A stretch of 64,000 nt of DNA from NCBI GenBank assembly GCA_038087875.1, contig CM075987.1:17362001-17426000 (forward strand), written 5' to 3'. The position numbers and the translations under genes were made by a program. Below the pieces are notes generated by a model. It was given only the letters and a program-made list of their open reading frames with translations, was not told where the DNA came from and did no database searches. The DNA comes from Malacoraja senta (lineage: Eukaryota). Within the stretch, counting starts at the first letter, position 1, and every line of letters begins with the position of its first letter. Below are positions 1 through 64,000 of this stretch, piece after piece.

Positions 1-3000
1 AAAATGTGTTGGTTGCTTGCAAAGTGTTTCCCAAGTTGGCTTGGCTTTTAAAGACTTCAGAAAATGTGTTGGTTGCATGCAAAGTGTTTGCCAAGTTGGC
101 TTGGCTTTTAAAGACTTCAGAAAATGTGTTGGTTGCTTGCAAAGCGTTTGCCAAGTTGGCTTGTTTTTTAAAGACTTCAGAAAATGTGTTGGTTGCTTGC
201 TTGCAAAACGTTTGCCAAGTTGGCTTGGCTTTTAAAGACTTCAGTAATTGTGTTGGTTGCTTGCAAAGTGTTTGCCAAGTTGGCTTGGCTTTTAAAGACT
301 CTTCAGAAAATGTGTTGGTTGCTTGCAAAGTGTTTGCCAAGTTGACTTGGCTTTTAAAGACTTTTCAGAAAATGTGTTGGTTGCTTGCAAAGTGTTTCCC
401 AAGTTGGCTTGGCTTTTAAAGACTTCAGAAAATGTGTTGGTTGCTTGCAAAGTGTTTGCCAAGTTGGCTTGGCTTTTAAACACTCTTCGGAAAACGGGTT
501 GGTTGCTTGGAAAGTGTTTTCCAAATTGGCTTGGCTTTTAAAGACGTCAGAAAACGTGTTCGTTGCTTGCAAAGCGTTTGCCATGTTGGCTTGTCTTTTA
601 ACGACTCTTCAGAAAATTTGTTAGTTGCTTCCAAAGTGTTTGCCAAAATGGCTTGGCTTTTAAAGACTTCAGAAAATGGGTTGGTTGCTTGCAAAGTGTT
701 TGCCAAGTTGGCTTGGATTTTAAAGACTCTTCAGAAAATGTGTTGGTTGCTTGCAAAGTGTTTGCCATATTGGCTTGGCTTTTAAAGACTCTTCAGAAAA
801 TGGGTTGGTTGCTTGAAAAGTGTTTGCCAAGTTGGCTTGGCTTTTAAAGACTCTTCAGTAAATGTGTTGGTTGCATGCAAAGTGTTTGCCAAGTTGGCTT
901 GGCTTTTAAAGACTCTTCAGAAAATGTGTTCGTGGCTTGCAAAGCGTTTGGCAAGTTGGCTTGGCTTTTAAAGACTCTTCAGAAAATGTGTTGGTTGCTT
1001 GCAAAGCGTTTGCCAAGTTGGCTTGGCTTTTAAAGACTTCAGAAAATGTGTTGGTTGCTTGCTTGCAAAACGTTTGCCAAGTTGGCTTGGCTTTTAAAGA
1101 TTCTTCAGTAATTGTGTTGGTTGCTTGCAAAGTGTTTGCCAAGTTGGCTTGGCTTTTAAAGACTCTTCAGAAAATGTGTTGGTTGCTTGCAAAGTGTTTG
1201 CCAAGTTGGCTTGGCTTTTAAAAACTTTTCAGAAAATGTGTTGGTTGCTTGCAAAGTGTTTCCCAAGTTGGCTTGGCTTTTAAAGACTTCAGAAAATGTG
1301 TTGGTTGCTTGCAAAGTGTTTGCCAAGTTGGCTTGGCTTTTAAACACTCTTCAGAAAACGGGTTGGTTGCTTGGAAAGTGTTTTCCAAATTGGCTTGGCT
1401 TTTAAAGACTTCAGAAAACGTGTTCGTTGCTTGAAAAGCGTTTGCCTTGTTGGCTTGTCTTTTAACGACTCTTCAGAAAATTTGTTAGTTGCTTCCAAAG
1501 TGTTTGCCAAAATGGCATGGCTTTTAAAGACATCAGAAAATGGGTTGGTTGCTTGCAAAGTGTTTGCCAAGTTGGCTTGGATTTTAAAGACTTCAGAAAA
1601 TGTGTTGGTTGCTTGCAAAGTGTTTGCCATATTGGCTTGGCTTTTAAAGACTCTTCAGAAAATGGGTTGGTTGCTTGCAAAGTGTTTGCCAAGTTGGCTT
1701 GGATTTTAAAGACTTCAGAAAATGTGTTGGTTGCTTGCAAAGTGTTTGCCATATTGGCTTGGCTTTTAAAGACTCTTCAGAAAATGTGTTGGTTGCTTGC
1801 AAAGTGTTTGCCAGATTGGCTTGGCGTTTAAAGACTTCAGAAAATGGGTTGGTTGTTTGCAAAGTATTTGCCAAGTTGGCTTGGCTTTAAAAGACTCTTC
1901 AGAAAATGGGTTGGTTGCTTGCAAAGTGTTTGCCAAGTTGGCTTGGCTTTTAAAGACTCTTCAGTAAATGTGTTGGTTGCATGCAACGTGTTTGCCAAGT
2001 TGGCTTGGCTTTTAAAGACTTCAGAAAATGTGTTGGTTGCTTGCAAAGCGTTTGGCAAGTTGGCTTGCCTTTTAAACACTCTTCAGAAAATGTGTTGGTT
2101 GCTTGCAAAGCGTTTGCCAAGTTGGCTTGGCTTTCAAAGACTTCAGAAAATGTGTTGGTTGCTTGCTTGCAAAGCGTTTGCCAAGTTGGCTTGGCTTTTA
2201 AAGACTCTTCAGTAAATGTGTTGGTTGCTTGCAAAGTGTTTCCCAAGTTGGCTTGGCTTTTAAAGACTTCAGAAAATGTGTTGGTTGCATGCAAAGTGTT
2301 TGCCAAGTTGGCTTGGCTTTTAAAGACTTCAGAAAATGTGTTGGTTGCTTGCAAAGCGTTTGCCAAGTTGGCTTGTTTTTTAAAGACTTCAGAAAATGTG
2401 TTGGTTGCTTGCTTGCAAAACGTTTGCCAAGTTGGCTTGGCTTTTAAAGACTTCAGTAATTGTGTTGGTTGCTTGCAAAGTGTTTGCCAAGTTGGCTTGG
2501 CTTTTAAAGACTCTTCAGAAAATGTGTTGGTTGCTTGCAAAGTGTTTGCCAAGTTGACTTGGCTTTTAAAGACTTTTCAGAAAATGTGTTGGTTGCTTGC
2601 AAAGTGTTTCCCAAGTTGGCTTGGCTTTTAAAGACTTCAGAAAATGTGTTGGTTGCTTGCAAAGTGTTTGCCAAGTTGGCTTGGCTTTTAAACACTCTTC
2701 GGAAAACGGGTTGGTTGCTTGGAAAGTGTTTTCCAAATTGGCTTGGCTTTTAAAGACTTCAGAAAACGTGTTCGTTGCTTGCAAAGCGTGTGCCATGTTG
2801 GCTTGTCTTTTAACGACTCTTCAGAAAATTTGTTAGTTGCTTCCAAAGTGTTTGCCAAAATGGCTTGGCTTTTAAAGACTTCAGAAAATGGGTTGGTTGC
2901 TTGCAAAGTGTTTGCCAAGTTGGCTTGGATTTTAAAGACTCTTCAGAAAATGTGTTGGTTGCTTGCAAAGTGTTTGCCATATTGGCTTGGCTTTTAAAGA

Positions 3001-4440
3001 CTCTTCAGAAAATGGGTTGGTTGCTTGAAAAGTGTTTGCCAAGTTGGCTTGGCTTTTAAAGACTCTTCAGTAAATGTGTTGGTTGCATGCAAAGTGTTTG
3101 CCAAGTTGGCTTGGCTTTTAAAGACTCTTCAGAAAATGTGTTCGTGGCTTGCAAAGCGTTTGGCAAGTTGGCTTGGCTTTTAAAGACTCTTCAGAAAATG
3201 TGTTGGTTGCTTGCAAAGCGTTTGCCAAGTTGGCTTGGCTTTTAAAGACTTCAGAAAATGTGTTGGTTGCTTGCTTGCAAAACGTTTGCCAAGTTGGCTT
3301 GGCTTTTAAAGATTCTTCAGTAATTGTGTTGGTTGCTTGCAAAGTGTTTGCCAAGTTGGCTTGGCTTTTAAAGACTCTTCAGAAAATGTGTTGGTTGCTT
3401 GCAAAGTGTTTGCCAAGTTGGCTTGGCTTTTAAAAACTTTTCAGAAAATGTGTTGGTTGCTTGCAAAGTGTTTCCCAAGTTGGCTTGGCTTTTAAAGACT
3501 TCAGAAAATGTGTTGGTTGCTTGCAAAGTGTTTGCCAAGTTGGCTTGGCTTTTAAACACTCTTCAGAAAACGGGTTGGTTGCTTGGAAAGTGTTTTCCAA
3601 ATTGGCTTGGCTTTTAAAGACTTCAGAAAACGTGTTCGTTGCTTGAAAAGCGTTTGCCTTGTTGGCTTGTCTTTTAACGACTCTTCAGAAAATTTGTTAG
3701 TTGCTTCCAAAGTGTTTGCCAAAATGGCTTGGCTTTTAAAGACATCAGAAAATGGGTTGGTTGCTTGCAAAGTGTTTGCCAAGTTGGCTTGGATTTTAAA
3801 GACTTCAGAAAATGTGTTGGTTGCTTGCAAAGTGTTTGCCATATTGGCTTGGCTTTTAAAGACTCTTCAGAAAATGGGTTGGTTGCTTGCAAAGTGTTTG
3901 CCAAGTTGGCTTGGATTTTAAAGACTTCAGAAAATGTGTTGGTTGCTTGCAAAGTGTTTGCCATATTGGCTTGGCTTTTAAAGACTCTTCAGAAAATGTG
4001 TTGGTTGCTTGCAAAGTGTTTGCCAGATTGGCTTGGCGTTTAAAGACTTCAGAAAATGGGTTGGTTGTTTGCAAAGTATTTGCCAAGTTGGCTTGGCTTT
4101 AAAAGACTCTTCAGAAAATGGGTTGGTTGCTTGCAAAGTGTTTGCCAAGTTGGCTTGGCTTTTAAAGACTCTTCAGTAAATGTGTTGGTTGCATGCAACG
4201 TGTTTGCCAAGTTGGCTTGGCTTTTAAAGACTTCAGAAAATGTGTTGGTTGCTTGCAAAGCGTTTGGCAAGTTGGCTTGCCTTTTAAAGACTCTTCAGAA
4301 AATGTGTTGGTTGCTTGCAAAGCGTTTGCCAAGTTGGCTTGGCTTTCAAAGACTTCAGAAAATGTGTTGGTTGCTTGCTTGCAAAGCGTTTGCCAAGTTG
4401 GCTTGGCTTTTAAAGACTCTTCAGTAAATGTGTTGGTTGC
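1..4440. repeat. Higher-order duplication, period 2212 bp (about 36 monomers, 2 copies)
   Basis: Near-identical ORF-track entries offset by 2212 (17/2229, 906/3118, 1844/4056) with the same order of rare variants. Confidence 0.9.
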
Positions 4441-6825
4441 TTGCAAAGTGTTTGCCAAGTTGGCTTTTAAAGAACCTTCAGAAAATGTCTTGGTTGCTTG
4501 CAAAGCGTCTGCCAAGTTGGCTTGGCTTTTAAAGACACTTCAGAAAATGTGTAGGTTGCTTGCAAAGCATTTGGCAAGTTGCCTTGGCTTTTAAAGACTC
4601 TTCAGAAAATGTGTTGGTTGCTTGCAAAGTGTTTGCCAAGTTAGCTTGGCTTTTAAAGACTCTTCAGAAAATGTGTTGGTTGCTTGCAAAGTGTTTCCCA
4701 AGTTGGCTTGGCTTTTAAAGACTTCAGAAAATGTGTTGGTTGCTTGCAAAGTGTTTGCCATATTGGCTTGGCTTTTAAAGACTCTTCAGAAAATGTGTTG
4801 GTTGCTTGCAAAGTGTTTGCCAGATTGGCTTGGCTTTTAAAGACTTCAGAAAATGGGTTGGTTGCTTGCAAAGTGTTTGCCAAGTTGGCTTGGATTTTAA
4901 AGACTCTTCAGAAAATGTGTTGGTTGCTTGCAAAGTGTTTGCCATATTGGCTTGGCTTTTAAAGACTCTTCAGAAAATGGGTTGGTTGCTTGAAAAGTGT
5001 TTGCCAAGTTGGCTTGGCTTTTAAAGACTCTTCAGTAAATGTGTTGGTTGCATGCAAAGTGTTTGCCAAGTTGGCTTGGCTTTTAAAGACTCTTCAGAAA
5101 ATGTGTTCGTGGCTTGCAAAGCGTTTGGCAAGTTGGCTTGGCTTTTAAAGACTCTTCAGAAAATGTGTTGGTTGCTTGCAAAGCGTTTGCCAAGTTGGCT
5201 TGGCTTTTAAAGACTTCAGAAAATGTGTTGGTTGCTTGCTTGCAAAACGTTTGCCAAGTTGGCTTGGCTTTTAAAGATTCTTCAGTAATTGTGTTGGTTG
5301 CTTGCAAAGTGTTTGCCAAGTTGGCTTGGCTTTTAAAGACTCTTCAGAAAATGTGTTGGTTGCTTGCAAAGTGTTTGCCAAGTTGGCTTGGCTTTTAAAA
5401 ACTTTCCAGAAAATGTGTTGGTTGCTTGCAAAGTGTTTCCCAAGTTGGCTTGGCTTTTAAAGACTTCAGAAAATGTGTTGGTTGCTTGCAAAGTGTTTGC
5501 CAAGTTGGCTTGGCTTTTAAACACTCTTCAGAAAACGGGTTGGTTGCTTGGAAAGTGTTTTCCAAATTGGCTTGGCTTTTAAAGACTTCAGAAAACGTGT
5601 TCGTTGCTTGAAAAGCGTTTGCCTTGTTGGCTTGTCTTTTAACGACTCTTCAGAAAATTTGTTAGTTGCTTCCAAAGTGTTTGCCAAAATGGCTTGGCTT
5701 TTAAAGACATCAGAAAATGGGTTGGTTGCTTGCAAAGTGTTTGCCAAGTTGGCTTGGATTTTAAAGACTTCAGAAAATGTGTTGGTTGCTTGCAAAGTGT
5801 TTGCCATATTGGCTTGGCTTTTAAAGACTCTTCAGAAAATGGGTTGGTTGCTTGCAAAGTGTTTGCCAAGTTGGCTTGGATTTTAAAGACTTCAGAAAAT
5901 GTGTTGGTTGCTTGCAAAGTGTTTGCCATATTGGCTTGGCTTTTAAAGACTCTTCAGAAAATGTGTTGGTTGCTTGCAAAGTGTTTGCCAGATTGGCTTG
6001 GCGTTTAAAGACTTCAGAAAATGGGTTGGTTGTTTGCAAAGTATTTGCCAAGTTGGCTTGGCTTTAAAAGACTCTTCAGAAAATGGGTTGGTTGCTTGCA
6101 AAGTGTTTGCCAAGTTGGCTTGGCTTTTAAAGACTCTTCAGTAAATGTGTTGGTTGCATGCAACGTGTTTGCCAAGTTGGCTTGGCTTTTAAAGACTTCA
6201 GAAAATGTGTTGGTTGCTTGCAAAGCGTTTGGCAAGTTGGCTTGCCTTTTAAAGACTCTTCAGAAAATGTGTTGGTTGCTTGCAAAGCGTTTGCCAAGTT
6301 GGCTTGGCTTTCAAAGACTTCAGAAAATGTGTTGGTTGCTTGCTTGCAAAGCGTTTGCCAAGTTGGCTTGGCTTTTAAAGACTCTTCAGTAAATGTGTTG
6401 GTTGCTTGCAAAGTGTTTGCCAAGTTGGCTTTTAAAGAACCTTCAGAAAATGTCTTGGTTGCTTGCAAAGCGTCTGCCAAGTTGGCTTGGCTTTTAAAGA
6501 CACTTCAGAAAATGTGTAGGTTGCTTGCAAAGCATTTGGCAAGTTGCCTTGGCTTTTAAAGACTCTTCAGAAAATGTGTTGGTTGCTTGCAAAGTGTTTG
6601 CCAAGTTAGCTTGGCTTTTAAAGACTCTTCAGAAAATGTGTTGGTTGCTTGCAAAGTGTTTCCCAAGTTGGCTTGGCTTTTAAAGACTTCAGAAAATGTG
6701 TTGGTTGCTTGCAAAGTGTTTGCCATATTGGCTTGGCTTTTAAAGACTCTTCAGAAAATGTGTTGGTTGCTTGCAAAGTGTTTGCCAGATTGGCTTGGCT
6801 TTTAAAGACTTCAGAAAATGGGTTG
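2880..6825. repeat. Higher-order duplication, period 1965 bp (about 32 monomers, 2 copies), overlapping the 2212-bp repeat
   Basis: Offsets of 1965 (3118/5083, 4162/6127, 4622/6587). Confidence 0.9.
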
Positions 6826-9800
6826 GTTGTTTGCAAAGTATTTGCCAAGTTGGCTTGGCTTTTAAAGACTCTTCAGAAAATGGGTTGGTTGCTTGCAAAG
6901 TGTTTGCCAAGTTGGCTTGGCTTTTAAAGACTCTTCAGTAAATGTGTTGGTTGCATGCAAAGTGTTTGCCAAGTTGGCTTGGCTTTTAAATACTTCAGAA
7001 AATGTGTTGGTTGCTTGCAAAGCGTTTGGCAAGTTGGCTTGGCTTTTAAAGACTCTTCAGAAAATGTGTTGGATGCTTGCAAAGCGTTTGTCAATTTGGC
7101 TTGGCTTTTAAAGACTTCAGAAAATGTGTTGGTTGCTTGCTTGCAAAGCGTTTGCCAAGTTGTCTTGGCTTTTAAAGACTCTTCAGTAAATGTGTTGGTT
7201 GCTTGCAAAGTGTTTGCCAAGTTGGCTTTTAAAGAACCTTCATAAAATGTCTTGGTTGCTTGCAAAGCGTCTGCCAAGTTGGCTTGGCTTTTAAAGACAC
7301 TTCAGAAAATGTGTAGGTTGCTTGCAAAGCATTTGGCAAGTTGGCTTGGCTTTTAAAGACTCTTCAGAAAATGTGTTGGTTGCTTGCAAAGTGTTTGCCA
7401 AGTTGGCTTGGCTTTTAAAGACTCTTCAGAAAATGTGTTGGTTGCTTGCAAAGTGTTTCCCAAGTTGGCTTGGCTTTTAAAGACTTCAGAAATTGTGTTG
7501 GTTGCTTGCAAAGTGTTTGCCATGGTGGCTTGGCTTTTAAAGACTCTTCAGAAAACGGGTTGGTTGCTTGGAAAGTGTTTTCCAAATTGGTTTGGCTTTT
7601 AAAGACTCTTCAGAAAACGTGTTGGTTGCCTGGAAATTGTTTGTCAAGGTGGCTTGGCTTTTAAAGACTCTTCAGAAAACGTGTTGGTTGCTTGCAATGT
7701 GTTTTCCAAGTTGGCTTGGCTTTCAAAGACTCTTCAGAAAATGTGTTGGTTGTTTGCAAAGTGTTTGCCAATTTGGCTTGGCTTTTAAAGACTCTTCAGT
7801 AAATGTGTGGGTTGCTTGCAAAGTGTTTGCCAAATTGGCTTGGCTTTTAAAGACTCTTCAGAAAATGGATTGGTTGTTTGAAATGTGTTTGCCAAGTTGG
7901 CTTGGCTTTTAAAGACTCTTCAGAAAATGTATTGGTTGCTTGCAAAGCGTTTGCCAAGTTGGCTTGGCTTTTAAAGACTTCAGAAAATGTGTTGGTTGCT
8001 TGCAAAGTGTTTGCCAAGTTGGCTTGGCTTTCAAAGACTCTTCAGAAAACGGGTTGGTTGCTTGGAAAGTGTTTTCCAAATTGGCTTGGCTTTTAAATAC
8101 TTCAGAAAACGTGTTCGTTGCTTGCAAAGCGTTTGCCATGTTGGCTTGTCTTTTAACGACTCTTCAGAAAATGTGTTGGTTGCTTGCTTGCAAAGCGCTT
8201 GCCAAGTTGGCTTGGCTTTTAAAGACTCTTCAGTAAATGTGTTGGTTGCTTGCAAAGTGTTTGCCAAGTTGGCTTTTAAAGAACCTTCAGAAAATGTCTT
8301 GGTTGCTTGCAAGGCGTTTGCCAAGTTGTCTTGGCTTTTAAAGACTCTTCAGAAAGTGTCTTGGTTGCTTGCCAAGCGTCTGTCAAGTTGGCTTGGCTTT
8401 TAAAGACACTTCAGAAAATGTGTTGGTTGCTTGCAAAGCATTTGGCAAGTTGGCTTGGCTTTTAAAGACTCTTCAGAAAACGTGTTGGTTGCTTGCAAAT
8501 TGTTTGTCAAGGTGGCTTGGCTTTTAAAGACTCTTCAGAAAACGTGTTGGTTGCTTGCAATGTGTTTTCGAAGTTGGCTTGGGTTTTAAAGACTCTTCAG
8601 AAAATGTGTTGGTTGTTTGCAAAGTGTTTGCCAAGTTGGCTTGGCTTTTAAAGACTCTTCAGTAAATGTGTTGGTTGCTTGTAAAATGTTTGCCAAGTTG
8701 GCTTGGCTTTTGAAGACTCTTCAGAATATGGGTCGGTTGCTTGCAAAGTGTTTGCTAAATTCGCTTGGCTTTTAAAGACTTCAGAAAATGTGTGGGTTGC
8801 TTGCAAAGCGTTTGGCAAGTTGGCTTGTCTTTTAAAGACTTCAGTAAATGTGTGGGTTGCTTGCAAAGTGTTTGCCGAATTGGCTTGGCTTTTAAAGACT
8901 CTTCAGAACATGGATTGGTTGCTTGTAAAGTGTTTGCCAAGTTGGCTTGACTTGTAAAGACTCTTCAGAAAACGTGTTGGTTACTTGCAAAGCGTTTGCC
9001 AAGATGGCTTGGCTTTTAAAGTCTCTTCAGAAAATCTGTTGGTTGCTTGCAAAGCGTTTGCCAAGTTGGCTTTTAAAGAACCTTCAGAAAATGTGTTGGT
9101 TGCTTGCAAAGCATTTGGCAAGTTGGCATGGCTTTTAAAGACTCTTCAGAAAACGGGTTGGTTGCTTGCAAAGTGTTTTCCAAATTGGCTTGGCTTTTAA
9201 AGACTTCAGAAAACGTGTTCGTTGCTTGCAAAGCGTTTGCCAAGTTGGCTTGGCTTTTAAAGACTCTTCAGAAAATGTGTTGGTTGCTTAAAAAGTGTTT
9301 GCCAAATTGGCTTGGCTTTTAAAGACTTCTGAAAATGGGTTGGTTGCTTGCAAAATGTTTGCCAAGTTGGCTTGGCTTTTACAGACTTCATAAAATAGGT
9401 TGGTTGCTTGCAAAGTGTTTGCCAATTTGGCTTGACATAAAGACTCTTCAGAAAATGTGTTGGTTGCTTCCAAAGTGTTTGCCATATTGGCTTGGCTTTT
9501 AAAGACTTCAGAAAATGGGTTGGTTGTTTGTAAAGCGTTTGCCAAGTTGGCTTGGCTTTTAAAGACCCTTCAGAAAATGTGTTGGTTGCTTGCAAAGTGT
9601 TTGCCAAGTTTGCTTGGCTTTTACAGACTCTTCAGTAAATGTGTTGGTTGCTTGCAAAGTGTTTGCCAAGTTGGCTTGGCTTTTAAAGACTTCAGAAAAT
9701 GTGTGGGTTGCTTGCAAAGCGTTTGCCAAGTTGGATTGGCTTTTAAAGACCCTTCAGAAAATGTGTTAGTTGCTTGCAATGCGTTTGGCAAGTTGGCTTG

Positions 9801-12164
9801 GCTTTTAAAGTGTCTTCGGAAAATGTGTTGGTTGCTTGCAAAGCGTTTGCCAAGTTGTCTTGGCTTTAAGAGACTCTTCAATAAATGTCTTGGTTGCTTG
9901 CAAAGCGTTTGCCAAGTTGCCTTTGCTTTTAAAGACTCTTCAGAAAATGTCTTGGTTGCTTGCAAAGCGTTTGCCAAGTTGTCATGGCTTCTAAAGACTT
10001 CAGAAAATGTGTTGGTTGCTCGCAAAGTGTTTGGCAAGTTGGCTTGGCTTTTAAAGACTCTTGAGATAATGTGTTGGTTGCTTGCAAAGTGTTTGCCAAG
10101 TTGGCTTGGCTTTTAAAGACTTGAGAAAATGTGTTGGTTGCTTGGAAAGCGTTTGCCAAGTTGGCTTGGCTTTCAAAGACTCTTCAGAACATGTGTTGGT
10201 TGCTTGCAAAGCGTTAGCCAAGTCGGCTTGGCTTTTAAAGACTCTTCAGAAAATGTGGTGGTTGCTTGCAAAGCGTTTGCCAAGTTGGCTTGGCTTTTAA
10301 AGACTCTTCAGAAAATGTGTTGGTTGCTTGCAAAGCGTTTGGCAAGTTGGCTTGGCTTTTAAAGACTCTTCAGAAAATGTGTTGGTTGCTTGCAAAGCGT
10401 TTGCCAAGTTGGTTTGGCTTTTAAAGTCTTCAGAAAATGTGTTGGTTGCTTGCAAAGCGTTTGCCAAGTTGGCTTGGCTTTTAAAGACTTCAGAAAATGT
10501 GTTGGTTGCTTGCTTGCAAAGCGTTTCCCAAGTTGGCTTGGCTTTTAAAGACTCTTCAGAGAATGTGTTGGTTGCTTGCAAAGTGTTTGCCAATTTGGCT
10601 TGGCTTTTAAAGACCTCTGAAAATGGGTTGGTTGCTTGCAAAGTGTTTGCCAAGTTGGCTTGGCTTTTAATGACTCTTCAGAAAATGTGTTGGTTGCTTG
10701 CAAAGTGTTTGCCATATTGGCTTGGCTTTTAAAGACTCTTCAGAAAATGGGTTGGTTGCTTGCAAAGTGTTTGCCAAGTTGGCTTGGATTTTAAAGACTC
10801 TTCAGAAAATGTGTTGGTTGCTTGCAAAGTGTTTGCCATATTGGCTTGCCTTTTAAAGACTCTTCAGATAATGTGTTGGTTGCTTGCAAAGTGTTTGCCA
10901 GATTGGCTTGGCTTTTAAAGACTTCAGAAAATGGGTTGGTTGTTTGCAAAGTATTTGCCAAGTTGGCTTGGCTTTTAAAGACTCTTCAGAAAATGGGTTG
11001 GTTGCTTGCAAAGTGTTTGCAAAGTTGGCTTGGCTTTTAAAGACTCTTCAGTAAATGTGTTGGTTGCATGCAAAGTGTTTGCCAAGTTGGATTGGCTTTT
11101 AAAGACTTCAGAAAATGTGTTGGTTGCTTGCAAAGCGTTTGGCAAGTTGGCGTGGCTTTTAAAGACTCTTCAGTAAATGTGTTGGTTGCTTGCAAAGTGT
11201 TTGCCAAGTTGGCTTTTAAAGAACCTTCAGAAAATGTCTTGGTTGCTTGCAAAGCGTCTGCCAAGTTGGCTTGGCTTTTAAAGACACTTCAGAAAATGTG
11301 TAGGTTGCTTGCAAAGCATTTGGCAAGCTGGCTTGGCTTTTAAAGACTCTTCAGAAAATGTGTTGGTTGCTTGCAAAGTGTTTGCCAAGTTGGCTTGGAT
11401 TTTAAAGACTCTTCAGAAAATGTGTTGGTTGCTTGCAAAGTGTTTCCCAAGTTGGCTTGGCTTTTAAAGACTTCAGAAAATATGTTGGTTGCTTGCAAAG
11501 TGTTTGCCATGTTGGCTTGGCTTTTAAAGACTCTTCAGAAAACGGGTTGGTTGCTTGGAAAGTGTTTTCCAAATTGGCTTGGCTTTTAAAGACTCTTCAG
11601 AAAACGTGTTGGTTGCTTGGAAATTGTTTGTCAAGGTGGCTTGGATTTCAAAGACTCTTCAGAAAATGTGTTGGTTGCTTGCAAAGTGTTTGCCAAGTTG
11701 GCTCGGCTTTTAAAGACTCTTCAGTAAATGTGTTGGTTGCATGCAAAGTGTTTGCCAAGTTGGCTTGGCTTTTAAAGACTTCAGAAAATGTGTTGGTTGC
11801 TTGCAAAGCGTTTGGCAAGTTGGCTTGGCTTTTAAAGACTCTTCAGAAAATGTGTTGGTTGCTTGCAAAGCGTTTGCCAAGTTGGCTTGGCTTTTAAAGA
11901 CTTCAGAAAATGTGTTGGTTGCTTGCTTGCAAAGCGTTTGCCAAGTTGGCTTGGCTTTTAAAGACTCTTCAGTAAATGTGTTGGTTGCTTGCAAAGTGTC
12001 TGCCAAGTTGGCTTGGGTTTTAAAGACACTTCAGAAAATGTGTAGGTTGCTTGCAAAGCATTTGGCAAGTTGGCTTGGCTTTTAAAGACTCTTCAGAAAA
12101 TGTGTTGGTTGCTTGCAATGTGTTTGCCAAGTTGGCTTGGCTTTTAAAGACTCTTCAGAAAATG

Positions 12165-14530
12165 TGTTGGTTGCTTGCAAAGTGTTTCCCAAGTTGGCTT
12201 GGCTTTTCAAGACTTCAGAAAATGTGTTGATTGCTTGCAAAGCGTTTGGCAAGTTGGCTTGGCTTTTAAAGACTTCAGTAAATGTGTGGGTTGTTTGCAA
12301 AGTGTTTGCCAAATTGGCTTGGCTTTTAAAGACTCTTCAGAAAATGGATTGGTTGCTTGTAAAGTGTTTGCCAAGTTGGCTTGACTTGTAAAGACTCTTC
12401 AGAAAATGTGTTGGTTACTTGCAAAGCGTTTGCCAAGATGGCTTGGCTTTTAAAGACTCTTCAGAAAATGTGTTGGTTGCTTGCAAAGCGTTTGCCAAGT
12501 TGGCTTTTAAAGAACCTTCAGAAAATGTGTTGGTTGCTTGCAAGGCGTTTGACAAGCTGTCTTGGCTTTTAAAGACTCTTCAGAAAATGTCTTGGTTGCT
12601 TGCAAAGCGTTTGCCAAGTTGGCTTGGCTTTTGAAGACACTTCAGAAAATGTGTTGGTTGCTTGCAAAGCATTTGGCAAGTTGGCATGGCTTTTAAAGAC
12701 TCTTTAGAAAACGGGTTGGTTGCTTGCAAAGTGTTTTCCAAATTGGCTTGGCTTTTAAAGACTTCAGAAAACGTGTTCGTTGCTTGCAAAGCGTTTGCCA
12801 AGTTGGCTTGGCTTTTAAAGACTCTTCAGAAAATGTGTTGGTTGCTTAAAAAGTGTTTGCCAAATTCGCTTTGCTTTTAAAGACTTCTGAAAATGGGTTG
12901 GTTGCTTGCAAAATGTTTGCCAAGTTGGCTTGGCTTTTAAAGACTTCATAAAATGTGTTGGTTGCTTGCAAAGTGTTTCCCAAGTTGGCTTGGCTTTTAA
13001 AGACTTCAGAAAATGTGTTGATTGCTTGCAAAGCGTTTGGCAAGTTGGCTTGGCTTTTAAAGACTTCAGTAAATGTGTGGGTTGTTTGCAAAGTGTTTGC
13101 CAAATTGGCTTGGCTTTTAAAGACTCTTCAGAAAATGGATTGGTTGCTTGTAAAGTGTTTGCCAAGTTGGCTTGACTTGTAAAGACTCTTCAGAAAATGT
13201 GTTGGTTACTTGCAAAGCGTTTGCCAAGATGGCTTGGCTTTTAAAGACTCTTCAGAAAATGTGTTGGTTGCTTGCAAAGCGTTTGCCAAGTTGGCTTTTA
13301 AAGAACCTTCAGAAAATGTGTTGGTTGCTTGCAAGGCGTTTGACAAGCTGTCTTGGCTTTTAAAGACTCTTCAGAAAATGTCTTGGTTGCTTGCAAAGCG
13401 TTTGCCAAGTTGGCTTGGCTTTTGAAGACACTTCAGAAAATGTGTTGGTTGCTTGCAAAGCATTTGGCAAGTTGGCATGGCTTTTAACGACTCTTCAGAA
13501 AACGGGTTGGTTGCTTGCAAAGTGTTTTCCAAATTGGCTTGGCTTTTAAAGACTTCAGAAAACGTGTTCGTTGCTTGCAAAGCGTTTGCCAAGTTGGCTT
13601 GGCTTTTAAAGACTCTTCAGAAAATGTGTTGGTTGCTTAAAAAGTGTTTGCCAAATTCGCTTGGCTTTTAAAGACTTCTCAAAATGGGTTGGTTGCTTGC
13701 AAAATGTTTGCCAAGTTGGCTTGGCTTTTAAAGACTTCATAAAATGTGTTGGTTGCTTGCAAAGTGTTTCCCAAGTTGGCTTGGCTTTTAAAGACTTCAG
13801 AAAATGTGTTGATTGCTTGCAAAGCGTTTGGCAAGTTGGCTTGGCTTTTAAAGACTTCAGTAAATGTGTGGGTTGTTTGCAAAGTGTTTGCCAAATTGGC
13901 TTGGCTTTTAAAGACTCTTCAGAAAATGGATTGGTTGCTTGTAAAGTGTTTGCCAAGTTGGCTTGACTTGTAAAGACTCTTCAGAAAATGTGTTGGTTAC
14001 TTGCAAAGCGTTTGCCAAGATGGCTTGGCTTTTAAAGACTCTTCAGAAAATGTGTTGGTTGCTTGCAAAGCGTTTGCCAAGTTGGCTTTTAAAGAACCTT
14101 CAGAAAATGTGTTGGTTGCTTGCAAGGCGTTTGACAAGCTGTCTTGGCTTTTAAAGACTCTTCAGAAAATGTCTTGGTTGCTTGCAAAGCGTTTGCCAAG
14201 TTGGCTTGGCTTTTGAAGACACTTCAGAAAATGTGTTGGTTGCTTGCAAAGCATTTGGCAAGTTGGCATGGCTTTTAAAGACTCTTCAGAAAACGGGTTG
14301 GTTGCTTGCAAAGTGTTTTCCAAATTGGCTTGGCTTTTAAAGACTTCAGAAAACGTGTTCGTTGCTTGCAAAGCGTTTGCCAAGTTGGCTTGGCTTTTAA
14401 AGACTCTTCAGAAAATGTGTTGGTTGCTTAAAAAGTGTTTGCCAAATTCGCTTTGCTTTTAAAGACTTCTGAAAATGGGTTGGTTGCTTGCAAAATGTTT
14501 GCCAAGTTGGCTTGGCTTTTAAAGACTTCA
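12165..14530. repeat. Higher-order repeat, period 791 bp (13 monomers, 3 copies)
   Basis: Offsets 12381/13172/13963. Markers TTGACTTGTAAAG, GAACCTTCAG and CTTAAAAAG recur every 791 bp. Confidence 0.92.
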
Positions 14531-17500
14531 GAAAATGGGTTGGTTGCTTGCAAAGTGTTTGCCAAGTTGGCTTGGCTTTTAAAGACCCTTCAGAAAATGT
14601 GTTGGTTGCTTGCAAAGTGTTTGCCAAGTTTGCTTCGCTTTTACAGACTCTTAAAAAAACGTGTTGGTTGCTTGTAAAGTGTTTGCCAAGTTGGCTTGGC
14701 TTTTAAAGCCTCTTCAGTAAATGTGTTGGTTGCTTGCAAAGTGTTTGCCAAGTTGGCTTGGCTTTTAAGGACTTCAGAAAATGCGTGGGTTGCTTGCAAA
14801 GCGTTTGCCAAGTTGGATTGGCTTTTAAAGACCCTTCAGAAAATGTGTTAGTTGCTTGCAAAGCGTTTGGCAAGTTGGCTTGGCTTTTAAAGAGTCTTCG
14901 GAAAATGTGTTGGTTGCTTGCAAAGCGTTTGCCAAGTTGTCTTGGCTTTTAGAGACTCTTCAATAAATGTCTTGGTTGCTTGCAAAGCGTTTGCCAAGTT
15001 GCCTTTGCTTTTAAAGACTCTTCAGAAAATGTCTTGGTTGCTTGCAAAGCGTTTGCCCAGTTGGATTGGCTTTTAAAGACCCTTCAGAAAATGTGTTAGT
15101 TGCTTGCAATGCGTTTGGCAAGTTGGCTTGGCTTTTAAAGAGTCTTCGGAAAATGTGTTGGTTGCTTGCAAAGCGTTTGCCAAGTTGGCTTGGCTTTTAA
15201 AGACTTGAGAAAATGTGTTGGTTGCTTGGAAAGCGTTTGCCAAGTTGGCTTGGCTTTCAAAGACTCTTCAGAACATGTGTTGGTTGCTTGCAAAGCGTTA
15301 GCCAAGTCGGCTTGGCTTTTAAAGACTCTTCAGAAAATGTGGTGGTTGCTTGCAAAGCGTTTGCCAAGTTGGCTTGGCTTTTAAAGACTCTTCAGAAAAT
15401 GTGTTGGTTGCTTGCAAAGCGTTTGGCAAGTTGGCTTGGCTTTTAAAGACTCTTCAGAAAATGTGTTGGTTGCTGGCAAAGCGTTTGCCAAGTTGGTTTG
15501 GCTTTTAAAGTCTTCAGAAAATGTGTTGGTTGCTTGCAAAGCGTTTGCCAAGTTGGCTTGGCTTTTAAAGACTTCAGAAAATGTGTTGGTTGCTTGCTTG
15601 CAAAGCGTTTCCCAAGTTGGCTTGGCTTTTAAAGACTCTTCAGAGAATGTGTTGGTTGCTTGCAAAGTGTTTGCCAATTTGGCTTGGCTTTGAAAGACCT
15701 CTGAAAATGGGTTGGTTGCTTGCAAAGTGTTTGCCAAGTTGGCTTGGCTTTTAATGACTCTTCAGAAAATGTGTTGGTTGCTTGCAAAGTTTTTGCCAAG
15801 TTGGCTTGGCTTTTAAAGGCTCTTCAGAAAATGGGTTGGTTGCTTGCAAAGTGTTTGCCAAATTGGCTTGGCTTTTAAAGACTCTTCCGAAAACATGTGG
15901 GTTGCTTGCAAAGCGTTTGCCAAGTTGGATTGGCTTTTGAAGACCCTTCAGAAAATGTGTTAGTTGCTTGCAAAGCGTTTGGCAAGTTGGCTTGGCTTTT
16001 AAAGAGTCTTCGGAAAATATGTTGGTTGCTTGCAAAGTGTTTGCCAAGTTGGCTTGGCTTTTAAACACTCTTCAGAAAACGGGTTGGTTGCTTGGAAAGT
16101 GTTTTCCAAATTGGCTTGGCTTTTAAAGACTTCAGAAAACGTGTTCGTTGCTTGCAAAGCGTTTGCCATGTTGGCTTGTCTTTTAACGACTCTTCAGAAA
16201 ATTTGTTAGTTGCTTCCAAAGTGTTTGCCAAAATGGCTTGGCTTTTAAAGACTTCAGAAAATGGGTTGGTTGCTTGCAAAGTGTTTGCCAAGTTGGCTTG
16301 GATTTTAAAGACTCTTCAGAAAATGTGTTGGTTGCTTGCAAAGTGTTTGCCATATTGGCTTGGCTTTTAAATACTCTTCAGAAAATGGGTTGGTTGCTTG
16401 CAAAGTGTTTGCCAAGTTGGCTTGGATTTTAAAGACTCTTCAGTAAATGTGTTGGTTGCATGCAAAGTGTTTGCCAAGTAGGATTGGCTTTTAAAGACTT
16501 CAGAAAATATGTTGGTTGCTTGCAAAGCGTTTGGCAAGTTGGCGTGGCTTTTAAAGACTCTTCAGAAAATGTGTTAGTTGCTTGCAAAGCGTTTGCCAAG
16601 TTGGCTTGGCTTTTAAAGACTTCAGAAAATGTGTTGGTTGCTTGCTTGCAAAGCGTTTGCCAAGTTGGCTTGGCTTTTAAAGACTCTTCAGTAAATGTGT
16701 TGGTTGCTTGCAAAGTGTTTGCCAAGTTGGCTTTTAAAGAACCTTCAGAAAATGTCTTGGTTGCTTGCAAAGCGTCTGCCAAGTTGGCTTGGCTTTTAAA
16801 GACACTTCAGAAAATGTGTAGGTTGCTTGCAAAGCATTTGGCAAGTTGGCTTGGCTTTTAAAGACTCTTCAGAAAATGTGTTGGTTGCTTGCAAAGTGTT
16901 TGCCAAGTTGGCTTGGATTTTAAAGACTCTTCAGAAAATGTGTTGGTTGCTTGCAAAGTGTTTCCCAAGTTGGCTTGGCTTTTAAAGACTTCAGAAAATA
17001 TGTTGGTTGCTTGCAAAGTGTTTGCCATGTTGGCTTGACTTGTAAAGACTCTTCAGAAAATGTGTTGGTTACTTGCAAAGCGTTTGCCAAGATGGCTTGG
17101 CTTTTAAAGACTCTTCAGAAAATGTGTTGGTTGCTTGCAAAGCGTTTGCCAAGTTGGCTTTTAAAGAACCTTCAGAAAATGTGTTGGTTGCTTGCAAGGC
17201 GTTTGACAAGCTGTCTTGGCTTTTAAAGACTCTTCAGAAAATGTCTTGGTTGCTTGCAAAGCGTTTGCCAAGTTGGCTTGGCTTTTGAAGACACTTCAGA
17301 AAATGTGTTGGTTGCTTGCAAAGCATTTGGCAAGTTGGCATGGCTTTTAAAGACTCTTCAGAAAACGGGTTGGTTGCTTGCAAAGTGTTTTCCAAATTGG
17401 CTTGGCTTTTAAAGACTTCAGAAAACGTGTTCGTTGCTTGCAAAGCGTTTGCCAAGTTGGCTTGGCTTTTAAAGACTCTTCAGAAAATGTGTTGGTTGCT

Positions 17501-19249
17501 TGCAAAGTGTTTGCCAAGTTGGCTTGGCTTTTAAACACTCTTCAGAAAATGTGTTGGTTGCTTGCAAAGTGTTTCCCAAGTTGGCTTGGCTTTTAAAGAC
17601 TTCAGAAAATGTGTTGTTTGCTTGCAAAGCGTTTGGCAAGTTGGCGTGGCTTTTAAAGACTCTTCAGAAAATGTGTTGGTTGCTTAAAAAGTGTTTGCCA
17701 AATTCGCTTGGCTTTTAAAGACTTCTGAAAATGGGTTGGTTGCTTGCAAAATGTTTGCCAAGTTGGCTTGGCTTTTAAAGACTTCAGAAAATGTGTTGGT
17801 TGCTTGCAAAGCGTTTGGCAAGTTGGCGTGGCTTTTAAAGACTCTTCAGAAAATGTGTTGGTTGCTTGCAAAGCGTTTGCCAAGTTGGCTTGGCTTTTAA
17901 AGACTTCAGAAAATGTGTTGGTTGCTTGCTTGCAAAGCGTTTGCCAAGTTGGCTTGGCTTTTAAAGACTCTTTAGTAAATGTGTTGGTTGCTTGCAAAGT
18001 GTTTGCCAAGTTGGCTTTTAAAGAACGTTCAGAAAATGTCTTGGTTGCTTGCAAAGCGTCTGCCAAGTTGGCTTGGCTTTTAAAGACACTTCAGAAAATG
18101 TGTAGGTTGCTTGGAAAGCATTTGGCAAGTTGGCTTGGCTTTTAAAGACTCTTCAGAAAATGTGTTGGTTGCTTGCAAAGTGTTTGCCAAGTTGGCTTGG
18201 ATTTTAAAGACTCTTCAGAAAATGTGTTGGTTGCTTGCAAAGTGTTTCCCAAGTTGGCTTGGCTTTTAAAGACTTCAGAAAATATGTTGGTTGCTTGCAA
18301 AGTGTTTGCCATGTTGGCTTGGCTTTTAAAGACTCTTCAGAAAACGGGTTGGTTGCTTGGAAAGTGTTTTCCAAATTGGCTTGGCTTTTAAAGACTCTTC
18401 AGAAAACGTGTTGGTTGCTTGGAAATTGTTTGTCAAGGTGGCTTGGATTTTAAAGACTCTTCAGAAAATGTGTTGGTTGCTTGCAAAGTGTTTGCCATAT
18501 TGGCTTGGCTTTTAAAGACTCTTCAGTAAATGTGTTGGTTGCATGCAAAGTGTTTGCCAAGTTGGCTTGGCTTTTAAAGACTTCAGAAAATGTGTTGGTT
18601 GCTTGCAAAGCGTTTGGCAAGTTGGCTTGGCTTTTAAAGACTCTTCAGAAAATGTGTTGGTTGCTTGCAAAGCGTTTGCCAAGTTGGCTTGGCTTTTAAA
18701 GACTTCAGAAAATGTGTTGGTTGCTTGCTTGCAAAGCGTTTGCCAAGTTGGCTTGGCTTTTAAAGACTCTTCAGAAAATGTGTTGGTTGCTTGCAAAGTG
18801 TTTGCCAAGTTGGCTTGGCTTTTAAACACTCTTCAGAAAATGTGTTGGTTGCTTGCAAAGTGTTTCCCAAGTTGGCTTGGCTTTTAAAGACTTCAGAAAA
18901 TGTGTTGATTGCTTGCAAAGCGTTTGGCAAGTTGGCTTGGCTTTTAAAGACTTCAGTAAATGTGTGGGTTGTTTGCAAAGTGTTTGCCAAATTGCCTTGG
19001 CTTTTAAAGACTCTTCAGAAAATGGATTGGTTGCTTGTAAAGTGTTTGCCAAGTTGGCTTGACTTGTAAAGACTCTTCAGAAAATGTGTTGGTTACTTGC
19101 AAAGCGTTTGCCAAGATGGCTTGGCTTTTAAAGACTCTTCAGAAAATGTGTTGGTTGCTTGCAAATCGTTTGCCAAGTTGGCTTTTAAAGAACCTTCAGA
19201 AAATGTGTTGGTTGCTTGCAAGGCGTTTGACAAGCTGTCTTGGCTTTTA

Positions 19250-22200
19250 AAGACTCTTCAGAAAATGTCTTGGTTGCTTGCAAAGCGTTTCCCAAGTTGG
19301 CTTGGCTTTTGAAGACACTTCAGAAAATGTGTTGGTTGCTTGCAAAGCATTTGGCAAGTTGGCATGGCTTTTAAAGACTCTTCAGAAAACGGGTTGGTTG
19401 CTTGCAAAGTGTTTTCCAAATTGGCTTGGCTTTTAAAGACTTCAGAAAACGTGTTCGTTGCTTGCAAAGCGTTTGCCAAGTTGGCTTGGCTTTTAAAGAC
19501 TCTTCAGAAAATGTGTTGGTTGCTTAAAAAGTGTTTGCCAAATTCGCTTGGCTTTTAAAGACTTCTCAAAATGGGTTGGTTGCTTGCAAAATGTTTGCCA
19601 AGTTGGCTTGGCTTTTAAAGACTTCATAAAATGGGTTGGTTGCTTGCAAAGTGTTTGCCAATTTGGCTTGACATAAAGACTCTTCAGAAAATGTGTTGGT
19701 TGCTTCCAAAGTGTTTGCCATATTGGCTTGGCTTTTAAAGACTTCAGAAAATGGGTTGGTTGCTTGCAAAGTGTTTGCCAAGTTGGCTTGGCTTTTAAAG
19801 ACCCTTCAGAAAATGTGTTGGTTGCTTGCAAAGTGTTTGCCAAGTTTGCTTCGCTTTTACAGACTCTTAAAAAAACGTGTTGGTTGCTTGTAAAGTGTTT
19901 GCCAAGTTGGCTTGGCTTTTAAAGCCTCTTCAGTAAATGTGTTGGTTGCTTGCAAAGTGTTTGCCAAGTTGGCTTGGCTGTTAAGGACTTCAGAAAATGC
20001 GTGGGTTGCTTGCAAAGCGTTTGCCAAGTTGGATTGGCTTTTAAAGACCCTTCAGAAAATGTGTTAGTTGCTTGCAAAGCGTTTGGCAAGTTGGCTTGGC
20101 TTTTAAAGAGTCTTCGGAAAATGTGTTGGTTGCTTGCAAAGCGTTTGCCAAGTTGTCTTGGCTTTTAGAGACTCTTCAATAAATGTCTTGGTTGCTTGCA
20201 AAGCGTTTGCCAAGTTGCCTTTGCTTTTAAAGACTCTTCAGAAAATGTCTTGGTTGCTTGCAAAGCGTTTGCCCAGTTGTCATGGATTTTAAAGACTTCA
20301 GAAAATGTGTTGGTTGCTCGCAAAGTGTTTGGCAAGTTGGCTTGGCTTTTAAAGACTCTTCAGATAATGTGTTGGTTGCTTGCAAAGTGTTTGCCAAGTT
20401 GGCTTGGCTTTTAAAGACTTCAGAAAATGTGTTGGTTGCTTGCAACGTGTTTGCCAAGTTGGCTTGGCTTTTAAAGACTCTTCAGAAAATGTGTTGGTTG
20501 CTTACAAAGCGTTTGCCAAGTTGGCTTGGATTTTAAAGCCTCTTCAGAAAATGTGTTGGTTGCTTGCAAAGCGTTTGGCAAGTTGGCTTGGCTTTTAAAG
20601 AGTCTTCGGAAAATATGTCGGTTGCTTGCAAAGCGTTTGCCAAGTTGGTTTGGCTTTTAAAGTCTTCAGAAAATGTGTTGGTTGCTTGCAAAGCGTTTGC
20701 CAAGTTGGCTTGGCTTTTAAAGACTTCAGAAAATGTGTTGGTTGCTTGCTTGCAAAGCGTTTCCCAAGTTGGCTTGGCTTTTAAAGACTCTTCAGAGAAT
20801 GTGTTGGTTGCTTGCAAAGTGTTTGCCAATTTGGCTTGGCTTTTAAAGACCTCTGAAAATGGGTTGGTTGCTTGCAAAGTGTTTGCCAAGTTGGCTTGGC
20901 TTTTAATGACTCTTCAGAAAATGTGTTGGTTGCTTGCAAAGTTTTTGCCAAGTTGGCTTGGCTTTTAAAGACTCTTCAGAAAATGGGTTGGTTGCTTGCA
21001 AAGTGTTTGCCAAATTGGCTTGGCTTTTAAAGACTCTTCAGAAAACGTGTGGGTTGTTTGCAAATCGTTTGGCAAGTTGGCTTAGCTTTTAAGGACCCTT
21101 CAGAAAATGTGTGGGTTGCTGTCAACGCGTTTGCCAAGTTGGATTGGCTTTTGAAGACCCTTCAGAAAAAGTGTTAGTTGCTTGCAAAGCCTTTGGCAAG
21201 TTGGCTTGGCTTTTAAAGAGTCTTCGGAAAATGTGTTGGTTGCTTGCAAAGCGTTTGCCAAGTTGTCTTGGCTTTTAGAGACTCTTCAGAAAATGTCTTG
21301 GTTGCTTGCAAAGCGTTTGCCAAGTTGCCTTTGCTTTTAAAGACTCTTCAGAAAATGTCTTGGTTGCTTGCAAAGTGTTTGCCAAGTTGGCTTGGCTTTT
21401 AAAGACTTCAGAAAATGTGTTGGTTCCTTGCAAAGTGTTTGCCAAGTTGGCTTGGGTTTTAAAGACTTCAGAATATGTGTTGGTTGCTTGCAAAGCGTTT
21501 GCCAAGTTGGCTTGCCTTTTAAAGACACTTCAGAAAATGTGTTGGTTGCTTGCAAAGTGTTTGCTAAGTTGGCTTGGCTTTTAAAGACTTCAGAAAATGT
21601 GTTGGTTGCTTGCAAAGTGTTTTCCAAGTTGGCTTGGCTTTTAAAGACTCTTCAGAAAATGTCTTGGTTGCTTGCAAAGCGTTTCCCAAGTTGGCTTGGC
21701 TTTTGAAGACACTTCAGAAAATGTGTTGGTTGCTTGCAAAGCATTTGGCAAGTTGGCATGGCTTTTAAAGACTCTTCAGAAAACGGGTTGGTTGCTTGCA
21801 AAGTGTTTTCCAAATTGGCTTGGCTTTTAAAGACTTCAGAAAACGTGTTCGTTGCTTGCAAAGCGTTTGCCAAGTTGGCTTGGCTTTTAAAGACTCTTCA
21901 GAAAATGTGTTGGTTGCTTAAAAAGTGTTTGCCAAATTCGCTTGGCTTTTAAAGACTTCTCAAAATGGGTTGGTTGCTTGCAAAATGTTTGCCAAGTTGG
22001 CTTGGCTTTTAAAGACTTCATAAAATGGGTTGGTTGCTTGCAAAGTGTTTGCCAATTTGGCTTGACATAAAGACTCTTCAGAAAATGTGTTGGTTGCTTC
22101 CAAAGTGTTTGCCATATTGGCTTGGCTTTTAAAGACTTCAGAAAATGGGTTGGTTGCTTGCAAAGTGTTTGCCAAGTTGGCTTGGCTTTTAAAGACCCTT

Positions 22201-25200
22201 CAGAAAATGTGTTGGTTGCTTGCAAAGTGTTTGCCAAGTTTGCTTCGCTTTTACAGACTCTTAAAAAAACGTGTTGGTTGCTTGTAAAGTGTTTGCCAAG
22301 TTGGCTTGGCTTTTAAAGCCTCTTCAGTAAATGTGTTGGTTGCTTGCAAAGTGTTTGCCAAGTTGGCTTGGCTGTTAAGGACTTCAGAAAATGCGTGGGT
22401 TGCTTGCAAAGCGTTTGCCAAGTTGGATTGGCTTTTAAAGACCCTTCAGAAAATGTGTTAGTTGCTTGCAAAGCGTTTGGCAAGTTGGCTTGGCTTTTAA
22501 AGAGTCTTCGGAAAATGTGTTGGTTGCTTGCAAAGCGTTTGCCAAGTTGTCTTGGCTTTTAGAGACTCTTCAATAAATGTCTTGGTTGCTTGCAAAGCGT
22601 TTGCCAAGTTGCCTTTGCTTTTAAAGACTCTTCAGAAAATGTCTTGGTTGCTTGCAAAGCGTTTGCCCAGTTGTCATGGATTTTAAAGACTTCAGAAAAT
22701 GTGTTGGTTGCTCGCAAAGTGTTTGGCAAGTTGGCTTGGCTTTTAAAGACTCTTCAGATAATGTGTTGGTTGCTTGCAAAGTGTTTGCCAAGTTGGCTTG
22801 GCTTTTAAAGACTTCAGAAAATGTGTTGGTTGCTTGCAACGTGTTTGCCAAGTTGGCTTGGCTTTTAAAGACTCTTCAGAAAATGTGTTGGTTGCTTACA
22901 AAGCGTTTGCCAAGTTGGCTTGGATTTTAAAGCCTCTTCAGAAAATGTGTTGGTTGCTTGCAAAGCGTTTGGCAAGTTGGCTTGGCTTTTAAAGAGTCTT
23001 CGGAAAATATGTCGGTTGCTTGCAAAGCGTTTGCCAAGTTGGTTTGACTTTTAAAGTCTTCAGAAAATGTGTTGGTTGCTTGCAAAGCGTTTGCCAAGTT
23101 GGCTTGGCTTTTAAAGACTTCAGAAAATGTGTTGGTTGCTTGCTTGCAAAGCGTTTCCCAAGTTGGCTTGGCTTTTAAAGACTCTTCAGAGAATGTGTTG
23201 GTTGCTTGCAAAGTGTTTGCCAATTTGGCTTGGCTTTTAAAGACCTCTGAAAATGGGTTGGTTGCTTGCAAAGTGTTTGCCAAGTTGGCTTGGCTTTTAA
23301 TGACTCTTCAGAAAATGTGTTGGTTGCTTGCAAAGTTTTTGCCAAGTTGGCTTGGCTTTTAAAGACTCTTCAGAAAATGGGTTGGTTGCTTGCAAAGTGT
23401 TTGCCAAATTGGCTTGGCTTTTAAAGACTCTTCAGAAAACGTGTGGGTTGTTTGCAAATCGTTTGGCAAGTTGGCTTAGCTTTTAAGGACCCTTCAGAAA
23501 ATGTGTGGGTTGCTGTCAACGCGTTTGCCAAGTTGGATTGGCTTTTGAAGACCCTTCAGAAAAAGTGTTAGTTGCTTGCAAAGCCTTTGGCAAGTTGGCT
23601 TGGCTTTTAAAGAGTCTTCGGAAAATGTGTTGGTTGCTTGCAAAGCGTTTGCCAAGTTGTCTTGGCTTTTAGAGACTCTTCAGAAAATGTCTTGGTTGCT
23701 TGCAAAGCGTTTGCCAAGTTGCCTTTGCTTTTAAAGACTCTTCAGAAAATGTCTTGGTTGCTTGCAAAGTGTTTGCCAAGTTGGCTTGGCTTTTAAAGAC
23801 TTCAGAAAATGTGTTGGTTCCTTGCAAAGTGTTTGCCAAGTTGGCTTGGGTTTTAAAGACTTCAGAATATGTGTTGGTTGCTTGCAAAGCGTTTGCCAAG
23901 TTGGCTTGCCTTTTAAAGACACTTCAGAAAATGTGTTGGTTGCTTGCAAAGTGTTTGCTAAGTTGGCTTGGCTTTTAAAGACTTCAGAAAATGTGTTGGT
24001 TGCTTGCAAAGTGTTTTCCAAGTTGGCTTGGCTTTTAAAGACTCTTCAGAAAATGTCTTGGTTGCTTGCAAAGCGTTTCCCAAGTTGGCTTGGCTTTTGA
24101 AGACACTTCAGAAAATGTGTTGGTTGCTTGCAAAGCATTTGGCAAGTTGGCATGGCTTTTAAAGACTCTTCAGAAAACGGGTTGGTTGCTTGCAAAGTGT
24201 TTTCCAAATTGGCTTGGCTTTTAAAGACTTCAGAAAACGTGTTCGTTGCTTGCAAAGCGTTTGCCAAGTTGGCTTGGCTTTTAAAGACTCTTCAGAAAAT
24301 GTGTTGGTTGCTTAAAAAGTGTTTGCCAAATTCGCTTGGCTTTTAAAGACTTCTCAAAATGGGTTGGTTGCTTGCAAAATGTTTGCCAAGTTGGCTTGGC
24401 TTTTAAAGACTTCATAAAATGGGTTGGTTGCTTGCAAAGTGTTTGCCAATTTGGCTTGACATAAAGACTCTTCAGAAAATGTGTTGGTTGCTTCCAAAGT
24501 GTTTGCCATATTGGCTTGGCTTTTAAAGACTTCAGAAAATGGGTTGGTTGCTTGCAAAGTGTTTGCCAAGTTGGCTTGGCTTTTAAAGACCCTTCAGAAA
24601 ATGTGTTGGTTGCTTGCAAAGTGTTTGCCAAGTTTGCTTCGCTTTTACAGACTCTTAAAAAAACGTGTTGGTTGCTTGTAAAGTGTTTGCCAAGTTGGCT
24701 TGGCTTTTAAAGCCTCTTCAGTAAATGTGTTGGTTGCTTGCAAAGTGTTTGCCAAGTTGGCTTGGCTGTTAAGGACTTCAGAAAATGCGTGGGTTGCTTG
24801 CAAAGCGTTTGCCAAGTTGGATTGGCTTTTAAAGACCCTTCAGAAAATGTGTTAGTTGCTTGCAAAGCGTTTGGCAAGTTGGCTTGGCTTTTAAAGAGTC
24901 TTCGGAAAATGTGTTGGTTGCTTGCAAAGCGTTTGCCAAGTTGTCTTGGCTTTTAGAGACTCTTCAATAAATGTCTTGGTTGCTTGCAAAGCGTTTGCCA
25001 AGTTGCCTTTGCTTTTAAAGACTCTTCAGAAAATGTCTTGGTTGCTTGCAAAGCGTTTGCCCAGTTGTCATGGATTTTAAAGACTTCAGAAAATGTGTTG
25101 GTTGCTCGCAAAGTGTTTGGCAAGTTGGCTTGGCTTTTAAAGACTCTTCAGATAATGTGTTGGTTGCTTGCAAAGTGTTTGCCAAGTTGGCTTGGCTTTT

Positions 25201-26430
25201 AAAGACTTCAGAAAATGTGTTGGTTGCTTGCAACGTGTTTGCCAAGTTGGCTTGGCTTTTAAAGACTCTTCAGAAAATGTGTTGGTTGCTTACAAAGCGT
25301 TTGCCAAGTTGGCTTGGATTTTAAAGCCTCTTCAGAAAATGTGTTGGTTGCTTGCAAAGCGTTTGGCAAGTTGGCTTGGCTTTTAAAGAGTCTTCGGAAA
25401 ATATGTCGGTTGCTTGCAAAGCGTTTGCCAAGTTGGTTTGGCTTTTAAAGTCTTCAGAAAATGTGTTGGTTGCTTGCAAAGCGTTTGCCAAGTTGGCTTG
25501 GCTTTTAAAGACTTCAGAAAATGTGTTGGTTGCTTGCTTGCAAAGCGTTTCCCAAGTTGGCTTGGCTTTTAAAGACTCTTCAGAGAATGTGTTGGTTGCT
25601 TGCAAAGTGTTTGCCAATTTGGCTTGGCTTTTAAAGACCTCTGAAAATGGGTTGGTTGCTTGCAAAGTGTTTGCCAAGTTGGCTTGGCTTTTAATGACTC
25701 TTCAGAAAATGTGTTGGTTGCTTGCAAAGTTTTTGCCAAGTTGGCTTGGCTTTTAAAGACTCTTCAGAAAATGGGTTGGTTGCTTGCAAAGTGTTTGCCA
25801 AATTGGCTTGGCTTTTAAAGACTCTTCAGAAAACGTGTGGGTTGTTTGCAAATCGTTTGGCAAGTTGGCTTAGCTTTTAAGGACCCTTCAGAAAATGTGT
25901 GGGTTGCTGTCAACGCGTTTGCCAAGTTGGATTGGCTTTTGAAGACCCTTCAGAAAAAGTGTTAGTTGCTTGCAAAGCCTTTGGCAAGTTGGCTTGGCTT
26001 TTAAAGAGTCTTCGGAAAATGTGTTGGTTGCTTGCAAAGCGTTTGCCAAGTTGTCTTGGCTTTTAGAGACTCTTCAGAAAATGTCTTGGTTGCTTGCAAA
26101 GCGTTTGCCAAGTTGCCTTTGCTTTTAAAGACTCTTCAGAAAATGTCTTGGTTGCTTGCAAAGTGTTTGCCAAGTTGGCTTGGCTTTTAAAGACTTCAGA
26201 AAATGTGTTGGTTCCTTGCAAAGTGTTTGCCAAGTTGGCTTGGGTTTTAAAGACTTCAGAATATGTGTTGGTTGCTTGCAAAGCGTTTGCCAAGTTGGCT
26301 TGCCTTTTAAAGACACTTCAGAAAATGTGTTGGTTGCTTGCAAAGTGTTTGCTAAGTTGGCTTGGCTTTTAAAGACTTCAGAAAATGTGTTGGTTGCTTG
26401 CAAAGTGTTTTCCAAGTTGGCTTGGCTTTT
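19250..26430. repeat. Higher-order repeat, period 2394 bp (about 39 monomers, 3 copies)
   Basis: Offsets 19258/21652/24046 and 21275/23669/26063. Markers CTCTTAAAAAAACG and GCTGTCAACGCG recur every 2394 bp. Confidence 0.93.
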
Positions 26431-29400
26431 AAAGACTTTTCAGAAAATGTGTTGGTTGCTTACAAAGCGTTTGCCAAGTTGGCTTGGCATTTAAAGACTC
26501 TTCAGAACATGTGTTGGTTGCTTGCAAAGCGTTTGGCAAGTTGGTTCGGCTTTTAAAGACTCTTCAGAAAATGTGTGGGTTGCTTGCAAAGCGTTTGGCA
26601 AGTTGGCTTGGCCTTTAAAGGCTCTTCAGAAAATGTGTTAGCTGCTTGCAAAGCTTTTGGCAAGTTGGCTTTGCTTTTAATGACTCTTCTGAAAATGTGT
26701 TGGTTGCTTGCAAAGTGTTTGCCAAGTTGGCTTGGCTTTTAAAGACTTCAGAAAATGGGTTGGTTGCTTGCAAAGTGTTTGCCAAGTTGGCTTGGCTTTC
26801 AAAGACTCTTCAGAAAACGGGTTGGTTGCTTGGAAAGTGTTTTCTAAATTGGCTTTGCTTTTAAAGACTTCAGAAAACGTGTTCGTTGCTTGCAAAGCGT
26901 TAGCCATGTTGGCTTGTCTTTTAACGACTCTTCAGAAAAGTTGTTAGTTGCTTCCAAAGTGTTTGCCAAATTGGCTTGGGTTTTAAAGACTTCAGAAAAT
27001 GGGTTGGTTGCTTGCAAAGTGTTTGCCAAGTTGGCTTGGATTTTAAACACTCTTCAGAAAATGTGTTGGTTGCTTGCAAAGTGTTTGCCATATTGGCTTG
27101 GCTTTTAAAGACTTCAGAAAATGTGTTGGTTGCTTGCAAAGTGTTTGCCAAGTTGGCTTGGCTTTTAAAGACTCTTCAGAAAATATGTTGGTTGCTTGCA
27201 AAGTGTTTGCCAAGTTGGCTTGGCTTTTAAAGACTCTTCAGTAAATGTGTTGGTTGCATGCAAAGTGTTTGCCAAGTTTGCTTGGCTTTTAAATACTTCG
27301 GAAAATGTGTTGGTTGCTTGCAAAGCGTTTGTCAAGTTGGCTTGGCTTTTAAAGACTCTTCAGAAAATGTGTTCGTGGCTTGCAAAGCGTTTGGTAAGTT
27401 GGCTTGGCTTTCAAAGACTCTTCAGAAAATGTGTTGGTTGTTGCAAAGCGTTTGGCAAGTTGGGTTGGCTTTTAAAGACTTCAGAAAATGTGTGTGTTGG
27501 TTGCTTGCTTGCAAAGCGTTTGCCAAGTTGGCTTGGCTTTTAAAGACTCTTCAGAAAATGTCTTGGTTGCTTGCAAAGTGTTTGCCAAGTTGGCTTGGCT
27601 TTTAAAGACTTCAGAAAATGTGTTGGTTCCTTGCAAAGTGTTTGCCAAGTTGGCTTGGGTTTTAAAGACTTCAGAATATGTGTTGGTTGCTTGCAAAGCG
27701 TTTGCCAAGTTGGCTTGCCTTTTAAAGACTCTTCAGAAAATGTGTTGGTTGCTTGCAAAGTGTTTGCTAAGTTGGCTTGGCTTTTAAAGACTTCAGAAAA
27801 TGTGTTGGTTGCTTCCAAAGTGTTTTCCAAGTTGGCTTGGCTTTTAAAGACTTTTCAGAAAATGTGTTGGTTGCTTACAAAGCGTTTTCCAAGTTGGCTT
27901 GGCATTTAAATACTCTTCAGAACATGTGTTGGTTGCTTGCAAAGCGTTTGGCAAGTTGGTTCGGCTTTTAAAGACTCTTCAGAAAATGTGTGGGTTGCTT
28001 GCAAAGCGTTTGGCAAGTTGGCTTGGCCTTTAAAGGCTCTTCAGAAAATGTGTTAGCTGCTTGCAAAGCTTTTGGCAAGTTGGCTTTGCTTTTAATGACT
28101 CTTCAGAAAATGTGTTGGTTGCTTGCAAAGCGTTTGGCAAGTTGGCTTGGCTTTTAAAGACTTCAGAAAATGTGTTGGTTGCTTGCTTGCAAAGCGTTTG
28201 CCAAGTTGGCTTGGCTTTTAAAGACTCTTCAGTAAATGTGTTGGTTGCTTGCAAAGTGTTTGCCAAGTTGGCTTTTAAAGAACCTTCAGAAAATGTCTTG
28301 GTTGCTTGCAAGGCGTTTGCCAAGTTGTCTTGGCTTTTAAAGACTCTTCAGAAAATGTCTTGGTTGCTGCAAAGCGTCTGCCAAGTTGGCTTGGCTTTTA
28401 AAGACACTTGAGAAAATGTGTTGGTTGCTTGCAAAGCATTTGGCAAGTTGGCTTGGCTTTTAAAGACTCTTCAGAAAACGTGTTGGTTGCTTGCAATGTG
28501 TTTTCCAAGTTGGCTTGGGTTTTAAAGACTCTTCAGAAAATGTGTTGGTTGTTTGCAAAGTGTTTGCCAAGTTGGCTTGGCTTTTAAAGACTCTTCAGTA
28601 AATGTGTTGGTTGCTTGTAAAGTGTTTGCCAAGTTGGCTTGGCTTTTGAAGACTCTTCAGAATATGGGTTGGTTGCTTGCAAAGTGTTTGCCAAATTCGC
28701 TTGGCTTTTAAAGACTTCAGAAAATGTGTGGGATGCTTGCAAAGCGTTTGGCAAGTTGGCTTGGCTTTTAAAGACTTCAGTAAATGTGTGGGTTGCTTGC
28801 AAAGTGTTTGCCAAATTGGCTTGGCTTTTAAAGACTCTTCAGAAAATGGATTGGTTGCTTGTTAAGTGTTTGCCAAGTTGGCTTGGCTTTTAAAGACTCT
28901 TCAGAAAATGTGTTGGTTGCTTGCAAAGCGTTTGGCATGTTGGGTTGGCTTTTAAAGACTCTTCAGAAAATGTGTTGGTTGCTTGCAAAGCGTTTGCAAA
29001 GTTGGCTTGACTTTTAAAGACTCTTCAGAAAATGTGTTGGTTACTTGCAAAGCGTTTGCCAAGATGGCTTGGCTTTTAAAGACTCTTCAGAAAATGTGTT
29101 GGTTGCTTGCAAAGCGTTTGCCAAGTTGGCTTTTAAAGAACCTTCAGAAAATGTGTTGGTTGCTTGCAAGGCGTTTGACAAGCTGTCTTGGCTTTTAAAG
29201 ACTCTTCAGAAAATGTCTTGGTTGCTTGCAAAGCGTTTGCCAAGTTGGCTTGGCTTTTGAAGACACTTCAGAAAAAGGGTTGGTTGCTTGCAAAGCATTT
29301 GGCAAGTTGGCATGGCTTTTAAAGACTCTTCAGAAAACGGGTTGGTTGCTTGCAAAGTGTTTTCCAAATTGGCTTGGCTTTTAAAGACTTCAGAAAACGT

Positions 29401-32400
29401 GTTGGTTGCTTGCAAAGCGTTTGCCAAGTTGGCTTGGCTTTTAAAGACTCTTCAGAAAATGTGTTGCTTGCTTAAAAAGTGTTTGCCAAATTCGCTTGGC
29501 TTTTAATGACTTCTGAAAATGGGCTGGTTGCTTGCAAAATGTTTGCCAAGTTGGCTTGGCTTTTAAAGACTTCATAAAATGGGTTGGTTGCTTGCAAAGT
29601 GTTTGCCAATTTGGCTTGACATAAAGACTCATCAGAAAATGTGTTGGTTGCTTCCAAAGTGTTTGCCATATTGCCTTGGCTTTTAAAGACTTCAGAAAAT
29701 GGGTTGGTTGCTTGCAAAGTGTTTGCCAAGTTGGCTTGGCTTTTAAAGACCCTTCAGAAAATGTGTTGGTTGCTTGCAAAGTGTTTGCCAAGTTTGCTTG
29801 GCTTTTACAGACTCTTAAGAAAATGTGTTGGTTGCTTGTAAAGTGTTTGCCAAGTTGGCTTGGCTTTTAAAGACTTCAGAAAATGTGTGGGTTGCTTGCA
29901 AAGCGTTGGCCAAGTTGGATTGGCTTTTAAAGACCCTTCAGAAAACGTGTTAGTTGCTTGCAAAGCGTTTGGCAAGTTGGCTTGGCTTTTAAAGAGTCTT
30001 CGGAAAATGTGTTGGTTGCTTGCAAAGCGTTTGCCAAGTTGTCTTGGCTTTTAGAGACTTCAATAAATGTCTTGGTTGCTTGCAGAGCGTTTGCCAAGTT
30101 GGCTTGGCTTTTAAAGAATCTTCAGAAAATGCGGTGGTTGCTTGCAAAGCGTTTGGCAAGTTGGCTTGGCTTTTAAAGACTCTTCAGAAAATGTGTTGGT
30201 TGCCTGCAAAGCGTTTGCCGAATTGGTTTGGCTTTTAAAGTCTTCAGAAAATGTGTTGGTTGCTTGCAAAGCGTTTGCCAAGTTGGCTTGGCTTTTAAAG
30301 ACTTCAGAAAATGTGTAGGTTGCTTGCTTGCAAAGCGTTTCCCAAGTTGGCTTGGCTTTTAAAGACTCTTCAGAGAATGTGTTGGTTGCTTGCAAAGTGT
30401 TTGCCAATTTGGCTTGGCTTTTAAAGACCTCTGAAAATGGGTTGGTTGCTTGCAAAGTGTTTGCCAAGTTGGCTTGGCTTTTAATGACTCTTCAGAAAAT
30501 GTGTTGGTTGCTTGCAAAGTTTTTGCCAAGTTGGCTTGGCTTTTAAAGACTCTTCAGAAAATGGGTTGGTTGCTTGCAAAGTGTTTGCCAAATTGGCTTG
30601 GCTTTTAAAGACTCTTCAGAAAACATGTGGGTTGCTTGCAAAGCGTTTGGCAAGTTCGCTTAGCTTTTAAGGACCCTTCAGAAAATGTGTGGGTTGCTTG
30701 CAAAGCGTTTGCCAAGTTGGATTGGCTTTTGAAGACCCTTCAGAAAATGTGTTAGTTGCTTGCAAAGCGTTTGGCAAGTTGGCTTGGCTTTTAAAGAGTC
30801 TTCGGAAAATATGTTGGTTGCTTGCAAAGCGTTTCCCAAGTTGTCTTGGCTTTTAGAGACTCTTCAGAAAATGTCTTGGTTGCTTGCAAAGCGTTTGCCA
30901 AGTTGCCTTTGCTTTTAAAGACTCTTCAGAAAATGTGTTGGTTGCTTGCAAAGTGTTTGCTAAGTTGGCTTGGCTTTTAAAGACTTCAGAAAATGTGTTG
31001 GTTGCTTGCAAAGTGTTTTCCAAGTTGGCTTGGCTTTTAAATACTTCAGAAAATAGGTTGGTGGCTTGCAAAGTGTTTGCCAAATTGGCTTGGCTTTTAA
31101 AGAGTCTTCAGAAAATGTGTGGATTGCTTGCAAAGCGTTTGGCAAGTTGGCTTGTCTTTTAAAGACTCTTCGGTAAATGTGTGGGTTGCTTGCAAAGCGT
31201 TTGGCAAGTTGGCTTGGCTTTTAAAGACTTCAGAAAATGTGTGGGTTGCTTGTAAAGCGTTTGCCAAGTTGGCTTGGCTTTTAGAGACTCTTCAGAAAAT
31301 GTATTGGTTGCTTGCAAAGCGTTTGCCAAGTTGCCTTTGCCTTTATAGATTCTTCAGAAAATGTCTTGGTTGCTTGCAAAGCGTTTGCCAAGTTGTCATG
31401 GCTTTTAAAGACTTCAGAAAATGTGTTGGTTGCTTGCAAAGTGTTTGCCAAGTTGGCTTGGCTTTTAAAGACTTTTCAGAAAATGTGTTGGTTGCTTGCA
31501 AAGCGTTTGGCAAGTTGGTTCGGCTTTTAAAGACTCTTCAGAAAATGTGTGGGTTGCTTGCAAAGCGTATGGCAAGTTGGCTTGGCTTTTAAAGACTCTT
31601 CAGAAAATGTGTTAGCTGCTTGCAAAGCTTTTGGCAAGTTGGCTTGCCTTTTAATGACTGTTCTGAAAATGGTCTGGTTGCTTGCAAAGTGTTTGCCAAA
31701 TTGGCTTGGCTTTTAAAGACTTCAGAAAATGTGTGGGTTGCTTGCAAAGCGTTTGGCAAGTTGGCTTGTCTTTTAAAGACTCTTCAGTAAATGTGTGGGT
31801 TGCTTGAAAAGCGTTTGGCAAGTTGGCTTGGCTTTTAAAAACTCTTCAAAACATGTGTTGGTTGCTTGCAAAGCGTTTGCCAAGTCCGCTTGGCTTTTAA
31901 AGACTCTTCAGAAAATGTGTTGATTGTTTGCAAAGCGTTTGGCAAGTTGGCTTGGCTTTTAAAGACTCTTCAGTAAATGTGTTGGTTGCTTGCAAAGTGT
32001 TTGCCAAATTGGCTTGGCTTTCAAAATCTTCAGAAAATGGGTTGGTTGCTTGCAAAGTGTTTGCCAAATTGGCTTGGGTTTATAAAGACTTCAGAAAACG
32101 TGTGGGTTGCTTGCAAAGCGTTTGGCAAGTTGGCTTGGCTTTTAAAGACTTAAGTAAATGTGCGGGTTGCTTGCAAAGCGTTTGGCAAGTTGGCTTGGCT
32201 TTTAAAGACTTCAGAAAATGTGTGGGTTGCTTGCAAAGCGTTTGGCAAGATGGCTTGGTTTTTGAAGACTCTTCAGAAAATGTGTTAGTTGCTTGCAAAG
32301 CGTTTGGCAAGTTGGCTTGGCTTTTAAAGACTCTTCAGAACATGTCTTGGTTGCTTGCAAACCGTTTGCCAAGTTGCCTTTGCTTTTAAAGACTCTTCAG

Positions 32401-34874
32401 AAAATGTCTTGGTTGCTTGCAAAGCGTTTGCCAAGTTGTCATGGCTTTTAAAGACTTCAGAAAATGTGTTGGTTACTTGGAAAGTGTTTGCTAAGGTGGC
32501 TTGGCTTTTAAAGACTTCAGAAAATGTCTTGGTTTCTTGCAAAGCGTTTGCCAAGTCGGCTTGGCTTTTAAAGACTCTTCAGAAAATGTGGTGGTTGCTC
32601 GCAAAGCGTTTGCCAAGTTGGCTTGGCTTTTAAAGACTCTTCAGAACACGTGTTGGTTGCTTGCAAAGCGTTTGCCAAGTCGGCTTGGCTTTTAAAGACT
32701 CTTCAGAAAATGTGGTGTTTGCTTGCAAAGCGTTTGCCAAGTTGGCTTGGCTTTTAAAGACTCTTCAGAAAATGTGTTGGTTGTTTGCAAAGCGTTTGGC
32801 AAGTTGGCTTGGCTTTTAAAATCTTCAGAAAACGGGTTGGTTGCTTGCAAAGTGTTTGCCAAATTGGCTTGGCTTTTAAAGACTCTTCAGAAAACGTGTG
32901 GGTTGCTTGCAAAGCGTTTGGCAAGTTGGCTTAGCTTTTAAAGACTTCAGAAAATGGGTTGGTTGCTTGCAAAGAGTTTGCCAAATTGGCTTGGCTTTTA
33001 AAGACTCTTCAGAAAATGTGTGGGTTGCTTGCAAAGCGTTTGGCAAGTTGGCTTGTCTTGTAAAGACTCTTCAGTAAATGTGTGGGTTGCTTGAAAAGCG
33101 TTTGGCAAGTTGGCTTGGCTTTTAAAGACTCTTAAGTAAATGTGTGGGTTGCTTGCAAAGCGTTTGGCAAGTTGGCTTAGCTTTTAAGGACTCTTCAGAA
33201 AATGTGTGGGTTGCTTGCAAAGCGTTTGCCAAGTTGGATTGGCTTTTGAAAACCCTTCAGAAAATGTGTTAGTTGCTTGCAAAGCGTTTGGCAAGTTGGC
33301 TTGGCTTTTAAAGAGTCTTCGGAAAATGTGTTGGTTGCTTGCAAAGCGTTTGCCAAGTTGTCTTGGCTACTAGAGACTCTTCAGAAAATGTATTGGTTGC
33401 TTGCATAGCGTTTGCCAAGTTGCCTTTGCTTTTAATGACTCTTCAGAAAATGTCTTGGTTGCTTGAAAAGCGTTTGGCAAGTTGGCTTGGCTTTTAAAGA
33501 CTCTTCAAAACATGTGTTGGTTGCTTGCAAAGCGTTTTCCAAGTCGGCTTGGCTTTTAAAGACTCTTCAGAAAATGTGGTGGTTGCTTGCAGAGCGTTTG
33601 CCAAGTTGGCTTGGCTTTTGAAGACTCTTCTGAAAATGTGGTGTTTGCTTGCAAAGCGTTTGCCAAGTTGGCTTGTCTTTTAAAGACTCTGCAGAAAATG
33701 TGTTGGTTGCTTGCAAAGCGTTTGGCAAGTTGGCGTGGCTTTTAAAGACTTCAGAAAATGTGTTGGTTGCTTGCAAAGCGTTTGCCAAGTTGGCTTTGCC
33801 TTTAAAGACTCTTCAGTAAATGTGTGGGTTGCTTGCAAAGCGTTTGGCAAGTTGGCTCGGCTTTTAAAGACCCTTCAGAGAGTGTGTGGGTTGCTTGTAA
33901 AGTGTTTGCAAATTGACTTGGCTTTTAAAGACTCTTCAGAAAATTTGTTGGTTGCTTGCAAAGTGTTTGCCAAGTTGGCTTGGCTTTTAAAGACTTGAGA
34001 AAATGTGTTGGTTGCTTGCAAAGTGTTTGCCAAATTGCCTTGGCTTTTAAAGACTCTTCAGAAAATGGGTTGGTTGCTTGCAAAGTGTTTGCCAAGTTGG
34101 CTTGGCTTTTAAAGACTCTTCAGAAAATGTGTTGGTTGACTGCAAAGTGTTTGCCAAGTTGGCTTGGCTTTTAAAGACTCTTCAAAAAATGTGTTGGTTG
34201 CTTGCAAAGTGTTTGCCAAGTTGGCTTGGCTTTTAAAGACTCTTCAGAAAATGTCTTGGTTGCTTGCAAAGCGTTTGGCAAGTTGGCTTGGCTTCTAAAG
34301 AGTCTTCACTAAATGTGTGGGTTGCTTGCAAAGCGTTTGCCAAGTTGGCTTGGCTTTTAAACTCTTCAGAAAATGGGTTGGTTGCTTGCAAAGTGTTTGC
34401 CAAGTTGGCTTGGCTTTTAAAGACTTCACAAAATGTGTTGGTTGCTTGCAAAGTGTTTGCCAAATTGGCTTGGCTTTTAACGACTCTTCAGACTATGTGT
34501 GGGTAGCTTGCAAAGTGTTTGCCAAGTTGGCTTGGCTTTTAAAGACTCTTCAGTAAATGTGTGGGTTGCTTGCAAAGCGTTTGGCAAGTTGGCTTGACTT
34601 CTAAAGACTCTTCAGAAAATGTGTGGGTTGCTTGCAAAGCGTTTGGCAAGTTGGCTTGGCTTTTAAAGACTCTTCAGAAAATGTGTTAGTTGCTTGCAAA
34701 GCGCTTGGCAAGTTGGCTTGGGTTTTAAAGACTCTTCAGAAAATGTGTGGGTTGCTTGCAAAGCGTTTGGCAAGTTGGCTTGATTCTAAAGACTCTTCAG
34801 TAAATGTGTGGGTTGCTGGCAAAGCGTTTGCCAAGTTGGCTTGGCTTTTAAAGACTCTTCAGAAAATGTGTTGG

Positions 34875-35025
34875 GGCTGTGATATTTTGTGAGGCGGAGG
34901 CGACGGTAGAAGCGTTCCAAGTCATGGAGGGTCTGAAGAAGGATTTCGGCCCGAAACGTTACCTATTTCCTTCGCTCCATAGATGCTGCTGCACCCGCTG
35001 AGTTTCTCCAGCATTTTTGTGTCCC
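34875..35025 (+). mobile_element. 151-bp non-satellite insertion, copy 1; probable non-autonomous or truncated Penelope-like retroelement fragment
   Basis: The satellite breaks after TCAGAAAATGTGTTGG and resumes at TCAGAAAATGTGATGG (35026). The insert GGCTGTGATATTTTG...CATTTTTGTGTCCC matches copy 2 except at 34943 (A vs G). It contains a hammerhead core. The Penelope assignment is inferred from the ribozyme type. Confidence 0.75.
34924..34980 (+). ncRNA. Minimal type I hammerhead ribozyme motif (copy 1, A-C mismatch in stem II)
   Basis: Same elements as copy 2: CTGAAGA 34933-39, GAAA 34953-56, predicted cleavage after 34960. Stem II reads GGAT-TTCG-GCCC, so one G-C pair is lost at 34943. Confidence 0.65.
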
Positions 35026-36512
35026 TCAGAAAATGTGATGGTTGCTTGCAAAGTGTTTGCCAAATTGGCTTGGCTTTTAAAGACTTCAGAAAATGGGTTG
35101 GTTGCTTGCAAAGTGTTTGCCAAGTTGGCTTGGCTTTTAAAGACTCTTCAGAAAATGTGTTGGTTGCTTGCAAAGTGTTTGCCAAGTTGGCTTGGCTTTT
35201 AAAGACTCTTCAGAAAATGTGTTGGTGGCTTGCAAAGTGTTTGACAAGTTGGCTTGGATTTTATAGACTCCAGAAAATGGGTTGGTTGCTTGCAAAGTGT
35301 TTGCCAAGTTGGCTTGGATTTTAAAGACTCTTCAGAAAATGTGTTGGTTGCTTGCAAAGTGTTTGCCAAATTGGCTTGGCTTTTAAAGACTCTTCAGAAA
35401 ATGTGTTGGTTGCTTGCAAAGTGTTTGCCAAGTTGGCTTGGCTTTTAAAGACTCTTCAGAAAATGTCTTGGTTGCTTGCAAAGCGTTTGGCAAGTTGGCT
35501 TGGCTTCTAAAGAGTCTTCACTAAATGTGTGGGTTGCTTGCAAAGCGTTTGCCAAGTTGGCTTGGCTTTTAAACTCTTCAGAAAATGGGTTGGTTGCTTG
35601 CAAAGTGTTTGCCAAGTTGGCTTGGCTTTTAACGACTCTTCAGACTATGTGTGGGTTGCTTGCAAAGTGTTTGCCAAATTGGCTTGGCTTTTAAAGACTT
35701 CAGAAAATGGGTTGGTTGCTTGCAAAGTGTTTGCCAAGTTGGCTTGGCTTTTAAACTCTTCAGAAAATGGGTTGGTTGCTTGCAAAGTGTTTGCCAAATT
35801 GGCTTGGCTTTTAACGACTCTTCAGACTATGTGTGGGTTGCTTGCAAAGTGTTTGCCAAGTTGGCTTGGCTTTTAAAGACTCTTCAGTAAATGTGTGGGT
35901 TGCTTGCAAAGCGTTTGGCAAGTTGGCTTGACTTCTAAAGACTCTTCAGAAAATGTGTGGGTTGCTTGCAAAGCGTTTGGCAAGTTGGCTTGGCTTTTAA
36001 AGACTCTTCAGAAAATGTGTTAGTTGCTTGCAAAGCGCTTGGCAAGTTGGCTTGGGTTTTAAAGACTCTTCAGAAAATGTGTGGGTTGCTTGCAAAGCGT
36101 TTGGCAAGTTGGCTTGATTCTAAAGACTCTTCAGTAAATGTGTGGGTTGCTGGCAAAGCGTTTGCCAAGTTGGCTTGGCTTTTAAAGACTTCAGAAAATG
36201 TCTTGGTTCCTTGCAAAGTGTTTGCCAAGGTGGCTTGCCTTTTAAAGACTTCAGAAATTGTGTTGGTTGCTTGCAAAGTGTTTGCCAAGTTGGCTTGGCT
36301 TTTAAGGACTCTTCAAAAAATATGTTTGTTGCTTGCAAAGTGTTTTCCAAGTTGGCTTAGCTTTTAAAGACTCCTCAGAAAATGTGTTGGTTGCTTGTAA
36401 AGTGTCTGCCAAATTGGCTTGGCTTTTAAAGACTTCAGAAAATGTGTTGTTTGCTTGCAAAGTGTTTGCCAATTTGGCTTGGCTTTTAAAGACACTTCAG
36501 AAAATGTGATGG
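35026..36512. repeat. Satellite DNA, about 24 monomers between the two inserts
   Basis: Same 60/62-bp monomer in the same orientation. Confidence 0.98.
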
Positions 36513-36663
36513 GGCTGTGATATTTTGTGAGGCGGAGGCGACGGTAGAAGCGTTCCAAGTCATGGAGGGTCTGAAGAAGGGTTTCGGCCCGAAACGTTAC
36601 CTATTTCCTTCGCTCCATAGATGCTGCTGCACCCGCTGAGTTTCTCCAGCATTTTTGTGTCCC
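36513..36663 (+). mobile_element. 151-bp non-satellite insertion, copy 2, with 16-bp target-site duplication; probable Penelope-like retroelement fragment
   Basis: Flanked on both sides by TCAGAAAATGTGATGG (36497-36512 and 36664-36679). Both flanks carry the uncommon TGTGATGG variant instead of consensus TGTGTTGG. Confidence 0.8.
36562..36618 (+). ncRNA. Minimal type I hammerhead ribozyme motif (copy 2, intact stem II)
   Basis: Stem I: GGT (36568-70)/ACC (36599-601), possibly extended by ATGGAG (36562-67)/CTCCAT (36613-18). Core CTGAAGA (36571-77) plus one extra A. Stem II GGGT-TTCG-GCCC (36579-90). GAAA (36591-94). Palindromic ACGT in place of stem III. Predicted cleavage after GTT at 36598. 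Confidence 0.75.
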
Positions 36664-39600
36664 TCAGAAAATGTGATGGTTGCTTGCAAAGTGTTTGCCA
36701 AATTGGCTTGGCTTTTAAAGACTTCAGAAAATGGGTTGGTTGCTTGCAAAGTGTTTGCCAAGTTGGCTTGGCTTTTAAAGACTCTTCAGAAAATGTGTTG
36801 GTTGCTTGCAAAGTGTTTGCCAAGTTGGCTTGGCTTTTAAAGACTCTTCAGAAAATGTGTTGGTGGCTTGCAAAGTGTTTGACAAGTTGGCTTGGATTTT
36901 ATAGACTCCAGAAAATGGGTTGGTTGCTTGCAAAGTGTTTGCCAAATTGGCTTGGCTTTTAAAGACTCTTCAGAAAACGTGTTGGTTGCTTGCAAAGCGT
37001 TTGCCAAGTTGGCTTGGCTTTTAAAGACTTCAGAAAATGTGCTGGTTGCTTGAAAAGTGTTTACCAATTTGGCTTGGCTTTTAACGACTCTTCAGACTAT
37101 GTGTTGGTTGCTTGCAAAGTGTTTGCCAAGTTGGCTTGGCTTTTAAAGACTCTTCAGAAAATGTGTGGGTTTCTTGCAAAGCGTTTGGCAAGTTGGCTTG
37201 GCTTTTGAAGACTCTTCAGTAAATGTGTGGGTTTCTTGCAAAGCGTTTGGCAAGTTGGCTTGACTTTTAAAGACTCTTCAGAAAATGTGTGGGTTGCTTG
37301 CAAAGCGTTTGGGAAGTTGGCTTGGCTTTTAAAGACTCTTCAGAAAATGTGTGGGTTGCTTGCAAAGCGTTTGGCAAGTTCGCTTGGCTTTTAAAGACTC
37401 TTCAGGAAATGTGTTGGTTGCTTGCAAAGTGTTTTCCAAGTTGGTTTGGCTTTTAAAGACTTCAGAAAATGTGTTGGTTGCTTGCAAAGTGTTTGCCAAA
37501 TTGGCTTGGCTTTTAAAGACTTCAGACTATGTGTTGGTTGCTTGCAATGCGTTTGCAAAGTTGGCTTGGCTTTTAAAGACTTCAGAAAATGTGTTGGTTG
37601 CTTGGAATGTGTTTGCCATGTTGGCCTGGCTTTCAAAGACTTCATAAAATGTGTTGGTTGCATGCAAAGCGTTTGCCAAATTGGCTTGGCTCTTAAAGAC
37701 TCTTCAGAAGATGTGTTGGTTGCTTGCAAAGCGTTTGCCAAGTTGGCTTGGCTTTTAAAGACTCTTCAGAAATTGTGTTGGTTGCTTGCAAAGTGTTTGC
37801 CAAGTTGGCTTTGCTTTTAAAGACTCATCAGAAAATGTGTTGGTTGCTCGCAAAATGTTTGCCAAGTTGGCTTGGCTTTTAAAGACTCTTCAGGAAATGT
37901 GTTGGTTGCTTGCAAAGTGTTTTCCAAGTTGGTTTGGCTTTTAAAGACTTCAGAAAATGTGTTGGTTGCTTGCAAAGTGTTTGCCAAATTGGCTTGGCTT
38001 TTAAAGACCCTTCAGACTATGCGTTGGTTGCTTGCAAAGCGTTTGCCAAGTTGGCTTGGCTTTTAAAGACTCTTCAGAAAATGTGTTGGTTGCTTGCGAA
38101 GTGTTTGCCAAGTTGGCTTGGCTTTCAAAGATTCTTTAGAAAATGTGTTGGTTGCTTGCAAAGCGTTTGCAAAGTTGGCTTGGCTCTTAAAGCCTCTTCA
38201 GAAAATGTGTTGGTTGCTTGCAAAGCGTTTGCCAAGTTGGCTTGGCTTTTAAATACTCTTCAGAAAATGTCTTGGTTGCTTGCAAAGCGTTTGCCAAGTT
38301 GGCTTGGCATTCAAAGACTCTTCAGAAAATTTGTTGGTTGCTTGCAAAGTGTTTGCCAAATTGGCTTGGCTTTTAAAGACTCTTCAGAAAATGTGTTGGT
38401 TGCTTGCAAAGTGTTTGCCAAGTTCTCTTGGCTTTTAAAGACTCTTCAGAAAATGTGTTGGTTACTTTTAAAGCGATTGCCAAGTTGGTTTGACTTTTAA
38501 AGCCTCTTCAGAAAATGTGTTGGTTGTTTGCAAAGCGTTTGCCAAGTAGGCTTGGCTTTTAAAGACTCTTCAGAAAATGTGTTGGTTGCTTTCAAAGCGT
38601 TTGCCAAGTTAGCTTGACTCATAATGACTCTTCAGAAAATGTCTTGGTTGCTTGAAAAGCGTTTGCCATGTTGGCTTTGCTTTTAAAGACTCTTCAGAAG
38701 ATGTGTTGGTTGCTTGCAAAGTGTTTGCCAAGTTGGCTTGGCTTTTAATGGCTCTTCAGGAAATGTGTTGGTTGCTTGCAAAGTGTTTTCTAAGTTGGTT
38801 TGGCTTTTAAAGACTTCAGAAAATGTGTTGGTTGCTTGCAAAGTGTTTGCAGAGTTAGCTTGGCTTTTAAAGACTTCACAAAATGTGTTGGTTGCTTGCA
38901 AAGTGTTTGCCAAATTGGCTTGGCTTTTAAAGACTCTTCAGACTATGTGTTGGTTACTTCCAAAGTGTTTGCCAAATTGGCTTGGCTTTTAAAGACTCTT
39001 CAAAAAATGTGTTGGTTGCTTGCAAAGTGTTTGCCAAGTTGGCTTGGCTTTTAAAGACTCTTCAGAAAATGTGTGGGTTGCTTGCAAAGCGTTTGGCAAG
39101 TTGGCTTGGCTTCTAAAGGCTCTTCAGAAAATGTGTTGGTTGCTTGCAAAGCGTTTGCCAAGTTGGCTTGGCTTTCAATGACTCTTCAGAAATGTGTTGG
39201 ATGCTTGCAAATTGTTTGCCAAGTTGGCTTGGCTTTTAAAGACTCTTCAGAAAATGTGTTGGTTGCTTGCAAAGTGTTTGCCAAGTTGGCTTGGCTTTTG
39301 AAGACTCTTCAGAATATGTGTTGGTTGCTTGCAAAGGGTTTGCCAAATTGGCTTGGCTTTTAAAGACTCTTCAGAAAATGTGTTGGTTGCTTGCAAAGTG
39401 TTTGCCAAGTTGGCTTGGCTTTTAAAGACACTTCAGAAAATGTGTTGGTTGCTTGTAAAGTGTTTGCCAAATTGGCTTGGCTTTTAAAGACTCTTCAGAA
39501 AATGTGTTGGTTGCTTGCAAAGTGTTTGCCAAGTTGGCTTGGCTTTTAAAGACTCTTCAGAAAATCTGTTGGTTGCTTGCAAAGCGTTTACCAAGTTAGC

Positions 39601-40029
39601 TTGGCTTTTAAAGACTCTTCAGAAAATGTGTTGGTTGCTTGCAAAGCGTTTGGCAAGTTGGCTTGGCTTTTTAAGACGCTTCAGAAAATGTGTTGGTTGC
39701 TTACAAAGCGTTTGGCAAGTTGGTTTGGCTTTTAAAGACTCTTCAGAAAATGTGTTGGTTGCTTTCAAAGCGTTTGCCAAGTTAGCTTGACTTATAAAGA
39801 CTCTTCAGGAAATGTGTTGGTTGCTTGCAAAGTGTTTTCCAAGTTGGTTTGGCTTTTAATGACATCAGAAAATGTGTTGGTTGCTTGCAAAGTGTTTGCC
39901 AAGTTGGCTTGGCTTTCAAAGACTTCACAAAATGTGTTGGTTGTTTGCAAAGTGTTTGCCAAGTTGGCTTGGCTTTTAAAGACACTTCAGAAAATGTGTT
40001 GGTTGCTTTCAAAGCGTTTGCCAAGTTAG

Positions 40030-41600
40030 CTTGACTTTTAAATACTCTTCAGAAAATGTGTTGGTTGCGTGCAAGGCGTTTGCCCAGTTGGCTTGGCTTA
40101 CAATGACTTCAGAAAATGTGTTGGTTGCTTGCAAAGCCTTTCCCAAATTGGCTTGGCTTTTAAAGACTCTTCAGAAAATGTGTTGGTTGCTTGCAAAGTG
40201 GTTGCCAAGTTGGCTTGGCTTTTATAGACTCTTCAGAAAATGTGTTGGTTGCTTTCAAAGAGATTGCCAAGTTAGCTTGACTTATAAAGACTCTTCAGGA
40301 AATGTGTTGGTTGCTTGCAAGGCGTTTGCCCAGTTGGCTTGGCTTTTAATGACTTCAGAAAATGTGTTGGTTGCTTGCAAAGCGATTGCCAAGTTGGTTT
40401 GGCTTTTGAAGCCTCTTCAGAAAACGTGCTGGTTGCTTGAAAAGCGTTTGCCAAGTAGGCTTGGCTTTTAAAGACTCTTTAGAAAATGTGTTGGTTGCTT
40501 TCAAAGCGTTTGCCAAGTTAGCTTGACTTATGAAGACTCTTCATAAAATGTCTTGGTTGCTTGCAAAGCGTTTGCCAAGTTGGCTTGGCTTTTAAATACT
40601 CTCCAGAAAATTTCTTGGTTGGTTGCAAAGCGTTTGCCAAGTAGGCTTGGCTTTCCAAGACTTCAGAAAATGTGTTGGTTGCTTGGAAAGTGTTTGCCAA
40701 GTTGGCTTGGCTTTTAAAGGCTCTTCAGAAAATAGGTTGGTTGCTTTCAAAGCGTTTGCAAAGTTAGCTTGACTTATAAAGACTCTTCAGGAAATGTGTT
40801 GGTTGCTTGCAAAGTGTTTTCCAAGTTGGTTTGGCTTTTAATGACATCAGAAAATGTGTTGGTTGCTTGCAAAGTGTTTGCCAAGTTGGCTTGACTTTTA
40901 AATACTCTTCAGAAAATGTGTTGGTTGCGTGCAAGGCGTTTGCCCAGTTGCATGGCTTACAATGACTTCAGAAAATGTGTTGGTTGCTTGCAAAGCCTTT
41001 CCCAAATTGGCTTGGCTTTTAAAGACTCTTCAGAAAATGTGTTGGTTGCTTGCAAAGTGGTTGCCAAGTTGGCTTGGCTTTTATAGACTCTTCAGAAAAT
41101 GTGTTGGTTGCTTTCAAAGAGATTGCCAAGTTAGCTTGACTTATAAAGACTCTTCAGGAAATGTGTTGGTTGCTTGCAAGGCGTTTGCCCAGTTGGCTTG
41201 GCTTTTAATGACTTCAGAAAATGTGTTGGTTGCTTGCAAAGTGATTGCCAAGTTGGTTTGGCTTTTGAAGCCTCTTCAGAAAACGTGTTGGTTGCTTGAA
41301 AAGCGTTTGCCAAGTAGGCTTGGCTTTTAAAGACTCTTTAGAAAATGTGTTGGTTGCTTTCAAAGCGTTTGCCAAGTTAGCTTGACTTATGAAGACTCTT
41401 CATAAAATGTCTTGGTTGCTTGCAAAGCGTTTGCCAAGTTGGCTTGGCTTTTAAATACTCTCCAGAAAATTTCTCGGTTGGTTGCAAAGCGTTTGCCAAG
41501 TAGGCTTGGCTTTCAAAGACTTCAGAAAATGTGTTGGTTGCTTGCAAAGTGTTTGCCAAGTTGGCTTGGCTTTTAAAGACTCTTCAGAAAATAGGTTGGT
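40030..41600. repeat. Higher-order duplication, period about 859-860 bp (2 copies)
   Basis: Offsets 40272/41131 and 40518/41377. Shared markers GTTGCGTGCAAGG and CAAAGAGATTGCC. Confidence 0.85.
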
Positions 41601-42609
41601 TGCTTGAAAAGTGTTTACCAAGTTGGCTTGGCTTTTAAAGACTCTTCAGAAAATGGGTTGGTTGCTTGCAAAGTGTTTGCCAAATTGGCTTGGCGTTCAA
41701 AGACTCCACAGAAAATGTGTGGGTTGCTTGCAAAGCGTTTGGCAAGTTGGCTTGGCTTTTAAAGACTCTTCAGTAAATGTGTGGGTTGCTTGCAAAGCGT
41801 TTCGCAAGTTGGCTTGACTTTTAAAGACTCTTGAGAAAATGTGTGGGTTGCCTGCGAAGCGTTTGGCAAGTTGGCTTGGCTTTTAAAGACTCTTCAGAAA
41901 ATGTGTTAGTTGCTTGCAAAGCGTTTGGCAAGTTGGCTTGGCTTTTAAAGACTCTTCAGAAAATGTGTGGGTTGCTTGCTAAGCGTTTGGCAAGTTGGCT
42001 TGATTCTAAAGACTCTTCAGTAAATGTGTGGGTTGCTTGCAAAGCGTTTGCCAAGTTGGCTTGGCTTTTAAGGACTCTTCAGAAAATGTGTTGGTTGCTT
42101 GCAAAGCGTTTGCCAAGTTGGCTTGGCTTTTAAAGACTCTTCAGAAAATGTGTTGGTTGCTTGCAAAGTGTTTGCCAAGTTGGCGTGGCTTTCAAAGACT
42201 CTTCAGAAATGTGTTGGTTGCTTGCAAAGCGTTTGCAAAGTTGGCTTGGCTTTTAAAGCCTCTTCAGAAAATGAGTTGGTTGCTTGCAAAGTGTTTGCCA
42301 AGTTGGCTTGGCTTTTGAAGACTCTTCAGAATATGTGTTGGTTGCTTGCAAAGGGTTTGCCAAATTGGCTTGGCTTTTAAAGACTCTTCAGAAAATGTGC
42401 TGGTTGCTTGCAAAGTGTTTGCCAAGTTGGCTTGGCTTTTAAAGACTCTTCAGAAAATGTGTTGGTTGCTTGTAAAGTGTATGCCAAATTGGCTTGGCTC
42501 TTAAAGACTCTTCAGAAAATGTGTTGGTTGCTTGCAAGGCGTTTGCCCAGGTGGCTTGGCTTTTAATGACTTCAGAAAATGTGTTGGTTGCTTGCAAAGT
42601 GTTTGCCAA

Positions 42610-45600
42610 GTTGGCTTGGCTTTTGAAGACTCTTGAGAAAATGTGTTGGTTGCTTGCAAAGTGTTTGCCAAGTTGGCTTGGATTTTAAAGACTCTTCAGA
42701 AAATGGGTTGGTTGCTTGCAAAATGTTTGCCAAATTGGCTTGGCTTTTGAAGACTCTTCAGAAAATGTGTTGGTTGCTTGATAAGTGTTTTCCAAGTTGG
42801 CCTGGCTTTTAAAGACTCTTCACAAAATCTGTTGGCTGCTTGCATTGTGTTTGCCAAGTAGGCTTGGCTTTTAAAGACTCTTTAGAAAATGTGTTGGTTG
42901 CATTCAAAGCGTTTGACAAGTTAGCTTGACTTATGAAGACTCTTCATAAAATGTCTTGGTTGCTTGCAAAGCGTTTGCCAAGTTGGCTTGGCTTTTAAAT
43001 ACTCTCCAGAAAATTTCTTGTTTGCTTGCAAAGCGTTTGCCAAGTAGGCTTGGCTTTCAAAGACTTCAGAAAATGTGTGGGTTGCTTGCAAAGTGTTTGC
43101 CAAGTTGGCTTGGCTTTTAAAGACTCTTCAGAAAATAGGTTGGTTGCTTGAAAAGTGTTTACCAAGTTGGCTTGGCTTTTAAAGACTCTTCAGAAAATGG
43201 GTTGGTTGCTTGCAAAGTGTTTGCCATATTGGCTTGGCTTTCAAAGACTCCACAGAAAATGTGTGGGTTGCTTGCAAAGCGTTTGGCAAGTTGGCTTGGC
43301 TTTTAAAGACTCTTCAGTAAATGTGTGGGTTGCTTGCAAAGCGTTTCGCAAGTTGGCTTGACTTTTAAAGACTCTTCAGAAAATGTGTGGGTTGCCTGCG
43401 AAGCGTTTGGCAAGTTGGCTTGGCTTTTAAAGGCTCTTCAGAAAATGTGTTAGTTGCTTGCAAAGCGTTTGGCAAGTTGGCTTGGCTTTTAAAGACTCTT
43501 CAGAAAATGTGTGGGTTGCTTGCAAAGCGTTTGGCAAGTTGGCTTGATTCTAAAGACTCTTCAGTAAATGTGTGGGTTGCTTGCAAAGCGTTTGCCAAGT
43601 TGGCTTGGCTTTTAAAGACTCTTCAGAAAATGGGTTGGTTGCTTGCAAAGCGTTTGCCAAGTTGGCTTGGCTTTTAAGGACTCTTCAGAAAATGTGTTGG
43701 TTGCTTGCAAAGCGTTTGCCAAGTTGGCTTGGCTTTTAAAGACTCTTCAGAAAATGTGTTGGTTGCTTGCAAAGTGTTTGCCAAGTTGGCTTGGCTTTTG
43801 AAGACTCTTCAGAATATGTGTTGGTTGCTTGCAAAGGGTTTGCCAAATTGGCTTGGCTTTTAAAGACTCTTCAGAAAATGTGTTGGTTGCTTGCAAAGTG
43901 TTTGCCAAGTTGGCTTGGCTTTTAAAGACTCTTCAGAAAATGTGTTGGTTGCTTGTAAAGTGTATGCCAAATTGGCTTGGCTTTTAAAGACTCTTCAGAA
44001 AATGTGTTGGTTGCTTGCAAGGCGTTTGCCCAGGTGGCTTGGCTTTTAATGACTTCAGAAAATGTGTTGGTTGCTTGCAAAGCGATTGCCAAGTTGGTTT
44101 GGCTTTCAAAGCCTCTTCAGAAAATGTGTTGGTTGCTTGCAAAGCGTTTGCCAAGTAGGCTTGGCTTTTAAAGTCTCTTCAGAAAATGTCTTGGTTGCTT
44201 GCAAAGCGTTTGCCAAGTTGGCTTGGCTTTTAAAGACTCTTCAGAAAATGTCTTGGTTGCTTGCAAAGCGTTTGCCAAGTTGGCTTGGCTTTTAATGACT
44301 CTTCAGAAAATGTGTTGGTTGCTTGCAAAGTGTTTGCCAAGTTGGCGTGGCTTTTGAAGACTCTTGAGAAAATGTGTTGGTTGCTTGCAAAGTGTTTGCC
44401 AAGTTGGCTTGGATTTTAAAGTCTTCAGAAAATGTGTTGGTTGCTTGCAAAGTGTTTGCCAAATTGGCTTGGCTTTTAAAGACTCTTCTGAAAATGTGAT
44501 GGTTGCTTGCAAAGCGTTTCGCAAGTTGGCTTGACTTTTAAAGACTCTTCAGAAAATGTGTGGGTTGCCTGCAAAGCGTTTCGCAAGTTGGCTTGGGTTT
44601 TAAAGACTCTTCAGTAAATGTGTTAGTTGCTTGCAAAGCGTTTGGCAAGTTGGCTTGGCTTTTAAAGACTCTTCAGAAAATGTGTGGGTTGCTTGCAAAG
44701 CGTTTGGCAAGTTGGCTTGATTCCAAAGACTCTTCAGTAAATGTGTGGGTTGCTTGCAAAGCGTTTGCCAAGTTGGCTTGGCTTTTAAAGACTCTTCAGA
44801 AAATGGGTTGGTTGCTTGCAAAGCGTTTGCCAAGTTGGCTTGGCTTTTAAGGACTCTTCAGAACATGTGTTGGTTGCTTGCAAAGCGTTTGCCAAGTTGG
44901 CTTGGCTTTTAAAGACTCTTCACAAAATGTGTTGGCTGCTTGCATTGTGTTTGCCAAGTTGACTTGGCTTTTAAAGACTCTTCAGAAAACGTGTTGGTTG
45001 CTTGCAAGGCGTTTGCCCAGTTGGCTTGGCTTACAATGACTTCAGGAAATGTGTTGGTTGCTTGCAAAGCGTTTCCCAAATTGGCTTGGCTTTTAAAGAC
45101 TCTTCAGAAAATATGTTGGTTGCTTGTAAAGTGTTTGCCAAATTGGCTTGGCTTATAAAGACTCTTCAGAAAATGTGTTGGTTGCTTGCAAAGTGTTTGC
45201 CAAGTTGGGTTGGCTTTTAAAGACTCTTCAGAAAATGTGTTGGTTGCTTGCAAAGCGTTTACCAAGTTGGCTTGGCTTTTAAAGACTCTTCAGAAAATGT
45301 GTTGGTTGCTTGCAAAGCGTTTGGCAAGTTGGCTTGGCTTTTAAAGACTCTTCAGAAAATGTGTTGGTTGCTTGCAAAGCGTTTGGCAAGTTGGCTTGAT
45401 TCTAAAGACTCTTCAGTAAATGTGTGGGTTGCTTGCAAAGCGTTTGCCAAGTTGGCTTGGCTTTTAAAGACTCTTCAGAAAATGGGTTGGTTGCTTGCAA
45501 AGCGTTCGCCAAGTTGGCTTGGCTTTTAAGGACTCTTCAGAAAATGTGTTGGTTGCTTGCAAAGCGTTTGCCAAGTTGGCTTGGCTTTTAAAGACTCTTC

Positions 45601-48600
45601 AGAAAATGTGTTGGTTGCTTGCAAAGTGTTTGCCAAGTTGGCTTGGCTTTTGAAGACTCTTCAGAATATGTGTTGGTTGCTTGCAAAGGGTTTGCCAAAT
45701 TGGCTTGGCTTTTAAAGACTCTTCAGAAAATGTGTTGGTTGCTTGCAAAGTGTTTGCCAAGTTGGCTTGGCTTTTAAAGACTCTTCAGAAAATGTGTTGG
45801 TTGCTTGTAAAGTGTATGCCAAATTGGCTTGGCTTTTAAAGACTCTTCAGAAAATGTGTTGGTTGCTTGCAAGGCATTTGCCCAGGTGGCTTGGCTTTTA
45901 ATGACTTCAGAAAATGTGTTGGTTGCTTGCAAAGCGATTGCCAAGTTGGTTTGGCTTTCAAAGCCTCTTCAGAAAATGTGTTGGTTGCTTGCAAAGCGTT
46001 TGCCAAGTAGGCTTGGATTTTAAAGACTCTTCAGAAAATGTGTTGGTTGCTTGCAAAGTGTTTGGCAAGTTGGCTTGGCTTTTAATGACTCTTCAGAAAA
46101 TGTGTTGGTTGCTTGCAAAGTGTTTGCCAAGTTGGCGTGGCTTTTGAAGACTCTTGAGAAAATGTGTTGGTTGCTTGCAAAGTGTTTGCCAAGTTGGCTT
46201 GGCTTTTAAAGACTCTTCAGAAAATGGGTTGGTTGCTTGCAAAGCGTTTGCCAAGTTGGCTTGGCTTTTAAGGACTCTTCAGAAAATGTGTTGGTTGCTT
46301 GCAAAGCGTTTGCCAAGTTGGCGTGGCTTTTGAAGACTCTTGAGAAAATGTGTTGGTTGCTTGCAAAGTGTTTGCCAAGTTGGCTTGGATTTTAAAGACT
46401 CTTCAGAAAATGGGTTGGTTGCTTGCAAAATGTTTGCCAAATTGGCTTGGCTTTTGAAGACTCTTCAGAAAATGTGTTGGTTGCTTGATAAGTGTTTTCC
46501 AAGTTGGCCTGGCTTTTAAAGACTCTTCACAAAATCTGTTGGCTGCTTGCATTGTGTTTGCCAAGTAGGCTTGGCTTTTAAAGACTCTTTAGAAAATGTG
46601 TTGGTTGCATTCAAAGCGTTTGACAAGTTAGCTTGACTTATGAAGACTCTTCATAAAATGTCTTGGTTGCTTGCAAAGCGTTTGCCAAGTTGGCTTGGCT
46701 TTTAAATACTCTCCAGAAAATTTCTTGTTTGCTTGCAAAGCGTTTGCCAAGTAGGCTTGGCTTTCAAAGACTTCAGAAAATGTGTGGGTTGCTTGCAAAG
46801 TGTTTGCCAAGTTGGCTTGGCTTTTAAAGACTCTTCAGAAAATAGGTTGGTTGCTTGAAAAGTGTTTACCAAGTTGGCTTGGCTTTTAAAGACTCTTCAG
46901 AAAATGGGTTGGTTGCTTGCAAAGTGTTTGCCATATTGGCTTGGCTTTCAAAGACTCCACAGAAAATGTGTGGGTTGCTTGCAAAGCGTTTGGCAAGTTG
47001 GCTTGGCTTTTAAAGACTCTTCAGTAAATGTGTGGGTTGCTTGCAAAGCGTTTCGCAAGTTGGCTTGACTTTTAAAGACTCTTCAGAAAATGTGTGGGTT
47101 GCCTGCGAAGCGTTTGGCAAGTTGGCTTGGCTTTTAAAGGCTCTTCAGAAAATGTGTTAGTTGCTTGCAAAGCGTTTGGCAAGTTGGCTTGGCTTTTAAA
47201 GACTCTTCAGAAAATGTGTGGGTTGCTTGCAAAGCGTTTGGCAAGTTGGCTTGATTCTAAAGACTCTTCAGTAAATGTGTGGGTTGCTTGCAAAGCGTTT
47301 GCCAAGTTGGCTTGGCTTTTAAAGACTCTTCAGAAAATGGGTTGGTTGCTTGCAAAGCGTTTGCCAAGTTGGCTTGGCTTTTAAGGACTCTTCAGAAAAT
47401 GTGTTGGTTGCTTGCAAAGCGTTTGCCAAGTTGGCTTGGCTTTTAAAGACTCTTCAGAAAATGTGTTGGTTGCTTGCAAAGTGTTTGCCAAGTTGGCTTG
47501 GCTTTTGAAGACTCTTCAGAATATGTGTTGGTTGCTTGCAAAGGGTTTGCCAAATTGGCTTGGCTTTTAAAGACTCTTCAGAAAATGTGTTGGTTGCTTG
47601 CAAAGTGTTTGCCAAGTTGGCTTGGCTTTTAAAGACTCTTCAGAAAATGTGTTGGTTGCTTGTAAAGTGTATGCCAAATTGGCTTGGCTTTTAAAGACTC
47701 TTCAGAAAATGTGTTGGTTGCTTGCAAGGCGTTTGCCCAGGTGGCTTGGCTTTTAATGACTTCAGAAAATGTGTTGGTTGCTTGCAAAGCGATTGCCAAG
47801 TTGGTTTGGCTTTCAAAGCCTCTTCAGAAAATGTGTTGGTTGCTTGCAAAGCGTTTGCCAAGTAGGCTTGGCTTTTAAAGTCTCTTCAGAAAATGTCTTG
47901 GTTGCTTGCAAAGCGTTTGCCAAGTTGGCTTGGCTTTTAAAGACTCTTCAGAAAATGTCTTGGTTGCTTGCAAAGCGTTTGCCAAGTTGGCTTGGCTTTT
48001 AATGACTCTTCAGAAAATGTGTTGGTTGCTTGCAAAGTGTTTGCCAAGTTGGCGTGGCTTTTGAAGACTCTTGAGAAAATGTGTTGGTTGCTTGCAAAGT
48101 GTTTGCCAAGTTGGCTTGGATTTTAAAGTCTTCAGAAAATGTGTTGGTTGCTTGCAAAGTGTTTGCCAAATTGGCTTGGCTTTTAAAGACTCTTCTGAAA
48201 ATGTGATGGTTGCTTGCAAAGCGTTTCGCAAGTTGGCTTGACTTTTAAAGACTCTTCAGAAAATGTGTGGGTTGCCTGCAAAGCGTTTCGCAAGTTGGCT
48301 TGGGTTTTAAAGACTCTTCAGTAAATGTGTTAGTTGCTTGCAAAGCGTTTGGCAAGTTGGCTTGGCTTTTAAAGACTCTTCAGAAAATGTGTGGGTTGCT
48401 TGCAAAGCGTTTGGCAAGTTGGCTTGATTCTAAAGACTCTTCAGTAAATGTGTGGGTTGCTTGCAAAGCGTTTGCCAAGTTGGCTTGGCTTTTAAAGACT
48501 CTTCAGAAAATGGGTTGGTTGCTTGCAAAGCGTTTGCCAAGTTGGCTTGGCTTTTAAGGACTCTTCAGAACATGTGTTGGTTGCTTGCAAAGCGTTTGCC

Positions 48601-49850
48601 AAGTTGGCTTGGCTTTTAAAGACTCTTCACAAAATGTGTTGGCTGCTTGCATTGTGTTTGCCAAGTTGACTTGGCTTTTAAAGACTCTTCAGAAAACGTG
48701 TTGGTTGCTTGCAAGGCGTTTGCCCAGTTGGCTTGGCTTACAATGACTTCAGGAAATGTGTTGGTTGCTTGCAAAGCGTTTCCCAAATTGGCTTGGCTTT
48801 TAAAGACTCTTCAGAAAATATGTTGGTTGCTTGTAAAGTGTTTGCCAAATTGGCTTGGCTTATAAAGACTCTTCAGAAAATGTGTTGGTTGCTTGCAAAG
48901 TGTTTGCCAAGTTGGGTTGGCTTTTAAAGACTCTTCAGAAAATGTGTTGGTTGCTTGCAAAGCGTTTACCAAGTTGGCTTGGCTTTTAAAGACTCTTCAG
49001 AAAATGTGTTGGTTGCTTGCAAAGCGTTTGGCAAGTTGGCTTGGCTTTTAAAGACTCTTCAGAAAATGTGTTGGTTGCTTGCAAAGCGTTTGGCAAGTTG
49101 GCTTGGCTTTTAAAGACTCTTCAGAAAATGGGTTGGTTGCTTGCAAAGCGTTTGCCAAGTTGGCTTGGCTTTTAAGGACTCTTCAGAAAATGTGTTGGTT
49201 GCTTGCAAAGCGTTTGCCAAGTTGGCTTGGCTTTTAAAGACTCTTCAGAAAATGTGTTGGTTGCTTGCAAAGTGTTTGCCAAGTTGGCTTGGCTTTTGAA
49301 GACTCTTCAGAATATGTGTTGGTTGCTTGCAAAGGGTTTGCCAAATTGGCTTGGCTTTTAAAGACTCTTCAGAAAATGTGTTGGTTGCTTGCAAAGTGTT
49401 TGCCAAGTTGGCTTGGCTTTTAAAGACTCTTCAGAAAATGTGTTGGTTGCTTGTAAAGTGTATGCCAAATTGGCTTGGCTTTTAAAGACTCTTCAGAAAA
49501 TGTGTTGGTTGCTTGCAAGGCATTTGCCCAGGTGGCTTGGCTTTTAATGACTTCAGAAAATGTGTTGGTTGCTTGCAAAGCGATTGCCAAGTTGGTTTGG
49601 CTTTCAAAGCCTCTTCAGAAAATGTGTTGGTTGCTTGCAAAGCGTTTGCCAAGTAGGCTTGGATTTTAAAGACTCTTCAGAAAATGTGTTGGTTGCTTGC
49701 AAAGTGTTTGGCAAGTTGGCTTGGCTTTTAATGACTCTTCAGAAAATGTGTTGGTTGCTTGCAAAGTGTTTGCCAAGTTGGCGTGGCTTTTGAAGACTCT
49801 TGAGAAAATGTGTTGGTTGCTTGCAAAGTGTTTGCCAAGTTGGCTTGGAT
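42610..49850. repeat. Higher-order duplication, period 3707 bp (about 60 monomers), shifting to 3646 bp after loss of one 61-bp monomer
   Basis: Offsets 42921/46628 and 45002/48709 (3707), then 45829/49475 (3646). Confidence 0.88.
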
Positions 49851-52800
49851 TTTAAAGACTCTTCAGAAAATGTGTTGGTTGCTTGCAAAGTGTTTGCCAA
49901 ATGGCTTGGCTTTTAAAGACTCTTCTGAAAATGTGATGGTTGCTTGCAAAGCGTTTCGCAAGTTGGCTTGACTTTTAAAGACTCTTCAGAAAATGTGTGG
50001 GTTGCCTGCAAAGCGTTTCGCAAGTTGGCTTGGGTTTTAAAGACTCTTCAGAAAATGTGTTAGTTGCTTGCAAAGCGTTTGGCAAGTTGGCTTGGCTTTT
50101 AAAGACTCTTCAGAAAATGTGTGGGTTGCTTGCAAAGCGTTTGGCAAGTTGGCTTGATTCTAAAGACTCTTCAGTAAATGTGTGGGTTGCTTGCAAAGCG
50201 TTTGCCAAGTTGGCTTGGCTTTTAAAGACTCTTCAGAAAATGGGTTGGTTGCTTGCAAAGCGTTTGCCAAGTTGGCTTGGCTTTTAAGGACTCTTCAGAA
50301 AATGTGTTGGTTGCTTGCAAAGCGTTTGCCAAGTTGGCTTGGCTTTTAAAGACTCTTCACAAAATGTGTTGGCTGCTTGCATTGTGTTTGCCAAGTTGAC
50401 TTGGCTTTTAAAGACTCTTCAGAAAACGTGTTGGTTGCTTGCAAGGCGTTTGCCCAGTTGGCTTGGCTTACAATGACTTCAGGAAATGTGTTGGTTGCTT
50501 GCAAAGCGTTTCCCAAATTGGCTTGGCTTTTAAAGACTCTTCAGAAAATATGTTGGTTGCTTGTAAAGTGTTTGCCAAATTGGCTTGGCTTATAAAGACT
50601 CTTCAGAAAATGTGTTGGTTGCTTGCAAAGTGTTTGCCAAGTTGGGTTGGCTTTTAAAGACTCTTCAGAAAATGTGTTGGTTGCTTGCAAAGCGTTTACC
50701 AAGTTGGCTTGGCTTTTAAAGACTCTTCAGAAAATGTGTTGGTTGCTTGCAAAGCGTTTGGCAAGTTGGCTTGGCTTTTAAAGACTCTTCAGAAAATGTG
50801 TTGGTTGCTTGCAAAGCGTTTGGCAAGTTGGCTTGGCTTTTAAAGACTATTCAGAAAATGAGTTGGTTGCTTTCAAAGCGTTTGCCAAGTTAGCTTGACT
50901 TATAAAGACTCTTCAGAAAATGTGTTGGTTGCTTGCAAGGCGTTTGCCCAGTTGGCTTGGCTTTTAATGACTTCAGAAAATGTGTTGGTTGCTTGCAAAG
51001 CGATTGCCAAGTTGGTTTGACTTTTAAAGCCTCTTCAGAAAATGTGTTGGTTGCTTGCAAAGCGTTTGCCAAGTAGGCTTGGCTTTTAAAGTCTCTTCAG
51101 AAAATGTCTTGGTTGGTTGCAAAGCGTTTGCCAAGTTGGCTTGGCTTTTAAAGACTCTTCTGAAAATGTGATGGTTGCTTGCAAAGCGTTTCGCAAGTTG
51201 GCTTGACTTTTAAAGACTCTTCAGAAAATGTGTGGGTTGCCTGCAAAGCGTTTGGCAAGTTGGCTTGGCTTTTAAAGACTCTTCAGAAAATGTGTTAGTT
51301 GCTTGCAAAGCGTTTGGCAAGTTGGCTTGGCTTTTAAAGACTCTTCAGAAAATGTGTGGGTTGCTTGCAAAGCGTTTGGCAAGTTGGCTTGATTCTAAAG
51401 ACTCTTCAGTAAATGTGTGGGTTGCTTGCAAAGCGTTTGCCAAGTTGGCTTGGCTTTTAAAGACTCTTCAGAAAATGTGTGGGTTGCTTGCAAAGCGTTT
51501 GCCAAGTTGGCTTGGCTTTTAAAGACTCTTCAGAAAATGGGTTGGTTGCTTGCAAAGCGTTTGCCAAGTTGGCTTGGCTTTTAAGGACTCTTCAGAAAAT
51601 GTGTTGGTTGCTTGCGAAGCGTTTGCCAAGTTGGCTTGGCTTTTAAAGACTCTTCACAAAATGTGTTGGCTGCTTGCATTGTGTTTGCCAAGTTGACTTG
51701 GCTTTTAAAGACTCTTCAGAAAACGTGTTGGTTGCTTGCAAGGCGTTTGCCCAGTAGGCTTGGCTTTTGAAGACTCTTCAGAATATGTGTTGGTTGCTTG
51801 CAAAGGGTTTGCCAAATTGGCTTGGCTTTTAAAGACTCTTCAGAAAATGTGTTGGTTGCTTACAAATTGTTTGCCAAGTTGGCTTGGCTTTTAGGGACTC
51901 TTCAGAAAATGTGTTGGTTGCTTGTAAAGTGTATGCCAAATTGGCTTGGCTTTTAAAGACTCTTCAGAAAATGTGTTGGTTGCTTGCAAGGCGTTTGCCC
52001 AGGTGGCTTGGCTTTTAATGACTTCAGAAAATGTGTTGGTTGCTTGCAAGGCGTTTGCCCAGTTGGCTTGGCTTACAATGACTTCAGGAAATGTGTTGGT
52101 TGCTTGCAAAGCGTTTCCCAAATTGGCTTGGCTTTTAAAGACTCTTCAGAAAATGTGTTGGTTGCTTGTAAAGTGTTTGCCAAATTGGCTTGGCTTTTAA
52201 AGACTCTTCAGAAAATGTGTTGGTTGCTTGCAAAATGTTTGCCAAGTTGGGTTGGCTTTTAAAGACTCTTCAGAAAATGTGTTGGTTGCTTGCAAAGCGT
52301 TTACCAAGTTGGCTTGGCTTTTAAAGACTCTTCAGAAAATGTGTTGATTGCTTGCAAAGCGTTTGGCAAGTTGGCTTGGCTTTTAAAGACTCTTCAGAAA
52401 ATCTGTTGGTTGCTTGCAAAGCGTTTGGCAAGTTGGCTTGGCTTTCAAAGACTTCAGAAAATGTGTTGGTTGCTTTCAAAGTGTTTGCCAAGTTGGCTTG
52501 GCTTTTAAAGACTCTTCAGAAAATGTGTTGGTTGCTTGTAAATTGTTTGCCAAATTGGCTTGGCTTTTAACGAGTCTTCAGAAAATGTATTGGTTGCTTG
52601 CAAAGTGTTTGCCAAGTTGGCTTGGCTTTTAAAGACTTCAGGAAATGTGTTGGTTGCTTGCAAAGTGGTTGCCAAATTGGCTTGGCTTTTAAAGACTTCA
52701 GAAAATGTGTTGGTTGCTTGCAAAGTGTTTGCCAAATTGGCCTGGCTTTCAAAGACTTCAGAAAATGGGTTGGTTGCTTGCAAAGTGTTTGCCAATTTGG

Positions 52801-54069
52801 CTTGGCTTTTAAAGTCTATTCAGAAAATGGGTTGGTTGCTTGCAAAGCGTTTGGCAAGTTGGCTTGGCTTTTAAAGACTTCAGAAAATGTGTGGGTTGCT
52901 TGCAAAGCGTTTGGCAAGTTGGCTTGGCTTTTAAAGACTCTTCAGAAAATGTGTTAGTTGCTTGCAAAGCTTTTGGCAAGTTGGCTTGGCTTTTAAAGAC
53001 TCTTCTGAAAATGTGATGGTTGCTTGCAAAGCGTTTACCAAGTTGACTTGGCTTTTAAAGACACTTCAGGAAATGTGTGGGTTGCTTGCAAAGCGTTAGG
53101 CAAGTTGGCTTGGCTTTTAAAGACGTCAGAAAATGTGTTGGTTGCTTGCAAAGCGGTTGGCACGTTGGCTTGGCTTTTAAGGACTATTCAGAAAATGTGT
53201 TGGTTGCTTGCAAAGCGTTTGCCAAGTTGGCTTGGCTTTTAAAGACTTCAGAAGATGTGTTGGTAGCTTGCAAAGCGTTTGGCAAGTTGGCTTGGCTTTT
53301 AAAGACTCTTCGGAAAATGTGTTGGTTGCTTGCAAATAGTTTACCAAGTTGGCTTAGGTTTTAAAGACTCTTCAGAAAATGTGTTGGTTGCTTGCAAAGC
53401 GTTTGGCAAGTTAGCTTGACATTTAAAGACTCCTCAGAAAAAGTGTTGGTTGCTTGCAAAGCGTTTGCCCAGTTGGCTTGCCTTTTAAAGACTCTTCAGA
53501 AAATGTGTTGGTTGCTTGCAAAGTGTTTGCCTAGTTGGCTTGGCTTTTAAAGACTTCAGAAAATGTGTTGGTTGCTTGCAAAGTGTTTGCCAAATTGGCT
53601 TGGCTTTTAAAGACTCTTCAGAAAATGGGTTGGTTGCTTGCAAAGTGTTTGCCAAGTTGGCTTGTCTTTTAAAGACTTCAGAAAATGTGTTGGTTACTTG
53701 CAAAGTGTTTGCCAATTTGGCTTGGCTTTTAAAAACTTCAGAAAATGTGTTGGTTGCTTGCAAAGTGTTTGCCAAGTTGGCTTGGCTTTTAAAGACTCTT
53801 CAGTAAATGTGTTGGTTGGTTGCAAAGTGTTTGCCAAGTTGGCTTGGCTTTTAAAGACTTCAGAAAATGTGTTGGTTGCTTGCAAAGTGTTTGCCAAATT
53901 GGCTTGGCTTTTCAAGACTCTTCCGAAAATGTGTGGGTTGCTTGCATAGCGTTTGGCAAGTAGGCTTGGCTTTTATAGACTCTTCAGTAAATGTGTGGGT
54001 TGCTTGCAAAGCGTTTGGCAAGTTGGGTTGGCTTTTAAAGGCTCTTCAGAAAATGTGTGGGTTGCTTGC

Positions 54070-57000
54070 AAAGCGATTGCCAAGTTGGCTTGGCTTTTAA
54101 AGACTCTTCAGAAAATGTGTTGGTTGCTTGCAAAGTGTTTGGCAAGTTGGCTTGGCTTTTAAAGACTCTTCAGAAAATGTGTTGATTGCTTGCAAAGCGT
54201 TTGGCAAGTTGGCTTGGCTTTTAAAGACTCTTCAGAAAATCTGTTGGTTGCTTGCAAAGCGTTTGGCAAGTTGGCTTGGCTTTCAAAGACTCTTCAGAAA
54301 ATGTGTTGGTTGCTTTCAAAGCGTTTGCCAAGTTAGCTTGACTTATAAAGACTCTTCAGAAAATGTGTTGGTTGCTTGCAAGGCGTTTGCCCAGTTGGCT
54401 TGGCTTTTAATGACTTCAGAAAATGTGTTGGTTGCTTGCAAAGCGATTGCCAAGTTGGTTTGACTTTTAAAGCCTCTTCAGAAAATGTGTTGGTTGCTTG
54501 CAAAGCGTTTGCCAAATAGGCTTGGCTTTTAAAGTCTCTTCAGAAAATGTCTTGGTTGCTTGCAAAGCGTTTGCCAAGTTGGCTTGGCTTTTAAAGACTC
54601 TTCAGAAAATGTGTTGGTTGCTTGCAAAGTGTTTGCCAAGTTGGCTTGGCTTATAAAGACTATTCAGAAAATGTGTCGGTTTCTTGTAAAGTGTTTGCCA
54701 AATTGGCTTGGCTTTTAAAGACTCTTCAGAAAATGTGTTGGTTGCTTGCTAAGTGTTTGCCAAGTTGGCTTGGCTTTTAAAGACTCTTCAGAAAATGTGT
54801 TGGTTGCTTGTAAATTGTTTGCCAAATTGGCTTGGCTTTTAACGAGTCTTCAGAAAATGTATTGGTTGCTTGCAAAGTGTTTGCCAAGTTGGCTTGGCTT
54901 TTAAAGACTTCAGGAAATGTGTTGGTTGCTTGCAAAGTGGTTGCCAAATTGGCTTGGCTTTTAAAGACTTCAGAAAATGTGTTGGTTGCTTGCAAAGTGT
55001 TTGCCAAATTGGCCTGGCTTTCAAAGACTTCAGAAAATGGGTTGGTTGCTTGCAAAGTGTTTGCCAATTTGGCTTGGCTTTTAAAGTCTATTCAGAAAAT
55101 GGGTTGGTTGCTTGCAAAGCGTTTGGCAAGTTGGCTTGGCTTTTAAAGACTTCAGAAAATGTGTGGGTTGCTTGCAAAGCGTTTGGCAAGTTGGCTTGGC
55201 TTTTAAAGACACTTCAGAAAATGTGTTAGTTGCTTGCAAAGCTTTTGGCAAGTTGGCTTGGCTTTTAAAGACTCTTCTGAAAATGTGATGGTTGCTTGCA
55301 AAGCGTTTACCAAGTTGACTTGGCTTTTAAAGACACTTCAGGAAATGTGTGGGTTGCTTGCAAAGCGTTAGGCAAGTTGGCTTGGCTTTTAAAGACGTCA
55401 GAAAATGTGTTGGTTGCTTGCAAAGCGGTTGGCACGTTGGCTTGGCTTTTAAGGACTATTCAGAAAACGTGTTGGTTGCTTGCAAAGCGTTTGCCAAGTT
55501 GGCTTGGCTTTTAAAGACTTCAGAAGATGTGTTGGTTGCTTGCAAAGCGTTTGGCAAGTTGGCTTGGCTTTTAAAGACTCTTCGGAAAATGTGTTGGTTG
55601 CTTGCAAATAGTTTACCAAGTTGGCGGGTTTTAAAGACTCTTCAGAAAATGTGTTGGTTGCTTGCAAAGCGTTTGGCAAGTTAGCTTGACTTTTAAAGAC
55701 TCCTCAGAAAATGTGTTGGTTGCTTGCAAAGTGGTTGCCAAATTGGCTTGGCTTTTAAAGACTTCAGAAAATGTGTTGGTTGCTTGCAAAGTGTTTGCCA
55801 AATTGGCCTGGCTTTCAAAGACTTCAGAAAATTGGTTGGTTGCTTGCAAAGTGTTTGCCAATTTGGCTTGGCTTTTAAAGTCTATTCAGAAAATGGGTTG
55901 GTTGCTTGCAAAGCGTTTGGCAAGTTGGCTTGGCTTTTAAAGACTTCAGAAAATGTGTGGGTTGCTTGCAAAGCGTTTGGCAAGTTGGCTTGGCTTTTAA
56001 AGACTCTTCAGAAAATGTGTTAGTTGCTTGCAAAGCTTTTGGCAAGTTGGCTTGGCTTTTAAAGACTCTTCTGTAAATGTGATGGTTGCTTGCAAAGCGT
56101 TTACCAAGTTGACTTGGCTTTTAAAGACACTTCAGGAAATGTGTGGGTTGCTTGCAAAGCGTTAGGCAAGTTGGCTTGGCTTTTAAAGACGTCAGAAAAT
56201 GTGTTAGTTGCTTGCAAAGCGGTTGGCACGTTGGCTTGGCTTTTAAGGACTATTCAGAAAACGTGTTGGTTGCTTGCAAAGCGTTTGCCAAGTTGGCTTG
56301 GCTTTTAAAGACTTCAGAAGATGTGTTGGTTGCTTGCAAAGCGTTTGGCAAGTTGGCTTGGCTTTTAAAGACTCTTCGGAAAATGTGTTGGTTGCTTGCA
56401 AATAGTTTACCAAGTTGGCTTGGGTTTTAAAGACTCTTCAGAAAATGTGTTGGTTGCTTGCAAAGCGTTTGGCAAGTTAGCTTGACTTTTAAAGACTCCT
56501 CAGAAAATGTGTTGGTTGCTTGCAAAGCGTTTGCCCAGTTGGCTTGCCTTTTCAGGACTCTTCAGAAAATGTGTTGGTTGCTTGCAAAGTGTTTGCCAAG
56601 TTGGCTTGGCTTTTAAAGACTTCAGAAAATGTGTTGGTTGCTTGCAAAGTGTTTGCCAAATTGGCTTGGCTTTTAAAGACTCTTCAGAAAATGGGTTGGT
56701 TGCTTGCAAAGTGTTTGCCAAGTTGGCTTGTCTTTTAAAGACTTCAGAAAATGTGTTGGTTACTTGCAAAGTGTTTGCCAATTTGGCTTGGCTTTTAAAA
56801 ACTTCAGAAAATGTGTTGGTTGCTTTCAAAGTGTTTGCCAAATTGGCTTGGGTTTTCAAGACTCTTCCGAAAATGTGTGGGTTGCTTGCATAGCGTTTGG
56901 CAAGTAGGCTTGGCTTTTAAAGACTCTTCAGTAAATGTGTGGGTTGCTTGCAAAGCGTTTGGCAAGTTGGGTTGGCTTTTAAAGGCTCTTCAGAAAATGT

Positions 57001-60000
57001 GTGGGTTGCTTGCAAAGCGATTGCCAAGTTGGCTTGGCTTTTAAAGTCTCTTCAGAAAATGTGTTGATTGCTTGCAAAGTGTTTGGCAAGTTGGCTTGGC
57101 CTTTAAAGACTCTTCAGAAAATGTGTTGGTTGCTTTCAAAGCGTTTGCCAAGTTAGCTTGACTTATAAAGACTCTTCAGAAAATGTGTTGGTTGCTTGCA
57201 AGGCGTTTGCCCAGTTGGCTTGGCTTTTAATGACTTCAGAAAATGTGTTGGTTGCTTGCAAAGCGATTGCCAAGTTGGTTTGACTTTTAAAGCCTCTTCA
57301 GAAAATGTGTTGGTTGCTTGCAAAGCGTTTGCCAAATAGGCTTGGCTTTTAAAGTCTCTTCAGAAAATGTCTTGGTTGCTTGCAAAGCGTTTGCCAAGTT
57401 GGCTTGGCTTTTAAAGAATCTTCAGAAAATGTGTTGGTTGCTTGCAAAGCGATTGCCAAGTTGGCTTGGCTTTTAAAGACTCTTCAGAAAATGTGTTGGT
57501 TGCTTGCAAAGTGTTTGGCAAGTTGGCTTGGCTTTTAAAGACTCTTCAGAAAATGTGTTGATTGCTTGCAAAGCGTTTGGCAAGTTGGCTTGGCTTTTAA
57601 AGACTCTTCAGAAAATCTGTTGGTTGCTTGCAAAGCGTTTGGCAAGTTGGCTTGGCTTTCAAAGACTCTTCAGAAAATGTGTTGGTTGCTTTCAAAGCGT
57701 TTGCCAAGTTAGCTTGACTTATAAAGACTCTTCAGAAAATGTGTTGGTTGCTTGCAAGGCGTTTGCCCAGTTGGCTTGGCTTTTAATGACTTCAGAAAAT
57801 GTGTTGGTTGCTTGCAAAGCGATTGCCAAGTTGGTTTGACTTTTAAAGCCTCTTCAGAAAATGTGTTGGTTGCTTGCAAAGCGTTTGCCAAATAGGCTTG
57901 GCTTTTAAAGTCTCTTCAGAAAATGTCTTGGTTGCTTGCAAAGCGTTTGCCAAGTTGGCTTGGCTTTTAAAGACTCTTCAGAAAATGTGTTGGTTGCTTG
58001 CAAAGTGTTTGCCAAGTTGGCTTGGCTTATAAAGACTATTCAGAAAATGTGTCGGTTTCTTGTAAAGTGTTTGCCAAATTGGCTTGGCTTTTAAAGACTC
58101 TTCAGAAAATGTGTTGGTTGCTTGCTAAGTGTTTGCCAAGTTGGCTTGGCTTTTAAAGACTCTTCAGAAAATGTGTTGGTTGCTTGTAAATTGTTTGCCA
58201 AATTGGCTTGGCTTTTAACGAGTCTTCAGAAAATGTATTGGTTGCTTGCAAAGTGTTTGCCAAGTTGGCTTGGCTTTTAAAGACTTCAGGAAATGTGTTG
58301 GTTGCTTGCAAAGTGGTTGCCAAATTGGCTTGGCTTTTAAAGACTTCAGAAAATGTGTTGGTTGCTTGCAAAGTGTTTGCCAAATTGGCCTGGCTTTCAA
58401 AGACTTCAGAAAATGGGTTGGTTGCTTGCAAAGTGTTTGCCAATTTGGCTTGGCTTTTAAAGTCTATTCAGAAAATGGGTTGGTTGCTTGCAAAGCGTTT
58501 GGCAAGTTGGCTTGGCTTTTAAAGACTTCAGAAAATGTGTGGGTTGCTTGCAAAGCGTTTGGCAAGTTGGCTTGGCTTTTAAAGACACTTCAGAAAATGT
58601 GTTAGTTGCTTGCAAAGCTTTTGGCAAGTTGGCTTGGCTTTTAAAGACTCTTCTGAAAATGTGATGGTTGCTTGCAAAGCGTTTACCAAGTTGACTTGGC
58701 TTTTAAAGACACTTCAGGAAATGTGTGGGTTGCTTGCAAAGCGTTAGGCAAGTTGGCTTGGCTTTTAAAGACGTCAGAAAATGTGTTGGTTGCTTGCAAA
58801 GCGGTTGGCACGTTGGCTTGGCTTTTAAGGACTATTCAGAAAACGTGTTGGTTGCTTGCAAAGCGTTTGCCAAGTTGGCTTGGCTTTTAAAGACTTCAGA
58901 AGATGTGTTGGTTGCTTGCAAAGCGTTTGGCAAGTTGGCTTGGCTTTTAAAGACTCTTCGGAAAATGTGTTGGTTGCTTGCAAATAGTTTACCAAGTTGG
59001 CGGGTTTTAAAGACTCTTCAGAAAATGTGTTGGTTGCTTGCAAAGCGTTTGGCAAGTTAGCTTGACTTTTAAAGACTCCTCAGAAAATGTGTTGGTTGCT
59101 TGCAAAGTGGTTGCCAAATTGGCTTGGCTTTTAAAGACTTCAGAAAATGTGTTGGTTGCTTGCAAAGTGTTTGCCAAATTGGCCTGGCTTTCAAAGACTT
59201 CAGAAAATTGGTTGGTTGCTTGCAAAGTGTTTGCCAATTTGGCTTGGCTTTTAAAGTCTATTCAGAAAATGGGTTGGTTGCTTGCAAAGCGTTTGGCAAG
59301 TTGGCTTGGCTTTTAAAGACTTCAGAAAATGTGTGGGTTGCTTGCAAAGCGTTTGGCAAGTTGGCTTGGCTTTTAAAGACTCTTCAGAAAATGTGTTAGT
59401 TGCTTGCAAAGCTTTTGGCAAGTTGGCTTGGCTTTTAAAGACTCTTCTGTAAATGTGATGGTTGCTTGCAAAGCGTTTACCAAGTTGACTTGGCTTTTAA
59501 AGACACTTCAGGAAATGTGTGGGTTGCTTGCAAAGCGTTAGGCAAGTTGGCTTGGCTTTTAAAGACGTCAGAAAATGTGTTAGTTGCTTGCAAAGCGGTT
59601 GGCACGTTGGCTTGGCTTTTAAGGACTATTCAGAAAACGTGTTGGTTGCTTGCAAAGCGTTTGCCAAGTTGGCTTGGCTTTTAAAGACTTCAGAAGATGT
59701 GTTGGTTGCTTGCAAAGCGTTTGGCAAGTTGGCTTGGCTTTTAAAGACTCTTCGGAAAATGTGTTGGTTGCTTGCAAATAGTTTACCAAGTTGGCTTGGG
59801 TTTTAAAGACTCTTCAGAAAATGTGTTGGTTGCTTGCAAAGCGTTTGGCAAGTTAGCTTGACTTTTAAAGACTCCTCAGAAAATGTGTTGGTTGCTTGCA
59901 AAGCGTTTGCCCAGTTGGCTTGCCTTTTCAGGACTCTTCAGAAAATGTGTTGGTTGCTTGCAAAGTGTTTGCCAAGTTGGCTTGGCTTTTAAAGACTTCA

Positions 60001-60820
60001 GAAAATGTGTTGGTTGCTTGCAAAGTGTTTGCCAAATTGGCTTGGCTTTTAAAGACTCTTCAGAAAATGGGTTGGTTGCTTGCAAAGTGTTTGCCAAGTT
60101 GGCTTGTCTTTTAAAGACTTCAGAAAATGTGTTGGTTACTTGCAAAGTGTTTGCCAATTTGGCTTGGCTTTTAAAAACTTCAGAAAATGTGTTGGTTGCT
60201 TTCAAAGTGTTTGCCAAATTGGCTTGGGTTTTCAAGACTCTTCCGAAAATGTGTGGGTTGCTTGCATAGCGTTTGGCAAGTAGGCTTGGCTTTTAAAGAC
60301 TCTTCAGTAAATGTGTGGGTTGCTTGCAAAGCGTTTGGCAAGTTGGGTTGGCTTTTAAAGGCTCTTCAGAAAATGTGTGGGTTGCTTGCAAAGCGATTGC
60401 CAAGTTGGCTTGGCTTTTAAAGTCTCTTCAGAAAATGTGTTGATTGCTTGCAAAGTGTTTGGCAAGTTGGCTTGGCCTTTAAAGACTCTTCAGAAAATGT
60501 GTTGGTTGCTTTCAAAGCGTTTGCCAAGTTAGCTTGACTTATAAAGACTCTTCAGAAAATGTGTTGGTTGCTTGCAAGGCGTTTGCCCAGTTGGCTTGGC
60601 TTTTAATGACTTCAGAAAATGTGTTGGTTGCTTGCAAAGCGATTGCCAAGTTGGTTTGACTTTTAAAGCCTCTTCAGAAAATGTGTTGGTTGCTTGCAAA
60701 GCGTTTGCCAAATAGGCTTGGCTTTTAAAGTCTCTTCAGAAAATGTCTTGGTTGCTTGCAAAGCGTTTGCCAAGTTGGCTTGGCTTTTAAAGAATCTTCA
60801 GAAAATGTGTTGGTTGCTTG
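54070..60820. repeat. Higher-order duplication, period 3376 bp (about 55 monomers, 2 copies)
   Basis: Offsets 54128/57504, 54777/58153 and 57153/60529. Shared marker TTGGCGGGTTTT near 55621 and 58997. Confidence 0.9.
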
Positions 60821-63800
60821 CAAAGTGTTTGCCAAGTTGGCTTGGTTTATAAAGACTATTCAGAAAATGTGTCGGTTTCTTGTAAAGTGTTTGCCAAATT
60901 GGCTTGGCTTTTAAAGACTCTTCAGAAAATGTGTTAGTTGCTTGCTAAGTGTTTGCCAAGTTGGCTTGGCTTTTAAAGACTCTTCAGAAAATGTGTTGGT
61001 TGCTTGTAAATTGTTTGCCAAATTGGCTTGGCTTTTAACGAGTGTTCAGAAAATGTATTGGTTGCTTGCAAAGTGTTTGCCAAGTTGGCTTGGCTTTTAA
61101 AGACTTCAGAAAATGTGTTGGTTGCTTGCAAAGTGGTTGCCAAATTGGCTTGGCTTTTAAAGAGTTCAGAAAATGTGTTGGTTGCTTGCAAAGTGTTTGC
61201 CAAATTGGCCTGGCTTTCAAAGACTTCAGAAAATGGGTTGGTTGCTTGCAAAGTGTTTGCCAATTTGGCTTGGCTTTTAAAGTCTATTCAGAAAATGGGT
61301 TGGTTGCTTGCAAAGCGTTTGGCAAGTTGGCTTGGCTTTTAAAGACTTCAGAAAATGTGTGGGTTGCTTGCAAAGGATTTGGCAAGTTGGCTTGGCTTTT
61401 AAAGACTCTTCAGAAAATGTGTTAGTTGCTTGCAAAGCTTTTGGCAAGTTGGCTTGGCTTTCAAAGACTCTTCTGAAAATGTGATGGTTGCTTGCAAAGC
61501 GTTTACCAAGTTGACTTGGCTTTTGAAGACACTTCAGGAAATGTGTGGGTTGCTTGCAAAGCGTTAGGCAAGTTGGCTTGGATTTTAAAGACGTCAGAAA
61601 ATGTGTTGGTTGCTTGCAAAGCGGTTGGCACGTTGGCTTGACTTTTAAGGACTATTCAGCAAATGTGTTGGTTGCTTGCAAAGCGTTTGCCAAGTTGGCT
61701 TGGCTTTTAAAGACTTCAGAAGATGTGTTGGTTGCTTGCAAAGCGTTTGGCCAGTTGGCTTGGCTTTTAAAGACTCTTCAGAAAATGTGTTGGTTGCTTG
61801 CAAATAGTTTACCAAGTTGGCTTGGGTTTTAAAGACTCTTCAGAAAATGTGTTGGTTGCTTGCAAAGCGTTTGGCAAGTTAACTTGACTTTTAAAGACTC
61901 CTCAGAAAATGTGTTGGTTGCTTGCAAAGCGTTTGCCCAGTTGGCTTGCCTTTTAAAGACTCTTCAGAAAATGGGTTGGTTGCTTGCAAAGTGTTTGCCC
62001 AGTTGGCTTGCCTTTTAAAGACTCTTCAGAAAATGTGTTGGTTGCTTGCAAAGTGTTTGCCAAATTGGCTTGGCTTTTAAAGATTCTTCAGAAAATGGGT
62101 TGGTTGCTTGCAAAGTGTTTGCCAAGTTGGCTTGTCTTTTAAAGACTTCAGAAAATGTGTTGGTTGCTTGCAAAGTGTTTGCCAATTTGGCTTGGCTTTT
62201 AAAGACTTCAGAAAATGTGTTTGTTGCTTGCAAAGTGTTTGCCAAGTTGGCTTGGCTTTTAAAGACTCTTCAGTAAATGTGTTGGTTGGTTGTAAAGTGT
62301 TTGCCAAGTTGGCTTGGCTTTTAAAGACTTCAGAAAATGTGTTGGTTGCTTGCAAAGTGTTTGCCAAATTGGCTTGGCTTTTCAAGACTCTTCCGAAAAT
62401 GTGTGGGTTGCTTGCATAGCGTTTGGCAAGTAGGCTTGGCTTTTAAAGACTCTTCAGTAAATGTGTGGGTTGCTTGCAAAGCGTTTGGCAAGTTGGGTTG
62501 GCTTTTAAAGGCTCTTCAGAAAATGTGTGGGTTGCTTGCAAAGCGATTGGCAAGTTGGCTTGGCTTTTAAAGACTCTTCTGAAAATGTGTTGGTTGCTTG
62601 CAAAGTGTTTGGCAAGTTGGCTTGGCTTTTAAAGACTCTTCAGAAAATGTGTTGGTTGCTTTCAAAGCGTTTGCCAAGTTAGCTTGAATTTTAATGACTC
62701 TTCAGAAAATGTGTTGGTTGCTTGCAAAGCGTTTGCCCAATTGGCTTGCCTTTTAAAGACTCTTCAGAAAATGTGTTGGTTGCTTGCAAAGTGTTTGCCA
62801 AGTTGGCTTGGCTTTTAAAGACTCTTCAGAAAACATGTTGGTTGCTTGCAAAGTGTTTTGCAAGTTGTCTTGGCCTTTAAAGACTCTTCCGAAAATGTGT
62901 TGGTTGCTTGTAAAGTGTTTGCCAAATTGGCTTGGCTTTTAAAGACTTCAGAAAATGTGTTGGTTGCTTGCAAAGTGTTTGCCAATTTGGCTTGGCTTTT
63001 AAAGACTCTTCAGAAAATGTGTTGGTTGCTTGCAAAGTGTTTGCCAAATTGGCTTGGCTTTTAAAGACTCTTCAGAAAATGGGTTGGTTGCTTGCAAAGT
63101 GTTTGCCAAATTGGCTTGGCTTTTAAAGACTCTTGAGAAAATGTGTTGGTTGCTTGCAAAGTATTTGCCAAGTTGGCTTGGCTTTTAATGACTCTTCAGT
63201 AAATGTGTTGGTTGCTTGCAAAATGTTTGCCAAGTTGGCTTGGCTTTTAAAGAATCTTCAAAAAATGCGTTGGTTGGTTGCAAAGTGTTTGCCAAATTGG
63301 CTTTTAAAGACTCTTCAGAAAACGTGTGGGTTGCTTGCAAAGCGTTTGGCAACTTGGCTTGGCTTTTAAAGACTTCAGTAAATGTGTGGGTTGCTTGCAA
63401 AGCGTTTGGCAAGTTGGCTTGGCTTTTAAAGACTTCAGAAAATGTGTGGGTTGATTGCAAAACGTTTGGCAAGGGCTTGGCTTTTAAAGACTCTTCAGAA
63501 AATGTGTTAGTTGCTTGCAAAGCGTTTGGCAAGTTGACTTGGCTTTTAAAGACTCTTCAGAAAATGTGTTGGTTGCTTGCAAAGCGTATGGCCAGTTGGC
63601 TTGGCTTTTAAAGACTCTTCAGAAAATCTGTTGGTTGCTTCCAAAGCGTTTGCCAAGTTGGCTTGGCTTTTAATGACTCTTCAGAAAACGTGTTGGTTGC
63701 TTGCAAAGCGTTTGCCAAGTTGGCTTGGCTTTTAAAGACTCTTCAGAAAACGTGTTGGTTGCTTGCAAAGCGTTTGCCAAGTTGGCTTGGCTTTTAATGA

Positions 63801-64000
63801 CTCTTCAGAAAATGTGTTGGTTGCTTGCAAAGAATTTGCCAATTTGGCTTGGCTTTTAAAGACTCTTCAGAAAATGTGTTGGTTTCTTGCAAAGTGTTTG
63901 CCAAATGTGGTTTGGCTTTTAAAGACTCTTCAGAAAATGTGTTGGTTGCTTGCAAAGTGTTTTCCAAGTTGGCTTGGCTTTTAAAGACTCTTCAGAAAAT

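What the first reader, a model, noticed from the sequence alone, without database searches (positions are those of the whole stretch)
36562..36618. Hammerhead ribozyme motif hidden inside a satellite array
Seen: CTGAAGA, an extra A, hairpin GGGT-TTCG-GCCC, GAAAC, then GTT, bracketed by complementary GGT/ACC (and ATGGAG/CTCCAT across an 11-nt bulge). Established: the hammerhead core is CUGANGA...GAAA...UH; minimal type I hammerheads whose stem III is reduced to a short palindrome occur in Penelope-like retroelements; an extra nucleotide after A9 occurs in some natural hammerheads. Inference: this is a self-cleaving RNA cutting after 36598.
Basis: partly seen in the sequence, partly recalled or inferred. 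Interest (0 to 1): 0.85.

Follow-up and report, generated by a model that had tools for sequence, protein, structure and literature searches.

The report
Penelope-element hammerhead fragment inside satellite
The hammerhead-ribozyme motif is real but ordinary: it sits in a 150-base broken copy of a very abundant Penelope-like jumping gene that landed in a satellite array, and it is not part of the satellite.

Summary
The motif does not belong to the 62-bp satellite. It lies in a 152-nt insertion (36513-36664) flanked by a 15-nt target-site duplication. That insertion was later copied once, together with at least 600 bp of satellite, to 34875-35026.

The last 96 nt of the insertion are the 3' end of a young, roughly 4-kb Penelope-like element (PLE). 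This element has an RT plus C-terminal GIY-YIG ORF, pseudo-LTR tandems, inverted copies and an optional tail. The exact 28-nt hammerhead core occurs 19,101 times in this 1.94-Gb genome, against 0 for the reversed control.

The motif shows the published hallmarks of PLE "minimal hammerheads": an extra base after A9, a G10.1-C11.1 pair, and an ACGU palindrome in place of helix III.

They are accidental. The canonical element has only 2 helix I pairs.

No Rfam hammerhead model matches the motif, stem II shows no significant covariation, and cleavage is untested. Verdict: a correct call of a known class; this copy is a probably inert relic.

The parts
1..64000 (+). 62-bp satellite array that hosts the insertion
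   Evidence: TRF reports period 62, 1041.1 copies and 87% matches over 1-64000. GC is flat at 0.40-0.43.
36498..36512 (+). left copy of the target-site duplication, CAGAAAATGTGATGG
   Evidence: Read. The same 15 nt recur at 36665-36679. Both carry the GTGATGG variant, which neighbouring units (GTGTTGG) lack.
36513..36525 (+). 13-nt filler at the 5' junction, origin unclear
   Evidence: In one search only a weak 10-15 nt match (E 0.12) to the reverse complement of L043:2686-2700. Treated as unexplained.
36526..36569 (-). inverted fragment of the PLE ORF interior
   Evidence: It is 100% identical over 44 nt to the reverse complement of L043:4225-4268. Searching this part alone gave 949 first-look candidates; 38 of the 40 scored were other places, at 100% over 44-45 nt.
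36569..36664 (+). 3'-terminal 96 nt of the PLE: hammerhead, tail hairpin and the RT-start end GTGTCCCT
   Evidence: Matches L043:6417-6512 at 98.96% over 96 nt. It begins only 2 nt (GT) before CUGA.
36571..36577 (+). hammerhead core box C3-A9 (CUGAAGA)
   Evidence: These columns are at least 70% conserved across the 39 aligned homologues, and five of the seven (G13-A17) are 90-100% conserved.
36578..36578 (+). unpaired A between A9 and G10.1
   Evidence: The column is at least 90% conserved. An extra base here is a stated hallmark of PLE min-HHRs (PMC4209133).
36579..36590 (+). stem II, GGGU-UUCG-GCCC
   Evidence: In alignment A1, 89.7% of cells are paired and G10.1-C11.1 forms a standard pair in 34 of 39 sequences.
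36591..36598 (+). G12-A13-A14, then the ACGU palindrome (A15.1 C15.2 G16.2 U16.1) in place of helix III, then U17. The predicted cut is after 36598.
   Evidence: There are no loop bases, so a helix III can only form between two molecules. The cut site follows from the hammerhead rule and was not measured.
36599..36601 (+). 3' strand of helix I (A1.1 C1.2 C1.3)
   Evidence: Pairs 1.1-2.1 and 1.2-2.2 are standard in 28 and 33 of 39 homologues. Pair 1.3-2.3 is standard in only 7 of 39.
36621..36652 (+). tail hairpin, ATGCTG...CAGCAT
   Evidence: Arms read. Across 46 older copies this stretch is conserved at 0.8-0.9 per column. A role in RT recognition is inferred, not shown.
36665..36679 (+). right copy of the target-site duplication
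34875..35026 (+). second copy of the same insertion, made by a segmental duplication of the array
   Evidence: Read. At a fixed 1638-nt offset, 34800-35400 matches 36438-37038 at 95-100% per 62-nt bin. The core at 34933-34960 has G>A at 34943, which breaks one stem II pair.

Best explanation
The motif is the pseudo-LTR 'minimal' type-I hammerhead of a young, Neptune-type Penelope-like retroelement (PLE). The copy in the window is a dead-on-arrival fragment of that element.

Shown:
- The parent unit is about 4.0 kb, with one ORF of about 1,240 codons (RT, then a C-x4-C-x2-C linker, then GIY-YIG).
- The hammerhead lies about 116 nt after the stop codon and about 135 nt before the next unit's in-frame ATG.
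- Copies end about 65 nt past the predicted cut site (GTGTACCT or GTGTCCCT). A minority carry a further tail, TCGATTTTCCAGCATCTGCAG.

Inferred origin of the window copy:
- The element's endonuclease nicked the satellite, giving the 15-nt TSD.
- Reverse transcription started at the usual internal site and copied 96 nt, to 2 nt before CUGA.
- The RT then switched template onto antisense PLE sequence (44 nt) and added 13 nt of filler.
- The product was integrated, and later a stretch of at least 600 bp of the array that includes it was duplicated.

Inferred function in the parent element, taken from the literature:
- Two hammerheads on multimeric transcripts pair through the ACGU palindrome to build helix III.
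- They cut after U17 (GUU|A), trimming read-through RNA.
- The window copy has no promoter of its own, and its only partner lies 1.6 kb away. It most likely does nothing.
For: TSD and insertion limits.

Dispersed family. A 161-nt query gave 1569 first-look candidates, of which 40 were scored at 96-100% identity. The exact core occurs 19,101 times against 0 for the control.

5'-truncation series, seen among 11 loci: 134, 237, 346, 471, 556, 615, about 970 and at least 1132 nt.

ORF evidence:
- An open frame of 1224 aa.
- Pfam RVT_1 at aa 708-877 (E 6.5e-6) and GIY-YIG at aa 1128-1161 (E 1.5e-3), in that order.
- In the Atlas, 24 of 30 hits fall in clusters carrying HTH_animal, DUF8422 and GIY-YIG (the cluster name adds reverse transcriptase), top score 0.97.
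- The EN-domain protein gave 113,483 first-look candidates; all 129 scored were 99-100% identical.

PLE layout:
- Pseudo-LTR arrangement (ORF end, hammerhead, tail, then ATG) in 6 of 7 loci that reach the 5' region.
- A head-to-head inverted pair in L044.
- The tail in 15 of 50 sampled copies (counted by eye).

The motif matches the features that PMC4209133 lists for PLE min-HHRs: a base between positions 9 and 10.1, G10.1-C11.1, and palindromic 15.2-16.2.

The PLE traits (5' truncation, pLTR, adjacent inverted copy, 30-40-bp tail, HHR in the pLTR, CX2-5CxxC linker in Neptune and Nematis) are described in PMC8557442 (passages). Internal RT start sites just downstream of the hammerhead are described in PMC11167929.
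Against: - No Rfam hammerhead family matches at the gathering threshold or at E<=10, either on the window copy or on a canonical pLTR.
- Both Pfam hits are below the curated cut-offs (26.4 against 29.6 bits; 19.2 against 22.6 bits).
- Stem II is conserved but does not covary. The covariation score is 0.158 against shuffles of 0.138 +/- 0.013, reached by 31 of 500 shuffles. Percent paired is 76.2 against 75.8 shuffled.
- Canonical helix I has only 2 regular pairs.
- The predicted minimum-energy folds are not the hammerhead fold. Energies are -18.5 against -12.0 kcal/mol for the window copy and -9.4 against -4.2 for the canonical copy. The z-score of the 109-nt RNA is -0.19.
- The catalytic role in PLEs is itself unsettled. 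Activity in vitro is low even for dimers (PMC4209133). Catalytic mutants of the Anolis element still insert in vitro, and no RNA-seq ends were found at its cut site (PMC11167929).
Confidence: 0.88

Rival explanations
1. The conserved 100-nt module (TCAGT, then hammerhead-like core, then tail hairpin) is kept mainly as a promoter, 5'-end and RT-recognition module. The hammerhead-like core is then a passenger or a structural element and not a working ribozyme.
For: - The whole module is about equally conserved in 46 older copies (0.7-0.9 per column). The core is no better kept than the tail.
- Helix I has 2 pairs, and competing folds are 5-9 kcal/mol more stable.
- In the Anolis PLE, catalytic mutants do not affect insertion in vitro and no reads end at the cut site (PMC11167929).
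- Craig et al. raise the possibility that HHRs 'simply parasitize PLEs' (PMC8557442).
- Half of the sampled copies end 0-5 nt before CUGA.
Against: - Every catalytic-core position, the extra base, G10.1-C11.1 and the palindrome are retained across distinct families in this genome.
- They are also retained across contigs of four other coded organisms, with no core change listed at the 10% level. Nine rows of that table were not shown.
- Mutational rescue (C3G/G8C) shows that the Anolis PLE motif does cleave (PMC11167929).
Confidence: 0.3
2. The motif is a working satellite-borne ribozyme, as in newt satellite 2 or schistosome Sm-alpha. It would process transcripts of the 62-bp array.
For: - The motif is intact at 36571-36598.
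- A second copy lies 1638 nt upstream in the same orientation, so a read-through transcript could in principle bring two copies together.
Against: - Only 2 of about 1041 satellite units carry it.
- It sits in a TSD-flanked retroelement fragment.
- The second copy is a duplicate that carries a stem II mismatch.
- No tandem junction of the module exists in the genome. The pattern search gave 0 forward and 0 reverse.
Confidence: 0.04
3. The resemblance to a hammerhead is due to chance.
For: No Rfam hit. Short motifs such as CTGANGA and GAAA are common.
Against: - A structural descriptor (CUGANGA, optional extra base, stem of at least 3 bp, GAAA) found 59 hits against 1 on reversed sequence in 193,558 nt of fetched loci. 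Those loci are biased towards the family.
- The exact core occurs 19,101 times against 0.
- The motif sits where PLE hammerheads are known to sit.
Confidence: 0.02

Closest known systems
Minimal hammerheads (min-HHR) of metazoan Penelope-like elements (Cervera & de la Pena 2014, PMC4209133; whole text read)
   Same: - Type-I layout.
- An unpaired base between A9 and G10.1.
- A G10.1-C11.1 pair.
- No helix III loop, with a palindromic 15.2-16.2.
- Location in the pseudo-LTR of an RT plus GIY-YIG element.
- Thousands of dispersed, mostly solitary copies.
   Different: - Stem II is 4 bp here, against 7-8 bp in the schistosome families.
- Canonical helix I is only 2 regular pairs. That matches what the paper reports for D. 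virilis, not the usual 4-5 bp.
- I found no family-level covariation in this genome.
Poseidon element of Anolis carolinensis (PAc) and its hammerhead (Frangieh et al. 2024, PMC11167929; first part and passages read)
   Same: - The hammerhead lies at the pLTR-ORF junction.
- Insert 3' ends fall at defined internal RT-start sites a short way downstream of the cut site, with an optional tail between two sites.
- Both tandem and inverted arrangements occur.
   Different: - In PAc the ORF starts inside stem II and the cut site is 26 nt after the ATG. Here the in-frame ATG lies about 135 nt after the cut site.
- The linker motif here is of the Neptune type.
Non-LTR retrozymes and their monomers (PMC7229834, search listing only; Li, Clavereau & Pollet 2026 bioRxiv 10.64898/2026.07.22.740005, abstract and Results read)
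   Same: Short hammerhead-bearing, non-autonomous sequences related to PLE pLTRs, with monomers dispersed through the genome.
   Different: Retrozymes are defined by tandem units that can give circular RNAs. No tandem junction of this module was found (0 matches). The roughly 100-nt copies carry TSDs like ordinary truncated insertions.
Satellite-encoded hammerheads (newt satellite 2, schistosome Sm-alpha; recalled, and mentioned in review PMC6765202, passages read)
   Same: A type-I hammerhead with a weak helix III that needs a dimer, found within tandem DNA.
   Different: In those cases the ribozyme is part of every repeat unit. Here it is a foreign insertion in 2 of about 1041 units.

Membership tests
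Hammerhead ribozyme, canonical type I (as modelled by Rfam) | Core boxes C3-U4-G5-A6-N7-G8-A9 and G12-A13-A14 | tested here: met
   CUGAAGA at 36571-36577 and GAAA at 36591-36594.
Hammerhead ribozyme, canonical type I (as modelled by Rfam) | Stem II closed by G10.1-C11.1 | tested here: met
   G36579-C36590 plus 3 further pairs. In 39 homologues 89.7% of cells are paired.
Hammerhead ribozyme, canonical type I (as modelled by Rfam) | Intramolecular helix III hairpin starting with A15.1-U16.1 | tested here: not met
   A15.1 C15.2 G16.2 U16.1 are contiguous (36594-36597) with no loop, so the helix cannot form within one molecule.
Hammerhead ribozyme, canonical type I (as modelled by Rfam) | Helix I of several pairs flanking the cleavage site | tested here: inconclusive
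   The window copy has 3 adjacent pairs plus 6 distal ones, but everything beyond GU comes from an inverted ORF fragment. In 39 homologues only pairs 1.1-2.1 (28 of 39) and 1.2-2.2 (33 of 39) hold; pair 1.3-2.3 holds in 7 of 39.
Hammerhead ribozyme, canonical type I (as modelled by Rfam) | Match to an Rfam hammerhead covariance model | tested here: not met
   0 matches at the gathering threshold in the window. No hammerhead family at E<=10 on 36490-36680 or on the canonical pLTR at L066:1170-1390.
Hammerhead ribozyme, canonical type I (as modelled by Rfam) | Site-specific self-cleavage 3' of H17 | not testable with these tools
   U17 is at 36598. All runs found are contigs, which cannot show RNA ends.
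PLE minimal hammerhead (min-HHR) | [quoted passage not shown] | tested here: met
   A36578. The column is at least 90% conserved. The feature is named in PMC4209133.
PLE minimal hammerhead (min-HHR) | Palindromic 15.2-16.2 with no or minimal loop 3, allowing a dimeric helix III | tested here: met
   ACGU at 36594-36597. Older families read ACGU followed by C17.
PLE minimal hammerhead (min-HHR) | Located in the pseudo-LTR of a PLE | tested here: met
   In 6 of 7 loci that reach the 5' region the motif lies between the end of one ORF copy and the ATG of the next.
PLE minimal hammerhead (min-HHR) | Consensus families with covariation or compensatory changes in the stems | tested here: inconclusive
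   Only U-A to U.G changes separate the families. There are 2 isolated compensatory cells in stem II, and the score is not above shuffles (reached by 31 of 500). Only this genome was sampled.
PLE minimal hammerhead (min-HHR) | Cleavage as a dimer | not testable with these tools
   Cofold predictions favour other pairings. That is not a test of activity.
Penelope-like element, EN+ (Neptune type) | Single ORF with an RT followed by a C-terminal GIY-YIG endonuclease | tested here: met
   RVT_1 at aa 708-877 and GIY-YIG at aa 1128-1161, in order, both below the curated cut-offs. Atlas clusters with HTH_animal, DUF8422 and GIY-YIG (cluster name adds reverse transcriptase) score 0.97.
Penelope-like element, EN+ (Neptune type) | CX2-5CxxC motif in the RT-EN linker | tested here: met
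   CNRKRCNTC in the translation, read by eye. The criterion comes from PMC8557442. No phylogeny was built.
Penelope-like element, EN+ (Neptune type) | 5' truncation, partial tandems (pLTR), adjacent inverted copies, optional 30-40-bp tail | tested here: met
   Truncation series. pLTR in 6 of 7 loci. Inverted pairs in L044 and L065. In the 50-copy sample, 12 have inverted snap-backs and 15 have the tail.
Satellite-borne hammerhead / tandem non-LTR retrozyme | The ribozyme is part of each tandem unit | tested here: not met
   2 copies in about 1041 satellite units. 0 tandem junctions of the module genome-wide.

The most novel reading that the evidence does not exclude
In this PLE lineage the RNAs used as templates may start 0-5 nt before the CUGA box, at a conserved TCAGT that resembles an initiator element (consensus recalled, not tested). 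Three things would follow:
- The hammerhead would sit at the very 5' end of the transcript, with only a 2-pair helix I.
- The roughly 100-nt 'hammerhead plus tail' copies would be run-off cDNAs from the internal RT start site to the RNA 5' end, not random truncations.
- Any cleavage would remove the cap and a 31-nt leader from the element's own mRNA, and would not resolve tandem read-through.

Support:
- 50 of the first 100 exact-core sites on contig C1 lose canonical sequence within 0-5 nt of CUGA.
- 12 of those 50 have snap-back inversions at that point, and 4-5 have a reiterated GAAGAAGGGT. Both are signs of an RT reaching the end of a template.
- Older families share the same boundary.
- In contigs of four other coded organisms the match breaks at 6413-6416.
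Probability: 0.3. Interest if true: 0.55.

Novelty: new member of a known kind. Interest (0 to 1): 0.25.

Why it matters
The finding shows that a careful reader can spot a PLE-type minimal hammerhead that Rfam's models miss. It adds no new kind of ribozyme: hammerheads in Penelope-like elements, their missing helix III and the extra base after A9 have been in print since 2014.

Three points are useful:
- The genome holds an unusually large and young PLE family, with 19,101 identical cores and ORF copies 99-100% alike. That makes it good material for the open question of what PLE hammerheads actually do.
- The window copy shows how template switching can accidentally supply a better-looking helix I. 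This is a caution for motif-based ribozyme calls.
- The sharp 5' boundary just before CUGA could be tested directly with 5'-end mapping.

Tried and rejected
- Rfam at the gathering threshold and at E<=10 gave no hammerhead family.
- Pfam on the C-terminal 306 aa alone gave nothing at E<=0.1. The PDB sequence search on 700 aa also gave nothing.
- A tandem or circular-template origin was tested with the pattern GTGTACCT-N0-6-GAGGGTCTGAAG..., which had 0 matches. The retrozyme-array reading was dropped.
- The look-up of sequencing runs listed no RNA holder. All 24 runs are Logan contigs, so RNA starts, ends and expression could not be examined. Read-laying table 6 gave none.
- Lunse, Weinberg & Breaker 2017 (PMC5785218) is not held. 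What I say of it comes from a review's passage.
- Earlier findings of this scan: two look-ups, nothing.
- A distal 4-bp helix I (CUAU/AUAG in the young family against CUCU/AGAG in an older one, one compensatory change) was considered. I rejected it because two other families (CAAU and ACAU upstream) break it (by eye).
- I checked the reading of TCAGT plus ACGT as Inr plus DPE. The spacing is 3 nt short of the fly rule (recalled), so I make no DPE claim.
- A polypyrimidine tract followed by CAG just before the motif looks like a 3' splice site, as in D. virilis Penelope. The sequences upstream of truncated copies are unrelated TSD-bearing flanks, not a shared exon, so splicing does not explain the boundary.
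- It is unresolved whether the 28 GAGGGT-type copies descend from one chimeric source or arose by repeated template jumps.
A 60-kb sample was used instead.

Full report
OBSERVATION.
- CTGAAGA: 36571-36577
- extra A: 36578
- GGGT-TTCG-GCCC: 36579-36590
- GAAAC: 36591-36595
- GTT: 36596-36598
- GGT (36568-36570) against ACC (36599-36601)
- ATGGAG (36562-36567) against CTCCAT (36613-36618), across 11 nt

The whole window is a 62-bp satellite with 1041 copies at 87% matches.

CONTEXT: AN INSERTION, NOT THE SATELLITE.
- The satellite is interrupted at 36513-36664 by 152 nt of unrelated sequence.
- This sequence is flanked by a direct 15-nt duplication, CAGAAAATGTGATGG (36498-36512 and 36665-36679). 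Its GTGATGG variant is not seen in neighbouring units.
- The same insertion recurs once, at 34875-35026. At a fixed offset of 1638 nt, 34800-35400 matches 36438-37038 at 95-100% per 62-nt bin. So a block of satellite containing the insertion was duplicated after the insertion event.
- The older-looking copy has a G>A change in stem II (34943) and a T in its left flank.
- In the window the 28-nt core is found twice at up to 3 mismatches, and never in 100 shuffles.

THE FAMILY.
- A search of the window's own 1.94-Gb assembly with 36505-36665 gave 1569 first-look candidates. Forty were scored. Only the window's two copies matched full length; the others matched from query position 55-65 to 160 at 96-100%.
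- Whole-genome pattern counts:
  - The exact core CTGAAGAAGGGTTTCGGCCCGAAACGTT occurs 19,101 times, against 0 for the reversed control.
  - 10,232 copies have ATCAGT upstream.
  - Only 28 have the window's GAGGGT.
- Copies are 5'-truncated at many points: 134, 237, 346, 471, 556, 615, about 970 and at least 1132 nt among 11 loci.
- In 60 kb of arbitrarily chosen genome I read about 14 separate copies of the module, young and old.

THE PARENT ELEMENT IS A PENELOPE-LIKE ELEMENT.
- A long copy (L043) has a stop-free frame of 1224 aa.
- Pfam finds RVT_1 (aa 708-877, E 6.5e-6) followed by GIY-YIG (aa 1128-1161, E 1.5e-3). Both are under the curated cut-offs.
- The protein Atlas places the RT-EN half among clusters carrying HTH_animal, DUF8422 and GIY-YIG, whose automatic name also lists reverse transcriptase (24 of 30 hits, score 0.97).
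- The linker reads C-x4-C-x2-C, the motif given for the Neptune and Nematis clades (PMC8557442, passages). I built no tree.
- The EN-domain protein gave 113,483 first-look candidates. All 129 scored were 99-100% identical, with open frames up to 1224 aa. The family is very young.
- Seven loci reach the 5' region. Six show the classical pseudo-LTR layout: the end of an upstream ORF copy, about 116 nt of 3' UTR, the hammerhead, then ACC...GTGTACCT, then TCGATTTTCCAGCATCTGCAGTTCC..., and about 135 nt after the predicted cut an in-frame ATG that opens the ORF (read by eye). The seventh has an inverted internal fragment there instead.
- The unit is about 4.0 kb.
- L044 holds a head-to-head inverted pair.
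- All of this matches the published description of PLE insertions: 5' truncation, partial tandems, an adjacent inverted copy, a 30-40-bp tail, and the HHR in the pLTR (PMC8557442).
- It also matches the finding that a PLE reverse transcriptase starts at two internal sites just downstream of the hammerhead (PMC11167929).

ANATOMY OF THE WINDOW COPY.
- 36569-36664 equals L043:6417-6512, with 1 mismatch in 96.
- 36526-36569 is the exact reverse complement of L043:4225-4268, inside the ORF. This piece alone has 949 first-look candidates elsewhere.
- 36513-36525 is unexplained filler.
- The canonical part therefore starts only 2 nt (GT) before CUGA.
- The third GGT/ACC pair and the whole ATGGAG arm come from the inverted ORF fragment. 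Canonical copies read ...CCCCCTATCAGT there.
- In 39 aligned homologues, pairs 1.1-2.1 and 1.2-2.2 are standard in 28 and 33 sequences, and pair 1.3-2.3 in only 7.

IS IT A HAMMERHEAD?
- The core boxes, G10.1-C11.1, the unpaired base after A9 and the loop-less palindrome ACGU match, point by point, what Cervera and de la Pena list as the recurrent features of PLE minimal hammerheads (PMC4209133).
- That paper also reports a 2-bp helix I for D. virilis Penelope, and low activity even for dimers.
- Against a stronger claim:
  - No Rfam hammerhead model matches.
  - Stem II is 89.7% paired but essentially invariant (GGGU with ACCC or GCCC). The covariation score is 0.158 against shuffles of 0.138 +/- 0.013, reached by 31 of 500 shuffles.
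  - In 46 older copies the core is no better conserved than the tail hairpin (0.7-0.9 per column). Conservation drops to 0.3-0.4 just upstream of TCAGT.
  - Predicted minimum-energy folds are not the hammerhead fold. In the young family two changes create a palindrome, GUUUCGG.CCGAAAC, that sequesters GAAA.
- These are predictions, not tests of activity.

OTHER ORGANISMS.
- Logan contigs from four runs labelled as four other (coded) organisms lie on the 3' module at 80% identity or more: 1729, 6408, 5414 and 19,071 contigs.
- The listed pieces start at 6413-6418 and end at 6503-6513 of L043. Upstream loose ends at 6413-6416 are heterogeneous, with agreement 0.35-0.46.
- Differences listed at the 10% level inside the motif are:
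  - 6435 G>A (U.G to U-A in stem II)
  - 6446 T>C (U17 to C17)
  - 6447 A>G (position 1.1)
- None is listed in CUGAAGA or GAAAC, though 9 rows were not shown.
- Contig depth cannot rank the parts of the stretch, and contigs cannot show RNA ends.

A BOUNDARY WORTH NOTING.
- I compared by eye the first 100 exact-core places on contig C1 with the ATCAGT list. Fifty have the canonical upstream sequence.
- I fetched the other 50. Their canonical match stops 0-5 nt before CUGA, distributed as 0 nt: 7, 1 nt: 7, 2 nt: 15, 3 nt: 8, 4 nt: 3, 5 nt: 10.
- Many have TSDs abutting that point. Twelve have a snap-back inverted copy of the hammerhead directly upstream. Four or five have a reiterated GAAGAAGGGT. 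Fifteen carry the tail. Position 1.1 is G in 38 and A in 12.
- Such junctions are what one expects when a reverse transcriptase reaches the end of its template.
- The conserved TCAGT resembles an initiator element (recalled consensus).
- D. virilis Penelope has an internal TATA-less, Inr-type promoter in its pLTR (PMC2377424, passages).
- I therefore keep, at about 0.3, the reading that transcripts start there and that the roughly 100-nt copies are run-off products. An RT stop after the structured region is the plain alternative.

MECHANISM AND VERDICT.
- Shown: the motif's sequence anatomy; its place in a TSD-flanked, chimeric, 5'-truncated PLE fragment; the PLE nature and layout of the parent; the copy numbers.
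- Inferred: target-primed reverse transcription from the internal start site; a template switch onto antisense PLE sequence; later array duplication.
- Taken from the literature and untested here: dimer-dependent cleavage after U17 in multimeric PLE transcripts.
- The window copy has no promoter of its own, its sole partner is 1.6 kb away and carries a stem II mismatch, and I expect it to be inert.
- The call 'PLE-type minimal hammerhead' is right, and the class is known. This is a new member of a known kind, of modest interest.

LIMITS.
- No raw RNA reads were available.
- One key paper (Lunse et al. 2017) could not be read.
- Supplements of PMC4209133 (alignments and descriptors) were not opened. 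They might contain close relatives of this family.
- Copy counts from the similarity searches are lower bounds, as the tool states.

Noticed in passing
window 19548-26151: TRF sub-rows recur at 2394-bp spacing (19548/21942/24336 and 21205/23599/25993). This suggests a higher-order repeat or recent block duplications within the 62-bp satellite.
   Followed up: no
window 34800-35400 vs 36438-37038: A block of at least 600 bp of satellite containing the PLE fragment is duplicated at a 1638-nt offset, at 95-100% identity per 62-nt bin. This dates the insertion before at least one array expansion.
   Followed up: partly
own genome, first 100 exact-core sites on contig C1 (L069-L116): Half of the young copies lose canonical sequence 0-5 nt before CUGA. 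Of those 50, 12 have a snap-back inverted hammerhead directly upstream and 4-5 a reiterated GAAGAAGGGT. These look like signs of an RT reaching a template end.
   Followed up: partly
L043:6385-6418 and older families: A long polypyrimidine tract followed by CAG lies immediately before the motif. Older families also have CTGAC a few bases upstream. This looks like a 3' splice site, recalling the intron that ends at helix I in D. virilis Penelope.
   Followed up: no
window 36581-36595; L043:6429-6443: The young family's stem II differs from older families by C>U and A>G. These changes create the near-palindrome GUUUCGG.CCGAAAC, predicted to outcompete the hammerhead fold. Older families lack it.
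   Followed up: partly
L065:1094-1338; L066:1-372: Several full-length copies carry inverted internal ORF fragments at their 5' side. The fragments come from the same ORF region that is inverted in the window copy, so inversion junctions may recur in that region.
   Followed up: no
own genome, 28 places listed: 28 independent copies share the non-canonical GAGGGT before CUGA, with different flanks and TSDs. I do not know whether they come from one chimeric source or from repeated template jumps.
   Followed up: partly
L066:1267-1380: An out-of-frame ATG in the tail hairpin (CCATAGATGCTG) precedes the ORF's in-frame ATG by 113 nt. It may be an upstream ORF in the 5' leader.
   Followed up: no
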